Source: Candidatus Woesearchaeota archaeon (GTDB lineage Archaea > Nanobdellota > Nanobdellia > SCGC-AAA011-G17 > CAYUTI01). From it: 64,000 nt of DNA. The notes under the pieces are model-generated. The model saw nothing but the letters and a program-made list of their open reading frames with translations, had not been told where the DNA came from and did not search any database. Within the stretch, counting starts at the first letter, position 1. Each line of letters opens with the position of its first letter. The translations under genes were made by a program, and so were the position numbers. The stretch covers positions 7,026 to 71,025 of the forward strand of contig CAYUTI010000003.1 of NCBI GenBank assembly GCA_964447685.1, given 5' to 3'. Shown one piece after another: positions 1 through 64,000 of this stretch.

Positions 1-852
1 AGAAGGTGCTACAGAATTTCTTAATTTTTCATAAATTTGTGGATCTTTTGCTAATTTTTGAATTTCTTTCAAATCATTTTTAGATAGTTCAATGTCTTCA
101 AAACTCTCTTGGAGAGGCTCAATAAAATTTACTTCCACAATTAAATCATATCTTGTGGAGATTCCTCCTGTTCTTAATTGAATTGGAAGTTCTTTTATCA
201 TTCCAACTACTCTTACTTTTGAACCGGGAGTGGTTTTCTTTTCTAATTTAGGTTCTACCAAATCTTCTTTTAAGAAAACGGAGATTCTTTTTGGTTGCTC
301 TCCTCCTTCTAAAGCTTCTGGACATTCTTCAACAACTAATCTTTGAGCATCTACTAATTCTTTTGATATTAATCTGAATTTTCCTTTTCTTCCACAGGAA
401 CATCTTGAAGGTTCTTTAAATTTTGTATCTAATTGTAAAACAGAAATAGTATTTCCGCAGGAAGGGCATTCAAATTTTGCAGAAGTTACTTGTGGACGAA
501 CATCTGAAGCTTGTCTAACTAAAGATTCTATTGCAACTAACCGACCTAAGTGAGTAGATCTTATATTTCTGATTAATATCTCTTGAGATTTTGGAAGATT
601 AAACATTCTCACTCTAATCTCTTTAGAATCAGGTATATCAAATTGTTCTATGGATAATTCTGCAGCCCTTAGTGTTTCTTCTGGTTCCTCTAATAATTGT
701 TCTGCTAGATCAGGATCGAATTTTGAGAGTTCTTTGAAATCAATTAGTAAAGATCTTTCTCCCTTCTCTATTAACTCGTGGAGGTTTTCCAAATAGTTAG
801 ACTCTATAAATTCTTGAAATTTCTCTATCTGTTCCTGTGCATCTACTGGCAT
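1..852 (-). CDS. mcm: MCM replicative helicase, N-terminal portion; the CDS continues beyond the window's 5' edge (3' end truncated)
   Basis: Manual translation of the minus strand from ATG at 850-852 gives MPVDAQEQIEKFQEF...CPSCGN...CSCGRKGKF (Zn-finger of the MCM N-domain) with no stops down to position 1. Missing from the ORF track because it is incomplete. Confidence 0.8.
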   Translation of the reverse strand, partial: MPVDAQEQIEKFQEFIESNYLENLHELIEKGERSLLIDFKELSKFDPDLAEQLLEEPEETLRAAELSIEQFDIPDSKEIRVRMFNLPKSQEILIRNIRSTHLGRLVAIESLVRQASDVRPQVTSAKFECPSCGNTISVLQLDTKFKEPSRCSCGRKGKFRLISKELVDAQRLVVEECPEALEGGEQPKRISVFLKEDLVEPKLEKKTTPGSKVRVVGMIKELPIQLRTGGISTRYDLIVEVNFIEPLQESFEDIELSKNDLKEIQKLAKDPQIYEKLRNSVAPS

Positions 853-880
853 AAGCCCCCCCTTTTAAAAATAAAAAAAA

Positions 881-1435
881 TTATTTTTTGCCAACGCCTA
901 GTTTTTTAAGGTTAGCAATCAATTTATCCACTGCTTCGTTTAGTTTGTCCTCAGATCTTGTCCCTGTACAAACAATTTTTCCATTACTGAATAATAAGAA
1001 AGTAGCTCTTGTTCCTGAAAGTTTATAAACTAAACCTGGGAATTGTTCTGGTTCATACTCTGTATTTTCTAGTTCCATTGCTAAGCTGTTTAAGTTTAGG
1101 TCTACACCTATTGAACCTGAAGCAACCATGTTTTGAATATTAATTTTAGGTTTGATTGTTATTTTTAATTTTATTTTGCCTATGTTTTTTATTATAGCTT
1201 GAACTGCTTCTCTAACCTTCCTCATAGATTTTGCACCTGTACAAACAACTTTTCCTGAACTGAAGATTAAAGCTGAAGTTTTTGGTTCTTTTATCCGCAT
1301 TACTAAACCTGGGAATTGTTCTGGATTATATTCAGTATTGGGTAATGCTTCTGCTAGCTTAACTAGCGGAATATCGTGCTCTAAGGATGTTGAGGCTACA
1401 ATATTCTGAATTTTAATTTCTTTCTTAAATGCCAT
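881..1435 (-). CDS. tbp: TATA-box binding protein (two direct repeats)
   Basis: 184 aa with a duplicated TBP fold: repeated EQFPGLV...S.GK.VCTG(A/T) motifs. The TATA-like tttataaa lies ~25 nt upstream (1462-1469). Confidence 0.9.
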   Translation of the reverse strand: MAFKKEIKIQNIVASTSLEHDIPLVKLAEALPNTEYNPEQFPGLVMRIKEPKTSALIFSSGKVVCTGAKSMRKVREAVQAIIKNIGKIKLKITIKPKINIQNMVASGSIGVDLNLNSLAMELENTEYEPEQFPGLVYKLSGTRATFLLFSNGKIVCTGTRSEDKLNEAVDKLIANLKKLGVGKK

Positions 1436-1495
1436 TTTTTAGATGCCCCCTTGATTATTGCTTTATAAATGGGATAGAAAAGTATTTAAAAGTAT

Positions 1496-1837
1496 ATGGT
1501 TGTTTTTGTAACCACTATGGACCTAGGAATAAATTACATATTTATGAAGACCCGACGGAGAAGTGGCTCAGAAGAGTTCTTTTTTAGTAGTTTAAAACTA
1601 ACCCTCCGGAATAGCATGCAGTTTGGTAGGAACAATTTACAAACAAATACTATTGAGAAAGATTATAACAGTCTAGAAGAGTTGGCATCATCTCTTGAAG
1701 AAGGAGATATGATAAGGTATAAAGCCCCCTATGAAATGATGATTGGTGAATGCTTTGTTGATGAAGCCTATGATTTCACTGATGAAAATAAAAAAGAACT
1801 TATCACATTATTGGAACAATCTAAAAGGGCTAGATAA
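1496..1837 (+). CDS. hypothetical small acidic protein
   Basis: 113-aa ORF whose ATG sits 27 nt from the palindromic TATA shared with tbp. No recognisable family. Confidence 0.3.
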   Translation: MVVFVTTMDLGINYIFMKTRRRSGSEEFFFSSLKLTLRNSMQFGRNNLQTNTIEKDYNSLEELASSLEEGDMIRYKAPYEMMIGECFVDEAYDFTDENKKELITLLEQSKRAR

Positions 1838-4800
1838 CATCAAAACCTATTTCAAAGGTCTGATTCTTAATCTTTTCTTTAGATTTATGCTTAGAATCTG
1901 TTATTCTGTTGAATGTTAAATCTTTTGCACCTGTTTTCTCTTTAATTTCTTTTGCTAAAGGTTCTAAATCATAACTTGAACTAATAATTAGTTTGATTTT
2001 TTGTGACTTTTGTAAGCCTGCATCTTTTCTTAATGCTTGAATTCTTCTTGTTAATTCTCTAGCATAACCCTCTTGTTCTAATTCTGGAGTTATAGTTGTA
2101 TTAATATACACAGAACCTCCTCTAAAAATTGAAGACTTTAGGTTTTCTGGAAGAGTTTCTTTAACTATCAAGTGAGCTTCTGTTAATTCGAAATTATCTA
2201 TCCTGGTTTTTCCTGTTTCTTTGATTTCTTCTAAGTTTTCTTTTTTAACTTTTTGTAAAATAAGTGGAGAGTCTTTTTTGAAATCTCTACCTATTGCAGC
2301 ATGATTTAAGGATAATTCTACTTTAGCTTCTTTTAGTTCTCTCTTTGTAATAATGTTCTTGATGTTTGTTTGTTGTTTAATTAAAGGCTCTAAAGATTTC
2401 AAAGCTTGTTGAACTTCTTTTTTCTGAGTAAGAATAGTTGCACTAGATAAAGGCCATCTCACATTAATGTTTGCTTGTTCTCTTGCTGCTAATATTGCTT
2501 GCAGAATATCTTGTAAAATTTGCATTTCTGTCTCTAGTTTTTTATTAATTAATTTTTTATCTTCTTTAGGCCAATCTTCTAAATGGATTGATTCTTTTGA
2601 TAATTTGAAATTTTCTTTTAAATCTTGATACAGTGCTTCTGTGATGAATGGGCAGATTGGTGCGAATAGTTTAATTGTTGTTAATAGAGTAGTGTAAATA
2701 GTATCTAAGACAGTTTGTTTTTCATCTTTTGTTCCTAAAGTTAATTTATCTCTGGTTTGTTGAATATAAGTTCTTGATAATTCTAAGAAAAGTTCTTCTA
2801 TTGGAAGTATTGTTTTATCTATATCATAAGATTCATAAAACTTTGTAGCTTCTTGAATTGTTGAGTTCAATTTTGATAAAATATATTTTTCTTCTAAGTC
2901 TTTTAGTTTTGGTGCTTTGATTATTTTAGGTGTAATCTTGTAAGTTTTTGCTGAATCAATTAAAAAGTTTGAAAGGTTATGTAAGATAGTTAAGTTTCTG
3001 AACTTTAATTGAGCTTCATCCCAACTAAAATTAATATCTTCTCCGGCTTTAGTTTGACACATGTAGTATCTTAAAGTATCTGAACCATATTTATCTATTA
3101 TTTCATAGGGAGAGATTACATTTCCTAGAGATTTAGACATCTTTACTCCTTCAACATCTGTAAGCATTCCGTGCATGAAAACATTTTTGAAACAAGGTTT
3201 ATCAAAAGCTAGATAAGAAGATACCATCAATAAATTAAACCAGCCTCTAACTTGTTCTTTTGCTTCTAAAATAAAGTCTGCTGGGAAGTATTTTTTGAAT
3301 AAATCTTGTCTTTGAGGATAATATAAACAATTCCAAGATGCTGTTCCTGCATCAATCCAAACATCTAAAATATCAGGTAATCTTTTCTTTGTTCCTGAAC
3401 ATTTTTCACACTTGAATGTTATTTTATCTATCCAAGGTTTGTGGAGATTTTCTGGAACTTTTCCTGCTAGTTTTTCTAATTCTTCTTTTGAACCTATTAC
3501 AGTAATATCTTTACATGATTCACATTTCCAAATAGGTAAAGGTGTGCCCCAAAATCTCTGTTTGGTAATAGAATTATCTCTTAAATTTTTTAACCATGAA
3601 TCAAATGCATTTTTACCTGCTTCTGGAACCCAATGGATCTTTTCATTTGCTTTAACCATCTTATCCTTCATATCTTCAACTTTGAAGAACCATTGTTTTG
3701 TTGTTCTGAAGATAACGGGTTCATGACATCTCTCACAATGAGGATATTCGTGTTCTACAGGAGTTGTTTCAATTAGAACTTTTGATTTCTTAAGTTCCTC
3801 AATAAAGAAAGCATCGTCTTTTTTTGCTCTTTTTCCAGCAAATTGAGCCATGTTTTCTGGGAAAATTCCTTTTTGTGATAAATTGTTATAAGCAGGAATA
3901 TTATTTCTATGACCCACTTCATAATCTTCTGGTCCACAACCTGGTGCACAATGAACTAATCCGGTTCCTGCAGATGTATCTACATATTCTTCTGAAAGAA
4001 TGACTGTATGAACCTTTGGATGTTTAGCTTTTAATTTTTTATAATCTTCTAAAGGCCAGAAGTGCTCATATTCTAAACCTTCTAAAGTTTCTCCTTTGAA
4101 CTCTTTTGTAATTTTTAAAGTTTTATTTGCTACAGCCTGAACCACAGGTGCTGCTAAAGCTTTTGATAATATCCAAATTTCTCCTTCAACATCTGCTTCA
4201 ACATAATCTAATTCAGGATTTACCATAATTGCTAGATTATAGGGTAATGTCCAAGGGGTAGTTGTCCAAATGATTAGGAATTTATTTTTTGAATCTTTTA
4301 CTTTGAATTTTACAAAAACTGAAGGCTCTTCTACTGTTTTATATTCTTGTTCATGTTTTGCTAAAGCAGTTTCGCAATGTGCACACCAGGATAATGTTCT
4401 TTTTCCTTCGTATAATCTATTTTTTTTATGTGCTTGTTTGATTAACCACCATTCACCTTCGATATAATCATTATCAATTGGATGATAAGCATTTTCGAAA
4501 TCCATCCAGATCCCTAACTTTGTTAAATCTTCATCCATTAGTTTAGCTTTTTCCTTTGAGAATTTTACACATTCTTTTACGAATTTATCTAAACCAAATT
4601 TTTCAATATCTTTTTTGGTCTCTAGTTTAAATTGTGCTTGAACTTTATGGGCTGTTGGTAATCCATGCATATCATAACCTGCTCGGTCCCAAACATTGAA
4701 TTTATTCATTCTCTTATATCTAAGGATTATATCTTTTGCAGAGTTGTTCCAAGCATGACCCATGTGTAACCGTCCTGATGTGTAAGGTGGACCTTGTAAG

Positions 4801-4901
4801 AAATAGAAGGTTTTTCCCTTTGGATTATTAGCTTTCTCTCTAAGTTTATTCTTTTTCCAAAATTCTAGGATTTCTTTTTCTTTAGTTTTAAAGTCATACA
4901 T
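1830..4901 (-). CDS. ileS: isoleucyl-tRNA synthetase
   Basis: 1023 aa, class I HMGH and KMSKS motifs, Zn-binding Cys clusters, IleRS-like editing and anticodon-binding architecture. Confidence 0.95.
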   Translation of the reverse strand: MYDFKTKEKEILEFWKKNKLREKANNPKGKTFYFLQGPPYTSGRLHMGHAWNNSAKDIILRYKRMNKFNVWDRAGYDMHGLPTAHKVQAQFKLETKKDIEKFGLDKFVKECVKFSKEKAKLMDEDLTKLGIWMDFENAYHPIDNDYIEGEWWLIKQAHKKNRLYEGKRTLSWCAHCETALAKHEQEYKTVEEPSVFVKFKVKDSKNKFLIIWTTTPWTLPYNLAIMVNPELDYVEADVEGEIWILSKALAAPVVQAVANKTLKITKEFKGETLEGLEYEHFWPLEDYKKLKAKHPKVHTVILSEEYVDTSAGTGLVHCAPGCGPEDYEVGHRNNIPAYNNLSQKGIFPENMAQFAGKRAKKDDAFFIEELKKSKVLIETTPVEHEYPHCERCHEPVIFRTTKQWFFKVEDMKDKMVKANEKIHWVPEAGKNAFDSWLKNLRDNSITKQRFWGTPLPIWKCESCKDITVIGSKEELEKLAGKVPENLHKPWIDKITFKCEKCSGTKKRLPDILDVWIDAGTASWNCLYYPQRQDLFKKYFPADFILEAKEQVRGWFNLLMVSSYLAFDKPCFKNVFMHGMLTDVEGVKMSKSLGNVISPYEIIDKYGSDTLRYYMCQTKAGEDINFSWDEAQLKFRNLTILHNLSNFLIDSAKTYKITPKIIKAPKLKDLEEKYILSKLNSTIQEATKFYESYDIDKTILPIEELFLELSRTYIQQTRDKLTLGTKDEKQTVLDTIYTTLLTTIKLFAPICPFITEALYQDLKENFKLSKESIHLEDWPKEDKKLINKKLETEMQILQDILQAILAAREQANINVRWPLSSATILTQKKEVQQALKSLEPLIKQQTNIKNIITKRELKEAKVELSLNHAAIGRDFKKDSPLILQKVKKENLEEIKETGKTRIDNFELTEAHLIVKETLPENLKSSIFRGGSVYINTTITPELEQEGYARELTRRIQALRKDAGLQKSQKIKLIISSSYDLEPLAKEIKEKTGAKDLTFNRITDSKHKSKEKIKNQTFEIGFDVI

Positions 4902-4906
4902 TGTTT

Positions 4907-5329
4907 TTAATTTCCCTTTTTATTCTTTTTATAGTTTTTGGAATTCCAGATTGCTAAATACGCTGCTGCTTGGAGAGCTTTTGTTTCTGTATCATACTCA
5001 AGATCATTTGAAGTAGATCTCACCTTAAAAGAAAAAGTTCTATTTTTTAAAGTTAAGGTAGAAGTTTTTCTAGATGAATCTTTTTCTGTTGAAGCACTTA
5101 CAAAGGTTAAGTAGGAGATATCATAAAAAGGTTTAATTTTATTAACATAAGATTCCCACCTTGATTTAGGATCTTTCCCTTCTATTAGGATTACATCATT
5201 CTGTCCAGGAAAACTAATTGGAAGGCCATATACAGTAAAGGGTTCATAATCATCTATCCACAAAGGTCTTGTAGCCCAGACTAAATCTGTTCCTTCTACA
5301 ATATTTTTCAAGGTTTTTCGCTCTTTCAT
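4907..5329 (-). CDS. hypothetical protein, co-oriented 5 bp upstream of ileS
   Basis: 140-aa ORF in an AT-rich genome (a long ORF is unlikely to be spurious). No family recognised. Confidence 0.4.
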   Translation of the reverse strand: MKERKTLKNIVEGTDLVWATRPLWIDDYEPFTVYGLPISFPGQNDVILIEGKDPKSRWESYVNKIKPFYDISYLTFVSASTEKDSSRKTSTLTLKNRTFSFKVRSTSNDLEYDTETKALQAAAYLAIWNSKNYKKNKKGN

Positions 5330-5567
5330 TTTAAAGTCTCCTTTCTAGTTTTTTAGTTGCTGAATCTAGAAAAAACAGATCCAGCTTATTGAATAATTAT
5401 AATAATAGCTAAGGAAATTATACTAAAAATTATATTTTTTGTCTTAGCCATAGTAATTTTTTGGATTATTGGTTATTTAAATATTTCGAAAAACTTTATA
5501 TAGGGTAAAATATGGTTAAAAGGGGTGTTTAAAGCACAATTTAAATAAATTATGGAGATTGATAAAT

Positions 5568-5843
5568 ATGAGTGAATATGGAAATGAGTCTTTCGAGGCT
5601 CCTGTTAAAGAAGGTGATGAAGTAGAAGTAAAGATTGAAGCTGTTGGCGAAAAGGGCGATGGAATTGCAAAGATTAACGGATTTGTGATATTTGTTCCTA
5701 ATACTAAAGAAGGAGAAACTGTTAGGGTTAGGATTACTAAGGTTCTAAGAAAAGTAGGTTTTGCTGAGGTTGTTGGCCAAGGGAATTATGAAGAGAGCCA
5801 AGAAGCACCTGCTGAGGAAGTTCAAGATTCTGAAGAATTTTAG
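5568..5843 (+). CDS. TRAM-domain nucleic-acid-binding protein
   Basis: GDEVEVKIEAVGEKGDGIAKINGFVIFVPNTKEGETVRVRITKV matches the archaeal stand-alone TRAM fold. The track ORF starts at TTG 5559; ATG 5568 is more likely. BRE/TATA aaactttatata at ~5492-5503. Confidence 0.7.
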   Translation: MSEYGNESFEAPVKEGDEVEVKIEAVGEKGDGIAKINGFVIFVPNTKEGETVRVRITKVLRKVGFAEVVGQGNYEESQEAPAEEVQDSEEF

Positions 5844-5920
5844 GAATTTTCTTATATTTTTTTCTTTTTATATCTTATACCATATAAATGTATATAAATC
5901 TTGTAAATAGTCAAAAGAGT

Positions 5921-6871
5921 ATGGAAAGTTCTCAGATTTGGACTGAAAAGTATAGACCTAATACTTTTGAAGAGGTTAAGGGCCAGAAAAAGATAGTTAA
6001 GAGAGTGAAAGCTTTCGTAGATAAGAAGAACTTGCCTCATTTACTGTTTGCAGGCCCTGCAGGAATTGGTAAAACTACTTTATCTTTAGTTATTGCTAAA
6101 CAATTGTTTGGAGAGGGATGGAGAAATAATTTCTTAGAATTAAATGCTTCTGATGAAAGAGGAATTGATATTGTGAGAGGTTCTATTAAGGATTTTGCTA
6201 GAACTAGAGCGATGGGTAATGTGCCTTTTAAAATAATTTATCTAGATGAGTGCGATTCTTTAACAAAAGAAGCTCAACAAGCTTTGAGGAGAACAATGGA
6301 AAACTTTTCTGGTTCGTGTAGATTTATTTTAAGTTGTAATTTTAGTTCTAAAATAATTGATCCTATTCAAAGTAGATGTACTGTATTTAGGTTTAAACCT
6401 TTATTAGAGGAAGAGGTTTATGATATAATTAATAATATTATAAGAAAAGAAGGAGTTAATATTGATGAAGCAGGTAAAAAAGCTTTGTTTGAAGTTTCTA
6501 ATGGTGATGGTAGAAGAATTGTTAACATTATGCAAAGTTGCTCTGTATTAAGTGATAAGATTGATGAAAATCTGATTTATGAAGTTGTTAGTGCTGCAAG
6601 ACCTAAAGAAGTTAAAGAGGTTTTAGGATTAGCAGTTAAAGGAGATTTCCTCGGTTCTAAAAAACTATTGCTTGATACAATGTTAAAACATGGTCTTAGT
6701 GGGATTGATATAATTAAACAAATCCAAAAAGAAATAGTTGAATTAGATGTAGATGATGATAAAAAAGTAGAGATGGTTGAAAAGTGTGGTGAGATTGAGT
6801 TTAGAATGGTTGAGGGTTCTGACGAATTTGTTCAATTGGAGGCCTTGATAGCAAATTTTTGTAAAAGATGA
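5921..6871 (+). CDS. rfcS: replication factor C small subunit
   Basis: WTEKYRP, Walker A GPAGIGKTT, DECD (YLDECDSL), SRC motif (SRCTVFRF). Confidence 0.9.
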   Translation: MESSQIWTEKYRPNTFEEVKGQKKIVKRVKAFVDKKNLPHLLFAGPAGIGKTTLSLVIAKQLFGEGWRNNFLELNASDERGIDIVRGSIKDFARTRAMGNVPFKIIYLDECDSLTKEAQQALRRTMENFSGSCRFILSCNFSSKIIDPIQSRCTVFRFKPLLEEEVYDIINNIIRKEGVNIDEAGKKALFEVSNGDGRRIVNIMQSCSVLSDKIDENLIYEVVSAARPKEVKEVLGLAVKGDFLGSKKLLLDTMLKHGLSGIDIIKQIQKEIVELDVDDDKKVEMVEKCGEIEFRMVEGSDEFVQLEALIANFCKR

Positions 6872-8076
6872 AATTTTTTGAAAGATTTAAGAAGAAAAGA
6901 GAAGGAGAAACAATTGATATAGGAGAATTATCTAATTGGGTTATTGAAAATAGTGAGTTAGGAGATAATTATAAGAGAGTTCTTGGTTTGTTTACAGAAA
7001 TAGAAGAACTAAAAAAAGAAATTAATGAAAAATTAAGAGTTCTTGGAGAGGTGCCTGTTAGTGTAAGAGAAGGAGAAAAAAGATTAAGAGTGTTAGTTGA
7101 AGGTAATAGAGACAATTATATTAGAGTTATGGGAAGTTTCTTAGCTAATATTACTCTACCTAGAACAATAGAAGGTGCTTTAAATTTTTGTCAAGGGATG
7201 GAAGCAGAACTTGGTGAGATGAGCAAAAAAACTTCTAGAAATTTTTATGTTATGCAAAATTTAATTGGAAATGAATTAGTAAGTATCACAAGGGATGTTA
7301 AAAAAATGGATGAATTAGTCAAAGAAGTTAGAAATATCCTTGAAGATGAAAAACTACAAAGGATTGAAGAGATTAATTCTAAAATAAAAAGCTATAGAGA
7401 AAGTGATCTAAATAATGAGAATGTAGAAGAGTTAGAAGCGGAGAGAAAGGAATTGATGACTAAGAAAGAAGGTTTAAGTTATAGTATTGAAGATATTAAA
7501 GAAAGTGACGATTATAAAGTATTAGTTAATTTGAATATGAAACTTGAAAAGGCTAAGAAAGATTTGATAAAATCAGAAGGGGAGATTAGGAATTTGTTTG
7601 GACATTTAGAAAGACCCCTTAAGAAATTTGAAAGAATGTATGAAGGGGATATTTTAAAATTCTATTTAGAAGATGTTGTTACTGGACTAGTGAGGGATAA
7701 TCAATTCTTGATCCTAGGAGTATTACAATCTTTGAAAGAAAAAATTGGAAGATTGGCTTTGAAGGATTCTGATAAAGTTTTAAGAGTGATTGCAGAAATA
7801 AGAAAAGATAAACTTCTTGCACTGAGGAAAGAATATATTGATCTCCAAATTAGAATTAAAGATTTAGAAGAACAAATTAGGGTTAATGATGTTGAAGATA
7901 GAATAAGAAAAAAAGAGAATGAATTAAGTTTGATTGATATACAAATCTCTGAAGTTAATAAGAGGATAAAGGGTTCTTCTAAAGTAGATAAAGAGGAATT
8001 ACTTAGAAGTTTAGAGGATGATGTTCTAAATTTGACAAAGATAGAGGTTGTTATACAAGATGCAATGGGTGGATAA
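6868..8076 (+). CDS. coiled-coil protein of unknown function, inserted between the RFC subunit genes
   Basis: 402 aa, highly charged heptad-rich sequence. Start overlaps the rfcS stop (ATGA) and its end overlaps rfcL. Confidence 0.5.
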   Translation: MKFFERFKKKREGETIDIGELSNWVIENSELGDNYKRVLGLFTEIEELKKEINEKLRVLGEVPVSVREGEKRLRVLVEGNRDNYIRVMGSFLANITLPRTIEGALNFCQGMEAELGEMSKKTSRNFYVMQNLIGNELVSITRDVKKMDELVKEVRNILEDEKLQRIEEINSKIKSYRESDLNNENVEELEAERKELMTKKEGLSYSIEDIKESDDYKVLVNLNMKLEKAKKDLIKSEGEIRNLFGHLERPLKKFERMYEGDILKFYLEDVVTGLVRDNQFLILGVLQSLKEKIGRLALKDSDKVLRVIAEIRKDKLLALRKEYIDLQIRIKDLEEQIRVNDVEDRIRKKENELSLIDIQISEVNKRIKGSSKVDKEELLRSLEDDVLNLTKIEVVIQDAMGG

Positions 8077-9223
8077 ATATAAGCCAAAAAAATCTTCTGA
8101 AATACAAGGCCAAGATACTCCTATAAGAAAATTACGTCATTTTTTAGAGGGTGGAAAAGGTGGTGCAATTATTTATGGTGCAGTTGGAAATGGTAAGAGT
8201 TCTTCTGTTTATGCATTAGCTAAAGAGCTGAATCGGGAAGTTTTAGAAGTTAATGCTTCAGATGTCAGAAATAAAGACGGAATAAATAGCGTTGTTGGAG
8301 AGGGAAGTAAGCAAATGAGTTTATTTGGTCGTAATAAAGTGATTCTAGTTGACGAAGTGGATAGTTTAAGTGGAAAAGATAGAGGGGGTGTACAAGCTTT
8401 AACTGCATTAATTAAAGATAGTGGATGGCCTATTGTGTTTACTGCTAATGACCCATGGGATTCTAAATTAAATTCTCTAAGAAAAGAATGTTTAATGATT
8501 GAATTTGGAACTTTAAATTATTTATCAGTATTCAATGTTTTAAAGAGAATAGCCAATGAAGAAGGAATTAGTTTTAATGATGGAAGTTTAAAAACTCTTG
8601 CTAGAAGAAGTAATGGTGATCTTAGAGCTGCAATAAATGACTTACAATGTTTGGGGCATGAAGGTAATGTTGATGATTTAGAAATTGATGATAGGGAGAT
8701 TAAGGAGGGAGTATTTAATGTTTTAAAAGTAATCCTTAAGAGCAGAAGTATTTTTGATAGTTTGAATATTACTGATAAGAGCGAAGTTGAACTAGATGAA
8801 TTATTCTTGTGGTTGGAAGAAAATATTGGTTATGAGTATAGGAATGGAGCGGATGTTAGTAAGGGTTATGATATGTTAAGTAAAGCTGATGTTTTTAGGG
8901 GCCGTATTCGTAGATGGCAATATTGGAGATTTTTAGTTTACCAAAAATTTTTAATGAGTGCGGGTGTAAGTCTAAGTAAAAAAGAGAGATATTCTGGATT
9001 TTTTACATATAAGAGAAATACTAGAATCCTTAGTTTGTGGCAAGCTAATATGAAATATGCTAAACGAAAATTAATTGCTGAAAAATTAGGTGAAAAAACC
9101 CATTTGGGTGTGAAGAAAGCGGTTCAAGAATTAGGATATTTAAAATACGCAATTATTAAAAACCCTGAAATAGCTAAAGAATTAGAATTAAGTAATGAAG
9201 AAATTGAATGGTTAAAGAAGTGA
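8060..9223 (+). CDS. rfcL: replication factor C large subunit
   Basis: MQWVDKYKPK..., Walker A GAVGNGKSS, DEVD box, RFC-large C-terminal region. Confidence 0.85.
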   Translation: MQWVDKYKPKKSSEIQGQDTPIRKLRHFLEGGKGGAIIYGAVGNGKSSSVYALAKELNREVLEVNASDVRNKDGINSVVGEGSKQMSLFGRNKVILVDEVDSLSGKDRGGVQALTALIKDSGWPIVFTANDPWDSKLNSLRKECLMIEFGTLNYLSVFNVLKRIANEEGISFNDGSLKTLARRSNGDLRAAINDLQCLGHEGNVDDLEIDDREIKEGVFNVLKVILKSRSIFDSLNITDKSEVELDELFLWLEENIGYEYRNGADVSKGYDMLSKADVFRGRIRRWQYWRFLVYQKFLMSAGVSLSKKERYSGFFTYKRNTRILSLWQANMKYAKRKLIAEKLGEKTHLGVKKAVQELGYLKYAIIKNPEIAKELELSNEEIEWLKK

Positions 9224-9230
9224 AGACAAA

Positions 9231-9416
9231 ATGGCAGAAGGAAAAGAAGAAAGGGTTAGATACCCTCAACCCCAAAGCATTGAATTGCTTGAAATTTTTT
9301 ATAGCAACCCTTTATTAACCGACAAAGAGGTAGAAAGAGCTCATGGAAGAATGAAGCATGAAGCAAAGTATGGTTGTAGAGAGCCAGAACCTGAAGAAGA
9401 TTTACATATCTCTTAA
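9231..9416 (+). CDS. hypothetical small protein
   Basis: 61-aa ORF directly after rfcL, convergent with htpX. No homology recognised. Confidence 0.25.
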   Translation: MAEGKEERVRYPQPQSIELLEIFYSNPLLTDKEVERAHGRMKHEAKYGCREPEPEEDLHIS

Positions 9417-10277
9417 TTTTTTAATTCTTTGATCTATTGGCGGGTGAGTTGAAAACATAGTTGCTGTAAAACCTTTTAGAGGATTTGAAATATATAGGTG
9501 TGCTGTTGCTCCTGAAGCAGTTTTCAAAGGAGTTTGATCATTTTTTATTTTTTCTAGTGCTGAAGCTAAACCTGGTGGATATCTTGTTAACATAGCACCT
9601 GAAGAATCAGCTAAGTATTCTCTTCTTCTTGATATTGCAAATTTAATCATTTGAGCTATGAATGGTGAAAGTATAATAAAGATGATACCTACTGCTGCAC
9701 CTATGACTTGTGCTTGATTCATTTCTCTTTTTCTTCCTGCACCACCCCATAAGAAAGATCTAAATGCAAAATTTCCTAGGATTACTACTGCACCAACTAA
9801 AACTGCAACTAACATCATTAATCTGGTATCATAATTTTTAATGTGAGACATCTCATGAGCTACTACTCCTTCTAGTTCTTGTCTATTAAGTTTTTCTAAA
9901 GCTCCTTGAGTTACTGCTAGAGAAGAGTTTTCTGGATCTTTTCCAGTTACAAATGCATTTATTGCCATGCTTGGGATTACGTAAACTTTTGGTTTAGGCA
10001 CTCCTGCTGCAATTGATAAACCATCTACTAAATGAAACAAATAAGGATGATCCTCTTTTTCTAGAGGTTTTGCTCCTGAAGCTGAAAGGACTATTTTATC
10101 TCCTTTGTAGTAACCTGTTAAAGTCATGACTAATGCAAGGATTAAAGCCAGTATCATTCCTAAAATTCCGTATTGAAAGATATAACTAATAGCGTAACCT
10201 AAAGCGATTATAAATATAAAAAATACAAAGATAAGGAGATAACTCCTCCTCTTATTTGAAGCAATTTGTTGATACAT
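9402..10277 (-). CDS. htpX: HtpX-family M48 zinc metalloprotease (membrane)
   Basis: HEMSHIKNYD HExxH motif, N-terminal TM helices, typical HtpX length (291 aa). Confidence 0.85.
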   Translation of the reverse strand: MYQQIASNKRRSYLLIFVFFIFIIALGYAISYIFQYGILGMILALILALVMTLTGYYKGDKIVLSASGAKPLEKEDHPYLFHLVDGLSIAAGVPKPKVYVIPSMAINAFVTGKDPENSSLAVTQGALEKLNRQELEGVVAHEMSHIKNYDTRLMMLVAVLVGAVVILGNFAFRSFLWGGAGRKREMNQAQVIGAAVGIIFIILSPFIAQMIKFAISRRREYLADSSGAMLTRYPPGLASALEKIKNDQTPLKTASGATAHLYISNPLKGFTATMFSTHPPIDQRIKKLRDM

Positions 10278-10279
10278 GA

Positions 10280-10882
10280 TTAGAATTGAACTTTTACTTC
10301 TTTCTTAGCTACAGGTTCTGCTTTAAAATATTCTTTTTTATCAAAGTGGAACATTGAAGCAATTATACTAGTTGGAAATCTTTGAATTGCTGTGTTTAAT
10401 CTAAGAACATTATCATTGTAGAACTGTCTAGCATAAGCAATCTTTGATTCAGTGCCTGCTAATTCTTCTTGTAGCATTAAGAAATTCTTATTTGCTTTAA
10501 GTTTAGGATATGCCTCTGCAACAGCAAACAAGGATTTTAAAGCATCTGTAATTTGATTTGAAGCTTGTGCTTTTTGTTCAATAGAATCTGCTTTCATTAA
10601 AGAAGTTCTTGCTTTAGTAACTGCAGTCAATACTTCTTTTTCGTGCTTAACATAACCTTTAACAGTGTTTACTAAATTAGGTATCAGATCATATCTTCTT
10701 TTTAATTGAACGTCGATTTGTGACCAAGCATTTTCTATTCTGTTTTTTAATGTGATTAGTCTGTTGTATGCTATAATTATGTATAATATAATTATAACAA
10801 AGATTACAATTATTGCTGTGATTATTAGATCCATTGTGGTGAGATATAATGGATAAGGGATTATAAAGGTTTTGGTTGACAA
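10280..10882 (-). CDS. lemA: LemA-family membrane protein
   Basis: N-terminal TM followed by LemA-like helical domain. The lemA-htpX pair is a conserved arrangement. Confidence 0.75.
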
Positions 10883-11145
10883 TTTCTTATATTTAAAAGT
10901 AGCATAAATGCTTGCAATTGCGACTTAAAAAAGATTGCTAAAAGTATAAACCTTTGTGAATCTGGAGAAGAAAACTATTGTCATGATGATTGTGGAAAAG
11001 AAAATAGTATTATAGATAACAACCAAGAAGAAGGTTTTTTTCAGAAGATTATTGGTTTTTTTAGAAGCTTATTTAGTTAAAATCTTAGATTCTTAAAAAA
11101 AAAAAACATTCTTTTATGACTTCTGAACATTTGGATTTAGAGAAG

Positions 11146-11260
11146 TTTTTGCGTAGCAAAAAATTTGGGAGAGCGAAGTGCAACGAGGTTTCCTGTTAAG
11201 TGAGCCGAGCGAGAGCGCAGCGTGGTCGAGGAGCGAAGCGAAGAAAGTCGAGTTTTGCCC
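11146..11260. repeat. GC-rich mosaic repeat element, copy A: hairpin ttttgcGTAgcaaaa, module Z, then the 13-bp left inverted repeat
   Basis: Shares the hairpin tttttgcgtagcaaaaaa with 11739-11757. gaagtgcaacgagg...ggtcgaggagcgaagcgaagaaagtcgag is shared with 13581-13623. Ends with tcgagttttgccc (11248-11260). Confidence 0.7.
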
Positions 11261-11295
11261 GATACATTAATAAACTTCTAAATAATTTTAATGTT

Positions 11296-11601
11296 ATGGA
11301 CATTAAAGAAATAGAAAAACGAATTATGGATTTTGCTAAGAAAAGAGCATCAGCAAAAAATTTTGATTTGACTCCAGAATTATCTTATATTCATTTAACT
11401 GAAGAATTGGGCGAAGTAGCAAGACAATTATCTAATAAAAAAATTCGCCCAGATTTATTTGATAAAGATAATCTGAAGGAAGAAATTGTTGATGTAATTC
11501 TGGAGGCAATTATTTTGGCGAATATTTGTGAAACAGATTTAGATAAAGAAATTAGCCAAAAGATTGATGCTCTTTTCAAAAGACATAATTTTTCTGAATA
11601 A
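11296..11601 (+). CDS. MazG-like nucleoside triphosphate pyrophosphohydrolase (all-alpha NTP-PPase)
   Basis: LTEELGEVARQ...EEIVDVILEAIILA EExxE/EExxD motifs typical of the MazG/HisE fold, ~101 aa. The track's GTG start at 11200 would read through the GC-rich repeat (Arg-rich artefact). Confidence 0.6.
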   Translation: MDIKEIEKRIMDFAKKRASAKNFDLTPELSYIHLTEELGEVARQLSNKKIRPDLFDKDNLKEEIVDVILEAIILANICETDLDKEISQKIDALFKRHNFSE

Positions 11602-11603
11602 GA

Positions 11604-11964
11604 GGGCAAAACTCGATTGCATTTAACATCGGAATTTAACGAAGTCGCCGAAGGCGATTTGGGGATTTTTCGCAGGAAAATCCCAGATAATCGCTGTTAT
11701 ACGCGTCTGCTAAGACCGAGCCATAGTCTGCAAGACGGTTTTTTGCGTAGCAAAAAAATGGCGAAGAGTTAAATTTAATTTTCATATCAATTCTGCGAAG
11801 CAGACTATATTTTAAGGGAATTCTCTCTCAAGCTCGAAGAGCTATAGATTAAATACATAAAGGGCAATTTCTTTTCTGGCACGAAGTGCTTTTCAATTAA
11901 ATCTTAAAGGGGTCGCCGTCCTTTTTTGCTTCTTTTTTGGAAAAAAGAAGATTATGGGGTCGCC
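11604..11964. repeat. GC-rich mosaic repeat element, copy B (hairpin-rich; modules X, Y, W)
   Basis: Starts with gggcaaaactcga, the reverse complement of 11248-11260. Contains stem-loops gtcgcc-gaa-ggcgat, gggatttt-cgcagg-aaaatccc, ttttgc-gta-gcaaaa, agctc-gaag-agct, gcac-gaa-gtgc, a 22-bp perfect palindrome at 11929-11950, and ggggtcgcc twice. Confidence 0.7.
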
Positions 11965-12027
11965 TAATTTCAAGTTAATTTAGAGTTATAGGTATTTTTA
12001 TATATTTAAAGATTTTAGATTAATATT

Positions 12028-12390
12028 ATGAGAAAGTTATATATTGTTTTGATCATTATTGGAATTTTGATAGTTGGATATACAATAAGCCTTAATTATT
12101 TTAATGCCAAATTCGATAAAGAATGGTTATCTTGTGAAACAGATGATGATTGTATTCTTGTTCCAGATTATCGAATTTGTTCTTGTGGAGATATGGCATT
12201 AAATAAGAATTTTGAAGATGATTATATGTCAATGAGATTTAAAAATAATATATATAATAAGATTTCTCTTGCCAAAATGCAAGTAATTTGTGAGGTTTGT
12301 GCAACTGTTGATCCTATAAATGGAGAAGTTGTTGGTAAATGTGGTAATTCCTTAGGAAGGAATATATGCGTGATTGGTTCTGGTTCTTAA
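12028..12390 (+). CDS. small Cys-rich secreted/membrane-anchored protein
   Basis: N-terminal hydrophobic anchor followed by a Cys-rich domain with 11 Cys (CETDDDC...CSCGD...CEVC). Confidence 0.5.
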   Translation: MRKLYIVLIIIGILIVGYTISLNYFNAKFDKEWLSCETDDDCILVPDYRICSCGDMALNKNFEDDYMSMRFKNNIYNKISLAKMQVICEVCATVDPINGEVVGKCGNSLGRNICVIGSGS

Positions 12391-12461
12391 TTTATGATCA
12401 TATTTCAAGCCAAATTGAAATTATAGAAAGACTTATATAATATCTAATTATTTATTCTGAT

Positions 12462-13100
12462 ATGCATAAAAAAATATTAATTAGTGCCTTAGTATTTATA
12501 ATGATTCTAACTAGTTTAGTTACTGCTAGTTTGTATGCTGAAAAAGTTCCAGATCCAAGCAGATTTACATCTATACAACCAAGATGGTCAGCACAATTAG
12601 AATTATCTGATGGACAAACAATAAAAGTATCTCTAATAACTTTTAAATGGTTGAGTTATCAAAATAAAACAGAAGTAACTCATATGTTCTACCTAAATGA
12701 CGGAATGGATGAATATTTAGCTGAAAAAGGTGCAGAATTTTTTGTTGAAAAATATGAATTTACATGTCAAGAGGGTTATGAAAATTGTACAAAAAAATGT
12801 GATTCTGGTGATGAATCTTGTATAGATGATTGTGTAGAAGAATTTAATTGCGGAAGTGTTTCTACTTGTAGTATATTTGCTCCAGATGACACATGCTCTG
12901 TAGAAAGAATAGAACAGAATTTTGGTAAGCACACCTTATCTTTAAATTTTGATCCTAATTCTGGCAAACCAATAATGGGACCCATAGTTTCTGATAGTGG
13001 AGTAATTATAAAATCTGCTAGCAATTATGATGGAAAACCTATTGAATTAGTAGCAGGACAAAATGGTTTTTTAAGTAAGGGGGTATTCTCATTAGAATGA
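12462..13100 (+). CDS. secreted Cys-rich protein
   Basis: Signal peptide (ILTSLVTASLYA) and multiple Cys pairs (CTKKCDSGDESCIDDCVEEFNC). Confidence 0.5.
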   Translation: MHKKILISALVFIMILTSLVTASLYAEKVPDPSRFTSIQPRWSAQLELSDGQTIKVSLITFKWLSYQNKTEVTHMFYLNDGMDEYLAEKGAEFFVEKYEFTCQEGYENCTKKCDSGDESCIDDCVEEFNCGSVSTCSIFAPDDTCSVERIEQNFGKHTLSLNFDPNSGKPIMGPIVSDSGVIIKSASNYDGKPIELVAGQNGFLSKGVFSLE

Positions 13101-13273
13101 AATTGAGATATCTGATACCTATTTTATTATTAATCTTAGTTTTAATTGTAGGTTGTGTGCAGAAATTAACTCCTCCTGAAGAGGAAGTGCCAGAAGAAAC
13201 ACTTGGAATTTCTACTCAAGAAGAACTATTTGAAGCTGTTAGAACTGCTGTGAATGAACATCTTAAAGAATAA
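13097..13273 (+). CDS. small putative lipoprotein (58 aa)
   Basis: ATG overlaps the upstream TGA (ATGA coupling). MKLRYLIPILLLILVLIVGC has a lipobox-like signal. Absent from the ORF track (<60 aa). Confidence 0.35.
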   Translation: MKLRYLIPILLLILVLIVGCVQKLTPPEEEVPEETLGISTQEELFEAVRTAVNEHLKE

Positions 13274-13632
13274 GCGACCCCAAATAAATCTCAAAACTGA
13301 AAGTTTTGACTATCTGTTGCGGAGCAACCAAGGCGACCCCCTTTTATTTTTTTGGAAATTGCCCTTTTTAGTTTTTAGAGAGAATTCCCGTTTTCTAGTC
13401 GTGAAAATTAAATTTAATTGCGTATAACATCGCGATTAAGAGAAGTCCGAAGCCCTCGAAAAAATTTCCCTCGTGAAACAGAGTTGGAAATTTTTTCAGA
13501 GATGGCGAGGATTTGGGAAAATTCCTGCAAGGGATTTTCCTCTTAATCGCTGTTAAATCCCCCGACGAACGAAGTGAGGAGAGTGCAACGGGGTCGAGGA
13601 GCGAAGCGACGAAGAAGTCACAGAACGGCGCG
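13274..13632. repeat. GC-rich mosaic repeat element, copy C (modules W in reverse orientation, X, Z), ending in the 14-bp inverted-repeat arm
   Basis: gcgacccc/ggcgacccc mirror ggggtcgcc at 11909/11956. Hairpins tcaaaact-gaa-agttttga and gttgc-gga-gcaac. agagagaattccc is the reverse complement of 11816-11829. 13504-13560 aligns with 11653-11705; 13581-13623 aligns with 11175-11252. Confidence 0.7.
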
Positions 13633-13662
13633 TTATTAGGGTGGGAATAAAAGAAAGCTTTT

Positions 13663-14391
13663 TTATCCTAAATCAAATTGTCCCCAATAATTAACTGAAA
13701 AATCTTTATCGGCAGAATCTAATTTATTGTAATCTGAATCTAATAAATCAACCTTTAAAGTATAAGTTCCGTCTTTCTCAAACATACAGCCCATTATTGA
13801 GATTTCTCCAGTTTGTTTCTGACCTGCTGAAATTGTGCTAATTTCATCAAACATAGGGCTTCCAGAACAAACTTCGTTATCGTTGCTATCATAAACATAC
13901 AAATCAAATTTTGGAGAAATCGAAACATCTCCTGTATTAGTAACGGTTACACGAGTGGGATAAAGATTTGCTACTTGAATTTGAACTCTATCAATAGATA
14001 AAGTAGCACTTTTTACTTTTTGTTTTGGAGGTTCTTGGGGCTGTGTTTGAGTATTTGAAGGAGTAGAAGTTTCAGAAGGTTGATTTACATTTTCTGTTGG
14101 TTGGATTTTTACGTCATCATTAAAGATATTTGACGAAGGCAAACTTACAGCATAAATTACAAACAGAATGATGACTAGTGTTATTTTTAATCCTCTTGAT
14201 AATTCAAAATTAAACTTTTCTTTTACAAACTTATTAACAGGTGGAAGTAAAACCAAAGACGCAAGTATAAGAGAACCACCTGCAACTATTCCACCACTAA
14301 AAAGAAAAGTTAATCCGCTTAATCCAAATAACACTCCGAAAATCCAACTTAAAACAAGACCTAATGTGATTTTTTTTGTTTCTTTTGACAT
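13663..14391 (-). CDS. membrane-anchored surface protein (N-terminal TM, Thr/Pro/Gln-rich linker, beta-rich C-terminal domain)
   Basis: 242 aa with TM segments at the N-terminus and a PSETSTPSNTQTQPQEPP linker. Own BRE/TATA at ~14413-14428 on the minus strand. Confidence 0.5.
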   Translation of the reverse strand: MSKETKKITLGLVLSWIFGVLFGLSGLTFLFSGGIVAGGSLILASLVLLPPVNKFVKEKFNFELSRGLKITLVIILFVIYAVSLPSSNIFNDDVKIQPTENVNQPSETSTPSNTQTQPQEPPKQKVKSATLSIDRVQIQVANLYPTRVTVTNTGDVSISPKFDLYVYDSNDNEVCSGSPMFDEISTISAGQKQTGEISIMGCMFEKDGTYTLKVDLLDSDYNKLDSADKDFSVNYWGQFDLG

Positions 14392-14434
14392 TATAAATAA
14401 ATTAGAATAAACTGATATAAAAAGTTTTCTAAAG

Positions 14435-14463
14435 AGGGTGGGAAAGTTAGCGCCGTTCTGTGA
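14435..14463. repeat. 10-bp direct repeat agggtgggaa plus the 14-bp right inverted-repeat arm gcgccgttctgtga
   Basis: Perfect reverse complement of 13618-13631. agggtgggaa is also at 13638-13647. Confidence 0.7.
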
Positions 14464-14565
14464 TTGGATTTAACACCTATTATACGAATAAAAAGTTCGC
14501 TTTTTATCCCTATTTTGGAGTTATTACGAACTTTTTTATACTTTGGAGTTATTTTTAAAATTATG

Positions 14566-15342
14566 GAGAAGGAAAAATATCTTCAAAAACTAAATGAAGA
14601 ACTTAAATTAAGGGGTTATTCTGAAAAAACTAAAAAAAGTTATAGTTATATTATTACCAGATATCTGGAAAAAGAAATAGATCCTAGAGAATTTTTATTA
14701 AAAAATAGTTATAAAAGTAAATCTACAATGCGTAGCAATTATTTTGCGCTAAAGTTTTTTTATGAAAATGTCTTAAAGCAAAAATTTAAAGAAGAGATAC
14801 CTCTAGCAAAAAATGAATCAAAAATACCTGTTGTATTAAGTAAAGAAGAAGTCCAAAAACTCTTTGATGTTACATTAAACTTAAAACATAAATTTGCCTT
14901 AATGCTATTATATTATACAGGGATAAGATTGAATGAGCTCATTAATTTAAAATGGGAAGACCTAGACTTTGATAGAAAGGTTATTCATCTTAAAACAACA
15001 AAAGGAAATCATCAAAGAATTATTTTTTTACATAATAAATTGATACAAATCATAACCTTCTTAGGGTTGGAAAAGAAGGGGTTTATCCTAATTTCAAATA
15101 GAAATAAAAAATATAATCAAAGATCCATACAACAAATTATCAAGAATGCTGTAAAAAAAACAGGTATAAACAAAAAAGTTACTCCTCATAGTTTAAGACA
15201 TTCATTTGCTACCCATCTATTGGATTCTGGAGCAGATATACGACATATTCAAAGATTATTAGGTCATAAGGATTTGAAAACTACTCAGATTTATACCCAT
15301 GTTACCAATAAAGAAATAAATAAACTTTCTGAATTATTGTAG
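14566..15342 (+). CDS. XerC/XerD-like tyrosine recombinase (archaeal XerA-like integrase)
   Basis: R (GIRLNEL), HxxR (HSLRHSFATH) and catalytic Y (TQIYTHV) of the tyrosine recombinase fold. ~259 aa from ATG 14566; the track's TTG start at 14464 is probably non-coding. Confidence 0.85.
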   Translation, partial: EKEKYLQKLNEELKLRGYSEKTKKSYSYIITRYLEKEIDPREFLLKNSYKSKSTMRSNYFALKFFYENVLKQKFKEEIPLAKNESKIPVVLSKEEVQKLFDVTLNLKHKFALMLLYYTGIRLNELINLKWEDLDFDRKVIHLKTTKGNHQRIIFLHNKLIQIITFLGLEKKGFILISNRNKKYNQRSIQQIIKNAVKKTGINKKVTPHSLRHSFATHLLDSGADIRHIQRLLGHKDLKTTQIYTHVTNKEINKLSELL

Positions 15343-15383
15343 ATAACGAAAGCTTTAATAACTTCTTTACTAATTTTAAAGAT

Positions 15384-16697
15384 ATGGCTTATGATGTTAT
15401 TGTCGGTAGAAATGAGTCCGACAGAAAAAGATTTGGTGAAGAGGGAACTGTTCTTTTAGGCAAGCAATATGTAAAGATGGGTCCAGTTACTAGTTTGAGT
15501 AATAATGTTTTTTTGGATGTTAATCGGCCTCATGTTATATTATTGGCTGGTAAAAGGGGTTCTGGAAAATCTTATACTCTTTCAGTTATAGCAGAAGGAA
15601 TTTCTAATTTACCAAAATATATCTCCAAAAATATTTCTGTTTTAATATTTGACACGATGGGTGTTTTCTGGACAATGAAATATAAAAATCTGATGGATGA
15701 AGATCTTTTAATGGAATGGGGAATGAGTCCTGAAGAATTAAATATTTTGTGGTGGGTCCCAAAAGGTTTCTACAAAAAGTATGAAAGAGAAAATTTACCA
15801 GTTGATAAACCCTTTACAATTAAACCTTCTGAATTAAATTCAGGAGATTGGTGTGAAGTTTTTGGTGTTAGTATGTTTAATGAAGAAGGAATTTTGATTG
15901 AAAAAGCAGTTTCAGCTGCTTCAAAAAAAGGGAATTATTCTATTTTAGATGTTGTTAAAGAGATTCAAAAAGATAAAAAAAGTAGTCAGAGGGTTAGAGA
16001 TGGTTTAGAAAATAGATTTTTAGCTGCTCATGGATGGGGGTTGTTTAGTAAGGAAGGAACTGCAATCAAAGACTTATTAGTTCCTGGAAGGACTTCAGTT
16101 CTTGATGTTAGTGTTTACACTCATGTTGCTGGAAGTTGGGCTATTAAAAATTTAGTTATTGGATTAGTTTCTAGAAAATTATTATTAGAAAGGATGATTA
16201 ATAGAAAAGTTGAAGAATTAGCTAATATTAAATATGGTACTACTTATTTTACTCGAGAAGAAGAAAAAGAAACCATGCCTCTAGTATGGTTGATGTTAGA
16301 TGAAGCTCATGAGGCTTTACCTAAAGAGGGAAAAACCCCTGCTACTGATGCTTTAGTTCAATTACTAAGAGAAGGAAGACAACCTGGTGTTACTTTAGTT
16401 TTAGCAACTCAGCAACCAGGAGAGATTCATAGAGATGTTATTACTCAGTCTGATATTGTAATTAGTCATAGGTTAACTGCTAAAAGAGATATTGAAGCTT
16501 TGAATGCAATGATGCAGAGTTATTTACAAAGCGATATGGTAGGGTATTTGAATAATTTACCTAGACTTTCTGGTTCGGGTATTGTTTTAGATGATAATTC
16601 TGAAAGAATTTATCCAATTAGAGTTAGACCAAAATTAAGTTGGCATGGTGGTGCTGCACCTAGTGCTTTAAAAATAAGAAAAGAAATTATGTTTTAA
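15384..16697 (+). CDS. HerA/FtsK/VirB4-superfamily P-loop ATPase (DUF87-like)
   Basis: N-terminal barrel-like segment (DVIVGR...GTVLLGK), Walker A GKRGSGKSYT, Walker B LMLDEAHE, ATQQPGEI sensor region. Confidence 0.7.
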   Translation: MAYDVIVGRNESDRKRFGEEGTVLLGKQYVKMGPVTSLSNNVFLDVNRPHVILLAGKRGSGKSYTLSVIAEGISNLPKYISKNISVLIFDTMGVFWTMKYKNLMDEDLLMEWGMSPEELNILWWVPKGFYKKYERENLPVDKPFTIKPSELNSGDWCEVFGVSMFNEEGILIEKAVSAASKKGNYSILDVVKEIQKDKKSSQRVRDGLENRFLAAHGWGLFSKEGTAIKDLLVPGRTSVLDVSVYTHVAGSWAIKNLVIGLVSRKLLLERMINRKVEELANIKYGTTYFTREEEKETMPLVWLMLDEAHEALPKEGKTPATDALVQLLREGRQPGVTLVLATQQPGEIHRDVITQSDIVISHRLTAKRDIEALNAMMQSYLQSDMVGYLNNLPRLSGSGIVLDDNSERIYPIRVRPKLSWHGGAAPSALKIRKEIMF

Positions 16698-18682
16698 GCT
16701 TTAGCTTCTACTTTCCACATTAAATCCCTATATTCTCTATAGCCAATGGTATCACCATTTCTTTTACCAAATCCAGTAGATTCTGTAAACAGTTCTCTTG
16801 CTTTTTTAGAGTTTCCTAAGTTACCATGAGCTTCTTTGAATTTTTTTATTTCTTCAACTACTTCCTCATGTTCTAAGAATTTTGTAGACCAGGATATATT
16901 ATCTGTGTATCTTTGTGCAAGAAGAGTTTCTTCAACAGCGTAAGTTGATACTCCTGTACTCTCTGCTATCTTTTTGATTCTTTGAGTATTATTTTTGATA
17001 TTTGTGTTTCCTCTAAAATTATGATAAGTTGTTTTGATTACTTCTTGAGTTTCTTGATCTGCTTTAGGTTCTTGATTGCTAAGATATCTTAAAATTTCAT
17101 TAGGTAGTAAATAAGGATCTACGAAAGCCTCATGCTTGTGATTAACCATAAAGTCTAAGGTGATTCCATAAGGGATAGTCAATGTTTCTTCTAGAGTATT
17201 CCATTTTGCTTTGATTTTTCCTGAAGCTCTATCTGGAACAGGAAGATTATCTTTGTAAACCCCTGCAAAAAGATTAATTACCTCTTGATTAGTGGGTTGG
17301 TGATCTAATTTTTCAACTAACGTTTGTTTTTCTGCTAAAGGTTTTCTGCTTCTTTCCAGTTCTGCTTGTTTTCTAGCAACTAAATTTTGTTTAACTTCTG
17401 GGCTGATTAGATCTAATTGAGTAAATTCTGAATCTCTTCCTTGAGATAATATTGCCATACTAATTTTACCTTTAGTTTTTATTCTATCTTCATCCATATA
17501 TTTCCAAGAATTATTTCCTGCACGATAATAAGCGTTAACTACTTCTTGAACTGTGTAAGTTCCAGTTGGTACTGAGACAGGCTCAGGTTGTATAGAACCT
17601 TCCAAAGGAGTTGGTTCTTGTTTTGGTTCAGAATGGATTGTTGGTACTTGAGTAGGTATACCTACTGGAGCACGACCTCCATTCATTTCAGAAATTTCAT
17701 GCCAGGATAATCCTTCTGTATTAGAAATATTTGTTTGTGTTGGAGTAGCTGTAGGGTGAGTTGGTGTTTGAGTTATAGTAGGTGTTGCAGTAGGATAAGG
17801 GATTTCAGTAGGTTTCATTGTGAAAACTGAAGGTCTCTCAGGGGTAGGCATAGGTATTGTTTCTATGTCTCCATAACCTAAAGAAATTAAAAGATTTGGT
17901 TCTGGACTTGAAAATGGTGATTCAGAAGCTATTTCAATTTTTTTATTAATTTCTTTCTTTTCGGTTTGTTCAAAAGGAACTGGTTTTGACCAGGTGAAAT
18001 TAAAAATAGGGAATAAAGGTTTATTCCAAAATCTTGTAGAAGATTCATAATTTGGAATTTTTTGTTCAGGGGCTTGATTAAAAACAGCAGAAGTGGATGA
18101 TACTAATGGAAAAATTAAAGGTGAAGCCATTGTTGAAACAAGTCCTAAGGACCCAACAAAAGATGCAACATAACCTAATGTTCTCTCAAAGAAGGATGGG
18201 TTATATTCTAATTCAAGAGGTTCTTTGACAATTTCTTGTTTAGATTCTTTGACAATTTCTTGTTTAGGTTCCACTGGTTTTGAGACTTTATATAGAACAT
18301 TTGTTAGATAACCTATTGAAGTAGCAATATCTGCTGATTCTTGAAGTGCTTTTTTATTTTTATTCCAGAGAATATGATTAGTATCTATACTTAGAGCAAG
18401 ATTTTCTCTTAATCTTTCTGAATCTCTTGAAGGAGTGCTAGCTAATGCATGCATTACTATAAATGTACTAAGTTCCTCTGCAGAAGCCTTACCTAATCTT
18501 TTAGTTGTGATAGTATCATCATCAATTGCTTTAGGTGCATAAATAAATGCTCTATTAACTCCTTTTGGAAGGGATTGAACAGAGTTAGAAATATCTGCTA
18601 AAGATTTAATTCCCCAATTATCTCTTAAAATGTCTTCTAATTTTGCGAATTCATTTACTAAATTAGTTCCGTTCTGAGTCAT
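16694..18682 (-). CDS. large hypothetical membrane-anchored protein with a Thr/Pro-rich linker
   Basis: 662 aa with an internal TM (LGYVASFVGSLGLVSTMASPLIF) and a PTATPTITQTPTHPTATPTQT linker. Contains a 24-bp in-frame tandem repeat (KQEIVKES x2). Confidence 0.5.
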   Translation of the reverse strand: MTQNGTNLVNEFAKLEDILRDNWGIKSLADISNSVQSLPKGVNRAFIYAPKAIDDDTITTKRLGKASAEELSTFIVMHALASTPSRDSERLRENLALSIDTNHILWNKNKKALQESADIATSIGYLTNVLYKVSKPVEPKQEIVKESKQEIVKEPLELEYNPSFFERTLGYVASFVGSLGLVSTMASPLIFPLVSSTSAVFNQAPEQKIPNYESSTRFWNKPLFPIFNFTWSKPVPFEQTEKKEINKKIEIASESPFSSPEPNLLISLGYGDIETIPMPTPERPSVFTMKPTEIPYPTATPTITQTPTHPTATPTQTNISNTEGLSWHEISEMNGGRAPVGIPTQVPTIHSEPKQEPTPLEGSIQPEPVSVPTGTYTVQEVVNAYYRAGNNSWKYMDEDRIKTKGKISMAILSQGRDSEFTQLDLISPEVKQNLVARKQAELERSRKPLAEKQTLVEKLDHQPTNQEVINLFAGVYKDNLPVPDRASGKIKAKWNTLEETLTIPYGITLDFMVNHKHEAFVDPYLLPNEILRYLSNQEPKADQETQEVIKTTYHNFRGNTNIKNNTQRIKKIAESTGVSTYAVEETLLAQRYTDNISWSTKFLEHEEVVEEIKKFKEAHGNLGNSKKARELFTESTGFGKRNGDTIGYREYRDLMWKVEAKA

Positions 18683-18720
18683 TATCTACTTTAAAGTGAG
18701 AAATCTATTTAAAAAGCTTT

Positions 18721-19536
18721 CTATATCTTAAAATCTACACAAATCCTATATTTTTCTGGGCCATACTGCCCGCATTTAGTTATTTTAAGGACTTTGAAGT
18801 TTTTGAAGTGTTTTTCTATTTTTTTGATAGGGAATATTTCCATATTCTTTTCTTTTTGAAAATCATAGAAGTGGATGATTGTTCCTTTTTTAGAATATTT
18901 TTTTGCTAGACCTAGGTAATAAGAAGCTGATTTTGGTAAGGGCATGATAATCCTATCAAATTTCTTGTTTATTTTAGGTAAGACTTTTGTAACGTTTCCT
19001 TTGAAAAGTTTGATGTTGGTTAAGTGATTTAGTTTAATATTTTCCTGTGCGAATTTATGAGCTTCTGGATTTATTTCTATAGCATAGATCTCTTTTGGTT
19101 TTGCATTCTTAGCTATAACACAAGGGAAAGGTGCAATACCCGAGAACATAACAAGGATTGTTTCTCCTTTTTTTACTTGTTTTGTAATTCTTGCTCTTTC
19201 TGAAGCAGATCTTTGAGAGAAATAAGTTGTTTCTGGATTTATTTTTAATCTTGTGTTATTCTCTTTATGAATAGTAGTTTTTCTATTTTCTCCTGCTAAA
19301 ATTTTTAATTTAGGAGTTCTGTATTTTCCTTGGTAAGCCCCTGTCTTTTTTGTTACAACTTTGATGTGTGAATGAAGTTTTAACATAGTATCTGCTATTT
19401 CTTTTTCATATTTTTTTAGTTTAGGTGAGAGATCTGAGAAAATTGCGATATCTCCCACTTGATCAAAAGATTTTGGTAAGAATTCATGCAAGGATTTTGG
19501 AATTTTCTTTGCTAGTACTTGTTTTAAGTTTGCCAT
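18721..19536 (-). CDS. trm5: tRNA (m1G37) methyltransferase Trm5 / TYW2-like class I SAM methyltransferase
   Basis: Met-10+-like architecture; a SAM-binding motif segment can be read. Overlaps fen by 13 bp (operon). Confidence 0.65.
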   Translation of the reverse strand: MANLKQVLAKKIPKSLHEFLPKSFDQVGDIAIFSDLSPKLKKYEKEIADTMLKLHSHIKVVTKKTGAYQGKYRTPKLKILAGENRKTTIHKENNTRLKINPETTYFSQRSASERARITKQVKKGETILVMFSGIAPFPCVIAKNAKPKEIYAIEINPEAHKFAQENIKLNHLTNIKLFKGNVTKVLPKINKKFDRIIMPLPKSASYYLGLAKKYSKKGTIIHFYDFQKEKNMEIFPIKKIEKHFKNFKVLKITKCGQYGPEKYRICVDFKI

Positions 19537-20549
19537 TTTCCTAATCCTATTTGTTCTTTTGCTTTAGTTATCTTAGTTAGTTTTTCTAAAGTTGAATCTA
19601 CTCTCTCTTCAGAGAATTCATGTTTATCTACTAATAATTTTTTAATTTTTTCTACATCTGGTTTTGACCACTTTAATTGATAGTTTTTCATAACTGGCAT
19701 TGATTTGAAAACAGCATAAATTTCTTTCCAATTAAAATCTGCTTCTACCTCTTTGAATATTTTATCAAAAGAGTGATGTTGTTTAACTAGTTTCAATGCG
19801 GTTTTTGGTCCAATTCTCCTAACTCCACCTATATTATAGTCTGTTCCTACTAAGATTGCTAAAGCTAAAAGCTGATCTTGGTCAATACCTAAATCATTTA
19901 GAACTTTTGATAAAGTAACTATTTCTGGAAAAGTTTGAATATATGAACCTGAAGGCAATCTTCTTCTTTGTGATAAAGTTAAATTCCTAATTAGTTTAGG
20001 AGTTCCATATAATAAAGCATCCGCATCTTGGCTTGCAACTAAATCTACGTCTTTCTTTTCTGCCATGAACGCACATTGGGCTTCTGCTTCTGAAGGTGCT
20101 TGAATCACTGGTAAACCCATTAAAGTTAGAAGTTCTTTTGATTCTTCTACTATCTGTTTGTTAATCCTTATTGTTTGTTTAGAATATTTTAACATAGAAT
20201 CAATATCTTCTTCTTGTTTAGCTTCTTCTAGTTTTTCTGATGCTAGTTGTTTTCTTAGTGAACGTGCTTCTTGCTCTTTTAGTTTAAGTAAAGGTGGTTT
20301 TCCATCAAAGATGAATGCTAGTTTTAATCCTTTGGATGAAAGGTTTGTGATTCTGCTAAAGATTCCTTGTAAGTGAGAAGTTACGTTTCCATTTGAGTCC
20401 ATTAGAGGAGTTCCATCTCTTTGTCTAATACTTGCTAAGAATTGATATATCATTCCAGAAGAGTCTACTGCTATCTTCTTGTTTTTCAGATCATCGAATG
20501 AAATCTCTTCTCCTTTTACTAGTTCCCAAAGTTTAACGCCCATATCCAA
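19524..20549 (-). CDS. fen: flap endonuclease FEN-1
   Basis: MGVKLWELV..., XPG N- and I-domains with conserved acidic residues, helix-3-turn-helix (GIGPKTALKLV). Confidence 0.9.
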   Translation of the reverse strand: MDMGVKLWELVKGEEISFDDLKNKKIAVDSSGMIYQFLASIRQRDGTPLMDSNGNVTSHLQGIFSRITNLSSKGLKLAFIFDGKPPLLKLKEQEARSLRKQLASEKLEEAKQEEDIDSMLKYSKQTIRINKQIVEESKELLTLMGLPVIQAPSEAEAQCAFMAEKKDVDLVASQDADALLYGTPKLIRNLTLSQRRRLPSGSYIQTFPEIVTLSKVLNDLGIDQDQLLALAILVGTDYNIGGVRRIGPKTALKLVKQHHSFDKIFKEVEADFNWKEIYAVFKSMPVMKNYQLKWSKPDVEKIKKLLVDKHEFSEERVDSTLEKLTKITKAKEQIGLGKWQT

Positions 20550-20632
20550 TATATGAATTGTAAAAGTATAAAAGCTTTACCAAAAACTTTATATGCAAGT
20601 TGAAATTTTTAAGTTTCTGAGGTGAAAAAAGA

Positions 20633-21283
20633 GTGATAAAACATGTTTCTTTCCAGCATCCAGGAGGGTATTACTTCTATAGGATGCATAATATCAAGAG
20701 TGAAAGATTAAATAATGGTTTATCAAACTTGAAAGTTTTTTTGAACAACATGTTTGAAGACTGCCCTCATGATTATTTTTTTACAGGTCCTAGGAGTTCT
20801 CAATTAAAATTCCAATTACCTAAACTAGATTTAAAAAAAGTTACTGGGCATGAAGTTTGTGAGTTAACATCTAAGGGTTTAGAAGAAAATTTTTTTAGAT
20901 TTAAAACTGCACATTCTAAAGTTCAGGTTTATATGTTAGAGAATGATGATAAAACTTTAGCGGTTGAAGTTCCTATTTGGTTAAATGCTAATGAGTTGAA
21001 AAATTATTCTAGATTATTTCGTAGTCAGGAACCTTTAACAGGACATATAGATATTTTAAGATTAGAAAATGATAAAATTTGGGTGTGGGATTATAAACCT
21101 AATGCGATCAGAGAAAAATATGCTGCTACTCAAGTTTATTTCTATACTTTAATGTTAAGTAAGAGAACGGGTGTTCCTTTAGATCACTTTAGATGCGGTT
21201 ATTTTGATTCTGCTTATGCTTTTATGTTTAAGCCAGAAGAAATGGAATTTAAAGAAATAAATGAAGAATTATTGAAAAGGTAA
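20633..21283 (+). CDS. hypothetical protein, possibly PD-(D/E)xK nuclease fold
   Basis: GHIDILRLEND...VWDYKP resembles the D...(D/E)xK nuclease core. 216 aa. Confidence 0.35.
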   Translation: MIKHVSFQHPGGYYFYRMHNIKSERLNNGLSNLKVFLNNMFEDCPHDYFFTGPRSSQLKFQLPKLDLKKVTGHEVCELTSKGLEENFFRFKTAHSKVQVYMLENDDKTLAVEVPIWLNANELKNYSRLFRSQEPLTGHIDILRLENDKIWVWDYKPNAIREKYAATQVYFYTLMLSKRTGVPLDHFRCGYFDSAYAFMFKPEEMEFKEINEELLKR

Positions 21284-21742
21284 ATTAAATTGTTTACCTA
21301 ACTTTTCTAGATCGATTTTTGGTGTTTCCTTAGGTTCTTGTTCTGTGTAAAGATCTTTCATAGCTTTAATTTCTTCAGCAGAAGCACCATCTTGTTTCAT
21401 TAATTGAAGATGTCTTTCTTTTGGATCTATAGAAACGCCGTATTCATCTACAGGTTGTGTTTGTGTAGAGGTAGGTGTCATTGCTTCATTGATTCTTTGA
21501 TCTAAACTTCTTTTTTGAAGTAATGCATTTCCTCCAATCAGAGTCAGAGCAAATGCTGAAACACCTGCTGCAATAGCAACAGCCCTTCTATATTCTGCAA
21601 GAGAAGCTGCATCTATATGAAGATAGTCTGCAAGTGCAACATAATCTCTATGTACTGCATCAGTAACAGCATCTCTTAGTGTAGGTTCTTCTATACCTCT
21701 ATATAATCTTGGGGTGTTTTGATACCATTTGAATTTTGTCAT
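21269..21742 (-). CDS. hypothetical membrane-anchored protein (Ala-rich TM)
   Basis: 157-aa ORF with one TM helix (AVAIAAGVSAFALTLIGG). Confidence 0.4.
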   Translation of the reverse strand: MTKFKWYQNTPRLYRGIEEPTLRDAVTDAVHRDYVALADYLHIDAASLAEYRRAVAIAAGVSAFALTLIGGNALLQKRSLDQRINEAMTPTSTQTQPVDEYGVSIDPKERHLQLMKQDGASAEEIKAMKDLYTEQEPKETPKIDLEKLGKQFNLPFQ

Positions 21743-21865
21743 TTTTTAGCATAAGCCTCCATTTTGTTACTATCAATAAGTAATTAATCCTTTATAAACT
21801 TTTCTATTTCCTAAGATTATTGTTAAGAAGGTTTATAAAGCTTATAGTGCTATTCTAAGAAGAAA

Positions 21866-24271
21866 ATGAGTAAAATAGAGATAGAATTTTTTCCACTAGA
21901 TGTGGATTATAAAGTGAATGTACATGGAGAAGCAGTAATAAGACTTTTTGGTAGAGATAACTCTGGAAAAAGGGTTTGTGTTCATGATAATAGTTATAAA
22001 CCTTATCTGTATATTAGCATTGAAAGTGAAAAAGTACTAACTAAACTCAAAAAAGAAATTGTTCTAGAGGAAGGCCCTGTTGAATTTGTTAAAGAAAAAG
22101 AGCTAGTGAAAGTTATTGTAAATACTCCTTCAGATTTGAAAATTATTAAAGATGGTTTAAGAGGGATGAAAGGGGTTTTAGAAGTAAAAGAATATGATTT
22201 ACCTTTTGCAAGGAGATACCTGGTTGATAATAAAATAGTTCCCTTAGTAAAATGTAGGATAAAGGGAGAAGTAATAAATGAAAGAATGGATGTTGATTAT
22301 GTTTTAGATGCTGAAAAGATTCTAGTTGAAGAAGAATCTTTTGAAAATCCTCGAGTTTTAGCCTTAGATATTGAAACTTATAACCCTCAAGGGAGCTATA
22401 GCAACGCAAAAAGAGACCCGGTTATTATGTTAGGAGTTTATGGGCGAGATTTCAAGAAAGTTATAACCTGGAAGAGCTTTAATACAGAGGAAGATTATTT
22501 AGTTTTTGTAAAAAATGAAGCTGAACTAATTAAAGAATTTAAGAGTCTTTTAAAAGAATATAAACCTGATTATATTGTAGGTTATAACACAGATGGTTTT
22601 GATTTTCCTTATTTGAAAGAAAGAGCTAAAAGAAATTCTGTTAAGTTAAATATTGGATTAGATGGTTCTGAAGTTAAATTAAATAAAAATGGTGCGAAAA
22701 TCAAAGGAATTGTACATATTGATTTGTATAAATTTGTCAGTACAATGATGAGAGGTTCTTTATTGTTAGAGAATTATGATTTGAATTCTGTTGCTAAAGA
22801 ATTTCTTAATGAAGAAAAAGATGATATTGATATTTCAAGATTAGGTGAAGCTTGGGATAGAGGAGTATTACAAGAGTTTTGTGACTATAATCTACAAGAT
22901 TGTAAATTGACTTATGATATTTTTTACAAAGTAAAAGAAAATATTCAAGAAGTTGCGAAGTTGGTAGGGCAAAGTATCTATGATGTTAACCGAATGAGTT
23001 ATGGTAACTTAGTTGAATGGTATTTGATAAGGAAATGTAAAGAACAAGGAAAAATAATTCCAGGTAAACCTGCTTATGGTGATGTTGGAGAGAGAAGAAT
23101 GCATACTTATGAAGGGGGATTTGTTTTTGAACCTAAACCTGGTTTGTTTGAAGATATTTGTGTGCTTGATTACAAGAGTTTGTATCCAACTGTTTTAATT
23201 GCTAAGAATATTAGTCCTGAAACTTTGAGCGCTGATAAAAAAGGATCTTATGAAACTCCTGAGATAACTGATGAAGATGGAAAGAAGGTTAAATATTATT
23301 TTAGTTATAAGGAAGAGGGCTTTTTGCCTTCTATTTTGAAAGATTTGATTATTAGAAGGAATAGAATCAAAGAGATGATTGGCAAGAAAAGAGATAAAGT
23401 TTTAGAAGCAAGAAGCTATGCTTTGAAAACTATTGCAAATGCAAGTTATGGTTATTTGGGATTTTTTGGTGCTAGGTGGTATTGCAGAGAGTGTGCAAGT
23501 GCGATAACTGCTTTTGGTAGGGATTATATTAAAAAAACAATTGATGCTGCGAATAAAAAAGGATTTAATGTGCTCTATTCTGATACAGATTCTATCCTAT
23601 TTAGTTTAAATGGAAAGGGAAGGAAAGAAGCGATTGAATTTATGGGAGAAGTGAATAGGGAATTACCTTCTTTAATGGAATTAGAATTAGAGGATTTTTA
23701 CAAGAGAGGAATATTTGTTAATAAGAAAGGTGAAGTTAAGGGAGCTAAGAAGAAATATGCTTTAATTGATGATGATGGGAAAATAAAAATTAGAGGTTTT
23801 GAAACTGTTCGTAGAGATTGGAGTTATCTAGCTCGTGAAGTTCAAAGTAAGGTTTTGAAAATTGTTTTGGAAGAAGGTTCTTTAGAGAAAGCTTTTGAGT
23901 ATGTTACTAAAATAATTGATGATTTAAGAAAAGGTAAAGTAAATATTGAAGAACTAGCAATTCAAACTCAACTTAAGAAACCTTTAGGTTCGTATGATTT
24001 GAAAGGACCCCATGTAGCTGTTGCTCAAAAAATGAAAAAAGCAGGTTATGAAGTTAGAGTTGGAAGTATAATAAAATATATAATTGGGCCTGGAAAAGGA
24101 ATTCTTCGTGATAGAGCAGTTCCTGCTTCAGAAGCTACCGAGTATGATGCTACTTACTATATTGAAAAGCAGATAATCCCTGCTGTAGAAAAGATATTTG
24201 AAGCATTAGGTTACAAAAAGGAAGATTTAATAAGAAGTAAAGAGCAAAAAGGCCTAGGTGATTTTATATGA
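21866..24271 (+). CDS. polB: family B DNA polymerase
   Basis: Exo motifs (LDIETYN, YNTDGFDFPYL), Pol motif A DYKSLYPT, motif B KTIANASYGYLG, motif C YSDTDS. 801 aa, no intein. Confidence 0.95.
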   Translation: MSKIEIEFFPLDVDYKVNVHGEAVIRLFGRDNSGKRVCVHDNSYKPYLYISIESEKVLTKLKKEIVLEEGPVEFVKEKELVKVIVNTPSDLKIIKDGLRGMKGVLEVKEYDLPFARRYLVDNKIVPLVKCRIKGEVINERMDVDYVLDAEKILVEEESFENPRVLALDIETYNPQGSYSNAKRDPVIMLGVYGRDFKKVITWKSFNTEEDYLVFVKNEAELIKEFKSLLKEYKPDYIVGYNTDGFDFPYLKERAKRNSVKLNIGLDGSEVKLNKNGAKIKGIVHIDLYKFVSTMMRGSLLLENYDLNSVAKEFLNEEKDDIDISRLGEAWDRGVLQEFCDYNLQDCKLTYDIFYKVKENIQEVAKLVGQSIYDVNRMSYGNLVEWYLIRKCKEQGKIIPGKPAYGDVGERRMHTYEGGFVFEPKPGLFEDICVLDYKSLYPTVLIAKNISPETLSADKKGSYETPEITDEDGKKVKYYFSYKEEGFLPSILKDLIIRRNRIKEMIGKKRDKVLEARSYALKTIANASYGYLGFFGARWYCRECASAITAFGRDYIKKTIDAANKKGFNVLYSDTDSILFSLNGKGRKEAIEFMGEVNRELPSLMELELEDFYKRGIFVNKKGEVKGAKKKYALIDDDGKIKIRGFETVRRDWSYLAREVQSKVLKIVLEEGSLEKAFEYVTKIIDDLRKGKVNIEELAIQTQLKKPLGSYDLKGPHVAVAQKMKKAGYEVRVGSIIKYIIGPGKGILRDRAVPASEATEYDATYYIEKQIIPAVEKIFEALGYKKEDLIRSKEQKGLGDFI

Positions 24272-25128
24272 GTTATGAAAAAGCGGGGAAGATAGCTGCA
24301 GAAGCTTTAGAGTTTGGTAAGAAATTAATTAAGGTAGATGTTCCTTTGTTAGAGGTCTCTGAAAAAGTTGAAGCTAAGATTAATAAGTTAGGTGGTATGT
24401 GTGCTTTTCCTGTTCAGATTTCTTTGAATGAGGTTGCTGCTCATTATTGTCCTTTTGAAGGTGATGTTACTGTGTTTAAAGAAGGTGATATTGCTTCTTT
24501 AGATGTTGGTGTTTGTGTTGATGGTAAAATTGGTGATAATGCTGTGAGTGTTGATCTAGGTGGGAATAAAGAATTGGTTAAGGCTTCTGAAGAAGCTTTG
24601 AAAAATGCTATTAAAGTTTTTACTCCTGGTCGTACTTTGTCTGAAGTTGGTAAAGTAATTGAAGAAACTATTCAGAGTTTTGGATTTAATCCTGTTCGTA
24701 ATTTATCTGGACATGGATTAGGAGATTATGAGATCCATATTGCTCCAAGTATTCCTAATTATCAAAATCATGATAAAACTCAACTTAAAGAGGGTCAAGT
24801 TTTTGCGGTAGAACCTTTTGCAACTCCTGGTGTAGGTTATATTACTGAGGGTAAGGATTCTGGAATTTATGGTTTGGTATATATTAAGAATACTAGGTTA
24901 ATGAGTGTTCGTAAAGTTTTGAAATTTATTGCTGAAAATTATGATACTTTGCCTTTTGCTGCTAGGTGGATTGATTTGCCTGATAAAAATTTAGCTTTGA
25001 GAACTCTTGAAAGAGAAGGTGTTCTAAAACAATATAAACATTTAGTTGAGAGATCTTCAGCTAAGGTAAGCCAGGCAGAGCATACTGTTAAAGTTGGTGA
25101 TAAGGCTAAGGTTTTGACAAAGATATAA
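24268..25128 (+). CDS. map: methionine aminopeptidase (M24, archaeal type 2)
   Basis: Pita-bread fold, metal-ligand D/H/E positions, 286 aa. Start overlaps the polB stop. Confidence 0.8.
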   Translation: MSYEKAGKIAAEALEFGKKLIKVDVPLLEVSEKVEAKINKLGGMCAFPVQISLNEVAAHYCPFEGDVTVFKEGDIASLDVGVCVDGKIGDNAVSVDLGGNKELVKASEEALKNAIKVFTPGRTLSEVGKVIEETIQSFGFNPVRNLSGHGLGDYEIHIAPSIPNYQNHDKTQLKEGQVFAVEPFATPGVGYITEGKDSGIYGLVYIKNTRLMSVRKVLKFIAENYDTLPFAARWIDLPDKNLALRTLEREGVLKQYKHLVERSSAKVSQAEHTVKVGDKAKVLTKI

Positions 25129-25140
25129 AAAAGAAAAAAA

Positions 25141-27426
25141 TTAACCTAAGTAATCAGGTGGACTTGAAACTGAAGCACCACGAGAATTCTTAAGTGTTTG
25201 TTCTTCTATCTCTTTAAACTTCTGGAAATCTGATTCTTCCAGAGAAGGATGGATTTTCTTAAGAGCTGCATCGAAATGCTTGCTTGTTACAGCCTTAGAT
25301 TTGAAATCCTCCCTCAATGCAAGTAAAGCAGATTCTCTACATATTGCTTCAATATCTGCACCAACATAACCATTAGTTTCTTTAGCATATTTCTTAAGAT
25401 CTACTGATTTGTCAATTGGAATTTCTTTTGTATGTATTTTGAAAATTTCCAATCTAGTCTTTTCGTCAGGTAGAGGTGTAGCTATCAACCTATCAAAACG
25501 ACCAGGTCTTAATAATGCTGAATCAATTAAATCAGGTCTGTTAGTTGCGGCTAAAATAACAACTTCATTTAAATCTTCTAAACCATCCATTTCAGTTAAG
25601 ATTGCATTAACAACTCTTTCAGTTACTTTAGTTCCAATTTCAGTTCCTCTTCTTGGAGCTAGAGCATCTATTTCATCGAAGAAAATTATTGTTGGAGCAG
25701 TTTGTCTTGCTTTTTCAAAGATTTTTCTAACTCCTTTCTCTGATTCTCCTACAAACTTATCTAAAAGTTCTGAACCTTTAACTAAAATAAAATTAGCTTG
25801 AGCTTCATGAGCAACAGCTTTAGCCATCATGGTTTTACCAGTTCCAGGAGGACCATACATTAAGATTCCTTTTGGAGGTTTAATACCCATTCTTTTGAAT
25901 ACTTGAGGATTTTCTAAAGGCCATTCTACTGCTTCTTTAAGAGTTTGTTTTAATTCTTGTAAACCACCAACATCTTCCCATGAAACATTTGGAGTTTCTA
26001 CTAAAACTTCTCTCATAGCAGAAGGTCTAACTAATCTCAAAGCATTTCTGAAATCTTCACCTGTGATTATTAGTTTTTCTAAAAAGTCTGTAGGGATTTC
26101 TTTGCCATTTTTAAGTTTTAAATCTGGTAAGTGTTTTCTTAAAACAGACATTGCAGCTTCTTTACATAGAGCTTCTAAATCTGCACCTACAAAACCGTGA
26201 GTTATTTCTGAAAGTTTCTTAAGATCTACATCTTCTGTGATAGGCATGTTTCTAGTGTGAATCTTTAAAATATTTAGTCTACCTTGTTTATCTGGAACAC
26301 CAATTGACATTTCTCTATCAAATCTTCCAGGTCTTCTTAGTGCAGGATCTAAAGCATTAGGTCTGTTTGTAGCTCCAATAACTACAACTTTTCCTCTTGA
26401 CTTAAGACCGTCCATCACAGTTAGTAATTGAGATACAACTCTTCTTTCAACTTCTCCATGAGATTCTTCTCTTTTTGGAGCAATTGCATCTATTTCATCT
26501 ATGAAAATAATAGTTGGAGCATTTTTTTCTGCTTCATCAAATATTTCTCTAACTCTTTTTTCTGATTCTCCATAGAATTTATTCATAATTTCTGGACCAT
26601 TTACTAGAACAAAGTTAGCTTCTGATTCATTTGCTACGGCTTTTGCTAGTAAAGTTTTACCTGAACCCGGTGGTCCGTGTAATAGAACTCCTTTTGGTGG
26701 TTGAATACCTAATCTTTCAAAAATTTCTGGGTGTTTCAACGGAGTTTCAACCATTTCTCTTATTTTTGTGATTTCTTCTTGTAAACCACCAATATCTTCA
26801 TAAGTAATATCAATAACTTTCTCTTCTGCAACTTCAATTGCTTTTGGAGAAACTTTAATTTGTGTTTCTTCTGTTATGATTACTGCTTCTTTTGGATTTG
26901 TTTCAGCTACTACAAATTTTAATGAACCTAAACCAAACCCTCCTCCTGCAAAACCTTGTTCAAAAACATCAAAAATATCTTCGAAAGGAGAACCGGTCAT
27001 TGTTCGTCTTCTTCTTGAAGCTCCACCTAATGCAACTAAATCTCCTTTTAGAACTGCTCTGCCTAGTAAACCTTTTGAGAATATTTGAGGATCTGCTCTA
27101 ACCATAACACCTTCTTGTGCTGGAGCAACTGTAATAGCTTTAGCTTCTTTTACTTCTGCTTTTCTTACTTTAACGTTTTCACCGATACCGGTTTTAGCAT
27201 TTCTTCTTAGGATACCATCCATTCTAATAACTGCTTCACCTACATCTGTTGGATATGCACGATCTACGATACCTACTGTTGACCTATTACCTTCTATTTC
27301 AATAATATCTCCAGGTCTAACCCCTATTTCACGCATAGTTTGAGAATCAATTCTAACGATACCTTTGTAAGCTTCTTCTTGTAAAGCTTCCATTACTTTT
27401 AGTTGTACTTCTTGCTTTTTAGTCAT
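25141..27426 (-). CDS. cdc48: CDC48/VCP-like AAA+ ATPase (two AAA domains)
   Basis: N-domain plus two Walker A ([16 protein letters not shown]) / Walker B (DEIDA) modules. 761 aa. Confidence 0.95.
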
Positions 27427-27428
27427 CT

Positions 27429-27788
27429 TTATTCCTCCTTAGGATAAACTTTTTTTGTGATTTTTGAAAATGAAATTTTAACTTGTTGTGGGCCATCTAC
27501 ATGCATGTTAACAATTCTGCCTTCTTTTCTTATTTCTGTATACTCTATAATTTCTTTTGGTATTGAAACAGCATATGAATTACCAACCATTCTTAACTTA
27601 ACTTTGAAATCTTTTTCTTTAAGTTTTTTGAAGTCTTCATATTCTTTTTTGTCTTCAGGATCTACCCACCGCTCTTTACATTTAGGGCAAACTAAGGATT
27701 TTATTTCAAAGTTATCTTTAACTATGATTTCCTTTTGCATTTCCTTTTTGCACTTCGGGCACAAAACTGTAGTTTCGAATATGTTCAT
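27429..27788 (-). CDS. Zn-ribbon + AbrB/SpoVT-like swapped-hairpin DNA-binding protein
   Basis: CPKCK...CPKCK zinc ribbon, then VKLRMVGNSYAVSIPKEII matching the AbrB-N fold. Ends 2 bp before the cdc48 start. Confidence 0.5.
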   Translation of the reverse strand: MNIFETTVLCPKCKKEMQKEIIVKDNFEIKSLVCPKCKERWVDPEDKKEYEDFKKLKEKDFKVKLRMVGNSYAVSIPKEIIEYTEIRKEGRIVNMHVDGPQQVKISFSKITKKVYPKEE

Positions 27789-27857
27789 TTTCTGTATACA
27801 CAGTTAGTATATACAATTAGTATATAAAGGTTTCGGTCTGGAAATGTTTATTAAGTC

Positions 27858-28502
27858 ATGATTCTTGAGTATATTATGAAAACAGGTGCTCCAGATGTAG
27901 ATTCTGTAATTTCTTATTTAGATAATAAAATTAATATTATTTATGGGAAAAGTGCTACTGGAAAGACTACTTTATCTTTAATCTTTGCAATTTCTCAAGC
28001 TAAGGAAGGTAAGAAGGTATTGTTTTTTGATGTTGAAAACAGCTTTTCTGTTGAAAGGGTTGAACAGTTAGGGGGGAAAGAAGTTTTAGATAAGATTCTA
28101 GTTATGAAAGTTAAAGATTTTGATGAGCAGTGTAAAAAGATTTGTAGTTTAGAGAAATTAAAGAATATTAATACTGTAATAGTCGATACAATTGGAATAC
28201 ACTATAGAGATGCTATAAAAAAAGATTATAAATTGGCTAATTCAGAAATGAACAAACAAATGAAAGTTCTTAGTTATTTAGCCTCCAGAGGAGTTAATGT
28301 TTTAATTACTAATCAAGTTTATACTAACATTGATACTGGTGAAGTAAAGGTAGTTGGTGGGGGCATGATGGAAAACTTTGGAGATATGTTAATTGAATTG
28401 GTTCAAGGATATAAAAATCGAATTCTTAGAGTTCGTAAACCGGAGAATAAAGAGTTTGAGTTTGAAATTGTAAGCGAAGGTATAAGAAAGCTATATAAAT
28501 AA
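27858..28502 (+). CDS. radB: RadB-like RecA-superfamily ATPase
   Basis: 214 aa, Walker A YGKSATGKTT, Walker B-like VIVD; short RecA paralog architecture. Confidence 0.65.
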   Translation: MILEYIMKTGAPDVDSVISYLDNKINIIYGKSATGKTTLSLIFAISQAKEGKKVLFFDVENSFSVERVEQLGGKEVLDKILVMKVKDFDEQCKKICSLEKLKNINTVIVDTIGIHYRDAIKKDYKLANSEMNKQMKVLSYLASRGVNVLITNQVYTNIDTGEVKVVGGGMMENFGDMLIELVQGYKNRILRVRKPENKEFEFEIVSEGIRKLYK

Positions 28503-28521
28503 GTTAGATTAAATAAGAATT

Positions 28522-28998
28522 ATGAAAAAGATAATTTTAGTAACAATTTGTCTTTTAGTTATTTTTTGTGGATGTGGAGATGGTTCTGATTCTAGTAGCA
28601 GCTCTAAAAATGATCAAAAAGAATTTTTCTTACAGAAAGGTGTTCCAGAATCCTGTGTTGAAGAGTACCCTCAAATGGAAGAATGTCTTACTGAAGAAGC
28701 TGTTCAAGCAGGGGATATAGGTAAATGTGATTTGATTGTTTATATCTTCAAGGGACCTACTCAGACTTTTGAACAAGCCAAAGAAATGTTTAGCTCTAAT
28801 GTAGACGCGTGTATAATCCGAGTTGCGGAATCTGAAAAAGATGTTGATTTATGTGATGAAGTTGTAAAAGATTCCTTATTCAAAACATGTGTTCAAACTG
28901 TAGCTAAAGCTTCTGGTGATGAAAGTGACTGTCAAAAAATAAAGGAAAGACTACCAGATGCGAGCACCTTAGCTTGTGAAGCAGTTGCATCGTCTTAA
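28522..28998 (+). CDS. putative lipoprotein, Cys-rich
   Basis: Signal peptide with CGC lipobox-like motif; acidic Cys-containing domain. Confidence 0.4.
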   Translation: MKKIILVTICLLVIFCGCGDGSDSSSSSKNDQKEFFLQKGVPESCVEEYPQMEECLTEEAVQAGDIGKCDLIVYIFKGPTQTFEQAKEMFSSNVDACIIRVAESEKDVDLCDEVVKDSLFKTCVQTVAKASGDESDCQKIKERLPDASTLACEAVASS

Positions 28999-31206
28999 TT
29001 ATTTTTTCTTTTTTGTTTCTTTTTTAGCAGCTACAATTCTTTCAGTATAGAAACATTTAGGGAATTTAGAACAACCATAGAATGCACCATAAACAGAAGT
29101 TCTTAAAACTAGTTCTCCTTCTTTACATTTAGGACATTTTTCTCCAACTTTTTTAGCTAGTTTTCTTTCTGCTTTTTTAATAGGGCAGTCAGGATTTATA
29201 CAAACTATTTGGGGCCTTTTACCTTTTCTGATTACAGAAACCATTGGAAAACCACAGTGTTCACAAACTTTATCTGTAGATTTGATTAAAGATCTAGCAG
29301 GTAGAGAATAGGTTTTTTTACAGTCTTCATTGGTACAAGCTACAAAATATTGTTTATTCTTAGGAGAATACATTATTTTTAATCTGCCATTTTTACAGAT
29401 CTTACAAGGACCTAGATCAGATTCTTCTTCTCTGGTTTTAATATAAGTTTTTCTTAGTTCTTTACCAACTTTTTCTTCGTGTTTCTTGAAATCTTTAAGT
29501 ATTTTAGTTAGAAGTTTTTCAGCTTTTTCTAGAATTTGCTTTTCTTTGTATTTCTTCTCTCTAATCTGATCCATTTGCTTTTCGAAATCTCTTGTTAGTT
29601 CTTCATCTACTATTTCTGGTGAATATTTTTCTAATACAGAGATTGTTTCTAAACCTAAATCAGTAACTTTGATTGATTTTTCTTCGATATAACTTCTTTC
29701 ATATAAAGAATCTAAGATGTTTGCTCTAGTTGCTTTGGTTCCTAAATTTCTTTTTTCTAGTTCTTTAATAATAGAAGCAGGTGTAAATCTTTTTGGTGGT
29801 TGAGTCTCTTTTGCTAGTTGTTCTATCTTCTTAACTTTAACTTCATCTTGTTTTTGAACTTCTGGAAGAGTTTCTTCTTTTAGTTTTAGGAAAGAACCGT
29901 AGAGAGTGTGCCAACCTTTTTCTATTGTTCTGGTTCCTTTTGTTATGAATAGTTCTTTGTTAACATCAATTTCTAGAGTGATGGTTTCTCTTTTAGCTGG
30001 TTCTCCAAAGGTTGCTAAGAATCTGTGAACAATTAAATCATATAATCTCTTTTCCCGAGGATCTAGTTTCTTAGGAACTTCTCCTGTAGGATGTACAGCT
30101 GAGTGAGCTGGATCTGTTTTTGCTCCTTCATTAGGTCTTAAGTTATCTTTAGACAATAATCCTTCTGCTAATTTTTTAAAAGAAGGCTGTTTTGATAGGT
30201 TTTGGAGTATTTTTTTAAGATTTAAAGAGGGAGGTAATTTTTGTGATGATGTTCTCGGATATGAAATATATCCTGCGGTATAAAGCTCTTGAGCTAAAGC
30301 TTGAGTTTGTTTTGGTGAAAATCCTAAGGTTCTATAAGCTTCCATTTGTAATGAAGTTAAATCAAAGGGAGCAGGTGGAGCTTGGGTGAATTGTGAAGCT
30401 TTTACGTCTTTTATGAAAGCAGGTTTACCTTTTGTAGCTTTCATAACTTTATCTGCTTCTTTTTTGTCCCAGAACTTTTCTTTTTTATGTTGTGCTGTAA
30501 TAGTATTAGTTTTTATTTTTCCTTGAAGTTCTATTTCCCAAAAAGGTTTTGGTTTGAATTTTTTAATTTCTTTTTCTCTATCTGCTAATAATTTTAGAGC
30601 TGGACCTTGTACACGCCCTGCTGAAAGAATTTTGAACATTCCTGCCTTTTTTATTGCTACAGTTAATGCTCTTGAAATATTAATTCCCCACATGAAATCC
30701 ATGAAGTGTCTAGTTTCTCCTGCTTCTGCTTGTCCCCAATCTAAATGTTTTTGAGCTTTTTCATAAGATTCTATTAATTCATCTTTTGTTAATGTGGAAT
30801 ATTTCATTCTAGAAGCATCTTTTTGTTTACAAAGATATTTTATGATATTAAGCCCTATAACTTCTCCTTCAATATCATAGTCTGTTGCAACAATAAAATG
30901 ATCTGCTTGTTTGGATAGTTTTTCAATAACATCTAAGTAAGGTTTAGTATAAGCTGAAGCTTTTTTAGCTTCATAAGCAGGTTTCCAGGTTAAATCAAAA
31001 GTAGGATACTTCATTCCTTGCTTTTCTTTTTCAGTTACAGAGTATAAATGACCTACTGCACAAACCACTAAAATCTTCTTATTCTTGTGAGTTAGTTCAT
31101 AATAAGGTACTTTTCCGATAGTTAATTTTTTAGGTTTTTTATCTGCTAAAGCTGTTGCTATTTTTTGTGCGGCGCTTGGCTTCTCAGTAATTATTAATTG
31201 TACCAT
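28999..31206 (-). CDS. topA: DNA topoisomerase I (type IA) with C-terminal zinc ribbons
   Basis: TOPRIM N-terminus, active-site GYISYPRTSS, three C-terminal Cys4 ribbons. Confidence 0.9.
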   Translation of the reverse strand: MVQLIITEKPSAAQKIATALADKKPKKLTIGKVPYYELTHKNKKILVVCAVGHLYSVTEKEKQGMKYPTFDLTWKPAYEAKKASAYTKPYLDVIEKLSKQADHFIVATDYDIEGEVIGLNIIKYLCKQKDASRMKYSTLTKDELIESYEKAQKHLDWGQAEAGETRHFMDFMWGINISRALTVAIKKAGMFKILSAGRVQGPALKLLADREKEIKKFKPKPFWEIELQGKIKTNTITAQHKKEKFWDKKEADKVMKATKGKPAFIKDVKASQFTQAPPAPFDLTSLQMEAYRTLGFSPKQTQALAQELYTAGYISYPRTSSQKLPPSLNLKKILQNLSKQPSFKKLAEGLLSKDNLRPNEGAKTDPAHSAVHPTGEVPKKLDPREKRLYDLIVHRFLATFGEPAKRETITLEIDVNKELFITKGTRTIEKGWHTLYGSFLKLKEETLPEVQKQDEVKVKKIEQLAKETQPPKRFTPASIIKELEKRNLGTKATRANILDSLYERSYIEEKSIKVTDLGLETISVLEKYSPEIVDEELTRDFEKQMDQIREKKYKEKQILEKAEKLLTKILKDFKKHEEKVGKELRKTYIKTREEESDLGPCKICKNGRLKIMYSPKNKQYFVACTNEDCKKTYSLPARSLIKSTDKVCEHCGFPMVSVIRKGKRPQIVCINPDCPIKKAERKLAKKVGEKCPKCKEGELVLRTSVYGAFYGCSKFPKCFYTERIVAAKKETKKKK

Positions 31207-31259
31207 GAGAATTCGGTTATTTTTATAGGTTATTTAAATGTTTGGGTGGAATATATATT

Positions 31260-31862
31260 TTATATTTCAATGATTTTTCCATTTCTACCAACGTTAATAA
31301 CTTTAGTTTTACCTATTTTTTCTTCAATTCCTTCTGCTTCATGAACATGAGAACATAATAATAAATCAGGTTTTAGTTTCTTAATTGCTTTAGTTACACC
31401 TTGTGAGCCTTTGAAAAATGAAGTTAGTTTTTCCATCTTTGATTCTGCAGGATGAACATGAGTTACCATGATTTTTACTGGAGAATCTTTGATTTTTTCA
31501 TGACCTTTTTTTAAAGTTTGGAATATTTCTTCTTCTGAAAGTTGGAATAAACCAATATTTGCTGAGCCGCATCCGAAAAGCCCTAGATCTTTTAATTTGT
31601 AAGAATATCCATGAATGTTGGTTGCTCCGTATATTTCTGCTAGAGTGTTTGCAGTTGCTAAGGTTTCATGATTTCCTGGGATTAACAAAACTGGCTTTTT
31701 TAGTTTTGAGAAAGGTCCTACTAAATTCTCTATAGAGAGTTCGTGATGAGTGATATCTCCTGAGAAAACAACTAGGTCTACCTGTTCCTTTTCTGCTTTT
31801 TCAGCTAGAGATCTAGCTTTTGTTATATCTCCATGGAGGTCGCCTATTGCTAAGATTTTCAT
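31260..31862 (-). CDS. calcineurin-like metallophosphoesterase
   Basis: GDLHGD, GDITHHE and GNHE motifs. Confidence 0.75.
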   Translation of the reverse strand: MKILAIGDLHGDITKARSLAEKAEKEQVDLVVFSGDITHHELSIENLVGPFSKLKKPVLLIPGNHETLATANTLAEIYGATNIHGYSYKLKDLGLFGCGSANIGLFQLSEEEIFQTLKKGHEKIKDSPVKIMVTHVHPAESKMEKLTSFFKGSQGVTKAIKKLKPDLLLCSHVHEAEGIEEKIGKTKVINVGRNGKIIEI

Positions 31863-31911
31863 AGAAATAAAGTATATACTGCAGTATATAAGTGTTTTTG
31901 TTAGTGAAAAA

Positions 31912-33192
31912 TTAAGCTTTTTTAATTACCTTCTTTCCACCCATATACTTTTGTAGAACAGTTGGAATCTTAATTGAACCATCTTTTTGTTGATAGTTTT
32001 CTAGAATTGCAACCATAATACGAGAAGTTGCTACCGCAGTATTATTTAATGAATGTAAAATATATTTCTCTCCCTTCTTGTTCATGCCTTTAATGTTAAG
32101 AGGTCTAGTCTGATAATCAGTACAATTAGACAAGGACATGGTTTCTCCATATTCTTCAGTAGTTGGTCTATAAACTTCAACATCTTCTGACTTTGCTTTC
32201 CAGTCTCCTAAATCTCCAGTACAACATTCAATGATTCTGTAGGGTAATTTAAGTTTTTTAACAATCTCTTCGGTGTTTTTCTTTAGTTCATCATAGAATT
32301 TCCATGAATCTTCGGGTTTACAAAATATAAATTGTTCTACTTTGTTGAATTGGTGTGTTCTCCACAAACCTTTCTCGTTAATACCATGAGATCCAATCTC
32401 CTTTCTGAAACACATTGAGTATCCAAAGAATTTTAGAGGTAGTTGTTCTTCTGGAATTGCTCTATCGGTTAGCATTCCTAGGATAGCATGTTCTGCGGTA
32501 GGTATCATGTAAGCATCTTCTCCTTCAATTTTATATAATGCAGTTTCAAATGCAGTTAAGTCACCTGCAGCTGCAGCTACTTTTCTTGAAACCATTAGAG
32601 GTGGTTCGATATAAGTGTATTTTTTCTTATGCATAAAATCAATTGTAAACTGGATCAGAGCTTGATTCAATAATCCTAAGTCACCTTTCAAATAATAAAA
32701 GCCATTACCTGCTACTTTTGCTGAAGCATCAAAGTCCACTAAGTTTAAGTCTTCCATCAATTCAACATGGTTCTTCACTGGAAATTTAAATGGGGTAGGT
32801 TTGCCTTCTTTTTTTCTTACTACATTTTCAGAATCGTCTTTTCCTTTTGGAACAGAAGGATGCATAATGTTAGGTATTGCTTGTAAGTACTTTTGAATAT
32901 TATTTTGTAATTCTTCTTGTTTGTATTCTATTTCTTTAATCTGATTAGGTATGTCTTTAGCTTCTTTTAATAACTTGTTAACGTCTTTACCTTGTTTCTT
33001 AGCTTTTGCAACTTCTTGAGAGAGTGTATTTCTTTTGTGACGAAGTTCTTGAGATTTTTGCATTAAATTTCTCAATTCTTTATCCTCTTTAATCAAAGAA
33101 TCTACATAAGCAAGCTTTGCTAATTGATCTTTCTTTTTAATGTTCTCTTTAACTTTGTCTGGATTCTCTCGGATAAAATTTATATCTAACAT
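31912..33192 (-). CDS. serS: seryl-tRNA synthetase
   Basis: N-terminal coiled-coil arm plus class II core motifs. Likely start MLDINFIRENP. Confidence 0.9.
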   Translation of the reverse strand: MLDINFIRENPDKVKENIKKKDQLAKLAYVDSLIKEDKELRNLMQKSQELRHKRNTLSQEVAKAKKQGKDVNKLLKEAKDIPNQIKEIEYKQEELQNNIQKYLQAIPNIMHPSVPKGKDDSENVVRKKEGKPTPFKFPVKNHVELMEDLNLVDFDASAKVAGNGFYYLKGDLGLLNQALIQFTIDFMHKKKYTYIEPPLMVSRKVAAAAGDLTAFETALYKIEGEDAYMIPTAEHAILGMLTDRAIPEEQLPLKFFGYSMCFRKEIGSHGINEKGLWRTHQFNKVEQFIFCKPEDSWKFYDELKKNTEEIVKKLKLPYRIIECCTGDLGDWKAKSEDVEVYRPTTEEYGETMSLSNCTDYQTRPLNIKGMNKKGEKYILHSLNNTAVATSRIMVAILENYQQKDGSIKIPTVLQKYMGGKKVIKKA

Positions 33193-33372
33193 AGAACACA
33201 ACCTATATAACAAAATATATAAACCTTACTAATATTGTTTAGAAAATCTGAGTAACGAAAGCTTTTTAAACACAGGATTGTAAAAAGTATATTGAAAAGC
33301 AAACATTTAAATATTTGCGATGGATTGTATATATTCAAGACAAGAAATTTTGAGGTGTGAAGGGGGATTACC

Positions 33373-33642
33373 ATGAAGAAAAAAGATATATTTGAGGTGT
33401 TTTTTAGAAGAAAGCCAGCAATGATTCTAGTGGCACTTAGAAAAAATGCTAAAAATAGATATGGCAGTGTTCTAGCAAAAGAAGTTGACTGTACTTATTC
33501 ACATGCTGTTAAGATTCTACAAGAAATGGAAAAAGCTAAATTAGTTGCTTTTGAAAAACAAGGTAGAATAAAAACAATCAAACTTACAGATGCAGGAAAT
33601 ACTGTTGCAGAGAATATAGAAAAGATAAAGTCTTTGTTGTAA
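33373..33642 (+). CDS. small winged-helix transcriptional regulator
   Basis: 89 aa; SVLAKEVDCTYSHAVKILQEMEKAKLV helix-turn-helix followed by a wing. Confidence 0.5.
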   Translation: MKKKDIFEVFFRRKPAMILVALRKNAKNRYGSVLAKEVDCTYSHAVKILQEMEKAKLVAFEKQGRIKTIKLTDAGNTVAENIEKIKSLL

Positions 33643-33674
33643 AAATTGTTTTAGAAGAGGTGATTTTTTTATTT

Positions 33675-34010
33675 TTAAGGATTTTCAAGGGTACTAAGTT
33701 TTTTATCTAATGTTTCCGTGTCACCCCTAATTTGATTCATGTCATTTCTTACTTCATCAAGATCTCTATGGGTGAAAGAGAGTGCACTTTCTACTTTAAT
33801 TAAATCATTTTGTAATTGTCTAATATTATTCGAAGTTTTTTTAACATGGTAAGCTAAGATACCTGTTGAAAGTGTAGCTAAAGCTGTAAAGGTTAGAATA
33901 CTATACTTAATCCAGGGGTGATAATCCCGAGGTTGTTTAATCTCTTCTGATTGGTACATGAGATAGTTAGAATTGAGAATCAGTTTATAAGCATTATTGT
34001 TATGCATCAA
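33675..34010 (-). CDS. hypothetical membrane protein with a coiled coil
   Basis: TM helix (ILTFTALATLSTGILAY) and a coiled-coil tail. Confidence 0.35.
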   Translation of the reverse strand: MMHNNNAYKLILNSNYLMYQSEEIKQPRDYHPWIKYSILTFTALATLSTGILAYHVKKTSNNIRQLQNDLIKVESALSFTHRDLDEVRNDMNQIRGDTETLDKKLSTLENP

Positions 34011-34896
34011 ACAAGTCTGTACTCAAATATTTCTCACCACGATCAGGAAAGATTACAACTATGTTTCCAGAATCAATTTTGTTAGCAATTTTTAGAGCAG
34101 CATACATTGCAGCACCTGAACTTGACCCTACAAAGATGCCTTCTTTTTTCGCTATATCTCTAGTGACTTTGTAAGCATCCTCTGATTCTACCATAATAGA
34201 TTCATCTATTTTAGAAGGTTCATATATAGAAGGAACAATTGCTTCATCCATATTTTTAAGACCTTGAATATAGTGTCCTTTTACTGGATGGGCTTCAACT
34301 ATTTTTATTTTTGGATTATTCTCCTTCAAAGCTTTACCTACCCCCATGATAGTTCCTGATGTTCCAATTGCAGATACAAAATAATCGATTTTGCCATTTG
34401 TTTGTTTCCAAATTTCTTCTGCAGTTGTTTTGTAATGAGCCATTTTGTTGTATCTATTGGAGAATTGATCAGGCATGAAATATTTATCAGGAGATTCTTT
34501 CACTAAAGAACGTGCTTTTCTAATTGCTCCATCTGTGCCTTCTTCTTTAGGAGTTAAGATTACTTTTGCCCCTAAAGCTTTAAGCATTTTTCTTCTTTCA
34601 ACAGAAACTGCTTCGGACATTACAATTTCTATTTTGTAACCTTTAACTGCTGCGACCATTGCTAAACCGATTCCAGTATTTCCTGAAGTAGGTTCAATGA
34701 TTGTTTTTTCTTTTGTTAAAGAACCAGAAGTCTCAGCATGTTCAATCATCTTTAAAGCAATTCTGTCTTTGATAGAACCTGAAGGATTAAAACCTTCTAA
34801 TTTAGCAAAAATATTAACATTTTTATTAGTATGTAATTTGTTTATCCTTACTAAAGGTGTGTCCCCGATTGTCTGCAATATGTTTTCGTTTATCAT
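34000..34896 (-). CDS. cysK: PLP-dependent cysteine synthase / cystathionine beta-synthase family enzyme
   Basis: PLP-lysine motif SGSIKDR, GxSGG-type motifs; fold-type II PLP enzyme. Start set at MINENIL to avoid the tRNA. Confidence 0.8.
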   Translation of the reverse strand: MINENILQTIGDTPLVRINKLHTNKNVNIFAKLEGFNPSGSIKDRIALKMIEHAETSGSLTKEKTIIEPTSGNTGIGLAMVAAVKGYKIEIVMSEAVSVERRKMLKALGAKVILTPKEEGTDGAIRKARSLVKESPDKYFMPDQFSNRYNKMAHYKTTAEEIWKQTNGKIDYFVSAIGTSGTIMGVGKALKENNPKIKIVEAHPVKGHYIQGLKNMDEAIVPSIYEPSKIDESIMVESEDAYKVTRDIAKKEGIFVGSSSGAAMYAALKIANKIDSGNIVVIFPDRGEKYLSTDLFDA

Positions 34897-34904
34897 CTTT
34901 AAAA

Positions 34905-34980
34905 TGGGCCCGAGGGGATTTGAACCCCCAACCACCCGATTAAGAGTCGGGTGCTATAAACCAGGTTAAGCCACGAGCCC
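34905..34980 (-). tRNA. tRNA-Lys (anticodon CUU), CCA encoded
   Basis: Minus-strand sequence GGGCTCGTGGCTTAACCTGGTTTATAGCACCCGACTCTTAATCGGGTGGTTGGGGGTTCAAATCCCCTCGGGCCCA folds as a cloverleaf: 7-bp acceptor stem, anticodon stem CCCGA/TCGGG with loop CTCTTAA, T-loop TTCAAAT. Confidence 0.8.
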
Positions 34981-35065
34981 ATAGGTTATCCAAGGAAAAT
35001 ACTATTTAAAAAGTTATTGATATAGTGTAATTAATTTTAAATACTTCTAATTTCTTTATCTATTC

Positions 35066-35467
35066 ATGAAAACAGTAAACATTAAAATAAAAGAGGCTAG
35101 AGTCGCTGAATTTTATACTAAAACCTTTCTTATTACCTTAGAGATAATATATGATTGTAATGGCCAAGAGAAAAAGTTAGTGAAGGATACTTTCTTAAGA
35201 AATTTAGAAGTCTTTATTCCTGAGCTTATTAAAGAGATAAGAGAAAAAGAAAAACAAGAAAATGATAATGATGAAGGAGACCATATATTGGATGGTTTTA
35301 CAATTGTAAACATGGGAGATACTGAAGTAGTAGAAAATAAATTAGGTCATTTCTTAGGTAAAGTTAAAGACTCTATGAATGCAATAAAACAACATGGAAG
35401 TGCTACAGGTTATCTTAATAAGGTAAGTTCCATAAGAGGGATGGAAGTAAAATTGAATGTTAGATAG
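35066..35467 (+). CDS. hypothetical protein
   Basis: 133-aa ORF, first gene of the accessory region next to the tRNA. Confidence 0.4.
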   Translation: MKTVNIKIKEARVAEFYTKTFLITLEIIYDCNGQEKKLVKDTFLRNLEVFIPELIKEIREKEKQENDNDEGDHILDGFTIVNMGDTEVVENKLGHFLGKVKDSMNAIKQHGSATGYLNKVSSIRGMEVKLNVR

Positions 35468-35503
35468 AGTAAGCTTTATAAGTATTAAAATAAACAGAAA
35501 TTT

Positions 35504-35806
35504 ATGGAACCTGTGTTAATTGCTATAATAATTGTAATTATTCTATTGATTGTTTTTATAATTAAAAAGATGATTAAGATAGGTTTAGTTCTAGGAATAA
35601 TTTTTATTATCTTATTAATTATGTATCCTAGAGAGTGTGGGTACCATTTAGATAATGAAATTAAAGAGTGTGGGTGTACTGGTTTTTTAAGAGAAGGAGA
35701 AAGATTTAATTTATGTTACGGTTTCTGTAAGAACGATTGTTTGTGTCAAGAGGTAAATATAACTTCAGGCAATATTACGGAGGTAGAATGCGGAAATATC
35801 ATTTAA
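35504..35806 (+). CDS. small membrane protein with a Cys-rich tail
   Basis: Two TM helices followed by CGYH...CGC...C...C..C.C. Confidence 0.35.
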   Translation: MEPVLIAIIIVIILLIVFIIKKMIKIGLVLGIIFIILLIMYPRECGYHLDNEIKECGCTGFLREGERFNLCYGFCKNDCLCQEVNITSGNITEVECGNII

Positions 35807-36396
35807 TATTCTTCTTTGTTGTATTAATGGGTTCAATAGTATCAGCAGCACAGGAGTGTGATTATGGGGCATGTGATGATTTAGGAAAAGTTCTAGAGAG
35901 AAATATTTGTATTAAATTAGGAGCTAAATTATATATTGCTGATAAGAAATGTACTAGTTATGGTTGTATCAATTATGTTCAAAACAGAGTAGTTAAATGT
36001 TGTTATGATTCTGACTGTAAGAGTGGAGGGTTTTGTGTTGATGGAGAGTGTGTTATTGAAAGTTGTATAGAAGGGGAGAAGATATGTAGAGATGGAAACT
36101 CTTTGATGTGTATAAATGGAGAATATAATATTGTAGAGTATTGTGATGAAGGATGCTTAAGTGGTGAGTGTTCGGAAGGTTTAGAAAAAAGAGGAATGAG
36201 TTTAATCACTAAAATTTTAATTGGTGGTTCTATTATTCCTGCGATTTTAATTTTAATTCTTGTCTTTGGTTGGATAATAAGTAAATTAACACCAAATGAA
36301 GAAAAAAGATATAAAAATAGATGTGTTAAGTGTGATGCTAAAATTAGACCTGGACAAGAGAAGTGTAAGAAGTGTGGAAAGGTTTTGAAACAGTAA
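35788..36396 (+). CDS. Cys-rich secreted/membrane protein with a C-terminal TM and zinc ribbon
   Basis: Signal peptide, ~20 Cys, TM (ILIGGSIIPAILILILVFGWII), then CVKCDAKIRPGQEKCKKCG ribbon. Confidence 0.45.
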   Translation: MRKYHLIFFFVVLMGSIVSAAQECDYGACDDLGKVLERNICIKLGAKLYIADKKCTSYGCINYVQNRVVKCCYDSDCKSGGFCVDGECVIESCIEGEKICRDGNSLMCINGEYNIVEYCDEGCLSGECSEGLEKRGMSLITKILIGGSIIPAILILILVFGWIISKLTPNEEKRYKNRCVKCDAKIRPGQEKCKKCGKVLKQ

Positions 36397-36428
36397 AGTT
36401 TATAAGTTAAAAGTGTATTTCTAAAACT

Positions 36429-37223
36429 ATGGAAAATTTGTTACAAGCAAATGTAAATAAAGTTTTCAAGTTGTGTGGGTTTGAAACCAAACTTAATGAA
36501 AAAATAAAGGGGTATGATATCAGTGTTCTCGCTACAAGTGATAGATATGATCTAAAGGTTGCTGCAATATGTATAAGTAGATCTCAATTAGATCCAAAGA
36601 GTTTAATCCACATGTGGAGTAGCCAAGGTGAAGAGATTAAAGCAGATAAAGTTCTTTTAGTGTTTTATGAATCCAAGATTGGAAAAGAGGAAAAAGCTTT
36701 AGCAGAGAATAAAGGTGTTGTAGTTTGGAATAGCGAAGATTTACAAAGAAATTTAGATATTGCGATTGATAAAAGAGAAGGCGCATTTGAAAATATTTTA
36801 AGTTCATTAGGTGTCAAATTAGAAAAAAAGATTGCTGTTACTAAAAAGAAAGCAATGGATGAAATTGCTAAAGATGAAAGAAGAGATAAAAGATTAAAGT
36901 TGTTAGGTGGAGAGTCTAAGAAAGAAGAAGTTGTTAGTGAAAAACTCACTCCTGAAAAAGCAAGATATGGAGAAGTTTTAAGATATAGACATTTACATTT
37001 CTATCATACTCTAAGTTTAATTGTTATGATTATGGGTGTTTTATTTGGTGGATTAGCTTATTATTTAAATCATAGTAACTTTGTATTTGTATATATAGGA
37101 TTAGGTATCTTAATTATTAGTGGAATGTTATTCCTTGTCGTTTTAAACAAGCTAGCGGATATGAAAGCTAGATATCCTCATATTGTTGAAGAGGATAAGA
37201 ATTATTGTGAACGTGGTATGTGA
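36429..37223 (+). CDS. hypothetical protein with an N-terminal restriction-endonuclease-like region and C-terminal TM helices
   Basis: 264 aa; possible D...D-x-K nuclease-fold core (GYDISV...DLKVAAI); two C-terminal TM segments. Confidence 0.35.
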   Translation: MENLLQANVNKVFKLCGFETKLNEKIKGYDISVLATSDRYDLKVAAICISRSQLDPKSLIHMWSSQGEEIKADKVLLVFYESKIGKEEKALAENKGVVVWNSEDLQRNLDIAIDKREGAFENILSSLGVKLEKKIAVTKKKAMDEIAKDERRDKRLKLLGGESKKEEVVSEKLTPEKARYGEVLRYRHLHFYHTLSLIVMIMGVLFGGLAYYLNHSNFVFVYIGLGILIISGMLFLVVLNKLADMKARYPHIVEEDKNYCERGM

Positions 37224-46232: not shown

Positions 46233-48069
46233 TTTTTTTTAGGATAGCTTGCTTACCTTTCCAATCTAAAGCTTCTTTAAGGACTTGTTTTATATTGTTA
46301 CAAGGAATGATTTCTATCTTCTTTAGTTTATCTTTTGGTAATATCACATCATCTTTATTAGATTCTGGAATAATTACTCTTTTGATGCCTGCTTCAATTG
46401 CTGCTTCAATCTTTTGAGTTACTCCACCAATAGCTAAAACTTCTCCTCTAATTGATAAGGATCCTGTTAAAGCTGTGTCTTGCCTTACAGGTATTTGTTT
46501 TAATGCGGACATAATTGCTGTTGCGACTGATATAGATGCTGAATCTCCTTCTACACCTTCAGGGGTACCTAAGAATTGTATGTAAACATCATATTTCTCT
46601 TTAATATCTTCCCCAAAATTCTTAAGAATAATTGCTGAAACATTCTTTACTGCTTCTTGAGCTATTTTTCCTAGTTGACCTGTTGCTATGAATTCTGCTT
46701 TTTTTCCTCCAGGAGTTACTTCTGATTCTATTGGGAGGACTATTCCAGAGTAAGCACTATCTCCACCTAGAACTGCTAAACCATTTACTCTTCCTACTTG
46801 AGTTCCTTCTGTTTTAATTACTTGATATTGTTTCTTTTCTTCTATGTATTTATCAGCTAGTTGTTGTTCTAAAGGTCTTGCGAATACTTTAGCTTGTGTA
46901 ACATGATGTTCATCTGTAAATTTACTATTTTGTTCTAAGGCTAAATCACCTGCGGCTCTTATTATTCCACCTAATTCTCTTAATCTTAGAGTTAGTCTAT
47001 TTGCTCTACCTGCTCTACGTTTTGATTCTCTTATTATCTCTTCTACAGCATCTTTAGTAAAGTGAGGTATCTTTTGATCTTTAATTACTTCCTGTGCTAC
47101 AAACTGTGCTATTTTGTTTCGGTTTTCTTCTGTATCAGGCATATCATTATTCATATGGATCTCATAACCATATCCCCTTATTCTAGATCTCAATGCTGGA
47201 TGCATATTTTTGATTGTTTCTAAGTTTCCAGCTGCAACTAGAATAAAATCACATGGAACAGGTTCTGTTCTGGTCATTGCTCCTGAAGATCTTTCTGATT
47301 GTCCTGTAATAGGATATTTCTTTTCTTGAATTGCTGTTAATAGCTCTTGTTGAGTGTGAGGTTGTAAGGTTGCTATTTCATCTATGAATAAAACCCCTTT
47401 GTTTGTTTTATGGATCATCCCTGCTACAACTCTTTCATATGCAGGAGTACCTAAACCTCCTGATTGTAATGGGTCATGGAGTACATCACCTAGTAAAGCT
47501 CCTGCATGTGCTCCTGTTGCATCTTCAAAAGGTGCTTTTTCATTTTTTGAATTATCTACTAAAAGTTTTGGTATTTGTGCTTCAGCAATTTTCATCTTCT
47601 TTCCTAGATTTAAGAATAAAATGAATGATGCTAAGAAAAGCATTGAACCAATTAGTGACGCTGCAGCCATAATATCCCCATAAACAGATCTAATCCACCA
47701 AGGCATGATCATTGCAGCTATTACTAATACGAAGAATATAATATTTTGATTTTTTAATGAAGATGCTGCTTGTAATTTCTGTCTTCTGACTATTTGTTGA
47801 CCTTGTCCAGCAGGTAATGTTTTAATTAAAGGATTATTATCATCAATTTGGTTAGGTATTGAAAGAATATCTACTAACTTCTCTTTTGGTAAAAGTTCTG
47901 CTAAAGCCAGACCAATCATTGATTTTCCAGTGCCTGGTTCTCCAATTAATAAAACATTTCTTCTCTGTTTAGCAGCTTTTTTAATTACTTCTAAGGCATG
48001 TTCTTGGCCTATCACTTGATCCACTAATTTAGTTGGTACTTTGATATCTTTAGTTGTCTTATAGTTCAT
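46225..48069 (-). CDS. lon: archaeal membrane-bound Lon protease (LonB)
   Basis: AAA+ Walker A GEPGTGKS, two inserted TM helices, C-terminal Lon protease domain with a Ser-Lys dyad region. Confidence 0.9.
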
Positions 48070-48110
48070 TTTAAGTTATTAAAAAGTAAGAAAATAGAGT
48101 TTATAAAGGT

Positions 48111-48374
48111 TTATACAATATCTTCTTCAGCTACAACTACAAAATCACCTACAGCAATAACTGCTGAGAAAGGTATCATCATTTGACCATCTTCATTCTT
48201 TTCTAAATCTAAACCTTCAGTATAGGAAGTAGGATTTTTAAGAATTATTTGTATTAATTCACCTGTTCTGGTCTCAAAAGTCATATTTCCAACTTCTCCG
48301 AATCTTTTTCCAGATTTAGTAACTACGGTTTTACCCATAATTTGCTTTGAATATTTTTTTTCTTCTTCAGACAT
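48111..48374 (-). CDS. PRC-barrel domain protein
   Basis: IMGKTVVTKSGKRFGEVGNMTFETRTGELIQIIL...IPFSAVIAVGDFVVV matches the PRC barrel. Confidence 0.6.
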   Translation of the reverse strand: MSEEEKKYSKQIMGKTVVTKSGKRFGEVGNMTFETRTGELIQIILKNPTSYTEGLDLEKNEDGQMMIPFSAVIAVGDFVVVAEEDIV

Positions 48375-48428
48375 AGTACTTTATTTAGATTCTTACTTCT
48401 TTATAAATTTATCGTAATTTGATAATAA

Positions 48429-48728
48429 TTATTGCTTTTTCTTTATTGGAGAATTTATGAAACTTGGTATTTCTGGTGATATATCCAAATCAGTACTTTC
48501 TGCTTGATCTTCTAAAGTATCTACAACTGCTGCACCTGTAATAATAATAGAATTATCTGTTTGAATTAAGTTATGTTGTGCCATATAACCTAATGTAAAA
48601 AATAAAATTACTAAGACTAATACAGTTAAAATCATTAAACCTCTAGTTTTTTTCATAACTTTATGCTTAAATAGCTCTACTAATAGCATTAAGAAGACTA
48701 TTCCTAAAATTAAATATAATATTGACAT
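48429..48728 (-). CDS. small membrane protein
   Basis: Two TM helices. Confidence 0.35.
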   Translation of the reverse strand: MSILYLILGIVFLMLLVELFKHKVMKKTRGLMILTVLVLVILFFTLGYMAQHNLIQTDNSIIITGAAVVDTLEDQAESTDLDISPEIPSFINSPIKKKQ

Positions 48729-48794
48729 TTATTTTTACACCTCTAATAAAATTATATGTATAATATGTATTTAAAATTAACTAAAATGAAATTG

Positions 48795-49117
48795 GGACCC
48801 CTACACCTTCATTTCTTATGGAGTATTATTATTAAAATTTTAATATCTTAAGTATATTTATTGTTTGTTTTAAGATATTAGATAAAATAAGGTTTTTATT
48901 TTTAAGTAATGAATTATTATTATTTTATTAGTAGAAGGCATATATTATTATTTATTTAGTATTTAGTTTTTTTATTATTTATATTTATTTTATAAATATT
49001 ATTATTATATATTATATATATTTTATTATATATATTAAAATTAATATTTTTCTAAAGGAAATCAACGAGTTATTTTTTAAAAATTAAGTTCCAATGGAAA
49101 CGTAGGTGTAGGTGTAG
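48795..49117. promoter_or_regulatory. candidate oriC: two inverted ORB-like elements flanking a ~265-bp extremely AT-rich DUE, immediately upstream of orc1/cdc6
   Basis: ORB-right ttccaatggaaacgtaggtgtaggtgtag (49089-49117) matches the archaeal ORB consensus TTCCAnTGGAAAcg..gg. ORB-left (48795-48823) reads ctccataagaaatgaaggtgtaggggtccc on the minus strand. Between them is nearly pure A/T. Confidence 0.65.
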
Positions 49118-49161
49118 TATAACAATCTTTAAATATATGTTCACTTTAAAAAGTTTTGAAA

Positions 49162-50373
49162 ATGGGGGAAAAGATGTTAAGTGGGTTTTTTGAAGACTAT
49201 CTAAAGAAGGAACCTTTATTTAAAGATAAAAGTGTTCTTCAAGCTAATCATACTCCTAATAAAATTTTACATAGAGATGATCAAATTGATCAAGTTGCTA
49301 GTATTTTAGCTCCTTCTTTAAGAATGGAAAAACCAAGTAATGTTTTTATTTATGGTAAAACTGGTTCAGGTAAGACTTGTGTTGTTAAATATGTTACTTC
49401 TGAAATAAAAGAGATGGCTAATAAAAATGATTTACCTGTTAAGATATTTTATCTAAATTGTAAATTAAAGAGGGTTGCTGATACTGAATATAGGTTAATA
49501 GCTGAATTAGCAAGGGAGTTTGGAGATGATGTTCCTGCTACAGGACTTCCTACTGATGAGGTTTATAAGATATTTTTAAAGTCTGTAGAGAAAGAGAAAA
49601 TTCTATTTATTATTATTTTAGATGAGATTGATCAATTAGTCCATAAAGCTGGAGATGAGATTCTTTATAATTTAACTAGATTAAATTCTGAGTTAAAAGA
49701 AAGTCAAATTTCTATAATTGGTATATCTAATGATCTTTTATTTACTGATAATTTAGATCCTCGTGTTAAAAGTAGTTTAAGTGAGGAAGAAATTCATTTT
49801 CATCCTTATAATGCTTTACAATTACAAAAAATTTTACATGAAAGAGCAAAAGTTGCTTATAGAGATAATGTTCTTGAAGAAGGTCTTATTGAAAAATGTG
49901 CTGCTTATGCTGCACGTGAACATGGGGATGCAAGAAGAGCTTTAGAATTATTAAGGGTTGCGGGGGAATTAGCTGAAAGAAGAAGCCAAAGTATAGTTAG
50001 TATTAGTTTTTTAGATGAAGCTGAGAAAAAAATTGAAAAAGATAGAGTTTTGGAAGTTGTTAAAACTCAACCTAAACAATGTAAATTAGCTTTACATGCT
50101 ATATTTACTTTGTGCTTAAAGAATGATAAGAAACCGGTTTTTACAGGTGATATATATGAAATCTATAAAGATTCCTGTTTTAAGTGTGGTGTAAGGCCTT
50201 TAACCCAGAGACGATTGAGTGATATTATTGCTGAATTAGATATGTTAGGAATAATAAATGCTAAAGTAATTAGTAAAGGTCGATATGGTAGAACTAGGGA
50301 AATTCAATTAGATATTCCTTCTTCAACAATTAAGAAAATTCATGATTTGTTGAAGGAGGGACTTGAGTTATGA
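49162..50373 (+). CDS. cdc6: Orc1/Cdc6 replication initiator
   Basis: AAA+ Walker A GKTGSGKT, Walker B/sensor motifs, C-terminal winged helix. Confidence 0.9.
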   Translation: MGEKMLSGFFEDYLKKEPLFKDKSVLQANHTPNKILHRDDQIDQVASILAPSLRMEKPSNVFIYGKTGSGKTCVVKYVTSEIKEMANKNDLPVKIFYLNCKLKRVADTEYRLIAELAREFGDDVPATGLPTDEVYKIFLKSVEKEKILFIIILDEIDQLVHKAGDEILYNLTRLNSELKESQISIIGISNDLLFTDNLDPRVKSSLSEEEIHFHPYNALQLQKILHERAKVAYRDNVLEEGLIEKCAAYAAREHGDARRALELLRVAGELAERRSQSIVSISFLDEAEKKIEKDRVLEVVKTQPKQCKLALHAIFTLCLKNDKKPVFTGDIYEIYKDSCFKCGVRPLTQRRLSDIIAELDMLGIINAKVISKGRYGRTREIQLDIPSSTIKKIHDLLKEGLEL

Positions 50374-51998
50374 AAGATGTTGTATGTTCTTTTTTAGAGA
50401 AAGGTTTTTTAGTAAGTCCTGATTTTTTAAGTAGTTTACCCTCTAATTTTGATGAAAATTTATTTTTTAAAAAACTTTTTGATAAATTTAATACTAAGAA
50501 CAAACCTGTTGTTTTAAATAAAGATCTTTTTTTAATGGTTGAAAGTATTAAAGATATTGTAAATTTAAATTGGAAAGAATTTGAGGTTTCTAAAGTTCTT
50601 TATGAAAAAAATAAAGATGATAAATTATATCCTTCTTTTTTGAATTTTTTTAAACTTAAAGATAATGAGATGAAGGTTAAGAAGATAATTAATGAGATTG
50701 AGAAGGATGAGGGGTATATAGAAGATGAAGTAGATGTTTCTGATAGTAGTGTAATTGTTTTAAGTACTTATAAAGACCCTGGTAAGAAAAAAGAAATAAA
50801 GGATTTTGTAGGATATTTTAAATCAAGATATGATTCTTTGAAAGGAATTTTATTAAATAGAGAAGAATTACAAGGTTGTTTATCTATTAAAAATATAACT
50901 AAAGAAAGTGGTAATGTAGGTATTATAGGTATAATTTCTGATATTACTTTCACTAAAAATGATAATTGTATATTAACTTTAGAAGATTTAACTGGATCAA
51001 TTAAGGTTTTAATTACTAAAAAGAATACTGAATTATTTAGTTTAGTTAAAGACTTAGTTTTGGATGAGGTTATTGGTGTAGTTGGTGCTGCAGGAGATGG
51101 TATTGTATTTTCTAATCAGATTTATTTTCCAGATATCCCTTTGAATAAAGAATTCAAAAAAGTGAATGAAGATGTTTTTGTTGCTTTTACGGCTGATTTA
51201 CATATTGGTTCTAATATGTTTTTTGCTGATGATTTTCTTCGTTTTATTAATTGGTTGAATGGTGAAGTTGGAAATGGTAAACAAAGGGAGTTAGCTAAAA
51301 GAGTTAAATATCTTTTTATTGTTGGGGATTTAGTTGATGGTGCTGGAATCTATCCAGATCAAGATAAGGAATTAGTTATTAAAGATGTTTCTAAACAGTA
51401 TGAAAAATGTGCTGAATATTTGGGGAAGATACGTAAAGATTTGAAAATTGTTATATGTGCAGGTAATCACGATGCATTAAGAATTGCAGAACCTCAACCT
51501 ATTCTTAATAAGGATTTGGCCAAATCCCTCTATGAGTTACCTAATTTAATTATGGTTACTAATCCTAGTTTAGTAAATATACACTCTTCTAAAGATTTCC
51601 CAGGTTTTGATATATTATTATATCATGGATATAGTTTTCAATACTTTGCAGATAAAGTTGAGAGTGTAAGAGTTGCAGGGGGAACTGATCGAACTGATTT
51701 AATTATGAAATTTTTATTACAAAAAAGACATTTAGCCCCTTCACATACTTCTACATTATATATACCCCATCCAAATGAGGATCCTTTATTGATTAATAAG
51801 GTCCCAGATTTTTTTGTTACAGGCCATATGCATAGAACTTCTGTTATAAATTATCGTAATGTGACTTCTATTGGGTGTGGTTGTTGGCAAGGACAAACTG
51901 CTTTTATGGAGAAAGTGGGTGTACATCCAGATCCATCAAGAGTGAGTTTAATTAATTTAAAGACAAGGGAGGTTAAGATACTTAACTTTTCAAAATGA
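50370..51998 (+). CDS. DNA polymerase II (PolD) small subunit DP1
   Basis: OB-fold followed by a calcineurin-like phosphodiesterase domain (DLHIGS, GDLVDGAGIYP, GNHD, GHMH). Start overlaps the cdc6 stop. Confidence 0.85.
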   Translation: MKDVVCSFLEKGFLVSPDFLSSLPSNFDENLFFKKLFDKFNTKNKPVVLNKDLFLMVESIKDIVNLNWKEFEVSKVLYEKNKDDKLYPSFLNFFKLKDNEMKVKKIINEIEKDEGYIEDEVDVSDSSVIVLSTYKDPGKKKEIKDFVGYFKSRYDSLKGILLNREELQGCLSIKNITKESGNVGIIGIISDITFTKNDNCILTLEDLTGSIKVLITKKNTELFSLVKDLVLDEVIGVVGAAGDGIVFSNQIYFPDIPLNKEFKKVNEDVFVAFTADLHIGSNMFFADDFLRFINWLNGEVGNGKQRELAKRVKYLFIVGDLVDGAGIYPDQDKELVIKDVSKQYEKCAEYLGKIRKDLKIVICAGNHDALRIAEPQPILNKDLAKSLYELPNLIMVTNPSLVNIHSSKDFPGFDILLYHGYSFQYFADKVESVRVAGGTDRTDLIMKFLLQKRHLAPSHTSTLYIPHPNEDPLLINKVPDFFVTGHMHRTSVINYRNVTSIGCGCWQGQTAFMEKVGVHPDPSRVSLINLKTREVKILNFSK

Positions 51999-54900
51999 GC
52001 TCTGAAAGTAAAGTAATGGCCAAGTATTTTGATAATTTAGATAGTAGTGTAAATACTTGTTTAAAAATTTGTAATGAAGCTAAGAGTAAAGGTTTTGATC
52101 CTGAAGAAAAGGTAGATGTTGTTTTAGCTAAAAATATGGCTGAAAGAGTAGAAGGTTTGATTAGTACTGTTGCTCCACAAATTAAAGGTTCGGGAATTGT
52201 AGAAAGAATTATTGAGCTAGAGAAAGAATATGGACAACAAGATTGGAGAGTTGCTAATTTTATTGCTTTAGAGGTTACCCAAGAAAAATTCTGTAAGTTT
52301 TCTGATAAAAGAGAGGCAATGGAGGTTGGTTTAAGGATTGGTTTAGCTTATATTACTGTAGGAGTCGTTGCTAGTCCTTTAGAAGGTTTTGTTAAATTAG
52401 AACTTAAAAAAAGAAAGGATGGCAAAGGGGAGTATTTTGCTTTATTCTTTTCTGGTCCTATTAGAAGTGCTGGAACTACAGCTACTTGTATATTTGTTGC
52501 TTTAGCAGATTATGTTAGAAGGAATATGGGTTATGCTGCTTATGATCCTACTCAAGATGAAATTAAAAGGATGAGTACTGAATTAATAGATTTTCATGAG
52601 AGAGTAACCAATTTACAATATTTTCCAACTGCTGAAGAAATCGAATTTATGACTAAATCCTTGCCTGTTCAAATTGATGGAGATCCTTCTGAAAAAGTAG
52701 AAGTAAGTAACTATAAGGATCTTGATAGGATTGAAACAAATCGGTTAAGAAATGGAGTATGTTTGGTTATGGCAGAGGGATTATGTCAAAAAGCTGCAAA
52801 ATTCTGGGGTAGATATTCTAAATGGAATAATGATATTGGGATGGAATCTTGGGTCTTCCTTGATGATTTTGTTAATTTACAGAAAAAAATTAAGGCTAAA
52901 GGTAAGGTTGCTAGTGAGGATGGAAAGGAGGTAAAGGTAAAACCAGATTATACTTTTATTAAAGATTTAGTTGCAGGTAGACCTGTCTTTTCACATCCTT
53001 TAGCAGTAGGTGGTTTTAGGATTAGATATGGTAGATGTAGAAACTCTGGCTTTTCTGCTCAGGCAATTCACCCTGCTACTATGTTTTTATTAAATCATTT
53101 TATAGCAATTGGTACACAATTGAAAGTAGAAAGGCCAGGTAAGGCTTGTGTTATTGGTTCTTGTGATAGTGTAGAAGGTCCTGTTGTTAAACTTAAGAAT
53201 GGTTCAGTTGTTCTTGTTGAAAATGAAAATCAAGCTAAAAAAATTGCTAAAGATATAGAAGAAATTATCTTTTTAGGTGATACATTAATTAATTATGGGG
53301 ACTTTTTTAATAGAGCTCATATTCTTTTACCTCCAGGCTATTGTGAGGAGTGGTGGTTCTTAGAAGTTAAGAGGGCTCTTGAAGATAAAAAAATGAAGTT
53401 TAAGGATTTGGGTTTTGATTTTTTTGATGAATTAGAAAAAGATCCGATTCATTTTAAAATTAATGCTGAGCAGGCAATCATTATTTCTGAAAAATTAGGA
53501 GTACCTTTACACCCTCGTTATACTTATCATTGGAAGGATATTAGTATAGATCAATTTTTGAGTTTAATTAATTGGTTAGAGAAAGCAAGTATCCAAAAAA
53601 GTAAAATCATATTTCCTTCAGAGTATGATATTGAAGAACATATTGAAAAAGATGACCCTAAAAGAGTTCTTGAATTAATTGGAGTTCCACATAAATGTGT
53701 GGGTACTGAACATGTTATTATTGAAGGAGATGATGCAGATGCTTTTGCTGCTAGCTTAGGTTTTTATAGTCATGATTTGGATGAGGATTTAATTCGTAAA
53801 GCTTGTTTAGATAAAAAAGATGTTTTGGATCTTATGAATTCTATCTCTGAAGTTAAGCTAAGGGATAAAAGTGGTTATTTTATGGGGGCTAGAATGGGAA
53901 GGCCAGAAAAAGCTAAAATGCGTAAGTTAGATGGAAGCCCACAAGTTTTATTTCCTGTTGGTAAAGAAGGAGGTAAGATGAGATGTTTTCAATCTGCTTT
54001 GGAAAAAGGACATATTGTTTCAGATTTTGCAACATATTATTGTGATAAATGTAAAAAAGATACTATCTACCCTATTTGTGAAAATTGTTCTTCTAAAACC
54101 ACTAAAGTTTATTATTGTCCTGAATGTATGAAAAATTATCTTGATAATAGTTGTGAAAAACATGGTGATCTGAAACCTTTTAAAAGCCAGAAGATAGATA
54201 TTGAGTATTATTTTAAGAAAGCACTTGATAATTTGAATATTAAAGACCATCCAGAATTAATAAAAGGTGTTAGAGGAACTAGTAATGAGGACCATTTCCC
54301 TGAGCATTTATGTAAAGGTTTGTTACGTGCTAAACATAATATCTATGTAAATAAGGATGGTACTACTCGTTATGATATGACTGAGATGACGATTACTCAT
54401 TTTAAACCTAAAGAAATAGGTACTAGTATAGAAGTTTTGAGAGAATTAGGGTATACTAAAGATATCTATGGAAAAGATCTTGTTAAAGATGACCAAATTT
54501 TAGAATTAAAAGTCCAAGATGTTATTTTACCTAGCTGCGATGATGCTTTGGAGGAAGGTGCTGATCTAGTATTATATAGGGTTACTAAGTTTATTGATGA
54601 TTTATTAGTTAAATTATATGGGGTTAAACCCTTTTATAATCTTAAAAATAAAAAAGATTTAGCAGGACACCTTATAATTGGTTTAAGCCCACATACTTCT
54701 GCAGGAATTGTAGGAAGAATAATTGGTTTTTCTAAAACTCAAGGATTTTTAACTAGTCCTTTATTCCATAGTATAATGCGTCGTGATTGTGATGGTGATG
54801 AGGCAGGAGTTATGTTATTGATGGATGCATTTTTAAATTTTTCACGTAAATTTTTACCCGCTCATAGAGGAGCAAAACAAGATGAACCACTTGTTCTAAC

Positions 54901-55546
54901 TTCTAAATTAATTCCTGGAGAAGTTGATGATATGGTTTTTGATATGGACACCTGCTGGAGTTACCCTTTAGAATTTTATCAGGCTTGTTTAGAATATAAA
55001 TACCCTTGGGATGTTGAAATTGAAAGATTTAAATCTCGGTTGGGTAAGGAGTCACAATACGAAGGTTTAGGGTTTACACATGATACTGTTAATATTAATA
55101 ATGGAGTTAGATGTAGTGCGTATAAATCTATTCCTTCTATGCAAGAAAAAGTATATGGACAAATGGATCTGGCTGAAAAGATTCGGGCTGTTGATGAAGT
55201 AGATGTTGCATCTTTGGTTATTGAAAGACATTTTGTTAGAGATATTAAAGGTAATCTAAGAAAGTTTAGTATGCAACAGTTTAGGTGTGTGGATTGTAAC
55301 TCTAAATTCAGAAGACCTCCTTTAGTTGGTAAGTGTACTAATTGTGGGGGAAGAATTATATTTACTATTGCAGAGGGTAGTGTAATTAAATACTTAGAGC
55401 CTAGTTTGAGTTTAGCTGAGAAATATGATCTACCTCCTTATTTAAGACAAACTTTAGAATTGACTAAACTTCGTATTGAAAGTGTTTTTGGAAAAGAGGA
55501 CGAAAAACAAGAAGGTTTAGGAAGATGGTTTGATAAAAAAGTTTAA
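51995..55546 (+). CDS. DNA polymerase II (PolD) large subunit DP2
   Basis: 1183 aa, DP2 Zn-finger clusters (CDKCKK...CENC, CVDCNSKF...CTNCGG), intein-free. Start overlaps the DP1 stop. Confidence 0.9.
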   Translation: MSSESKVMAKYFDNLDSSVNTCLKICNEAKSKGFDPEEKVDVVLAKNMAERVEGLISTVAPQIKGSGIVERIIELEKEYGQQDWRVANFIALEVTQEKFCKFSDKREAMEVGLRIGLAYITVGVVASPLEGFVKLELKKRKDGKGEYFALFFSGPIRSAGTTATCIFVALADYVRRNMGYAAYDPTQDEIKRMSTELIDFHERVTNLQYFPTAEEIEFMTKSLPVQIDGDPSEKVEVSNYKDLDRIETNRLRNGVCLVMAEGLCQKAAKFWGRYSKWNNDIGMESWVFLDDFVNLQKKIKAKGKVASEDGKEVKVKPDYTFIKDLVAGRPVFSHPLAVGGFRIRYGRCRNSGFSAQAIHPATMFLLNHFIAIGTQLKVERPGKACVIGSCDSVEGPVVKLKNGSVVLVENENQAKKIAKDIEEIIFLGDTLINYGDFFNRAHILLPPGYCEEWWFLEVKRALEDKKMKFKDLGFDFFDELEKDPIHFKINAEQAIIISEKLGVPLHPRYTYHWKDISIDQFLSLINWLEKASIQKSKIIFPSEYDIEEHIEKDDPKRVLELIGVPHKCVGTEHVIIEGDDADAFAASLGFYSHDLDEDLIRKACLDKKDVLDLMNSISEVKLRDKSGYFMGARMGRPEKAKMRKLDGSPQVLFPVGKEGGKMRCFQSALEKGHIVSDFATYYCDKCKKDTIYPICENCSSKTTKVYYCPECMKNYLDNSCEKHGDLKPFKSQKIDIEYYFKKALDNLNIKDHPELIKGVRGTSNEDHFPEHLCKGLLRAKHNIYVNKDGTTRYDMTEMTITHFKPKEIGTSIEVLRELGYTKDIYGKDLVKDDQILELKVQDVILPSCDDALEEGADLVLYRVTKFIDDLLVKLYGVKPFYNLKNKKDLAGHLIIGLSPHTSAGIVGRIIGFSKTQGFLTSPLFHSIMRRDCDGDEAGVMLLMDAFLNFSRKFLPAHRGAKQDEPLVLTSKLIPGEVDDMVFDMDTCWSYPLEFYQACLEYKYPWDVEIERFKSRLGKESQYEGLGFTHDTVNINNGVRCSAYKSIPSMQEKVYGQMDLAEKIRAVDEVDVASLVIERHFVRDIKGNLRKFSMQQFRCVDCNSKFRRPPLVGKCTNCGGRIIFTIAEGSVIKYLEPSLSLAEKYDLPPYLRQTLELTKLRIESVFGKEDEKQEGLGRWFDKKV

Positions 55547-55571
55547 ATAAGTGTGAATATATCCTTTTTTT

Positions 55572-56174
55572 ATGAAAAAGAAGTTGGTTATAGCTTTAGT
55601 TGTTGGTTTTGTTTTATTTATGATCCTTTTATTATTATTATTTATTTTTGGTGAACTTAGTTTTATTATCTATATTTTGATGTTACTCTTTATAATTGGT
55701 TATGGTTTTTATTTGAGAAGTTTGATAGGTCCAGAATCAGAAACGACTTTACCTGTTAAACCTACTGAACCAGTTCTTAATAAAAAAACTGTGGTTAATG
55801 TGCCTATAATACCTGTTAAAAAAGTTATAATTAAAAAACCGCTTCCTGTTAAAGGTCCTCTTCAAACAGTTTTTAGATCCATTAAAAAGAAAGTAGGAAT
55901 AATTGATAAAGCTTTAGATGAATATATTAAATATAATCTTTATTATGGAAGAAGTAAGAAGGAGATAATTGATAAATTAGAAAAATCTGGCTGGAATTCT
56001 AAGAATGTAGAGCAAGCTTTTGAAAGGGTAGGTAAAGTTAATCCGATTATGGTGACTAAAGGAAAATTAACCCCTGAAGAAGAAGCAATCAAGGAAAGGA
56101 TTGCTAAGACTAATTATATTGACTCTAACTATGGTAATAAAGAAGCGAAAAAATTAAAAAAGGATAAAAAGTAA
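55572..56174 (+). CDS. hypothetical membrane protein (Lys/Pro-rich linker)
   Basis: Two TM helices, KKP-rich spacer, helical C-terminal domain. Confidence 0.4.
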   Translation: MKKKLVIALVVGFVLFMILLLLLFIFGELSFIIYILMLLFIIGYGFYLRSLIGPESETTLPVKPTEPVLNKKTVVNVPIIPVKKVIIKKPLPVKGPLQTVFRSIKKKVGIIDKALDEYIKYNLYYGRSKKEIIDKLEKSGWNSKNVEQAFERVGKVNPIMVTKGKLTPEEEAIKERIAKTNYIDSNYGNKEAKKLKKDKK

Positions 56175-56183
56175 TATTCCTTT

Positions 56184-56624
56184 ATGAAATTAGGATATCT
56201 CTTATTGGGGTTATTAGTTGTATTTGCAGGTTGTGATAAACCTGTTGTTGAACGAAGCTGTGGAGATTATAAATGCAGTTTTGATGAAGATTGTACTACT
56301 TGTATGGAAGATTGTGGTTTATGTAAAGGTTTGAATATCCTTAATTTTGAGTGTATTGAAGAAGTAGAAGAGGGTAAGTGTTTTAGTAAATGTGGATGGA
56401 GTGTAATTACTACTGATTCTTATGGAGAATATAAGATTCAGATAAGTATTAAAGATGTTACAACTGGGAAAATTATTGCTCGTCAAATGTTTTTTAGTGA
56501 ATGGCAATTAATTGCTAATTCTGAAAAATGGGATTATGTAAACATTGAACATAGTTGTGGTTTTGGTTCTGAAGGTTATGAATATCTAAATAAACCTTAT
56601 TCTTTAAATATTGTTTCTTTGTAA
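56184..56624 (+). CDS. putative secreted Cys-rich lipoprotein
   Basis: Signal peptide with AGC lipobox-like motif; 10 Cys. Confidence 0.4.
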   Translation: MKLGYLLLGLLVVFAGCDKPVVERSCGDYKCSFDEDCTTCMEDCGLCKGLNILNFECIEEVEEGKCFSKCGWSVITTDSYGEYKIQISIKDVTTGKIIARQMFFSEWQLIANSEKWDYVNIEHSCGFGSEGYEYLNKPYSLNIVSL

Positions 56625-56632
56625 TTATTTTG

Positions 56633-64000: not shown

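Follow-up and report, generated by a model that had tools for sequence, protein, structure and literature searches.

A candidate integron-like gene-capture platform beside a XerA-family recombinase in a Woesearchaeota genome

Introduction

Three gene units in a 64-kb stretch of a Candidatus Woesearchaeota genome (the window) lie between inverted repeats (IRs) and GC-rich hairpins upstream of a tyrosine recombinase gene, which raises the question of whether they are mobile cassettes and, if so, which of these elements are the recombination sites. As judged from sequence, the best reading is that the structured inter-gene elements, and not the perfect IRs, are the recombination sites. The array (Table 1) would then be a new Xer-driven variant of the integron, a gene-capture platform most likely operated by the adjacent XerA-family recombinase, to which we give a probability of about 70%.

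Results and Discussion

Repeats and layout of the array

The three perfect IR pairs described in the first-pass annotation were all recovered on direct reading, with agggtgggaa immediately inside each arm of pair c, and the recombinase ATG lies 100 nt past the last arm, as had been estimated; the MazG-like gene starts at 11296 and not at 11297. Its modules X, Y, Z and W also stood as repeats, corresponding to D1, D3, D8 and I22 of the repeat listing, in which D1 covers the Z modules. The description of IR b held in part, as the motifs ggggtcgcc (11909, 11956) and g(g)cgacccc (13274, 13332) are present but are only the inner pieces of one imperfect inverted repeat that is long and colinear (11769-11965 against 13274-13417) and whose components include I13 (16 nt, 100%), I22 (16 nt, 94%), I4 and I6. 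The IR pairs and modules are confined to the array and absent from the rest of the window, in which the arm motifs at zero mismatches were restricted to 11.6-14.5 kb. The 18-mer GGTCGAGGAGCGAAGCGA occurs twice against zero expected, and the array holds five of the window's seven G+C-rich stem-GNA-stem hairpins and three of the window's four strongest GC islands, the fourth being a tRNA. In four other loci, all cassettes examined had IR bracketing of the same kind.

Table 1. Coordinates of the array and its parts in the window
Feature	Position	Strand	Details
Cassette array of three	11117-14530		candidate integron-like gene-capture platform
Site 0, distal degenerate Y-site	11117-11207	+	AAC 11126-11128; TGTTAAGTGA 11195-11204
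Cassette a, distal	11129-11627	+	site 0 body, R' GTTAAGTGA, Z, IR, MazG-like gene, IR, TTGCATTTAAC
Z module of cassette a	11203-11247	+	GC- and purine-rich; GAGAGCGCAGCGTGG plus GCGAAGC mini-hairpin
IR a left arm tcgagttttgccc	11248-11260	+	identical in L110
Cargo a, MazG-like NTP pyrophosphohydrolase, 101 aa	11296-11601	+	Pfam PF03819, E 1.4e-7
IR a right arm gggcaaaactcga	11604-11616	+	abuts TTG plus AAC arm of site A
Site A, Y-site	11614-11708	+	AAC 11625-11627; TGTTATACGC 11692-11701
Cassette b	11628-13428	+	site A body, R' GTTATACGC, leader with TTTTTTGCGTAGCAAAAAA hairpin, long IR, three genes, long IR, TTGCGTATAAC
IR b left arm, long composite	11769-11965	+	GAA-triloop hairpins interrupt at 11792-11804, 11831-11843, 11879-11889
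Cargo b, three genes	12028-12390, 12462-13100, 13097-13273	+	small Cys-rich proteins, N-terminal hydrophobic segments
IR b right arm	13274-13417	+	abuts TTG plus AAC arm of site B
Site B, best-preserved Y-site	13415-13564	+	AAC 13426-13428; bulge TC; L box GCGATTAAGAG/CTCTTAATCGC; TGTTAAATCC 13552-13561
Cassette c, adjoins recombinase	13429-14474	+	site B body, R' GTTAAATCC, Z, IR, minus-strand membrane-protein gene, IR, TTGGATTTAAC
Z module of cassette c	13563-13617	+	repeat D1; side branch in circular-junction fold
IR c left arm tcacagaacggcgc	13618-13631	+	
Cargo c, 242-aa membrane/surface protein	13663-14391	-	no known family
IR c right arm gcgccgttctgtga	14450-14463	+	
Proximal attI-like site	14464-14530	+	TTGGATTTAAC cassette-c-derived, varies among genomes; ACCTATTATACGAAT...GGAGTTATTACGAAC resident, conserved with recombinase gene
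XerA-type tyrosine recombinase, 259 aa	14563-15342	+	catalytic R, K, H, R, H, Y conserved

A family of structured sites between the cargo genes

The inter-gene elements belong to a family of Y-sites of about 90-190 nt, each comprising the earlier module X plus its left partner, with the layout AATTG-NNNN-TAAC-A, 2-nt bulge, 11-bp stem, two inner hairpins and TGTTA. The Y forms on the window's plus strand; its closing stem consists of an R box (..TAACA with TGTTA..), the bulge and an L box, 11 bp long and free in sequence, and the inner hairpins are joined via the conserved linkers GAAGT and ATTTGGG. AAC, GAAGT, ATTTGG and TGTT are invariant among 14 aligned sites, for which the RNAalifold consensus is a Y shape with compensatory change at 16 of its 25 pairs. 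A hand-built alignment of the arms of 11 sites gave pairing in 95.2% of cells (10 pairs change on both sides; 0/500 shuffles match), a figure that is inflated because L-box complementarity was demanded in the search by which nine of these sites were initially chosen; the results of the covariance model (CM) and of RNAalifold suffer less from such circularity.

CM R1 gave 26 matches at E<0.01 in 1.01 Mb, 12 of them outside the training set, all on the strand of the recombinase gene and all upstream of this recombinase clade (36-100% identity) with the sole exception of the array at locus L110. Further copies of the Y-site are confined to the arrays of this clade and L110; CM R1 had no match in the rest of the window, nor in another 1.02 Mb from loci whose recombinases, some of them viral, are more distant, which brings the DNA scanned to about 2 Mb. 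Within the array the scores were 81.2 bits for site B (E 3.8e-15), 66.4 bits for site A (E 9.8e-12) and 42.9 bits for site 0 (E 2.6e-6), the last being among the 14 training sequences. The DNA fold of site B reaches -33.2 kcal/mol (z -6.1; minus strand -29.3), and the plus strand was favoured by 2.6-3.9 kcal/mol in all five sites folded. The P2 stem has a G.T pair in 11 of the 14 sites and C-G in the other three.

Boundary signature and cargo turnover

Across 12 cassettes, the left-end GTT+6 is complementary to the cassette's own right-end 6+AAC at 64 of 72 variable positions, as compared with 40 of 72 for the Y-site's own partner and about 2.5 of 6 for random pairing. The complementarity is perfect in seven of the 12 (permutation p<1e-5) and recurs in an independent set made up of sites that the CM alone identified (41/48, p=2.6e-4). 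In cassette b, R' is the perfect reverse complement of GCGTATAAC (13420-13428; 6/6 variable positions), in cassette c GTTAAATCC is that of GGATTTAAC (14466-14474), and in L024 a lone C/T difference covaries with G/A. Complementarity is just 4/6 for cassette a, whose boundaries follow from placing the crossover after AAC. In site 0 the good pairing of the L box is lost, and site A is a hybrid whose L'' GGAATTTAACG and L' GATAATCGC do not pair; because of these L boxes and the 4/6 of cassette a, part of the array may be fossil.

Comparison of related genomes revealed cargo turnover, as the cargo differs in every genome compared (window, L024, L031, L046 and L110). It includes MazG-like proteins, secreted Cys-rich proteins, membrane proteins, a methyltransferase and ORF-less GC-rich units, and the genes lie on either strand with a promoter-like AT-rich leader of their own. 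Some ORF-less copies are tandemly duplicated (L003, 111-480 = 481-850; L110, 10320-11100), and an ORF-less cassette of L110 carries a CTTCGG loop. Pfam and NCBIfam searches matched none of the cargo b proteins and assigned cargo c to no known family. The homologues of cargo a are 82-97% identical, and elsewhere the gene of this MazG-like family is an ordinary chromosomal one, tightly packed. The core of cassette a is ~96% identical in the L110 array, where its neighbours differ, and site 0 is homologous to the L110 site 9775-9908, both lying left of MazG. The Z module of cassette a is repeat D1 (89% to 13579-13613), and the Z motif was also found in L003, L024, L031, L034 and L110. The window/L110 MazG identity block begins inside Z, at neither proposed crossover point; the main ground for the exact exchange point is that the attI-like site is conserved. 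Among orthologue contigs (at least 55% identity, window excluded) 10 of 11 end 70-1533 nt upstream of the recombinase gene, and no recombinase was found in the 11.6 kb read of the 18.7-kb L110 contig.

The recombinase and its proximal site

The recombinase scored best with the NCBIfam model XerA_Arch (206 bits, cut-off 220) and can be aligned with XerA structures over its full length; its match to the IntI model is split into two stretches. On structure 2a3v, query residues 161-181 span chain positions 174-239 and the IntI-specific insertion, which IntI needs to bind attC, is absent, in agreement with the first-pass annotation, which had called the enzyme Xer-like without that insertion. Its orthologues are very many and conserved at 60-66% across Woesearchaeota. 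On this sequence evidence the system falls outside the defining test of an integron, because the recombinase is of XerA type and lacks the IntI insertion.

A homologous palindrome stands directly 5' of the recombinase gene in L002, L021, L024, L027, L028 and L030. Its part 3' of AAC is kept beside the gene in all orthologues, including the cassette-less L021, and its part 5' of AAC is variable and matches the last cassette. Relatives of 40-45% identity have a compact proximal site that resembles dif, such as TTTCCGATAAC-TAGT-TATATGCGAA. No canonical 11-6-11 dif was visible in the window, and the GC skew keeps its sign at the locus.

Proposed mechanism

We infer that the recombinase catalyses strand exchange next to the conserved AAC of the Y-site 5' arm, with folded single-stranded DNA as the substrate. 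Precedents are IntI, whose substrates are attC bottom strands in folded form, and XerCD, by which the single-stranded CTX-phi genome is integrated at dif as a folded molecule. Seen from the opposite strand, the locus would have the canonical integron layout, with a divergent recombinase gene, a resident attI-like site against its promoter and cassettes in the order TT+6 nt, IR, cargo, IR, optional Z module, Y-site, G. In an excised circle the bases before AAC would pair perfectly (9-10 bp) with those after GTT; the predicted circle junction joins GGATTTAAC to ATCGCGATTAAGAG and the predicted deletion junction joins GCGTATAAC to ACCTATTATACG. The reconstituted circular junction of cassette c folds with -60.7 kcal/mol (z -10.2). 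The helix would be extended beyond the Z side branch by the cassette-specific IR, which measures 9-23 bp but is longer and composite in cassette b and in cassette 1 of L031, and the cargo would so be placed in a closed loop. Within the array the Y-site's own R box is weak (~5 bp), and a strong one is possible only across the cargo; by nucleating such long-range pairing in transiently single-stranded DNA the IRs may promote excision and re-insertion. They probably zip the cassettes shut in single-stranded DNA, as cassette-specific clamps inside the cassette boundaries and not as recombination sites.

Alternative explanations

The recombinase may simply be a chromosome-dimer resolvase, and a less likely explanation than a dedicated platform, though one of some weight, is that it is the housekeeping XerA, the proximal site its dif and the cassettes small non-autonomous IMEX-like hitch-hikers, comparable to CTX-phi and TLC-phi at Vibrio dif. 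The physical mechanism could be identical in both cases; function and selection differ. The resemblance to archaeal XerA in score and structure, the very many conserved orthologues, the site and gene pair without cassettes in L021 and the compact dif-like site of the 40-45% relatives are in favour of it, as is the precedent of the single-recombinase systems XerS and XerH, in which dif is kept beside the gene. Conservation here is however limited to the half 3' of AAC, the other half being cassette-derived, and classical double-stranded dif integration would leave direct repeats of the overlap, as against the inverted complementarity found here. There is no sign change of the GC skew at the locus, the location of the terminus not being established for these archaea, and in Thermococcales dif is not adjacent to xerA (PMC2958812).

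Two further readings appear very improbable. The elements are imperfect palindromes full of stable hairpins, with ORF-less and partly tandem copies (L003, L110) and no recombinase in the part of the L110 contig read, as might be expected of MITE/REP-like non-autonomous repeats that insert alone or with the help of an unlinked transposase and owe their place beside the recombinase to accident or a local insertion preference. The first-pass annotation had itself named a scatter of copies away from the recombinase as the mark of such a family, and the lack of any copy outside the arrays, in the window or in the ~2 Mb, refutes it on that ground. Every copy is moreover co-oriented with the recombinase gene, target-site duplications are absent on direct reading of the window array, and neighbouring elements covary across the cargo, for which independent insertions cannot be the source. 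The GC-rich modules might instead be RNA elements, either structured ncRNAs or UTR panhandles that join the 5' and 3' ends of transcripts and act on expression or stability. G.U-type pairs and strand bias would fit a transcribed RNA equally, GC-rich islands are typical of RNA genes in AT-rich genomes, and the CTTCGG loop of L110 points the same way; yet Rfam gave no family match at any threshold, and the strand of the cargo varies relative to the Y-sites. As the IRs lie outside the promoter-like leaders and the cargo is on either strand, a transcript would rarely span both arms, and the panhandles once suggested are unsupported. The loops are mostly C-GNA-G triloops, which are typical of stable DNA hairpins, and an RNA role leaves unexplained both the cross-cargo boundary signature and the division of the proximal site into variable and conserved halves.

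Comparison with known systems

REP/BIME and MITE elements are likewise short GC-rich imperfect palindromes between genes with ORF-less copies, whereas Y-sites are undispersed, co-oriented, tied to one recombinase clade and linked between adjacent copies by cross-cargo complementarity. The pdif modules of Acinetobacter plasmids resemble the array in that gene modules bounded by sites of Xer type are shuffled between replicons and look IR-bracketed. The pdif sites are conventional double-stranded XerC/XerD sites, 28 bp long and alternating in inverted orientation; those of the array are direct, long and hairpin-forming, and its bracketing IRs are private sequences and not recombinase sites. With Xer/dif systems and IMEX such as CTX-phi the array shares an Xer-family recombinase and successive integrations beside one chromosomal site, with XerS and XerH a recombinase gene that adjoins its site, and CTX-phi provides an earlier case in which Xer, through a single strand exchange, acts on a hairpin of folded single-stranded DNA. 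IMEX are phages or islands, whereas here tiny non-replicative gene cassettes of many kinds have one structural site family in common, and the proximal site, unlike dif, retains one conserved half in a window without a canonical 11-6-11 dif.

Archaeal integrons are known (Ghaly et al. 2022, PMC9668308). The resemblance to them first proposed for this locus holds for a recombinase with mobile cassettes and structured attC-like separators, and fails for the XerA-like enzyme and the site geometry. Compared with attC-aadA7 and the Nanoarchaeota attC (data S10, PMC9668308), the Y-site, a conserved and covarying hairpin, differs in its pair of inner hairpins, its 2-nt bulge and its perfect L box of 11 bp, and is without the unpaired central spacer with extrahelical bases of attC. 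A perfect IR of its own encloses each cargo, a conserved but optional Z module stands between R box and IR, and no common Pc logic would apply since the cargo is on either strand with its own promoter. As in integrons, a tyrosine recombinase gene lies beside a resident insertion site and an array of mobile cassettes that share one orientation, and is divergent from this array on the minus-strand reading as in class 1 integrons. The sites are set by structure and not by sequence, the R box having conserved AAC/GTT triplets and the L box a free sequence, one of the strands gives the better fold, and the cassette start is complementary to the inverse core at the cassette end. The cargo is likewise small, accessory, often secreted or membrane-bound, and differs among relatives.

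Structure of the cassette array

The window, at about 30% G+C, carries archaeal housekeeping genes, and close relatives of its proteins are found in Woesearchaeota and Pacearchaeota MAGs. Between lemA and a tyrosine recombinase (see table) lie a MazG-like gene (cassette a), three genes for Cys-rich secreted proteins (cassette b) and a membrane-protein gene (cassette c), and the array they form is a real, non-random feature. The inverted repeats (IRs) and GC-rich modules that the first-pass annotation had listed for this interval were all recovered at its coordinates by direct reading (repeats D1, D3, D8, I13 and I22), with the correction that the supposed short pair around cassette b is a single long composite inverted repeat (11769-11965 against 13274-13417). 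Motif searches of the whole 64-kb window restricted the array motifs to 11.1-14.6 kb, and the interval contains five of the seven G+C-rich stem-GNA-stem hairpins and three of the four strongest GC islands that the window has. The GC island at 40581-40660 was set aside as it resembles coding sequence. In the AT-rich gap between lemA and the first site (10883-11116), one frame reads as a Cys-rich peptide with no start codon yielding an ORF of at least 40 aa; the stretch may represent a cassette in decay or a small gene missed by annotation.

Features of the array interval, with cassette limits drawn on the reading that exchange takes place after AAC
Feature	Position	Strand	Place
lemA	10280-10882	minus	left border of the array interval
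Cassette a	11129-11627		distal
Cassette b	11628-13428		middle
Cassette c	13429-14474		closest to the recombinase gene
Tyrosine recombinase, 259 aa	14563-15342	plus	right border of the array interval

Site architecture and specificity

The cassettes are separated by structured hairpin elements, which we call Y-sites (copies 0, A and B in the window). In the segments read, the right IR arm is followed by a common plan. TTG comes first, then a variable run of four to six bases, TAAC, A and a further two bases; an 11-nt box and GAAGT lead to one hairpin and ATTTGGG to another, after which the box returns as its reverse complement and is followed by TGTTA. The same plan with other box sequences recurs at orthologous recombinase loci and at a second MazG array (L110). 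Across 14 aligned sites AAC, GAAGT, ATTTGG and TGTT are invariant, and RNAalifold returned a Y-shaped three-way junction of 25 pairs with compensatory changes in 16 of them. In a hand-built two-arm alignment of 11 sites, nine of which had originally been picked by a search demanding box complementarity, 95% of the cells pair and 10 of the 11 L-box pairs show changes on both sides, a level of pairing that was not approached by any shuffle or slide. All five sites folded with DNA parameters formed the Y (z -3.6 to -7.0), the plus strand being more stable than the minus strand by 2.6-3.9 kcal/mol in every case, and of the 14 sites, 11 have a G.T pair in the second helix where three have C-G. The greater stability of one strand and the strand-specific G.T pairs lend indirect support to recombination of a single folded strand, as known for the bottom strand in integrons. 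The folds comprise the three-way junction, an R box of 5-10 bp, one bulge of 2 nt and an L box paired perfectly over 11 bp. Y-sites share with attC-type sites the imperfect palindrome, the AAC/GTT motifs and the conservation of structure over sequence. The cumulative GC skew rises nearly throughout the window (1-64000) without a switch at the array, and if the usual skew rule holds, the better-folding plus strand is the lagging-strand template here.

A covariance model was built from the 14 sites and searched at E<0.01 against 1.01 Mb. It gave 26 matches, all on the strand of the recombinase gene and each located upstream of a recombinase of the same clade (36-100% identity) or within the L110 array; 12 of them are sites outside the training set (in L033, L034, L035, L036, L037, L040, L046 and L110). 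The model found no match in the window beyond the array, and none at E<=1 in a further 1.02 Mb around more distant tyrosine recombinases, including viral loci, which served as negative controls. Sites were called exclusively by a strict hairpin regex and the covariance model; a looser regex allowing G.T pairs was discarded as unspecific (59 matches in 1.04 Mb of viral control), and a metagenome scan by back-translated protein-alignment patterns was too generic, leaving about 10 of 80 loci useful.

These searches bear on the alternative, considered in the first-pass annotation, that the repeats belong to a MITE- or REP-like family scattered without any link to the recombinase. Such a family would have many dispersed copies in either orientation, with terminal inverted repeats and target-site duplications. 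Within the window no copy lies outside the array, and none lies away from arrays in the scanned loci, so the modules are not a dispersed family; no target-site duplications were found at the array in the window. Initial suspicion fell on an intron, a stem for rRNA processing or a split RNase P-like RNA, and no Rfam or tRNA match explains the elements: at the gathering threshold Rfam reported only tRNA-Lys (34905-34980), the array region gave just chance matches at E<=10 and nothing with ARAGORN, and L110 8500-11606 had no Rfam match.

Cassette boundaries and the proximal site

Inverted complementarity across an insert is a trace of folded-hairpin recombination, as in integron cassettes, and classical double-stranded integration leads to direct repeats. 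For each cassette we compared the six variable bases after the left site's GTT, the six before the right site's AAC and the right site's 3' arm. Complementarity across the cargo held at 64 of 72 positions and was perfect in seven of 12 cassettes, against 40 of 72 for the control, the right site's own partner (random pairing about 2.5 of 6; permutation p<1e-5). Perfect pairs across the cargo in the window are GTTATACGC/GCGTATAAC and GTTAAATCC/GGATTTAAC, and at the orthologous locus L024 two arms identical but for one base (GTTAAGTTC and GTTAAGTTT) have partners that change accordingly (GAACTTAAC and AAACTTAAC). As the sites found by the covariance model alone had not been used in forming the idea of this signature, they provide an independent set, in which 41 of 48 positions were complementary and three cassettes perfect (p=2.6e-4). 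The start core of the cassettes is thus complementary to the end inverse core, as at integron boundaries. An IMEX would instead be flanked by direct dif-like repeats sharing the overlap region; the flanks here are reverse complements.

In all orthologues of at least 59% identity the recombinase promoter is directly preceded by a conserved palindrome, TTTAAC-AAC-TATTAAACGCAG-loop-CTGTTTAATAG (14464-14530 in the window), and at L021 it is present with no cassettes and with ordinary genes upstream. Relatives of 40-45% identity have a compact, dif-like site, ATTTC-NNNN-AAC followed by TAGTTATATGCGAA; a single 28-bp dif (11-bp arms, 6-bp spacer), of the kind that serves chromosome-dimer resolution at a replication terminus, was not found in the proximal region of the window. 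In both groups the gene and the sequence 3' of AAC are conserved together, and that 5' of AAC is variable and complementary to the last cassette. Since the 3' part stays with the gene and the 5' part follows the last cassette, the exchange is placed beside the AAC of the 5' arm. A resident segment of the attI kind is conserved in the window and in L002, L021, L024, L027, L028 and L030, and judging from this pattern it would play the part of an attI. On the minus strand the region would show the canonical integron layout of a divergent recombinase gene, an attI and cassettes each ending in a structured site. An initial model in plus orientation, with crossover between G and TT of the 3' arm, was ruled out because the proximal L box and 3' arm remain with the gene and the 5' arm tracks the last cassette; the alignment of the window with L110 did not fix the exchange point, as high identity begins inside the GC-rich Z module between the site's 3' arm and the IR.

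With exchange after AAC, the predicted circle junctions would be GGATTTAAC joined to ATCGCGATTAAGAG for cassette c and GCGTATAAC joined to ATCGGAATTTAACG for cassette b, and an array lacking cassette c would carry GCGTATAAC joined to ACCTATTATACG. As the L boxes of sites 0 and A are decayed or hybrid, the distal part of the array may be inactive.

Every cassette examined has a private IR placed tightly around its cargo, 9-23 nt in length or longer and composite (cassette b and L031 cassette 1). The left arm lies beyond the preceding site's 3' arm, in most cases with 45-75 nt of Z in between, and the right arm abuts the TTG and AAC arm. Z contains RGYGCARCG and a GNA hairpin, and some cassettes have none (L033, L036, L037). 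The methyltransferase cassette of L110 and a cassette with another ORF at L031, from different organisms, have the site, Z and right end in common and differ in IRs and cargo. The perfect IRs were ruled out as recombinase sites, as their sequence is private to each pair and they lie inside the covarying boundaries. The rebuilt circular junction of cassette c folds as a single structure (-60.7 kcal/mol, z -10.2), in which Z stands out as a side branch and the IR stem, an R box of 10 bp, the L box, the bulge and the Y make up the rest. As the site's own R box within the array is only about 5 bp, we infer that the IR would nucleate pairing across the cargo, by which the strong R box may be assembled.

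Inside both IR arms of cassette c lies a direct, not inverted, repeat, AGGGTGGGAA (13638-13647 and 14426-14435), and the closely similar motifs GGGTGGGGGA/GGGTGGGGAT adjoin the GC-rich IR arms (CGGCGCGC/GCGCGCCG) of cassettes in L040 (~1140-1160 and ~1560-1580) and L046 (~5610). Such repeats may be flanking sequence conserved within a single cargo family, or they may serve for binding.

Cargo and mobility

The cassette turnover anticipated in the first-pass annotation is seen in the comparison of loci, as the cargo is unlike in every one of them. Cargo genes are found in either orientation, each behind its own AT-rich and TATA-like leader, and are not the mostly promoterless, co-oriented cassettes that an integron expresses from Pc. 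The core of the MazG cassette is about 96% identical in DNA between the window and L110, with different neighbours, and the stretch in common begins in mid-Z, takes in the IR and the promoter and extends into the MazG gene. The 3' end of the L110 gene is replaced by the middle of another site: at L110 10280-10340 the MazG copy lacks its last ~8 codons and continues into hairpin 2 and the 3' arm of a Y-site, apparently through recombination that was illegitimate or took place mid-site.

MazG homologues of 82-85% identity occur elsewhere as tightly packed ordinary genes without Y-sites (L111 10001-10309; L113-L118), adjoining Hjc/RadA or Fe-S/SOD genes, and they are more conserved than the recombinase (66% at most). 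As the family is a chromosomal gene in some genomes and cargo in others, this suggests that cassettes recruit cellular genes. MazG identity by itself was dropped as evidence of mobility, being weakened by these homologues in housekeeping contexts without modules, and cassette context was seen only in L110.

Contig ends fall 70-1533 nt upstream of the recombinase in 10 of the 11 contigs with orthologues of at least 55% identity, the window excluded. The breaks recur across assemblies of many samples (L002, L003, L022-L030), L022 and L023 beginning inside the loop of the proximal palindrome, and would be expected if repeats or strain heterogeneity are present there. GC-rich cassettes of ~370-450 nt without an ORF are bracketed by IRs like the coding ones (L110 10320-11100, L003 111-850, L110 7240-7690); two sets are tandem duplicates, one has a strongly paired segment with a CTTCGG loop, and they may be small-RNA genes or empty frames. 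At L031 an ORF upstream of the array (540-1010) appears by eye to be a small transposase of the IS200/IS605 type and is followed by a Z-like GC-rich segment (1020-1110).

The recombinase

The best profile match of the recombinase is the archaeal XerA (XerA_Arch, 206 bits, just below the cut-off of 220), and its alignments to the XerA structures 5hxy and 4a8e extend over the full length. The integron-integrase model TIGR02249 matched in two pieces only, with 193 bits where the cut-off is 265, and the enzyme does not qualify as an IntI-clade integrase. Against VchIntIA (2a3v), 21 query residues face 66 chain residues, which means that the IntI insertion, the additional domain around patch III, is absent. 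As expected of a Xer-family recombinase, the catalytic R-K-H-R-H-Y residues are present, and they are invariant in 14 orthologues. Viral contigs held no close relative of the recombinase (best 41%). Directly downstream is a HerA/FtsK-like ATPase (DUF87 and HerA_C, 15384-16697); as the downstream neighbours of orthologous recombinases differ at every locus, conservation of this pairing is unlikely.

Comparison with known systems

The array is best explained as an integron-like cassette platform that would be driven by a Xer enzyme and has a new site architecture. More specifically, we assign a probability of about one half to the proposal that, in Woesearchaeota, Pacearchaeota and related DPANN lineages, a Xer-type tyrosine recombinase lacking the IntI insertion recombines folded single-stranded DNA in the structure-specific manner of integrons, using previously undescribed Y-sites. 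The chief doubt concerns the enzyme, which may be either a dedicated integrase or a housekeeping XerA that is being exploited. Xer enzymes are able to use folded single strands, as in the integration of CTX-phi by XerCD. Integrons are defined by IntI with its special insertion and arose from Xer-like ancestors. If the integron-style proposal is true, cassette capture is possible without the IntI insertion, and these arrays would be a remnant of the transition from Xer to IntI or else an integron invented independently, offering a living model of the ancestral or of a convergent state. The private IR would then be a novel means of closing the cassette, allowing the recombination site to assemble across the cargo. 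The arrays could provide genome-reduced DPANN archaea with an exchange route for surface, secreted and house-cleaning accessory genes, the MazG case informs the birth of cassettes, and structure-specific sites of free sequence are attractive as recombination tools.

Archaeal integrons have been defined by an IntI-domain profile and canonical attCs (PMC9668308), and that 2022 survey reported six IntIs against 539 attC sites in 75 archaeal genomes, mostly in clusters without IntI, its supplement listing Woesearchaeales and Pacearchaeales genomes with two to four attCs and no IntI. Y-site motifs were not found in this supplement, and a literature search of incomplete coverage returned no paper describing such a system. 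If the proposal is true, the enzyme could be the missing recombinase of the archaeal attC clusters without IntI (CALINs), which could account for the rarity of IntI near them.

The integron layout with attC-like elements suggested in the first-pass annotation therefore stands in part. The array differs from integrons in lacking the IntI domain and Pc-type expression and in the geometry of its sites, since a canonical attC is a single hairpin with a 7-bp R box, an unpaired central spacer and extrahelical L-box bases. It resembles them in its structure-specific sites, in the boundary signature, in the position of the attI and in the turnover of its cassettes.

What the first reader, a model, noticed from the sequence alone, without database searches (positions are those of the whole stretch)
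11248..11616. 13-bp perfect inverted repeat bracketing a stand-alone MazG-like NTP pyrophosphohydrolase gene
tcgagttttgccc (11248-11260) and gggcaaaactcga (11604-11616) are exact reverse complements. They sit 36 nt upstream of the MazG ATG and 3 nt after its stop, isolating a 101-aa MazG/HisE-fold gene as a discrete unit. MazG-like NTPases are frequent cargo of mobile elements and phage counter-defence. Here it is the first cassette next to the GC-rich repeat.
Basis: seen in the sequence. Interest (0 to 1): 0.55.

Follow-up and report, generated by a model that had tools for sequence, protein, structure and literature searches.

The report
Hairpin-closed gene modules beside archaeal recombinase
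The 13-base inverted repeat around the small MazG gene is real and not chance: it is one of the "closing stems" of a mobile gene module in an integron-like cassette array that sits next to a dedicated Xer-type recombinase and recurs in more than a hundred genomes of tiny DPANN archaea, a system I could not find described.

Summary
Observation confirmed. TCGAGTTTTGCCC (11248-11260) and its exact reverse complement (11604-11616) bracket a 101-aa MazG gene. G+C-rich 13-mers of this kind are expected 0.015 times per window; two occur. A 16-nt A+T-rich pair brackets a third block.

The repeat is not a stand-alone switch. It belongs to a 3.4-kb array (11133-14490) of three gene modules separated by ~150-200-nt hairpin elements. 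The array ends in an archaeal dif-like 11-6-11 site about 70 nt upstream of a diverged XerA paralogue; the canonical XerA lies elsewhere in the window.

The element's 21-nt core occurs in at least 119 stretches of genome assemblies, mostly DPANN. There, 40 of 131 elements show the same rule: a variable exact repeat, usually 13-14 nt, abutting conserved junctions (..AGAG|T-X ... X'-A|TTG..). A second, outer 10-bp terminal repeat (TGTTAnnnnn/nnnnnTAACA) also pairs within modules.

Compensated stems, a fixed 2-nt bulge and 60-fold excess of C-GNA-G triloops point to folding as single-stranded DNA, as in integron attC or CTX-phage attP.

The recombinase lacks the integron-integrase domain and gene orientation is random, so this is not a classical integron. 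Five MazG module copies share one orientation, giving no support for inversion. The role of the arms is inferred, not shown.

The parts
11133..11198 (+). Left-end, degenerate hairpin element (a). It has a decayed 5' site (GGATTTAGAGAAG), small hairpins, and a 3' site ..CCTGTTA (TGTTA = 11194-11198). It marks the boundary of the array towards the housekeeping genes (LemA, M48 peptidase, RFC).
   Evidence: compared with the family consensus
11199..11247 (+). 'mod2' leader of the MazG module. It has two small hairpins around GCGCAGCG and ends ..GAAGAAAG. The same 18-mer GGTCGAGGAGCGAAGCGA recurs at 13592.
   Evidence: conserved in the L005/L131/L134/L157 copies
11248..11260 (+). X1, left arm of the reported inverted repeat (TCGAGTTTTGCCC).
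11261..11295 (+). Native upstream (promoter-like) region carried with the gene. It is homologous to the upstream region of non-module MazG genes (CGATAAATTAATAAAC..).
11296..11601 (+). MazG-type NTP pyrophosphohydrolase, 101 aa. The EELGE and EEIVD motifs can be read in the sequence.
11604..11616 (+). X1', right arm (GGGCAAAACTCGA).
11616..11643 (+). dif-like site at the start of hairpin element (b): ATTGCATTTAA | CATCGG | AATTTAACGAA.
11644..11768 (+). Rest of hairpin element (b). It holds hairpins hp1/hp2, the 3' site ..CGCTGTTATACGC (TGTTA = 11695-11699), and the mod2 leader of the next module, ending ..GAAGAG.
11769..11784 (+). X3, left arm (TTAAATTTAATTTTCA) of the second module, which holds three small ORFs (12028-13273). 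Further nested repeat layers lie at 11816-11965.
13402..13417 (+). X3', right arm of the second module. Nested partner layers lie at 13331-13389.
13417..13617 (+). Hairpin element (c). It runs ATTGCGTATAA|CATCGC|GATTAAGAGAA ... CTCTTAATCGC-TGTTAAATCC, followed by mod2.
13618..13631 (+). X2, left arm (TCACAGAACGGCGC) of the third module.
13663..14391 (-). 242-aa predicted membrane protein with no family match. It is the cargo of the third module and lies on the opposite strand.
14450..14463 (+). X2', right arm of the third module.
14463..14490 (+). Terminal dif-like 11-6-11 site: ATTGGATTTAA | CACCTA | TTATACGAATA. No full element follows it. It plays the role of an attI or dif site.
14563..15342 (+). 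Array-linked Xer-type tyrosine recombinase, 259 aa from the ATG, a diverged XerA paralogue.
38521..39342 (-). Canonical XerA (not part of the array), listed to show that the array-linked enzyme is an extra paralogue.

Best explanation
The 13-bp repeat is the inner closing stem of a mobile gene module in a Xer-type cassette array. The array consists of co-oriented hairpin elements of about 150-220 nt. Each element starts with an archaeal dif-like site (ATTGnnnnTAA|CATCGG|AATTTAACGAA). Further on, it carries the inverted partner of that site (CGTTAAATTCC-TGTTAnnnnn), which lacks 2 nt, so that on one DNA strand the two fold into an attC-like or CTX-attP-like hairpin with a fixed 2-nt bulge. A gene module lies between two such elements. 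Its layout is TGTTAnnnnn, then mod2 (two mini-hairpins), then ..AGAG|T-X, then the gene with its own promoter, then X'-A|TT-GnnnnTAACA. So the module ends carry two nested inverted repeats: a 10-bp outer one (the variable part of the recombinase-binding arm) and the 13-14-nt X/X' pair. Shown here: the architecture, its recurrence in many DPANN genomes, the covariation, the link to a XerA paralogue with a terminal dif-like site, and homology breakpoints of shared modules that fall at the two ends of the site's central region. Inferred: when the DNA is single-stranded, X pairs with X' and the outer repeat pairs as well. Either this draws the two ends of the module together, or, in an excised circle, it closes the base of the hairpin site. 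That would give the recombinase a complete, stable folded substrate for excision, integration and reshuffling of modules. The arm sequence is free to vary because only pairing matters.
For: Non-random repeats: 0.015 G+C-rich 13-mer repeats are expected per window and 2 are observed. A third, 16-nt pair brackets the middle module.
Same junctions in all three modules: GGTCGAGGAGCGAAGCGA..AAG|X and X'|TTGSATTTAACA.
Family-wide rule: the 21-nt core occurs in at least 119 genome stretches, mostly DPANN MAGs. Forty of 131 elements have an exact repeat of at least 11 nt (mode 13) abutting the junctions, against 4 of 131 in a shifted control. In 11 of 26 strictly defined modules at least 11 of 13 positions pair, against 0.2 expected.
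Outer repeat: the 5 variable nt pair within the module in 18 of 28 cases (5/5) and in 6 more (4/5), while pairing with the element's own 3' site is at chance.
Hairpin covariation: 100 hairpins carry 18 different fully compensated 9-bp boxes, with a bulge of exactly 2 nt (100 cases, against 0-6 for other bulge sizes).
DNA-type folding: C-GNA-G triloops number 100 against 1.6 in shuffles, while GNRA tetraloops are at chance. Single-stranded DNA folding z-scores are -4.2 and -5.4.
Recombinase link: 16 of ~119 loci of 8 kb or less encode a homologue. In 13 of them the elements lie upstream on the same strand, and a core site ATTGnnnnTAACA plus a short hairpin lies within about 170 nt upstream of the recombinase gene.
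dif likeness: the P. abyssi dif site is ATTGGATATAA TCGGCC TTATATCTAAA (PMC2958812).
Breakpoints: L043 and L058 are about 90% identical from ..CCTGTTA to ..TAACAT and unrelated outside. MazG homology between the window and L005 starts at TTCCTGTTA.
Arm conservation: the arms are unchanged in the window, L131 and L157 while the genes differ by 3-9%.
Against: No experiment or read-level data show excision, circles or single-stranded intermediates.
The arms are separated by 0.3-4 kb in the integrated state, so pairing there needs long single-stranded stretches.
One MazG copy (L134) has decayed arms (10 of 13 pairs) without compensation, so selection on pairing is not absolute.
The same or nearly the same arm pair flanks unrelated contents in different genomes (L061/L117 and L023/L076). 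That fits a reusable 'socket' into which DNA is inserted at least as well as a stem that travels with the gene.
Minimal elements without the conserved box exist (L043, L157, L131).
The 3' site has only 4 nt where the 5' site has 6, so it may not work as a double-stranded site. The two kinds of breakpoint are documented in only two or three pairs.
Confidence: 0.62

Rival explanations
1. Scar or socket. The arms are the stem of a pre-existing hairpin at the end of each array element, and genes were inserted into its loop. On this view the repeat records how the cassette was made and has no present role in recombination.
For: Homology between the module copy and native chromosomal copies of MazG begins at the inner edge of X1 (-35 from the ATG) and ends at the stop codon. 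Identical or near-identical arm pairs enclose unrelated contents (L061/L117; L023/L076). Short ORF-less modules of 72-216 nt exist. Nested extra repeat layers look like repeated insertions. The L134 arms decayed without compensation.
Against: Arm length is sharply peaked at 13-14 nt and the arms are exact in most modules. The arms are unchanged in three diverged MazG copies. The outer repeat covaries in the same way and lies in the recombinase-binding arm. No truly empty hairpin with a short loop was found among 131 elements; the smallest span is 72 nt.
Confidence: 0.2
2. Invertible gene switch. Recombination between the arms flips the gene relative to outside signals.
For: Gene orientation relative to the elements is random across modules: 16 plus and 13 minus among single-ORF modules. 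Flipping between perfect arms would leave no scar. Inversions between inverted Xer sites are documented in Acinetobacter dif modules (PMC13141974).
Against: Five independent copies of the MazG module all have the same orientation. MazG has its own upstream region inside the arms. The arms are variable, so they are not a recombinase recognition sequence, and 13 bp is too short for efficient homologous recombination (established knowledge). The Logan assembly of the same genome shows the same orientation.
Confidence: 0.05
3. Classical integron. The elements are attC sites, the recombinase is an IntI, and the repeat is the usual complementarity between a cassette's first bases and its inverse core site.
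For: The recombinase lies next to an array of short cassettes. The sites have ..AAC / GTT.. ends, two paired boxes and an asymmetric spacer. The outer repeat pairs within a cassette, as in integron cassettes. Integrons have been reported in Archaea, including Nanoarchaeota (PMC9668308). The best solved-structure matches of the MazG protein are 2q73/2q5z/2q9l, which I recall as the integron-cassette iMazG of Vibrio.
Against: The recombinase lacks the IntI-specific domain. Against VchIntIA the alignment splits (query 5-161 to chain 4-174, query 181-250 to chain 239-308), while it is continuous against XerA. It scores 193 bits against the integron-integrase model's cut-off of 265. Cassette genes are not co-oriented. 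Breakpoints occur at both ends of the site's spacer. The elements carry an extra 45-75-nt module and a 13-nt stem that are unknown in attC. The archaeal attCs published in Data S9 are unrelated ~70-nt G+C-rich sites.
Confidence: 0.06
4. Ordinary expression signals or chance. The arms are parts of a promoter and a terminator hairpin, or they pair in the mRNA to stabilise it.
For: Many arms are A+T-rich on the outside and could resemble TATA boxes or oligo-T terminators.
Against: Chance is excluded. X1 lies upstream of the gene's native promoter region, so it would not be in the gene's own transcript. Genes lie on either strand. The loops are DNA-type triloops, not RNA tetraloops. Rfam finds no RNA family here.
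Confidence: 0.03

Closest known systems
Integrons (IntI + attI + attC cassette arrays), including the archaeal integrons of Ghaly et al. 2022 (PMC9668308)
   Same: A tyrosine recombinase of the Xer lineage sits next to an array of small, mostly single-gene cassettes. The cassettes are separated by imperfect hairpin sites with ..AAC/GTT.. ends, two paired boxes and an asymmetric unpaired spacer. A simpler terminal site lies next to the recombinase gene. The first bases of a cassette are complementary to the start of the site at its other end. The sites appear built to fold as single-stranded DNA.
   Different: The recombinase is a XerA paralogue without the IntI-specific domain. Genes lie in either orientation and can carry their own promoter. 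Each cassette has an extra leader (mod2) and a 13-14-nt variable closing stem. Breakpoints fall on both sides of the spacer. The site sequence is unrelated to published archaeal attCs.
dif modules of Acinetobacter plasmids (pdif sites, XerC/XerD; PMC13141974)
   Same: Gene modules are bounded by inversely oriented 11-6-11 Xer sites, and two module classes alternate. Modules are found in different contexts with breakpoints in the sites. ORF-less modules exist. Modules occur in either orientation.
   Different: Here one of the two alternating classes is always a tiny hairpin-only segment, so each pair of inverted sites forms one foldable element. The inverted partner site lacks 2 nt of the spacer. 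The location is chromosomal and archaeal. A dedicated recombinase paralogue is encoded beside the array, in addition to canonical XerA. dif modules are not reported to have a variable inner repeat.
CTX-phage attP(+) and other elements that exploit Xer (IMEX). This comparison rests on my own knowledge (Val et al. 2005).
   Same: Two inverted dif-like sequences fold on single-stranded DNA into a hairpin that mimics a dif site with a bulged central region and is used by a Xer recombinase. Successive integrations build arrays next to a dif site.
   Different: There are no phage genes, the units are single-gene modules, the host is archaeal, and extra closing stems are present.
Archaeal XerA/dif chromosome-dimer resolution (Cortez et al. 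2010, PMC2958812)
   Same: The left arm ATTGnnnnTAA and the 11-6-11 layout of the element's 5' site and of the terminal site match the P. abyssi dif site ATTGGATATAA TCGGCC TTATATCTAAA.
   Different: A chromosome has a single dif site, and in Thermococcales it does not lie next to xerA. Here there are many sites in an array next to a second, diverged xerA-like gene.
Integron-cassette MazG (iMazG, Vibrio; PDB 2Q5Z/2Q73/2Q9L). The identity of these entries is recalled from memory (Robinson et al. 2007).
   Same: It is a small stand-alone all-alpha MazG-type NTP pyrophosphohydrolase carried as a cassette. These entries are the best solved-structure matches (E = 2e-4).
   Different: Sequence similarity is only distant. 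The DPANN gene also exists as an ordinary chromosomal gene in related genomes.

Membership tests
Integron | Integrase with the IntI-specific additional domain around patch III | tested here: not met
   Against VchIntIA (2A3V) the alignment splits and 64 residues of IntI face 19 of the query, while the alignment against XerA (5HXY) is continuous. TIGR02249 scores 193 bits against a cut-off of 265; the best model is XerA_Arch at 206.
Integron | attC sites: an imperfect hairpin on one strand with R''(..AAC)/R'(GTT..), L boxes, an unpaired spacer and extrahelical bases | tested here: inconclusive
   The architecture is analogous: TAAC-A[TC]GG-box ... box-CC-TGTTA, 18 compensated box variants and a fixed 2-nt bulge. 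The IntegronFinder attC model was not available. The elements are longer and carry extra modules. They are unrelated to published archaeal attCs.
Integron | At least two sites less than 4 kb apart (CALIN criterion), with or without an adjacent integrase and attI | tested here: met
   Four sites lie within 3.4 kb, with the recombinase about 70 nt from the terminal site. This holds only if the elements are accepted as attC-like.
Integron | Cassette ORFs generally in one orientation and promoter-less | tested here: not met
   16 plus against 13 minus. MazG carries its native upstream region.
dif modules (Xer-dependent modules) | 28-bp sites made of two 11-bp arms and a 6-bp spacer, resembling the host dif site | tested here: met
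   The 5' site of each element and the terminal sites fit ATTGnnnnTAA-N6-arm, and the arm matches the P. abyssi dif site.
dif modules (Xer-dependent modules) | Modules bounded by inversely oriented complete sites, with two module classes alternating | tested here: inconclusive
   An inverted partner is present at every element, but its spacer has 4 rather than 6 nt. Module breakpoints at both sites were seen in L043/L058.
dif modules (Xer-dependent modules) | Recombination carried out by the host's chromosome-dimer resolvase | not testable with these tools
   The genome has a canonical XerA (264 bits, above the cut-off of 220) and a diverged array-linked paralogue (206 bits). Which enzyme acts is unknown.
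Invertible DNA switch (inverton) | Both orientations of the bracketed segment present in populations | tested here: not met
   Five MazG module copies from different samples and the Logan assembly of the same genome all have one orientation. Read-level data were not available.
Invertible DNA switch (inverton) | Conserved inverted repeats recognised by an invertase | tested here: not met
   Arm sequences differ between modules.
MazG / all-alpha NTP pyrophosphohydrolase | Match to the MazG domain model, plus the EExxE and ExxD metal-binding motifs | tested here: met
   PF03819 scores 32.1 bits against a cut-off of 22. EELGE and EEIVD can be read in the translation. Solved-structure matches are 2q73, 2gta, 2q5z and 5ie9. 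No structure prediction was run.
Rfam RNA families | Score at or above a family's gathering threshold | tested here: not met
   Only one tRNA was found in the whole window.

The most novel reading that the evidence does not exclude
DPANN archaea carry a previously undescribed, lineage-wide gene-capture platform that is an independent analogue of the bacterial integron. It has a dedicated XerA paralogue and a terminal dif-like site. Its foldable single-strand DNA sites are built from two inverted dif halves. Its gene modules have ends that zip together through nested inverted repeats of variable sequence, of which the MazG repeat is one. These repeats may also serve as reusable 'sockets' through which ordinary chromosomal genes, complete with their promoters, are turned into mobile cassettes.
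Probability: 0.45. Interest if true: 0.9.

Novelty: new variant of a known kind. Interest (0 to 1): 0.8.

Why it matters
If the model holds, integron-style gene shuffling arose at least twice from Xer recombinases. That would give a natural intermediate between chromosome-dimer resolution (dif), plasmid dif modules, single-stranded phage integration and integrons.

It would also identify a main route of gene exchange in DPANN archaea, whose tiny genomes depend on acquired functions.

How integron cassettes are born is a long-standing open question. Here the MazG gene can be seen both in its native chromosomal place and as a cassette, and the junctions fall exactly at the inner edges of the repeat arms. 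That makes the capture step directly testable.

Practically, the 21-nt core and the arm rule allow these arrays to be annotated in metagenomes, where they currently break assemblies.

Tried and rejected
Rfam on the whole window: only one tRNA was found, so no known RNA family explains the elements.

Archaeal bulge-helix-bulge processing stems and mRNA end-pairing: rejected. The stems are perfect and have no bulges. X1 lies upstream of the gene's promoter. Genes lie on both strands. The loops are DNA-type.

Viral-contig scan with GGTCGAGGAGCGAAGCGA: three hits, none carrying the element.

Only L157 was a true MazG module.

HerA/FtsK-like ATPase downstream of the recombinase as a conserved partner: it was not found in any other locus.

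Derivation of the right arm from the native 3' flank of MazG: 8-9 of 13 matches at inconsistent offsets, judged to be chance.

Compensatory change between L023 and L076: the arms differ by one compensated pair, but the modules are not homologous, so this is not a clean covariation event.

Literature: no paper in the library contains the core sequence. Keyword searches on DPANN, XerA, cassettes and dif-like sites found no description of the system.

A first, loose definition of module ends gave an inflated denominator and was replaced by a strict one.
Full report
1. THE OBSERVATION

TCGAGTTTTGCCC (11248-11260) and GGGCAAAACTCGA (11604-11616) are exact reverse complements. They bracket ORF 11296-11601.

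That ORF encodes 101 aa and matches Pfam MazG at 32.1 bits against a cut-off of 22. It carries the EELGE and EEIVD motifs. Its best matches among solved structures are small MazG-type proteins.

In this 30% G+C window, A+T-rich exact 13-mer inverted repeats within 1 kb are at chance level: 5 loci observed against 4.6 expected. Repeats with at least 7 G/C are expected 0.015 times per window, and two are present.

The second is TCACAGAACGGCGC at 13618-13631 / 14450-14463. It brackets the next single gene, a 242-aa ORF on the minus strand. A 16-nt exact pair, 11769-11784 / 13402-13417, brackets the three small ORFs in between.

So three consecutive gene blocks are each bracketed by a perfect repeat of different sequence.

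2. THE SURROUNDINGS

All three left arms directly follow a conserved G+C-rich leader ending ..GAAGARAG ('mod2'; the 18-mer GGTCGAGGAGCGAAGCGA occurs only at 11224 and 13592). All three right arms are directly followed by TTGSrTwTAACAyC.

Between the gene blocks lie 150-200-nt non-coding elements full of small hairpins. They share TAATCGCTGTTA, and as single-stranded DNA they fold far better than shuffled controls (z = -4.2 and -5.4).

The array runs from a degenerate element at 11133 to a last site at 14463-14490. That site lies about 70 nt upstream of a tyrosine recombinase gene (14563-15342).

The flanks are ordinary archaeal genes: IleRS, RFC subunits, M48 peptidase and LemA. The array is therefore chromosomal.

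3. THE SAME SYSTEM ELSEWHERE

The 21-nt core TAACAYCGGRATTTAACGAAG from 11624 was scanned against one genome per species. Most are in Woese-, Pace-, Nano- and Aenigmatarchaeota MAGs, though a sizeable minority of bins are labelled Methanosarcinales. Many hits lie at contig ends, which indicates a repeat that breaks assemblies.

The Logan contig of the window's own genome also ends 60 nt after MazG.

The aligned copies give this consensus: ATTG-nnnn-TAACA-TC-GGAATTTAACG-AAG-[hairpin]-TTTGGG-[hairpin]-CGTTAAATTCC-TGTTA-nnnnn-[hairpin]-GCGCAGCG or GTGCAACG-[hairpin]-..AGAG.

In 23 of 24 loci with two or more copies, all copies lie on one strand.

4. THE REPEAT IS A RULE

For each element I took the bases just before (A)TTG and searched upstream for their reverse complement.

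- Forty of 131 elements had an exact repeat of at least 11 nt: 13 nt in 16 cases and 14 nt in 8. The same test shifted by 40 nt gave 4 of 131.
- The partner arm follows ..AGAG of the upstream element (logo AgAG|T).
- With strictly defined module ends, 9 of 26 modules pair at 13 of 13 positions and 11 of 26 at 11 or more, against 0.2 expected. Four more have shorter arms. Most of the rest span several kb and probably contain undetected degenerate elements.
- The bracketed spans run from 72 to 4331 nt and usually hold one ORF.

A second, outer repeat also exists. The five variable bases after TGTTA at the left end of a module pair with the five before TAACA at its right end in 18 of 28 modules (5/5) and in 6 more (4/5). 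Pairing with the element's own 3' site is at chance. In the window this outer repeat is 10/10 for the second and third modules and 8/10 for MazG.

5. THE HAIRPIN AND SINGLE-STRANDED DNA

One hundred elements have TAACA-NN-(9-nt box) ... (reverse complement of the box)-TGTT.

- They carry 18 different, fully compensated boxes.
- The bulge is exactly 2 nt in 100 cases, against 0-6 for bulges of 0, 1, 3 or 4 nt.
- The small hairpins are closed by C-GNA-G triloops 100 times, against 1.6 in shuffled sequence. GNRA tetraloops are at chance (6 against 4.8).

From my own knowledge of nucleic-acid thermodynamics, d(C-GNA-G) mini-hairpins are exceptionally stable in DNA, whereas stable RNA hairpins favour tetraloops. 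I therefore infer that the elements are selected to fold as single-stranded DNA.

6. THE RECOMBINASE AND THE SITES

The array-linked protein scores best on the archaeal XerA model: 206 bits, just under the cut-off of 220. On the integron-integrase model it scores 193 bits against a cut-off of 265.

It aligns continuously with T. acidophilum XerA. Against V. cholerae IntI the alignment splits so that 64 IntI residues face 19 of the query. The IntI-specific domain is therefore absent.

The window also encodes a canonical XerA at 38524-39342, which scores 264 bits and is 38% identical to the array-linked protein. The array-linked enzyme is thus an extra, diverged paralogue.

Homologues occur in 16 of ~119 loci of 8 kb or less. 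In 13 of them the elements lie upstream on the same strand, and a core site ATTGnnnnTAACA followed by a short hairpin lies within about 170 nt upstream of the recombinase gene. The three exceptions (L050, L058, L082) are closer to canonical XerA.

The P. abyssi dif site is ATTGGATATAA-TCGGCC-TTATATCTAAA (PMC2958812). Three sites here fit its 11-6-11 layout and its left arm:

- the element's 5' end, ATTGnnnnTAA-CATCGG-AATTTAACGAA;
- the window's terminal site, ATTGGATTTAA-CACCTA-TTATACGAATA;
- the terminal sites of other loci, for example ATTGCAATTAA-CAACTA-TTAAGCGAGAT.

The 3' part of each element is the inverted copy of the 5' site minus two spacer bases. This is what produces the fixed bulge on folding.

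7. WHAT MOVES

L043 and L058 share one module at about 90% identity. The similarity starts at ..CCTGTTA of the upstream element and ends at ..ATTGCATTTAACAT of the downstream one. The hairpin interiors on both sides are unrelated, and L043 even has a minimal TAACATCGGGCCCTGTTA.

The MazG homology between the window and L005 also starts at TTCCTGTTA. L049 and L054 share an element plus the downstream module, with the breakpoint in the 5' site.

The breakpoints therefore fall at the two edges of the site's central region, which is where Xer-type enzymes cut. The number of informative pairs is small.

8. THE MAZG MODULE

Four other samples carry the gene with the same leader and the same left arm.

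- L131 and L157 also have the exact right arm.
- L134 has decayed arms (10 of 13 pairs).
- In L005 the 3' end of the gene and the right arm were replaced by the middle of another element, giving a chimeric ORF.

All five copies have the same orientation.

Other DPANN genomes (L006-L010, L132, L135) carry the gene at 82-89% identity, tightly packed among housekeeping genes and without arms or elements. The native upstream region CGATAAATTAATAAAC.. is retained in the module, and homology begins at the inner edge of X1.

The cassette was therefore made from an ordinary chromosomal gene together with its promoter region.

9. MECHANISM

Shown:

- a conserved array architecture;
- covarying nested repeats at module ends;
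- DNA-type hairpins with a fixed bulge;
- dif-like sites;
- linkage to a XerA paralogue;
- breakpoints in the sites.

Inferred: on single-stranded DNA the outer repeat and X/X' pair with each other. In the integrated array this loops out the gene and joins the flanking half-sites. In an excised circle (gene module plus hairpin) it forms the base of the hairpin site. Either way the recombinase meets a complete, stable folded dif mimic, as IntI does with attC and XerCD with CTX attP(+).

Because only pairing matters, arm sequences are free to differ.

An alternative that I cannot exclude is that the arms are the stem of a 'socket' hairpin into whose loop genes were inserted. Two observations fit this. 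The same arm pair surrounds unrelated contents in L061/L117 and L023/L076. Several modules, including the window's second one, have further nested repeat layers with C-GAA-G mini-hairpins in the left spacers.

10. COMPARISON AND NOVELTY

The system works like an integron, but it fails the defining tests for one. It has no IntI domain, its genes lie in both orientations (16 against 13), its breakpoints fall on both sides of the spacer, and it has extra leader and stem modules.

The archaeal attCs published by Ghaly et al. are unrelated ~70-nt G+C-rich sites.

It also resembles Acinetobacter dif modules, which have alternating inverted Xer sites, ORF-less modules and shuffling. It differs from them in being chromosomal and archaeal, in pairing its sites into foldable elements, and in having a dedicated recombinase.

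No paper in the searchable library contains the core sequence or describes such arrays. The library is incomplete, so prior description cannot be excluded.

I rate the system a new variant of a known kind, namely Xer-family cassette platforms. The variable closing stems are its most unusual feature.

11. CAVEATS

- Everything rests on sequence comparison of metagenome assemblies.
- Loci are at most 8 kb long.
- Element detection used one subfamily's core, so frequencies are lower bounds and denominators are rough.
- No read-level or experimental evidence for recombination, single-stranded intermediates or inversion was available.

Noticed in passing
window 38521-39342 (-): A second Xer-type recombinase scores above the curated cut-off of the archaeal XerA model (264 bits against 220). 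It is only 38% identical to the array-linked enzyme, so the genome keeps a housekeeping XerA plus a diverged paralogue.
   Followed up: yes
window 15384-16697 (+): A HerA/FtsK-like P-loop ATPase lies directly downstream of the array-linked recombinase. In bacteria FtsK activates XerCD. No homologue was found in the other element-bearing loci, so the neighbourhood may be coincidental.
   Followed up: partly
window 11816-11965 and 13331-13389: Inside the 16-nt arms of the three-gene module lie three more collinear repeat layers: GGGAATTCTCTC, AAAGGGCAATTTC and GGGGTCGCC. C-GAA-G mini-hairpins occupy the left-hand spacers, and only short spacers separate the layers on the right. Together they form a 'zipper' of about 50 bp. 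Similar second layers occur in L023 and L076.
   Followed up: partly
window 13640-13648 and 14436-14444: GGGTGGGAA occurs as a direct repeat just inside both arms of the 242-aa ORF module. Similar GGGTGGG or GGGCGGG motifs lie next to arms in L071 and L043. No explanation.
   Followed up: no
L005 5283-6100: The MazG gene is fused after ..gatgctcttttc to the middle of a hairpin element, which replaces its last nine codons and the right arm. It is followed by two tandem ~390-nt G+C-rich ORF-less modules, each with its own 9-10-nt arms (TTCTGATTTC / GAAATCAGAA).
   Followed up: partly
L043 ~2240-2260; L157 2982-3010 and 3438-3470; L131 ~826-850: Minimal elements exist in which the two half-sites are separated by only a few bases (for example TAACATCGGGCCCTGTTA and TAACATTCGCGCGCTGTTA). 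They lack the conserved GGAATTTAACG box, which shows that the box is dispensable for persistence.
   Followed up: no
L061 / L117 and L023 / L076: Identical (TAATTTCAGGGGC) or nearly identical (TTGAGAAAAAGGC against ..GAC, with the matching change in the partner arm) arm pairs enclose unrelated contents in different genomes. The arms may be reusable rather than tied to one gene.
   Followed up: partly
L007-L009 4035-4919 compared with L006: In some populations a DDE transposase (IS) sits immediately upstream of the native, non-module MazG gene. In L006 the same site is empty.
   Followed up: no
L131 1081-3810: The MazG module there lies next to a restriction-modification cluster (Vsr-like endonuclease, R.HinP1I-like protein, DNA methylase). 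This may be relevant to the idea that such arrays collect defence-related genes.
   Followed up: no
genome loci, e.g. L037, L049, L072, L087, L091: A few contigs carrying the element are binned as Patescibacteria, Saccharibacteria, Ignavibacterium or simply 'bacterium', and many as Methanosarcinales. These labels could reflect mis-binning or transfer beyond DPANN.
   Followed up: no
window 4626-4639 / 5532-5545 and 41553-41567 / 41883-41897: Two other exact 14-15-nt inverted repeats are present, but they are A+T-rich and fall within the number expected by chance.
   Followed up: yes

Follow-up and report, generated by a model that had tools for sequence, protein, structure and literature searches.

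Within a 64 kb window (the whole stretch of DNA that was analysed), a complete open reading frame (ORF) of 242 aa lies on the minus strand and is bracketed by a 14-bp perfect inverted repeat: TCACAGAACGGCGC is the exact reverse complement of GCGCCGTTCTGTGA (14450-14463), with 818 nt between them. No second match to the 14-mer was found anywhere in the 64 kb window and an exact match was obtained in 0 of 100 dinucleotide shuffles; the G+C content is 64% in the 14-mer vs 31% across the window. The direct repeat AGGGTGGGAA is present in two copies of the same orientation, 6 nt (left) and 5 nt (right) inside the arms, and a second inverted pair (GTTAAATCC and GGATTTAAC) lies immediately outside the 14-mers. 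Coordinates are listed in Table 1.

By eye, the 242-aa protein was seen to carry three N-terminal hydrophobic segments, a Thr/Pro/Gln-rich linker and a C-terminal domain, for which Pfam PF11611 is present in homologues. A TATA-like A/T-rich box lies about 25-35 nt upstream of the ATG (by eye), within the segment. Homologues of this protein were found outside cassettes too (loci L104 and L105). For the 242-aa protein and the neighbouring recombinase, the exact-protein look-up returned a 3.9-kb Logan contig (SRR14492172) of identical arrangement as the sole match.

A first-pass annotation of this DNA had described the perfect inverted repeat, the inner direct repeat, the complete gene with its promoter inside the segment, a TM-anchored, Thr/Pro-rich product and an adjacent recombinase: all of these were confirmed, the repeat being beyond chance. 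The outer inverted pair, a repeated architecture at 11.1-13.4 kb and the place of the arms within a larger structure had gone unnoticed.

The array-associated recombinase

The adjacent gene encodes a tyrosine recombinase (Phage_integrase, E 5e-44) and adjoins the array, 89 nt from the junction at 14474. Its start is probably the ATG at 14563 and not the TTG at 14464 of the mechanical ORF call. The protein scored 206 bits against the NCBIfam XerA model (NF040815; cut-off 220), below the equivalogue threshold, and 193 bits, in two stretches, against the integron integrase model TIGR02249 (cut-off 265). Its alignment with XerA (5hxy) runs over the full length; against IntI4 (2a3v), residues 161-181 stand opposite IntI residues 174-239, leaving about 45 residues missing. 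The catalytic-type residues R122, H209, R212, H235 and Y244 are invariant in A1. Judged from these alignments, the array recombinase is a member of the Xer family without the IntI-specific insertion.

The enzymes of the related loci L003 and L004 (200.6 and 200.8 bits) are likewise under the XerA cut-off and that of locus L103 is above it, indicating that the platform enzyme is sometimes over the threshold. A second recombinase gene of the window (38524-39342) scored 264 bits, above the cut-off, and its product would be a better XerA candidate than the array enzyme, which appears, on these scores, to be a dedicated Xer paralogue and not the housekeeping Xer.

Table 1. Window coordinates of the array components and of the recombinase gene.
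Feature	Position	Strand	Remarks
Cassette 3	11131..11626	-	MazG gene 11296-11601 on plus strand
Cassette 3, R tier	11195-11203 / 11619-11627		7/9
Cassette 3, insert	11204-11247
Cassette 3, X tier	11248-11260 / 11604-11616		13 bp
Cassette 2	11627..13427	-	1801 bp
Cassette 2, R tier	11696-11704 / 13420-13428		9/9
Cassette 2, X tier	11769-11784 / 13402-13417		16 bp
Cassette 2, four nested inverted pairs	11816-28/13377-89, 11860-71/13355-66, 11909-17/13332-40, 11955-63/13274-82
Cassette 2, three small ORFs	12028-12390, 12462-13100, 13097-13273	+	sequences suggest Cys-rich secreted proteins
Cassette 1	13428..14473	-	1046 bp; array read on the minus strand, away from the recombinase
Cassette 1, L tier (intact inner hairpin)	13429..13551	+	GCGATTAAGAG (13432-13442) pairs with CTCTTAATCGC (13540-13550)
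Cassette 1, R tier left arm GTTAAATCC	13552..13560	+	pairs with 14466-14474
Cassette 1, GC-rich insert	13561..13617	+	57 nt, 61% G+C; branches between R and X tiers
Cassette 1, X tier left arm X = TCACAGAACGGCGC	13618..13631	+	compensatory changes in L103 and L102
Cassette 1, direct repeat AGGGTGGGAA, left copy	13638..13647	+
Cassette 1, payload gene	13663..14391	-	242 aa, membrane-anchored, Thr/Pro-rich linker; own TATA-like box
Cassette 1, direct repeat AGGGTGGGAA, right copy	14435..14444	+	GGGTGGG core kept in L102 and L103
Cassette 1, X tier right arm X' = GCGCCGTTCTGTGA plus TT	14450..14465	+	TT pairs with the AG closing the insert
Cassette 1, R tier right arm GGATTTAAC	14466..14474	+	9/9 complementary to 13552-13560; L102 and L103 homology begins here
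attI-like site (ACCTATTATACGAA...)	14475..14520	.	recombinase-proximal half of the insertion site
Array-associated tyrosine recombinase	14563..15342	+	259 aa; Pfam Phage_integrase and SAM_4

Organisation of the array and recurrence at related loci

The layout of the bracketed unit (cassette 1) recurs twice to its left with unrelated arm sequences, giving three tandem cassettes (11131-14474) that lie upstream of, and divergent from, the recombinase gene. On the plus strand each unit reads as follows: AAC, a hairpin of 8-12 bp (L), GTT plus 6 nt, a GC-rich insert of 32-78 nt, X, payload, X', 2 nt, and 6 nt plus AAC. The GTT 9-mer is complementary to the AAC 9-mer (R tier) and X is complementary to X'. 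The insert of cassette 1 contains the GTGCAACG motif and GCGAAGC mini-hairpins and is 89% identical over 35 nt to 11211-11245; within the window, such GC-rich modules are confined to 11.1-13.65 kb. Cassette 3 has a truncated distal site (about 11131-11194), and a search left of 11131 turned up no partner arm for a possible fourth cassette; the array therefore ends in a truncated site.

Joining the ends of a unit rebuilds one long three-tier palindrome. Folded as DNA, the reconstructed junction gave -60.7 kcal/mol (z = -8.7), vs -44.9 for the integrated form; pairing of the outer tiers requires excision or long-range contact. The R tier matches its own other end at 9/9 positions and its array neighbour at 6-7/9 (by eye).

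Of 45 related loci, 40 have the attI-like motif AAC^[A/T][A/C]C[T/A]ATT... (here and below, a caret marks the boundary) at a distance of 60-154 nt upstream from the recombinase start. In relatives this site is a palindrome with covarying arms, read by eye from the junction table as an arm, the 6 bp CAACTA and an arm; the outer arm belongs to the last cassette and differs from locus to locus.

At least 20 further cassettes of the same layout were identified at related metagenomic loci. A generic search for AAC-stem...stem-GTT hairpins gave 52 matches, vs 38-76 in shuffled AT-rich sequence, and was replaced by a composite signature. The composite scan, which covered 655 kb (the window and the fetched loci), returned 36 matches on the recombinase strand, 10 on the opposite strand and 3-6 in shuffles. 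All 23 curated cassettes lie upstream of a related recombinase gene with constant geometry. AAC and GTT are invariant in the curated sites, which span 68-174 nt; X has 23 different sequences (9-16 bp, all beginning with T). The R tier pairs with its own other end at 9/9 positions in 12 of the 23 cassettes and at 8/9 in the remaining 11, and the L hairpin, which was unused in detection, reaches 8-12 bp in 17 of 23 sites (random-control median 4). The 2 nt after X' covary with the end of the insert (TT-AG 19 times, TG-CG 4 times).

For a non-circular test, junctions were placed solely from the conserved motif beside the recombinase. The predicted R and X partner was present upstream of 11 of 26 such junctions, vs 28 of 9882 other AAC positions; that it was found at only 11 is partly because contigs were short and criteria strict.

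The cassettes contain 0-6 ORFs in 140-5856 nt, 24 ORFs being co-oriented with the array and 17 reversed. Payloads are heterogeneous: a C5-methylase and HindVP endonuclease pair, GmrSD, HEPN with nucleotidyltransferase, ZIP, TspO, a glycosyltransferase and MazG. Twelve of 22 cassettes contain nested inverted pairs. The direct repeat within the X arms was checked across the cassettes and is not general, others showing nested inverted pairs at that place; the AGGGTGGGAA repeat is left unexplained by the cassette model. Many contigs stop a short way upstream of the recombinase, in four cases at 5-24 nt from the junction, and the cassette array may account for these frequent assembly breaks.

Cassette 1 itself recurs (88.6% nucleotide identity) in two other contexts: in L103 the recombinase is only 43% identical and attI and the flanking genes are different, and in L102 no recombinase lies within 5 kb. 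Homology of both with the window starts at the predicted junction, G^TTAAAT. X differs between the window and L103 by one compensatory double change, and between the window and L102 by three compensatory changes and one mismatch. Other cassette ends are common to diverged platforms; cassette 2 and loci L039, L031 and L032 have near-identical sites with unrelated payloads, and L004 holds an ORF-less 375-bp unit in tandem duplicate, with junctions after AAC.

A proposed cassette model and its alternatives

The 14-bp repeat is most probably the outermost helix, X, of a three-tier imperfect palindrome of about 250 nt, the attachment site of a mobile cassette in an integron-like array beside a dedicated Xer paralogue. 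The free cassette is presumably circular and would carry, in order, payload, X', an R arm ending in AAC, the L hairpin, GTT with the R arm, the GC-rich insert, X and payload; in this circle all three tiers could pair. A single crossover at the AAC beside the recombinase gene would open the circle between R arm and L hairpin. After integration, the L hairpin, one R arm, the insert and X would lie at one end of the payload, and X' with the other R arm at the opposite end: the palindrome would thus be split into the inverted repeat that brackets the gene. In cassette 1 the crossover would fall at or just before the final C of GGATTTAAC (AA^C). Its circle junction (14473 joined to 13428) would read ...TTGGATTTAA^CATCGCGATT..., with ...GGATTTAA^CATCGCG... 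around the crossover.

Catalysis would be by the array recombinase, with cassettes excised as circles and integrated, a cycle suggested by the changes of context. The substrate may be single-stranded DNA in folded form, as with integron attC or CTX phage attP; indirect support for such folding comes from the covarying helices, which could pair only in a folded or excised form. Because the recombinase is without the domain on which integron integrases depend for folded attC, its chemistry may be different.

An improbable alternative is that the recombinase is the housekeeping XerA, the adjacent site the chromosomal dif, and the cassettes parasitic IMEX-like elements that hijack dimer resolution. 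CTX phage, which uses a folded hairpin with XerCD, would be a precedent; moreover, XerA is the best family match of the array enzyme, the IntI insertion is absent and the L103 enzyme exceeds the XerA cut-off. The arm-CAACTA-arm site of the relatives also resembles dif, in which two conserved 11-nt inverted arms surround a 6-nt spacer (PMC8371274). The outer arm of this supposed dif is, however, contributed by the last cassette and variable, the window holds the better XerA candidate elsewhere, the array is always beside the recombinase gene, as in integrons, and no relative above 33% identity was found in viral contigs.

The first-pass annotation had likened the arrangement to segments that a recombinase inverts or excises, with the logic of the fim switch or a shufflon controlling a surface protein. 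Read as a switch, the recombinase would flip the 0.8-kb segment via the 14-bp arms and make the surface protein phase-variable. That the segment is a discrete unit tied to a tyrosine recombinase was borne out, and 'excisable' comes near the comparative data; the switch logic was not upheld. A perfect inverted repeat next to a tyrosine recombinase with weak NCBIfam similarity to Fim-type invertases (49-59 bits, cut-offs near 221) invites this reading, as do payload ORFs in both orientations relative to the array, but X differs in every curated cassette, which rules the arms out as a sequence-specific site of the recombinase. The homology breakpoints are at AAC, outside the arms, and the crossover would lie at the invariant AAC/GTT, 11 nt outside the right arm. 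Gene and promoter are both inside the segment, and inversion would leave expression unswitched. The orientation of the gene relative to the site is the same in three independent contexts (the window, L103 and L102), the one other assembly of the window's sequence (Logan SRR14492172) shows this orientation as well, and the split palindrome fully accounts for the arms. The inverted repeat is most likely not a flip switch, which we regard as a very unlikely reading; inversion is unsupported by these comparisons, though it may occur rarely.

Still less credible is a non-autonomous, MITE-like transposon with X and R as terminal inverted repeats and a transposase encoded elsewhere. Inverted ends do flank payloads without a transposase, and the nested pairs would suit such an element, but the ends differ between cassettes and hence offer no common transposase-binding end, inspection by eye of the cassette ends in the window showed no target-site duplication, and every insertion falls at the AAC of a hairpin site beside a tyrosine recombinase, with a single polarity and in tandem.

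Pairing of the arms in a transcript (a processing stem, bulge-helix-bulge or split RNA) or a GC-rich structured RNA gene has next to no probability: on either strand the GC-rich region gave a better fold than shuffles (z = -2.8 and -3.3) and Nanoarchaeum split tRNAs have complementary GC-rich leaders, but the sites keep one polarity with respect to the recombinase, whichever way the payload genes point, and hybrid sites and context changes are DNA-level events. A structured RNA gene at 13270-13650 (RNase P, SRP RNA or a split tRNA half) was considered and rejected: there was no Rfam match at the gathering score or even at E = 10 and no tRNA or tRNA half, and the CR-I/CR-V-like strings form no P4 helix (by eye).

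Comparison with known systems

More broadly, we consider it somewhat better than an even chance that the cassette model describes a previously undescribed platform of DPANN archaea (Woesearchaeota/Pacearchaeota lineages), in which a dedicated Xer paralogue, devoid of the integron-integrase domain, moves circular cassettes of 0.1-6 kb into and out of a site next to the gene that encodes it, recognising a three-tier folded palindrome (L, R and outer X, with a conserved GC-rich branch). It would be a convergent 'integron' or a surviving Xer/dif-integron intermediate, and a main exchange route for defence, transport and surface genes in reduced, host-attached cells. Integron integrases are believed to have evolved from Xer recombinases, with the additional domain of the integrases considered indispensable for handling folded attC. 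If the proposal is true, the combination of a Xer-type enzyme lacking the IntI domain with a more elaborate palindrome would mean that integron-style capture arose repeatedly or that an intermediate survived; it would account for the acquisition and exchange of restriction-modification systems, toxin-antitoxin pairs, transporters and surface proteins by genome-reduced DPANN archaea, and would provide a concrete enzyme and substrate pair to test. Searches requiring the IntI domain and canonical attC would call such arrays integrase-less attC clusters, or miss them.

Canonical archaeal integrons have been described (Ghaly et al., 2022; PMC9668308), archaeal recombinases have been reviewed (PMC8371274) and a recombinase classification is available (PMC8138268). 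A full-text literature search of incomplete coverage returned no account of Xer-type cassette arrays, or of split multi-tier palindromes, from DPANN.

As in integrons, including the archaeal ones (PMC9668308), a tyrosine recombinase gene lies beside the insertion site and is divergent from tandem, unrelated cassettes. Each cassette closes in an imperfect palindrome whose limits are ...AAC and GTT..., with an inferred integron-type crossover G^TT and a cassette start complementary to the far side of its own site (its own R''). ORF-less and duplicated cassettes and a cargo of defence and accessory genes are further likenesses. Unlike integron integrases, the enzyme scores below the integron-integrase cut-off and is without the IntI-specific additional domain, which is located around patch III (Messier and Roy, 2001, as cited in PMC9668308). 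Integron attC has the form R''(RYYYAAC)-L''...L'-R'(GTTRRRY) and measures 57-141 nt; here RYYY/RRRY are mostly not conserved and the sites span 68-174 nt. The R-to-L spacers are 2-5 and 0-2 nt, vs about 5 and 5-6 in canonical Nanoarchaeota attC, and complementarity beyond the crossover extends over at least 25 nt, vs 6 in integrons. The GC-rich insert, the outer helix X and, often, further nested helices are additional elements. The cargo does not consist mostly of single, promoterless, co-oriented ORFs: there are 0-6 genes in up to 5.9 kb and in either orientation, and cassette 1 has its own promoter-like box. In most relatives, unlike in integrons, attI is itself palindromic.

With IMEX (CTX phage, whose attP(+) hairpin is used at dif with XerCD) the array shares a Xer-family enzyme, possibly a long imperfect hairpin as the single-stranded DNA site, and successive integrations at one site that build tandem arrays. 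It differs in that its elements are small cassettes without replication or phage genes, served by an apparently dedicated paralogue at a site beside the gene of that enzyme. Similarly, the pdif modules of Acinetobacter plasmids are accessory-gene modules bounded by inverted Xer-type half-sites in varied contexts; pdif sites are conserved 28-bp XerC/XerD sites of alternating orientation, whereas every junction here is a full hairpin of one fixed polarity with variable outer arms and extra tiers. Finally, fimS with FimB/FimE and the R64 shufflon with Rci also have inverted repeats around a segment beside a tyrosine recombinase and concern a surface protein. The repeats of those switches serve as conserved sites of the recombinase, and flipping the segment reconnects a promoter or the end of a coding sequence, whereas each cassette of the present array has repeats of its own and the gene is self-contained.

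Nested repeats upstream of the recombinase gene

The first-pass annotation had reported a perfect 14-bp inverted repeat with an inner 10-bp direct repeat, enclosing a complete minus-strand gene beside a recombinase, and all of these elements were recovered. The two arms are exact reverse complements with a G+C content of 64% (31% in the window), and dinucleotide shuffles of the window gave 0 exact matches to the 14-mer. The two copies of the direct repeat AGGGTGGGAA are set 6 and 5 nt inward of the arms, the enclosed segment holds one ORF (242 aa) preceded by a TATA-like box, and the neighbouring enzyme is a tyrosine recombinase. Of the proposed activity, inversion or excision, a recombinase-linked excisable unit is supported; inversion is not, the bracketing arms being best explained by a split attachment palindrome. 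The best explanation is that this palindrome belongs to a mobile cassette (cassette 1), part of an integron-like array served by a dedicated Xer paralogue. The anatomy, the covariation and the changes of context were observed; catalysis, circular intermediates and single-stranded folding are inferences.

The region left of the repeat is GC-rich, lacks convincing ORFs and matched no Rfam family or tRNA; when the whole window was scanned, GC-rich islands of this type were confined to 11.1-13.65 kb. One grammar was observed three times on the plus strand between 10.8 and 14.6 kb, in the order: ...AAC, inner hairpin (L), GTT + 6 nt, GC-rich insert, outer arm X, payload, outer arm X', TT, 6 nt + AAC. 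The GTT-initial 9-mers are complementary to the AAC-terminal 9-mer at the opposite end of their own payload (9/9, 9/9 and 7/9; tier R), but only at 6-7/9 positions to the AAC 9-mer physically adjoining them in the array. The GC-rich modules are rich in short C-GAA-G-closed hairpins (GCGAAGC, CTGCGAAGCAG, GTCGCCGAAGGCGAT, GCTCGAAGAGC). Because d(GCGAAGC) is an unusually stable DNA mini-hairpin, these fit DNA-level rather than RNA-level structure.

Mechanical ORF calls begin upstream, at GTG 11200 (MazG) and TTG 14464 (recombinase), and the extended stretches (11200-11295 and 14464-14562) cross the GC-rich insert and the attI-like site beside the recombinase gene, respectively; the true starts are most likely ATG 11296 and ATG 14563. 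The 242-aa protein gave no Pfam or NCBIfam match for its own sequence and has many homologues, some with PF11611 on the C-terminal half. Its gene is transcribed away from the recombinase, as is usual for genes of integron cassettes.

Features of the array and of related loci
Feature	Locus	Coordinates	Details
X / X', 242-aa payload (cassette 1)	Window	13618-13631 / 14450-14463	14 bp; X TCACAGAACGGCGC, X' GCGCCGTTCTGTGA (reference)
Direct repeat AGGGTGGGAA	Window	13638-13647; 14435-14444	Direct orientation, just inside X arms
242-aa gene	Window	13663-14391	Minus strand
X / X', three small ORFs (12028-13273)	Window	11769-11784 / 13402-13417	16 bp; four further nested inverted pairs
X / X', MazG payload (11296-11601)	Window	11248-11260 / 11604-11616	13 bp
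Octamer examples	Window	13585-13592; 11215-11222
C-GAA-G hairpins	Window	11150-11245; 11640-11900; 13448-13615	Recombinase strand
C-GAA-G hairpins	L024, L031, L042, L044		In inserts; recombinase strand
Array recombinase	Window	14563-15342	Plus strand, 259 aa
HerA/FtsK-like ATPase	Window	15384-16697	DUF87 + HerA_C, weak CedD-like similarity
Second tyrosine recombinase	Window	38524-39342	Minus strand
Upstream ORF	Window	39329-39850	173 aa
20-nt direct repeat AAAAGTAGACATAATCATCA	Window	40006-40025; 40420-40439	Minus strand, 414 nt apart; covers ends of adjacent small minus-strand ORFs 40018-40371 and 40438-40995
Cassette 1 copy	L103		X TCACAAAACGGCGC, X' GCGCCGTTTTGTGA; one double (compensatory) change
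Cassette 1 copy	L102		X TCACAAAACGACAC, X' GTGTAGTTTTGTGA; three double changes, one mismatch
'Empty' cassette	L024		Payload 54-55 nt; X, insert and R still present
Second cassette	L024		4 kb, six ORFs; X 13-15 bp, R 9/9
Tandem unit	L004	108-862	375 bp, duplicated
Defence-module cassettes	L047; L041; L030; L024	5718-7625; 6167-7831; 6342-7415; 172-1429
IS200/IS605-type Y1 transposase gene	L106	678-1121	Homologue of the 242-aa gene (73% identity) ~2 kb away; non-cassette context

The reconstructed attachment site

If the right end of a unit were joined to its left end in a circular intermediate, X' + X, the two 9-mers and the inner hairpin would all pair on a folded single strand, and the insert would protrude as a branch. 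For cassette 1 the reconstructed junction has a predicted DNA fold of -60.7 kcal/mol (z = -8.7, 200 shuffles), compared with -44.9 for the integrated arrangement. A single crossover at AAC, presumably catalysed by the array recombinase, would open the circle and place X and X' on opposite sides of the payload, thus producing the bracketing repeat seen in the window. In minus-strand direction, pointing away from the recombinase, the sequence of the site is ...TAATAGGT G|TTAAAT, and its G|TTAAAT conforms to the integron core GTTRRRY.

When 655 kb were scanned for the composite signature, the recombinase strand had 36 matches, the opposite strand 10 and shuffles 3-6. All 23 curated cassettes share one polarity and a position upstream of the recombinase gene; their X arms (9-16 bp, median 13) are all different and all begin with T, and their inserts measure 32-78 nt. 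The two nucleotides after X' covary with the insert end (TT with AG 19 times, TG with CG 4 times) and are therefore paired: a conserved G·T, then A-T or C-G. The L hairpin, which was unused in cassette detection, is 8-12 bp long in 17 of the 23 sites, where it begins 2-5 nt from AAC and stops 0-2 nt short of GTT; at random GTT positions the median hairpin was 4. For a test free of any pairing assumption, the motif next to the recombinase alone was used to locate junctions: the predicted upstream partner was found at 11 of 26 such junctions and at 28 of 9882 other AAC positions, many of these 28 probably being internal cassettes of the same arrays.

A conserved octamer, GYGCARYG (GTGCAACG / GCGCAGCG), occurs between the R and X tiers in 14/23 inserts; the recombinases of these genomes share only 55-64% identity. 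The octamer may serve as a second contact for the recombinase or be bound by an accessory factor.

Related platforms and shared cassettes

Relatives of the array recombinase were found in one Woesearchaeota and one Pacearchaeota genome (55-63% identity) and on ~45 metagenomic contigs (52-64% identity); viral contigs gave no close relative. At 40 of 45 loci, the motif X'-TT/TG-NNNNNNAAC | [A/T][A/C]C[T/A]ATT... precedes the start codon by 60-154 nt. The portion right of the bar is conserved and in most loci palindromic, with covarying arms (e.g. CTATTAAACGC...GCGTTTAATAG vs CAATTTCCCG...CGGGAAATTG). The ATPase gene directly downstream of the window's recombinase is not kept at the equivalent position in the related loci L003 or L004.

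Two cassettes were recognised by eye in contig L024. The 80-kb contig L004 opens with a GC-rich ORF-less unit that sits just upstream of the Pacearchaeota recombinase and is present twice, head-to-tail, with its junctions directly after AAC; this is an empty cassette that was duplicated or else a product of assembly. Contigs very often end 5-500 nt upstream of the recombinase gene (L025-L028, L037, L043, L045, L046, L048, L056, L083 and the 204-kb L061), four of them 5-24 nt from the inferred junction; since assemblers break at population-variable points, the pattern points to cassette content that varies within populations.

Homologues of the 242-aa protein were used to reach copies of cassette 1 in two other places, both with homology to the window beginning at G|TTAAAT. 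The L103 copy (88.6% identity across window 14491 to 13545) adjoins a 281-aa recombinase only 43% identical to the window's array enzyme and an attI, AAC|AGACTTTATGCGAA, that differs from the window's, with ScpA and ribosomal genes beyond. The L102 copy (88.6% identity across 14488 to 13595) is flanked by aCPSF1/proteasome genes on one side and rpL1 on the other, and no recombinase is encoded closer than 5 kb; decay of its site is evident from a deletion in the insert and a collapsed L hairpin. Further cassette ends recur on diverged platforms: L040 and L056 share 94% identity across the entire available 82 nt, downstream of which blastn found no match, and site B of the window shares 91% identity with a site in L039, against 66% for the recombinase genes.

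Contigs L104 and L105 carry the ORF alone (76% nucleotide identity), without arms or sites, so the gene family also exists outside cassettes. The AGGGTGGGAA pair flanks exactly the part homologous to such non-cassette copies, and its GGGTGGG core is retained at both positions in L102 and L103. In other cassettes the matching place is occupied by nested inverted pairs, not a direct repeat; the AGGGTGGGAA repeat is specific to the family of cassette 1, falls outside the cassette model and might be a trace of the gene's entry into the cassette.

The 23 cassettes hold 41 ORFs (24 co-oriented, 17 reversed) encoding unrelated accessory functions. Whole defence modules occupy single cassettes: HindVP-type endonuclease with C5 DNA methylase, GmrSD, a HEPN and nucleotidyltransferase pair, and N6/N4 methylase beside large unknown proteins. 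Other payloads include ArsR, SPFH, a radical SAM enzyme, FtsJ, metallophosphatase, glycosyltransferase, ZIP, TspO, DUF1295, HisG and MazG.

The array enzyme and known systems

Over its full length the array enzyme aligned with XerA (5hxy, E 1e-38); its alignment with IntI4 (2a3v), an integron integrase, fell into two pieces and showed it to lack ~45 residues of the IntI-specific insertion. It scored under both curated cut-offs (XerA, 206 vs 220; integron integrase, 193 vs 265), as did the L003 and L004 enzymes. The second recombinase of the window, 38% identical to it, exceeds the NCBIfam XerA cut-off (264 vs 220 bits), has no GC-rich array beside it and is likely the housekeeping XerA; the array enzyme thus looks like a dedicated paralogue. 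The L103 enzyme also exceeds the XerA cut-off (224.6 bits), so the boundary between XerA and array enzymes is not sharp. Judged by eye, the product of the 173-aa ORF upstream of the second recombinase resembles a zinc-finger protein of the Cys-rich HNH type; the two genes are apparently co-transcribed.

A literature search of incomplete coverage found no published description of such an array. By analogy, the system resembles CTX phage, which integrates as a folded hairpin by XerCD, and pdif modules, which are Xer-bounded. Its cassette logic is common to integrons, but it has neither the IntI domain nor single promoterless co-oriented ORFs, both defining features of integrons, and carries two added structural tiers. 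Archaeal integrons with canonical attC sites were reported in 2022, including the Nanoarchaeota attC ACATAAC-AAATC-ATTCAACCGG...CCGGTTAAT-TCATG-GTTATGG and integrases that possess the additional IntI domain; in Woesearchaeales and Pacearchaeales only integrase-less attC clusters were found (PMC9668308). Some of these clusters may be the same thing as the array described here.

Follow-up and report, generated by a model that had tools for sequence, protein, structure and literature searches.

The 64-kb window (the whole stretch of DNA analysed here, 64,000 nucleotides) contains at 10.9-15.35 kb what we regard, with moderate confidence, as a sedentary integron-like gene-capture platform, in which a XerA-like recombinase would act on attC-like hairpin sites. 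The platform lies beside a native ATPase gene, with an ORFan in the variable gap that follows. The observations behind this reading are gene identities, synteny, families of sites and repeats, covariation of repeat arms and a population breakpoint. An earlier note on this DNA had described the recombinase, a HerA/VirB4-like ATPase and a 662-aa protein as parts of a single insertion at 10.9-18.7 kb. All three ORFs are present in the sequence, and non-native DNA does occur between lemA/htpX and trm5/fen1: none of the 80 related loci has the cassette array and recombinase (~10.9-15.35 kb) at this position, and the 662-aa gene is genome-specific. However, the block is not one insertion, because the ATPase is native and never linked to a recombinase in relatives, and recombinase orthologs have unrelated downstream genes. 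What lies there is an integron-like platform followed by a native gene and an ORFan, three unrelated things that adjoin one another. The search for att-type direct repeats joining ~10.9 kb and ~18.7 kb, which the note had called for, gave only chance-level matches.

The recombinase gene (14563-15342, + strand) marks the end of the integron-like cassette array. Its product is a Phage_integrase-domain tyrosine recombinase (Pfam, 2.4e-44), in agreement with the note, although the start had been placed at 14566, which is codon 2. From the ATG at 14563 the protein has 259 aa and is identical to database protein P0123. The best NCBIfam model was archaeal XerA (206 bits, cutoff 220), and the best PDB sequence match was also XerA (5hxy, 1.8e-38). 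A second recombinase at 38.5 kb scored 264 bits, above the XerA equivalog cutoff, and by this measure appears to be the better XerA candidate. The alignment with VchIntIA skips IntI4 residues ~175-238. As judged from these alignments, the recombinase is a XerA-like paralog without the IntI-specific insert, the domain that defines true integron integrases. R121, K146, H208, R211, H234 and Y243, which occupy the expected active-site positions, do not vary across the family alignment (A2; mean column identity 73%). Orthologs (57-66% identity, ~260 aa) are followed by differing housekeeping genes (TrxB, histone, NTase/HepT, CoaE), and the ATPase never adjoined them in the loci looked at closely (L081-L087, L101, L166-L186).

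Upstream of the gene lies a recombinase-proximal site (14467-14541, + strand) with a TTAAC box at 14470-14474, a decayed palindrome and a TATA-like promoter element at 14532-14541. It aligns with the nearly invariant site of the orthologous loci, a hairpin site of ~57 nt found ~50-100 nt upstream of the recombinase, which shows almost no base changes among these loci and has a DNA fold z-score of -7.3. The site has a 13-6-13 palindrome, CTATTAAACGCAG-TTTTAA-TTGCGTTTAATAG, whose right half has decayed in the window. Population data show one identical recombinase (P0192) with identical downstream genes and two unrelated upstream gene sets. Homology between these variants breaks at ...C|TTAACAAC... 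(G|TTAAGC and G|TTAAGT on the other strand), which is exactly the TTAAC box, read as G|TTRRRY on the opposite strand. Four independent contigs (L082, L086, L169 and L170) end at most 15 nt from this breakpoint.

Three attC-like units, only one of them intact, were found on the + strand of the window. Across such units, the R boxes are conserved and the L boxes covary, with some bases bulged. The intact unit 2 (13422-13618) consists of a core at 13422-13558 and a conserved 3' extension at 13559-13618. Its core reads R'' GTATAAC, a 2-nt bulge, L'' GCGATTAAGAG, a branched variable region, L' CTCTTAATCGC and R' GTTAAAT. This unit folds as DNA at -33.2 kcal/mol (z-score -6.7), matches the profile with an E value of 3e-22, and its left arm finds its best pairing partner in the right arm of the same unit. 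Unit 1 (11621-11702; R'' ATTTAAC, R' GTTATAC) is decayed, with arms that pair in part and a z-score of -2.6. Unit 0 (11122-11201; R'' TCTGAAC, R' GTTAAGT), followed by a conserved GC-rich 3' extension at 11202-11250, was recovered by profile nhmmer at 11162-11246 (E 6.7e-12); its arms no longer pair (z-score -1.25). The units also carry a conserved GC-rich extension of ~60-90 nt and a GGGTGGGRA module.

With both single-sequence and profile nhmmer searches, unit matches occurred only in recombinase loci, always upstream and on the recombinase strand, and extended to loci whose recombinases are 39-47% identical to that of the window. The 1.18 Mb of ATPase loci gave no matches. Eight of 11 units have a left arm whose best pairing partner is the right arm of that same unit. 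In a box-only alignment, 86.9% of cells are paired compared to 70.2% in shuffles (0 of 500 reached 86.9%), with slid controls at 32-46%, and compensatory changes were seen in 13 of 18 pairs. Since the arms were delimited by eye, the pairing counts are biased upward. DNA fold z-scores of intact units range from -5.6 to -7.1. Four GC-stem c(GAA)g mini-hairpins of DNA type are clustered at 11646-11889 and are the only ones on the + strand of the window, compared to a control density of ~0.035 per kb. GNA triloops are typical of stable DNA hairpins, and mini-hairpins of this kind numbered 37 on the recombinase strand versus 12 on the other. A weaker asymmetry (35 versus 12) was also seen in the rest of the window and is partly due to gene orientation.

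The cargo between the units begins with a MazG-like small ORF (11296-11601, + strand, real ATG at 11296; Pfam MazG 2.4e-7), for which no homolog was present in the 80 ATPase loci. At 12028-13273 on the + strand are two Cys-rich secreted-type ORFs (120 and 212 aa) and a 58-aa lipoprotein-like ORF (13097-13273), all without Pfam or PHROG matches and missing from related loci. The recombinase-proximal cargo is a membrane-anchored ORF of 242 aa on the - strand (13663-14391) with no family match, flanked by a perfect 13-bp inverted repeat (13620-13632 and 14451-14463). Cargo ORFs occur in both orientations, and in relatives 5-6 genes are found in some of the segments between units. No recombination event was seen directly, and neither circular cassettes nor clean excision alleles were found; the L166/L167 difference is an imprecise deletion.

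We infer from these patterns that the recombinase acts on these sites. The XerA-derived enzyme would be paired with the adjoining hairpin-type site at ~14467-14512 as its cognate, and the short array upstream would be made of cargo segments parted by attC-like imperfect palindromes. In each unit a single DNA strand, probably the + strand of the window, would fold into a hairpin. Its stem would rebuild a two-box core, made of an R box (TTAACA/TGTTAA) and an L box (ATTAA-type) separated by ~5 nt that carry 2-3 bulged bases. Strand exchange at the R box (G|TTRRRY) between the hairpin and the recombinase-proximal site could then insert or excise cargo. The platform would simply have happened to land in the LemA-ATPase spacer. 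The copy in the window looks partly fossilised, since one of three units is intact and the right half of the proximal site has decayed, and given this decay it may be inactive.

The ATPase gene (15384-16697, + strand, 437 aa) lies outside the platform, co-oriented with the recombinase gene after a 41-nt gap. Walker A (GKRGSGKS) and Walker B (LDEAHE) motifs and DUF87/HerA_C matches bear out the earlier description of a DUF87/HerA-type P-loop protein. Where a HAS-barrel-like N-terminus had been proposed, the AlphaFold model (pLDDT 86) has ~45 aa folded as a short beta-hairpin domain ahead of the P-loop core, but not a full HAS barrel. Its best folds were HerA of T. kodakarensis and S. solfataricus. 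The 50 best matches listed included no VirB4, TraC or Ced chains, contrary to the suggested VirB4-like identity. The protein has 6,971 homologs, the best 120 being full length and 57-64% identical, and thousands of ~60%-identical orthologs occur in Woese-, Pace- and Nanoarchaeota. In relatives the gene natively lies between LemA/HtpX and Trm5-FEN1. In 30 of 80 related loci, Trm5 follows downstream in the opposite orientation, within 3-48 nt in L001, L006, L011 and L052, and LemA/HtpX is directly upstream in L017 (44 nt) and L001. The ATPase has its own promoter; the promoter-like element AAAGCTTT is also present in a relative without the insert. It is therefore a native gene, a lineage-wide chromosomal HerA-clade ATPase of a DPANN archaeon, and is probably a hexameric dsDNA translocase in a replication/repair neighbourhood (RFC-L ... 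FEN1-nuclease-PolB). The 662-aa gene (16694-18682, - strand), also outside the platform, overlaps it tail-to-tail by 4 nt. As had been noted, the protein has an internal TM and a Thr/Pro linker (a single hydrophobic segment at ~aa 172-195 and a Pro/Thr-rich stretch at ~aa 210-400), followed by a K/E-rich C-terminal domain. It matched only itself among 5.8 billion proteins, and an exhaustive HMMER search gave two weak matches to aa 471-642. The ATPase-Trm5 gap varies between relatives, and the gene is a strict, genome-specific ORFan in it.

The recombinase could instead be a housekeeping XerA that resolves dimers at an adjacent dif, the palindrome just upstream. The variable DNA would then reflect terminus plasticity or Xer-exploiting (IMEX-like) elements, with the units as dif-mimicking element ends. 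The XerA matches, the 13-6-13 palindrome, the core-gene-like conservation of the family and the predicted dif close to xerA in Sulfolobales (PMC2958812) are consistent with this. We nevertheless consider it rather unlikely, since the other recombinase in the window passes the XerA cutoff, the breakpoint falls ~8 nt beyond the palindrome, at the outer TTAAC box, rather than in the central spacer, and the chromosomal position of the gene varies among genomes. Also, the arms of the upstream units are 40-100 nt apart and covary, suggesting hairpin folding rather than a double-stranded dif. Another possible explanation is that the units are autonomous, either MITE-like repeats or undescribed small RNA genes that pile up in variable regions without any cassette exchange by the recombinase. 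They are long (200-250 nt with extensions) and have conserved modules beyond the attC-like core, internal deletion polymorphism exists (L166 and L167 differ by an imprecise 141-nt deletion), and covariation alone fits RNA or ssDNA folding equally. This seems improbable, as the units are co-oriented and strictly tied to the recombinase family, their R boxes agree with the box seen both in the proximal site and at the population breakpoint, the loops are GNA triloops and the array had no Rfam match.

The integrated plasmid or DNA-transfer module of the earlier note would join recombinase, ATPase and large membrane protein. The three genes do lie close together as direct neighbours, and weak NCBIfam matches to CedD (28.5 bits, cutoff 600) and FtsK/EssC-type ATPases were obtained. 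However, neither a recombinase nor a relative of the 662-aa protein was near the ATPase in any of the 80 related loci, no phage relatives of the ATPase were matched, and its closest plasmid relative is only 32% identical. Together with the HerA fold and the missing att repeats, these data make the module very improbable, and membership of the ATPase in it is refuted by synteny. HerA and FtsK belong to one ATPase superfamily, and the co-oriented ATPase might activate or direct the neighbouring recombinase in the way that bacterial FtsK acts on XerCD. According to a review of archaeal tyrosine recombinases, archaea have no FtsK homolog (PMC8371274), which would suit such a pair. We consider it extremely improbable, because the adjacency is unique to this genome, recurring neither in the 80 ATPase loci nor in the recombinase loci looked at closely, and the ATPase keeps its own promoter-like element; the lack of conserved linkage contradicts it.

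Compared to HerA of the HerA-NurA end-resection helicase and of anti-phage partners, the ATPase has the same fold (TM 0.6-0.68 to the T. kodakarensis and S. solfataricus proteins), the Walker A/B motifs and, in a conserved REGRQPG segment, a possible arginine finger. It differs in being only 15-17% identical, in its shorter length (by ~60-140 aa) and truncated N-terminal barrel, in missing every HerA equivalog cutoff by far (29-43 bits versus 800-970) and in having NurA, Mre11, Rad50, SIR2 or DUF4297 neighbours in 0 of 80 loci. Single-recombinase Xer systems with dif beside the gene include XerS/difSL. CTX phage attP(+) with XerCD is a Xer-exploiting integrative element that uses folded single-stranded DNA, and is a precedent for a Xer-type recombinase without the IntI domain joining a core-site-mimicking ssDNA hairpin to a chromosomal site. 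In that system phage genomes integrate at bacterial dif, whereas here archaeal hairpins bound short chromosomal cargo without phage genes. Archaeal XerA/dif (Cortez et al. 2010, PMC2958812) shares a recombinase closest to XerA in sequence, of ~260 aa with no extra domains, and a palindromic site adjoining the gene. The recombinase described here is distinguished by falling under the equivalog cutoff that its paralog passes, by a breakpoint outside the palindrome's spacer and by its hairpin units and variable cargo. Integrons (IntI/attI/attC), including archaeal integrons and CALINs (Ghaly et al. 2022, PMC9668308), differ in their IntI-specific additional domain, in a non-palindromic attI where the proximal site here is itself an attC-type hairpin, and, for classical integrons, in single-gene, co-oriented cassettes, while the cargo here is in both orientations and sometimes multi-gene. 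The units described here add ATTTGGG, a CTGCAAG-loop hairpin and the GC-rich 3' extension. As in integrons, the tyrosine recombinase gene adjoins a site with variable upstream content and a breakpoint at the G|TTRRRY core, and cargo is parted by imperfect palindromes that end in RYYYAAC/GTTRRRY and have inner arms that covary, bulged bases and an apex that varies. Woese- and Pacearchaeales MAGs with 2-4 attCs and without IntI have been described (PMC9668308), and the geometry of the units (R box, ~5 nt, inverted L box) is the same as that of experimentally active Nanoarchaeota attC (PMC9668308).

The best-supported reading of the region at ~10.9-15.35 kb is a chromosomal integron-like capture platform, in which a cassette array is followed by an Xer-derived recombinase without the IntI domain. 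We observed the protein families involved, an association between the recombinase and attC-like units, covariation within the units and a population breakpoint. Among the 80 related loci compared, the platform occupies the spacer between LemA and the ATPase in this genome only.

The earlier note had joined this recombinase to an ATPase and a 662-aa protein as one integrated element between lemA/htpX and trm5/fen1. All three genes were found by reading the ORFs of the window and their Pfam matches. The recombinase (14563-15342, + strand) had been started at 14566, which is its second codon; the true ATG at 14563 gives a 259-aa protein identical to a database protein (P0123). The ATPase (15384-16697, + strand; 437 aa) starts 41 nt past the recombinase stop, has the motifs GKRGSGKS and LDEAHE, and matches DUF87 (2.4e-10) and HerA_C (1.6e-6). 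As described, the 662-aa ORF (16694-18682, - strand) overlaps the ATPase tail to tail by 4 nt and contains one hydrophobic segment and a Pro/Thr-rich linker. The window is archaeal, with ~31% GC, and carries RFC-L, HtpX, LemA, Trm5, FEN1 and PolB.

Synteny was examined at 80 ATPase loci from different species, which were searched with 16 window proteins. The gene order RFC-L ... HtpX(-) LemA(-) / ATPase(+) / Trm5(-) FEN1(-) nuclease(+) PolB(+) recurred in the closest relatives. Trm5 lay downstream of the ATPase on the opposite strand at 30 of the 80 loci, the distance being 3-48 nt in L001, L006, L011 and L052, and in L017 LemA stopped 44 nt short of the start of the ATPase. None of the 80 loci had a match to the recombinase, to the 662-aa protein or to any of the four array ORFs. 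An insert is therefore present, as had been proposed, but it is not the three-gene module, since the ATPase itself sits between LemA/HtpX and Trm5 in relatives. With the ATPase a native core gene, the argument that an integrase plus a HerA/VirB4 ATPase marks an integrated plasmid loses its main support, and a search for att direct repeats joining ~10.9 kb and ~18.7 kb gave only chance-level direct and inverted matches. An integrase beside a HerA-like ATPase is, alone, not evidence for a mobile element.

The remaining ATPase neighbours, as seen in representative sequences, were variable (PpiC-type, thioredoxin-type, TrpRS, DnaG and giant surface proteins). No transfer genes were found in the window neighbourhood or among the 80 loci, and the recurrent neighbour proteins that were read, including Trm5 and HtpX, were by their sequences common housekeeping or surface proteins, none of them resembling NurA, Mre11 or Rad50. 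Homologs of the ATPase are numerous (6,971 detectable); the best 120 of these were all full length and 57-64% identical, and they came from MAGs of Woese-, Pace- and Nanoarchaeota, in which the contig was often long. An AlphaFold model made with 35 homologs as input (pLDDT 86, pTM 0.86) predicts an FtsK/HerA-type P-loop fold with Walker A and B motifs. Its top Foldseek matches in the PDB were HerA of T. kodakarensis and S. solfataricus (E 3e-20 to 2e-18, TM 0.6-0.68, identity 15-17%), with anti-phage HerA proteins next in the list. A VirB4/TraC/Ced type was not borne out, as no conjugative ATPase was among the 50 best PDB matches listed. Scores against curated HerA equivalogs (29-43 bits, cutoffs 800-970) and CedD (28.5 bits, cutoff 600) were far below cutoff. 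A search for phage relatives found none, and the sole notable plasmid relative, at 32% identity, belongs to a defence island on a Haloplanus megaplasmid.

At that locus (L187; Haloplanus sp. HW8-1 plasmid NZ_CP098519.1, 114950-117258), a hypothetical protein of 380 aa is encoded upstream of the ATPase homolog and translationally coupled to it, and both belong to a defence-type island that also has a BREX-like ATPase together with a helicase and a PD-(D/E)XK nuclease. This suggests that, in the wider ATPase family, some branches have partners and links to defence. For the window ATPase itself, a defence-system role was rejected because PADLOC HerA/mad8 matches were weak and partner genes were absent. 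A AAAGCTTT element 5' of the ATPase start is shared with an insert-free relative, suggesting that the ATPase retains a promoter of its own. In L003, L004, L005 and L011, the gene for a giant surface protein rich in repeats (981-1450 aa, C-terminal TM) extends up to or across the ATPase start codon, which suggests co-transcription of the two genes in that subclade. Between FEN1 and PolB, the window holds a PD-(D/E)XK, Cas4-like nuclease (20633-21283), kept in L001, L002, L008, L011 and L013, that could be a partner of the HerA-like ATPase. As a conserved and uncharacterised core gene of these small-genome archaea, the ATPase merits a study of its own.

By sequence search, the 662-aa protein is an ORFan: among 5.8 billion proteins it matched only itself, and an exhaustive HMMER search of 1.84 billion representatives returned two weak matches (E 2.7e-9 and 9.8e-7) over residues 471-642. 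Both remote relatives are unannotated and have no Pfam match, and the protein itself had no match in Pfam, NCBIfam, PHROGs or PADLOC. The gap between the ATPase and Trm5 ranges among relatives from 3 nt to ~9 kb, with unrelated ORFs inside. Since the gene is tightly packed between the ATPase and Trm5 and has no flanking repeats, it bears no mark of recent mobility. Within the ORF, a 24-nt tandem repeat (18209-18265) encodes a repeated peptide, KQEIVKE(S/P).

Two domains were recognised in the recombinase, Phage_integrase (2.4e-44) and, at the N-terminus, a SAM-like one. Its best-scoring model was archaeal XerA NF040815, at 206 bits (below the cutoff of 220); integron-integrase models came second and were also below cutoff (TIGR02249, 193 bits, cutoff 265). 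The alignment with solved XerA structures (5hxy, 4a8e) was continuous, whereas phmmer split the alignment with VchIntIA (2a3v) in two, pairing query 4-160 with IntI4 4-174 and query 180-249 with IntI4 239-308. In between, 19 query residues face 64 IntI4 residues. As IntI4 residues ~175-238 are skipped, the IntI-specific domain around patch III is absent from the recombinase. R121, K146, H208, R211, H234 and Y243 are invariant in a 22-sequence family alignment; from the alignment with the XerA structures and general family knowledge, we take these to be the R-K-H-R-H-Y catalytic set of tyrosine recombinases. Orthologs (57-66% identity, ~260 aa) are numerous and mostly on very short contigs. Contigs repeatedly terminate just upstream of the recombinase gene. 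On longer contigs, the genes 3' of the orthologs differ by genome (thioredoxin reductase, histone, NTase/HepT, CoaE). A metagenome scan with the recombinase alignment, using generic Xer/IntI peptide patterns, gave mostly distant relatives, the only close one being L086.

A second recombinase in the window (38521-39342, - strand) is 38% identical to the first and passes the XerA cutoff with 264 bits. Judged by sequence, the recombinase at 14563-15342 therefore looks like a specialised paralog. An HNH-like, Cys-rich ORF upstream (39329-39850) overlaps the second gene, which adjoins a PadR-like regulator and a protein weakly matching 'mobile mystery protein B' and an AvrAC-type effector model; a tRNA-Lys(CTT) lies at 34904-34981. 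The region 37224-39850 might be an integrated element.

Three attC-like units, all structured repeats, lie within 3.7 kb upstream of the platform recombinase: unit 0 (11122-11201; decayed, DNA fold z = -1.25), unit 1 (11621-11702; decayed, z = -2.6) and unit 2 (13422-13558; intact), whose own arms pair. They separate small cargo ORFs encoding a MazG-like protein, Cys-rich secreted proteins and a membrane protein. Cargo ORFs occur on both strands in the window, and some segments of relatives hold 5-6 genes; the cargo is not a series of promoterless, single-gene, co-oriented cassettes read from a common promoter. A cluster has been defined as at least two attC sites <4 kb apart (PMC9668308), and the window has three such units, two of them decayed, with two each in L083, L087 and L176. 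Searches by nhmmer with the window units singly and with a seven-sequence profile matched only upstream of recombinases of the window-recombinase family, always on the recombinase strand, and reached L087, L089, L094 and L101, whose recombinases are merely 39-47% identical. The same search in 1.18 Mb of ATPase loci found nothing, and the array had no Rfam match at gathering or permissive thresholds. A simple scan for RYYYAAC...GTTRRRY palindromes was dropped for the profile searches because it was too noisy in AT-rich DNA (375 matches in control loci).

From its 5' end, a unit consists of R'' (YTTAACA), a 2-3-nt bulge, L'' (RNATTAARNG), GAAGT and a variable hairpin, followed by ATTTGGG, a hairpin whose loop reads CTGCAAG, L', R' (TGTTAAR) and, on the 3' side, an extension rich in GC. 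This is an attC-type imperfect palindrome, R''-L''...L'-R', with RYYYAAC/GTTRRRY ends, extrahelical bases and a centre that varies, the arms having been chosen by eye. The L boxes vary between units, yet pair with their own partners. With arms delimited by eye, the best partner of a left arm was its own right arm in 8 of 11 units (window 13422-13558; L083, L087, L101, L176), and in a box-only alignment, likewise delimited by eye, 86.9% of cells were paired, compared to 70.2% after shuffling (0/500 shuffles reached the observed value). Slid controls gave 32-46%, and 13 of 18 pairs showed compensatory changes. Intact units had DNA fold z of -5.6 to -7.1. Stable mini-hairpins with GNA triloops numbered 37 on the recombinase strand and 12 on the other; four c(GAA)g hairpins with GC stems form a cluster at 11646-11889, the only place on the recombinase strand of the window where such hairpins occur.

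Several other features of the array were recorded. A 141-nt difference between L166 (1128-1268) and L167, in otherwise identical sequence, was considered as an excision and rejected as an imprecise internal deletion, through which an attC-like unit has lost its right half. The junction has microhomology, and the deletion is unit decay at the population level. A perfect 13-bp inverted repeat, CACAGAACGGCGC (13620-13632) and GCGCCGTTCTGTG (14451-14463), surrounds a 242-aa ORF, and each copy adjoins a direct GGGTGGGAA. Because this is the sole minus-strand ORF of the array, the segment may be invertible. A similar module, GCGCGC..GGGTGGGG, is present in L101 and L094. Segment-specific inverted repeats GTCGAGTTTTGCCC (11247-11262) and GGGCAAAACTCGA (11601-11614) bracket the MazG-like ORF, and nested ones (11816-11965 and 13331-13392) bracket the ORFs of 120 and 212 aa; these repeats around cargo are left unexplained by the integron model. 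Beside the LemA promoter, a truncated ORF remnant (10915-11080) shares a Cys-rich motif (..CHDDCGKE.. vs ..CIDDCVEE..) and a DNA repeat of 25 nt (12818-12842 in the second copy) with the cargo ORF of 212 aa, and has the appearance of a related cassette gene that has decayed.

The recombinase gene also has a proximal site. A near-invariant sequence, TTTAACAACTATTAAACGCAGTTTTAATTGCTGTTTAATAGTTTGTTAAAT, lies ~50-100 nt upstream of the start codon in orthologous loci and has a TATA-box promoter after it. In L085 and L086 the site forms a full hairpin, R''-L''-loop-L'-R', over ~57 nt (DNA fold z = -7.3); in L087 the palindrome is retained and the sequence of the stem differs. The window site (14467-14512) keeps the TTAAC box, and its right half has decayed. 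A database recombinase of the family, P0192, is found on >24 contigs that have identical downstream genes (CoaE, a CTP-transferase-like gene, S17e and Rpb6) and two unrelated upstream gene sets. Between L176 and L177, homology breaks exactly at C|TTAACAAC (C|TTAAC), which on the other strand reads G|TTAAGC and G|TTAAGT. These sequences in orthologous loci fit the integron crossover core G|TTRRRY and provide an insertion point beside the integrase gene. Contigs start at the breakpoint (L169 and L170), inside the palindrome (L082) or 12 nt before it (L086). When variant A of the P0192 locus was compared with variant B as a possible B plus insertion, the contigs shared nothing left of the junction. 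The window locus is known from one allele, and L186, its sole other contig, has the same arrangement. Both the breakpoint and the asymmetry of the GNA loops point to the recombinase strand as the one that folds; ORF orientation is mixed. This strand would fold into the unit hairpins, and the recombinase would catalyse exchange at their boxes.

The main rival explanation, which is less probable but keeps some plausibility, is a housekeeping XerA with an adjacent dif, an arrangement with a precedent in Sulfolobales (PMC2958812). A dif site is unique, has 11-bp inverted arms and a 6-bp spacer, and is where crossover occurs. The orthologs do carry a 13-6-13 palindrome beside the gene, but the breakpoint observed lies outside the palindrome and its spacer. 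The second, better XerA candidate in the window and the distant, covarying arms of the units likewise speak against this rival.

Extending the capture-platform reading to other genomes, we tentatively propose, at somewhat less than even confidence, that integron-type gene capture is widespread in Woese-, Pace- and Nanoarchaeota, with a XerA-derived integrase that has no IntI-specific domain and acts both on attC-like units folded into hairpins and on a site of hairpin type at its own gene. By definition, the integron integrase has an extra domain, which is thought to be necessary for reading folded attC hairpins. If the proposal is true, a Xer-like enzyme without that domain, found consistently at the edge of DPANN attC-like arrays, would challenge this requirement, and the system would be an ancestral-grade or independently evolved integron, bearing on the origin of integrons from Xer-type recombinases. 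It would also account for the reporting of attC arrays in these archaea as integrase-less 'CALINs' and give integron-search tools a new archaeal marker. No paper linking a Xer-type recombinase to archaeal attC arrays was found in the literature searched.

Woese- and Pacearchaeales MAGs with 2-4 attCs and no IntI are listed in PMC9668308. The box geometry of our units (R box, ~5 nt, inverted L box) is that of the Nanoarchaeota attC which, as Ghaly et al. (PMC9668308) demonstrated, recombines with IntI1. In contrast to a classical integron, the platform has a recombinase without the IntI domain, a proximal site of the hairpin type, units with extra conserved modules, and cargo that is of mixed orientation and sometimes multi-gene.

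Follow-up and report, generated by a model that had tools for sequence, protein, structure and literature searches.

A conserved Orc1/ORB origin module upstream of the orc1-polD genes of a Woesearchaeote, with no strand-composition switch at the site

In the oriC1 origin of Sulfolobus, one Orc1 monomer occupies each origin recognition box (ORB) with a defined polarity, and the pair directs MCM to the duplex-unwinding element, or DUE (PMC12141716). In the oriC1 of Haloarcula hispanica, the top strand has its C-string to the left and its G-string to the right; the G-string is the contact of the AAA+ domain, and both ORBs and both G-strings are genetically essential (PMC3936714). Purified Cdc6 of Pyrococcus furiosus binds in vitro the ORB1 and ORB2 cores, TTCCAGTGGAAAT and CTCCAGTGGAAAT, and the Pyrococcus origin region further contains numerous mini-ORBs of 13 bp as well as another ORB cluster, located in dp1 (PMC1904270); a mini-ORB of S. 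solfataricus, GATTTTCAGATGAAACG, is bound by Orc1-1 (PMC3089459). Strand composition has been a second source of information on archaeal origins. The cdc6-adjacent origin of Pyrococcus was first placed by cumulative skew, as PMC5905446 states in citing Myllykallio et al. 2000, and in Ca. Forterrea (Diapherotrites), a DPANN archaeon, the cumulative GC skew follows the classical origin-terminus pattern with the origin at cdc6 (PMC5905446). A strand-skew pattern is nevertheless present in only 18 of 224 RefSeq archaea (PMC7111523), and with many archaea having no such pattern, a skew switch is supportive of an archaeal origin, not defining for it.

The window analyzed here, a 64-kb stretch of DNA, comes from a Woesearchaeote (DPANN, Nanobdellota). 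We know of no characterized replication origin in DPANN archaea, and our literature search found no paper joining Woesearchaeota with GC skew or ORB analysis. In Nanobdellota, ORC1/Cdc6 is among 101 single-copy orthogroups delineated with OrthoFinder, some occupancy below the threshold being tolerated in that set, and 208 complete genomes of the phylum were simply rotated to ORC1 (preprint 10.64898/2026.05.13.725050).

A preliminary description of the window had pointed to two inverted ORB-like elements, and both are present, the left copy reading GGACCCCTACACCTTCATTTCTTATGGAG at 48795-48823 and the right copy TTCCAATGGAAACGTAGGTGTAGGTGTAG at 49089-49117. In a repeat search they came out as the region's longest inverted pair, with arms of 41 nt at 48797-48837 and 49075-49115 that are 73% complementary, and by our own count the ORB cores of the two boxes agree at 18 of 24 positions. 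Each box has the dyad TTCCA-N2-3-GGAAA followed by a G-string that characterizes ORBs (TTCCAATGGAAACGTAGGTGT in ORB-R, CTCCATAAGAAATGAAGGTGT in ORB-L). ORB-R is composed of the dyad TTCCAATGGAAAC, then GTA, then GGTGT, and ORB-L, on the minus strand, of CTCCATAAGAAAT, then GAA, then GGTGTAGGGGT. The dyads of both boxes are turned toward the spacer between them and the G-strings outward, to the left in ORB-L and toward orc1 in ORB-R. A position weight matrix (PWM) built from related genome loci, with the consensus TTCCAnnGGAAAtnaaGGGGTg, matches ORB-L at 48800-48824 with 28.2 bits and scores ORB-R less than three bits lower (Table 1), while the maximum over 50 shuffles of the window is 19.6 bits; for the 21-mer of the right copy, the number of matches expected by chance is zero. 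When the whole 64-kb window was scanned for further ORB and mini-ORB copies, as the preliminary description had proposed, the matrix recovered exactly three strong ORBs, namely the inverted pair and an accessory ORB, plus one weak copy of the dyad-only type. The latter, a tentative mini-ORB that scores under the shuffle maximum, has the orientation of ORB-R and lies 39 nt upstream of it.

The near-pure A/T stretch that had been noted between the two elements is likewise real. In AT content it exceeds every other 265-nt stretch of the window, which averages 69.1% AT (sd 3.7%), it holds the most AT-rich and the least stable 100-, 200- and 265-nt windows in the 64 kb, and its core at 48951-49050 reaches 98% AT, as would be expected of a DUE. 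The locus thus displays the oriC1-type arrangement of at least two inverted ORBs around an AT-rich presumptive unwinding element. An independent Logan assembly of the same strain (SRR14492172, locus L164) matches 551 nt of the region with 100% identity, and the region is therefore no assembly artefact.

Table 1. Coordinates of the features at and around the locus (positions in the 64-kb window)
Feature	Position	Strand	Details
Coiled-coil and winged-helix gene, 222/226 aa	42995..43675	-	contains the accessory ORB within its linker-coding part
Accessory ORB	43428..43452	-	GTTCCATAGGAAATCAAGGGGTCTA; 32.7 bits, top-scoring ORB of the window
LonB	46225..48069	-	beyond the PRC-barrel gene
PRC-barrel gene, 87 aa	48111..48374	-	beyond the 99-aa ORF
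Divergent 99-aa ORF, no assigned function	48429..48728	-	from the ORF listing
Putative TATA box of the divergent 99-aa gene	48767..48776	-	TTTTAAATAC on the minus strand; predicted
ORB-L, full origin recognition box	48797..48824	-	ACTCCATAAGAAATGAAGGTGTAGGGGT on the minus strand; left arm of the inverted pair
AT-rich spacer, presumed duplex-unwinding element (DUE)	48825..49088	.	265 nt, 90.6% AT
Mini-ORB, weak, tentative	49049..49073	+	TTTCTAAAGGAAATCAACGAGTTAT; dyad without G-string; 13.2 bits
ORB-R, full origin recognition box	49088..49117	+	GTTCCAATGGAAACGTAGGTGTAGGTGTAG; PWM 25.4 bits
Putative TATA box of orc1	49128..49137	+	TTTAAATATA; predicted by likeness to the TATA consensus of archaea
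orc1/cdc6 initiator gene, 399 aa, Orc1-1 type	49174..50373	+	Pfam Cdc6_C, Cdc6_lid, AAA
PolD DP1	50370..51998	+	Pfam
PolD DP2	51995..55546	+	Pfam

The initiator gene is immediately adjacent, its start lying 57 nt downstream of ORB-R. Its product matches the NCBIfam ORC1-type equivalog (521 bits, against a cutoff of 501) and is about 70% identical to many entries named "ORC1-type DNA replication protein" from metagenome-assembled genomes of Woesearchaeota and Nanoarchaeia. Among proteins of solved structure it is closest to initiators of oriC1-type origins, S. solfataricus Orc1-1 (2QBY_A, E = 7.6e-103) and Aeropyrum pernix ORC1 (2V1U_A, E = 1.3e-95), and the winged-helix stretches TQRR...GRYG.T.EI are kept in the alignment to both. 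The two PolD genes follow in the same direction, and both the orc1-DP1 and the DP1-DP2 junctions are ATGA overlaps, so that the gene order and overlapping starts given in the preliminary description are borne out by the Pfam and NCBIfam matches and by the junctions themselves. The TATA-like box of orc1 begins 10 nt beyond ORB-R and precedes the ATG at 49174 by about 40 nt; the one belonging to the divergent 99-aa gene is separated from ORB-L by about 20 nt, on the outer side of the box, and from the start codon by about 40 nt. L164 and a further relative, L165, also have a gene of about 100 aa where the window has the 99-aa ORF. Rfam and tRNA scans gave no match in the intergenic region, the sole match being a tRNA-Lys at 34904-34981.

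The conservation of this layout was examined in 80 related loci from species-representative genomes and 80 from metagenomes, to which five context loci were added by exact-protein matching. A search pattern derived from the window only (the dyad with at most 2 mismatches and a GGKG-type tail) was applied to the genome loci, 878 kb in total: within 1 kb upstream of orc1 it matched 142 times in 66 kb (2.15/kb), compared with 57 times in the remaining 812 kb (0.07/kb). In the independent metagenome set, scanned with the PWM from the genome loci, the densities were 1.96/kb upstream of orc1 and 0.024/kb elsewhere. Over the 160 independent relatives, ORBs are thus 30-80 times as dense upstream of orc1 as in the rest of the sequence. 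Their polarity is equally pronounced. Up to 250 nt from orc1, plus-strand ORBs outnumber minus-strand ones by 76 to 12 in genomes and by 80 to 16 in metagenomes, while among distal ORBs the minus strand prevails by 34 to 4 in the genome set and, in the -500..-250 bin of the metagenome set, by 39 to 2; out to -1000, the metagenome loci contain 18 further ORBs on the minus strand and zero on the plus strand.

Pairs were counted in the 113 loci that have at least 1200 nt upstream of orc1, and the succession of minus-strand ORB, AT-rich spacer and plus-strand ORB was found in 95 of them. A minus-strand ORB equivalent to ORB-L is present in 53/60 genome and 42/53 metagenome loci, and a plus-strand ORB about 40 to 250 nt upstream of orc1 in 57/60 and 46/53, respectively. 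All pairs have their dyads turned to the spacer and their G-strings directed outward. The spacer has a median length of 277-306 nt in the clade and is richer in AT than its own locus in all 95 pairs, by about 17 points (80% against 62.5% in 53/53 genome loci, 83% against 66% in 42/42 metagenome loci). The clade consensus of the ORB is aTTTCCAtaGGAAAtaaaGGGGTg, with GGGGT as that of the G-string. Several relatives have two plus-strand ORBs, the second about 70 nt upstream of the proximal copy. In more than 20, an additional ORB-like dyad lies on the minus strand between the TATA box of orc1 and the start of the gene, a position that suggests autorepression; by our own reading, a degenerate remnant of this dyad (9/13) is recognizable in the window. 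Synteny extends downstream, DP1 following orc1 in 80/80 loci and DP2 in 76/80. Lack of conservation of the ORBs in related genomes had been named in advance as an outcome that would speak against an origin here, and the pair counts contradict it. The same counts overturn the impression that so clean a layout is unexpected in a tiny AT-rich genome: it is the rule for this clade.

Assemblies of the relatives break inside the AT-rich spacer about 10 times more often than expected.

With the oriC1 origins of Sulfolobus, Aeropyrum and haloarchaea, the locus shares two inverted full ORBs around an AT-rich DUE, upstream of a gene of the Orc1-1 type, and the outward direction of the G-strings, in the window as in the clade, is that of the H. 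hispanica oriC1. Its spacer, at 265 nt (clade median about 290), differs from the 130-bp ORB3-DUE-ORB2 of S. islandicus, and the G-string of the window, GGTGTAGG, departs from GGGG(T), to which the clade consensus conforms. The resemblance to Thermococcales oriC lies in the order oriC-cdc6-dp1-dp2, in the two inverted long ORBs and in a near-identical dyad core: the dyad of the window is nearly the same as the P. furiosus ORB1 and ORB2 cores, and it also resembles the S. solfataricus mini-ORB. The locus had been likened to a Pyrococcus-type origin, and while this holds for the gene order, it does not extend to the finer organization. Unlike the Pyrococcus region with its many mini-ORBs, the window has the single weak copy of 13 bits; no PWM match of at least 10 bits occurs in its dp1, and none of at least 18 bits in dp1 of the related loci scanned; the distance from dyad to G-string is 9 nt in Pyrococcus and 4 nt here; and the window locus has no skew switch.

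A further difference from known oriC1 origins is the conserved accessory ORB, which lies inside a gene 5.4 kb from the locus and has the orientation of ORB-L. The gene product has a coiled coil at its N terminus and a conserved winged helix at its C terminus, with only weak matches to HTH_11, HTH_24 and DnaD_N, and the family to which it belongs numbers 84 proteins, none of them named and every one from Nano- or Woesearchaeota. In many relatives the gene is found 2-7.5 kb from orc1, and every copy bears an ORB. In most family members the ORB encodes S-[SIT]-G-N-x-G-V, whereas in five proteins (P0143, P0148, P0150, P0154 and P0170) the same nucleotide motif is read in another frame and yields PQE[AME]KGS, and in one locus (L011) it has the opposite orientation with respect to the gene. 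Since the motif is read in two frames and can be inverted, selection acts on the DNA sequence itself, not on the encoded peptide. Lineage-specific microsatellites, made up of CATT, CAAT, CACT, GCGT and CCGAACAATG repeats, come after the ORB. The accessory ORB is a further putative Orc1 target, and an extra loading or titration site for Orc1, regulation of the gene, or a fork barrier are possible roles. Apart from the ORB of the winged-helix gene, no other ORB cluster was found in the approximately 1.6 Mb of relatives' sequence sampled.

The strand composition of the window does not follow the pattern known from Pyrococcus. Raw cumulative GC skew climbs over the whole 64 kb with only a shallow dip at 47-49 kb, which results from the divergent gene orientation there. 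We therefore relied on skew at third codon positions, which separates strand effects from coding effects. Measured on the coding strand, the GC3 skew of plus-strand genes is +0.445 to the left of the locus (23 genes) and +0.533 to the right (10 genes), and that of minus-strand genes is -0.04 (30 genes) and -0.44 (2 genes), respectively. At these positions the plus strand is rich in G and T on both sides of the locus, and overall it contains 18.0% G against 12.9% C and 37.1% T against 32.0% A. A skew minimum had been expected at the locus; instead, within the 64-kb window the third-position skew keeps its sign across it, with a constant polarity from -49 to +15 kb.

The same behavior recurs in the clade. 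Many relatives have a strand-specific GC3 skew of 0.3-0.7 in genes of both orientations, and about 15 of the 18 strongly skewed ones keep its sign through the locus, positive on both sides in L007, L019, L024, L030, L051, L134, L141, L144 and L152, and negative on both sides in L018, L031, L045, L046, L067 and L096. In addition, L165 is positive on both sides. The skew on the right exceeds that on the left in 25 of 50 loci (Wilcoxon p = 0.89). A systematic search returned only two flips free of confounding by gene orientation, both exactly at the ORB region: in L080, where all genes are on the plus strand, the GC3 skew passes from -0.60 to +0.51 at the ORBs, a flip of the origin type, and in L055 it passes from +0.21 to -0.23, the reverse type. 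No flip was found in about 324 kb of strongly skewed sequence. Among long contigs, L081 (909 kb) and L082 are weakly skewed and L024 (635 kb) strongly. Transcription or codon usage was dismissed as the source of the non-inverting skew, since the plus-strand sign is shared by genes of either orientation; it does account for the apparent reverse flips in L026 and L048. Given that in Ca. Forterrea, another DPANN archaeon with an origin assigned beside cdc6, the skew marks that origin, the unchanged skew through the orc1 locus of the window and of most strongly skewed Woesearchaeota makes the behavior of the latter stand out.

The identification of a conserved Orc1/ORB origin module is well supported, and the locus is probably the Orc1-dependent, oriC1-type replication-origin module of the Woesearchaeal chromosome. 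From its homology to the Sulfolobus oriC1, the most likely function is origin recognition by Orc1 and helicase loading on the spacer; Orc1 binding, MCM loading and initiation at the locus are all inferred here by homology. One Orc1 monomer would bind each inverted ORB, with its winged-helix domain on the TTCCA..GGAAA dyad, on the side facing the AT-rich spacer, and the initiator-specific motif (ISM) of its AAA+ domain on the outward G-string. The two bound initiators would then recruit MCM to the 265-bp spacer (91% AT), which would melt. Because 10-20 nt separate the end of each ORB from a TATA-like box, Orc1 complexes should also affect transcription of orc1-polD and of the divergent gene, and Orc1 occupancy probably tunes the expression of the initiator and of PolD as well. 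The designation of the locus as a canonical archaeal oriC, made in the preliminary description, therefore stands as regards the module, and falls short as regards bidirectional behavior, the skew being constant across the locus. With a strand composition that does not invert, the site, if it initiates, would not have acted symmetrically in both directions over evolutionary time in this genome. To hold that the site is an origin and that skew is a poor guide here is not very satisfying, since the skew is so strong.

The absence of a switch could mean that the module is an Orc1 operator or a dormant origin, its ORBs regulating the divergent promoters while forks normally arrive from elsewhere. 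That the skew runs on through this site, both in the window and in the majority of strongly skewed relatives, agrees with this reading, as does the variable sign of the skew relative to orc1, which is what a gene at an arbitrary place in a replichore would show. Both ORBs adjoin TATA boxes, the extra dyad at the autorepression position is present in more than 20 relatives, orc1-adjacent origins that are dormant are reported for Haloferax mediterranei in PMC4595724, and PMC5663688 reports that Thermococcus kodakarensis can do without oriC and Cdc6. An operator alone, however, needs neither a spacer of 200-450 nt, enriched in AT by 17 points in 95/95 pairs, nor strictly outward G-strings; Orc1 reportedly belongs to the single-copy orthogroups of the phylum; the roughly 1.6 Mb sampled offer no ORB cluster other than that of the winged-helix gene; and the sole unconfounded skew flips, in L080 and L055, fall exactly at the ORB region. 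We rejected a weak secondary origin as a general explanation: it predicts a step in the magnitude of the skew at the locus, of which there is a hint in the window and in L165, but across 35 loci no such step recurs consistently when genes of like orientation are compared. We regard an operator or dormant origin as unlikely. An active origin is favored because the long AT-rich spacer is conserved, the polarity is strict, Orc1 is reported to be single-copy, other ORB clusters are lacking in the sampled sequence and the flips sit at the ORBs; roughly a quarter of the weight that we give to an active origin belongs to a unidirectional variant.

According to that variant, in the strongly skewed Woesearchaeota, this genome included, replication from a canonical ORB-DUE-ORB origin would effectively run in one direction, or terminate beside the origin, so that the same strand would lead around the entire circle and no inversion of the skew would arise at the origin. 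It would reconcile the canonical architecture with a GC3 and AT3 skew of the same sign over at least 64 kb in the window and with strong skew of the same sign over 13-21 kb in about 15 relatives, and it has a precedent in the order UBA1400 of the CPR bacteria, where whole-chromosome monotonic skew has led to the proposal of unidirectional theta replication or an origin-adjacent terminus (PMC7143001). Those bacteria are similar in their small genomes and in a strong G/C strand disparity without inversion at the expected origin, and differ in being DnaA-based and in having been described from whole closed genomes, compared with stretches of 13-64 kb around the origin here. In several loci with positive skew, namely the window, L134, L141 and L144, the gene just to the left of the origin has a near-zero or reversed skew, and the accessory ORB could be part of the asymmetry, for example as a polar Orc1 roadblock. 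Against this stands the sign of the skew relative to orc1, which is not fixed (roughly 10-15 loci positive and 6-8 negative), so that the direction of replication would have to differ between lineages with the same origin layout, and no architectural difference was seen between positive and negative loci. A symmetric inverted ORB pair, moreover, is the layout for bidirectional loading in Sulfolobus (PMC12141716), and the search for a conserved dif-like or terminator-like site next to the origin was negative: short-word BLAST over 11 syntenic loci revealed only coding conservation and the accessory ORB, and no dif-like or other noncoding site between the origin and an Xer-like recombinase gene. 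We consider replication in one direction, or termination next to the origin, unlikely as well. Chance likeness, meaning an AT-rich divergent promoter region with two ORB-like words, might be suggested by a genome of 69% AT and by the 48 short inverted AT-rich repeat pairs in the region, and is ruled out for practical purposes by the conservation analysis, given an expectation of zero, the enrichment upstream of orc1 and the fixed polarity in 160 independent relatives.

The ORB consensus, polarity and spacing that are now available across the clade provide a concrete, testable model of the origin for uncultivated archaea. The accessory ORB, kept in coding sequence across two reading frames, is a clean case of selection at the DNA level over the encoded peptide. 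What is unexpected is that a canonical and deeply conserved origin module is not where a very strong strand asymmetry switches. Either the module is not a symmetric bidirectional origin, in which case Woesearchaeota that replicate unidirectionally would parallel, among archaea, the CPR bacteria with monotonic skew, or initiation takes place elsewhere, or the skew is produced in a different way, and each of these options would affect the prediction of origins in DPANN archaea, the validation of their genomes and the growth rates calculated from coverage.

The window contains a third origin recognition box (ORB), and this accessory element has the highest score of all. It lies where a conserved gene for a coiled-coil plus winged-helix protein encodes the linker, 2–7.5 kb from the initiator gene orc1, and equivalents are found in 15 related orc1 loci (L002, L007, L011, L030, L032, L045, L053, L081, L082, L090, L119, L153, L154, L165 and L166). 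Among the homologues, the motif is translated in two different frames, as SSTGNxGV or as PQExKGS, and in L011 its orientation is reversed relative to the winged-helix gene; it is therefore the DNA rather than the encoded peptide that is under selection. In every case, the motif is followed by lineage-specific microsatellites. Between the winged-helix gene and a divergent 139-aa gene, the window also carries several direct copies of (A)TGTTTAAATGA, spaced 13–31 nt apart, which are possibly operator sites.

Positions of features in the window and in the related loci L165 and L166
Feature	Locus	Position	Strand
RFC-like AAA+ protein	window	8048-9223	
HerA-like helicase	window	15384-16697	
Family B DNA polymerase	window	21866-24271	
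Topoisomerase I	window	28999-31206	
Xer-like recombinase and PadR regulator	window	38181-39342	
Xer-like recombinase and PadR regulator	L165	11551-13917	
Xer-like recombinase and PadR regulator	L166	16991-18371	
Coiled-coil plus winged-helix gene	window	42995-43675	-
Accessory ORB	window	43428-43452	-
(A)TGTTTAAATGA direct repeats	window	43692-43771	
PRC-barrel protein gene	window	48111-48374	-
Degenerate ORB-like dyad	window	49138-49152	
TctA, OB-fold, Tyr/Trp-tRNA synthetase block	window	56633-59511	
TctA, OB-fold, Tyr/Trp-tRNA synthetase block	L165	18387-20636	

The window encodes a 273-aa Xer-like tyrosine recombinase beside a PadR regulator, ~10 kb away from the origin, and this pairing is retained in syntenic relatives. 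The interval between the recombinase and the winged-helix gene is occupied by variable small ORFs with no assigned function, which in L166 include MazG and ParE/MazE, and could represent a variable island; no conserved dif-like site was found between the recombinase and the origin when the syntenic relatives were compared. A gene close upstream of the origin encodes an 87-aa PRC-barrel protein, whose position is kept in 14 of 80 loci with a median identity of 74% (tblastn); the protein was found as well in L081, L082, L165 and L166. Other genes for DNA metabolism are found less than 45 kb from the origin and encode an RFC-like AAA+ protein, a HerA-like helicase, a family B DNA polymerase and a topoisomerase I. 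In the window, as in L081 and L082, the PolD gene DP2 is followed by a block encoding TctA, an OB-fold protein and a Tyr/Trp-tRNA synthetase, whereas in L165 this block is found ~17 kb upstream of orc1; hence, the genomes have been rearranged around the origin.

Third-codon-position GC skew is very strong and strand-specific in the window and in 16 related loci, reaching 0.5–0.7, and is carried by genes in both orientations. This skew keeps its sign across the orc1/ORB locus in the window and in these 16 loci (L007, L018, L019, L024, L030, L031, L045, L046, L051, L067, L096, L134, L141, L144, L152 and L165), and its sign relative to orc1 varies from genome to genome. A flip at the ORBs in the sense expected of an origin was seen only in L080; L055 shows a flip in the reverse sense.

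The contigs of relatives end in the AT-rich spacer between the two orc1-proximal ORBs far more often than expected: among related-locus contigs of at least 10 kb, 13 terminate in the 700 nt that precede orc1, compared with 1.3 expected (Poisson P ~1.5e-9). Loci with such ends include L003, L008, L015, L017, L023, L025, L027, L028, L033, L038, L050, L056, L070, L072 and L075, among others. These breaks could reflect either poor coverage of ~98% AT DNA or variability of the origin at the population level.

Between the TATA box and the start codon of orc1, the window has only a degenerate ORB-like dyad, which matches 9 of 13 dyad positions. In many relatives, this interval contains a minus-strand ORB-like dyad, TTCCAAAGGAAACAAAGGTTTATAAA, approximately 30–55 nt upstream of the orc1 start (for example, in L016, L031, L035, L037, L038, L047, L052, L064 and L066), which is likely to be a site of Orc1 autorepression.
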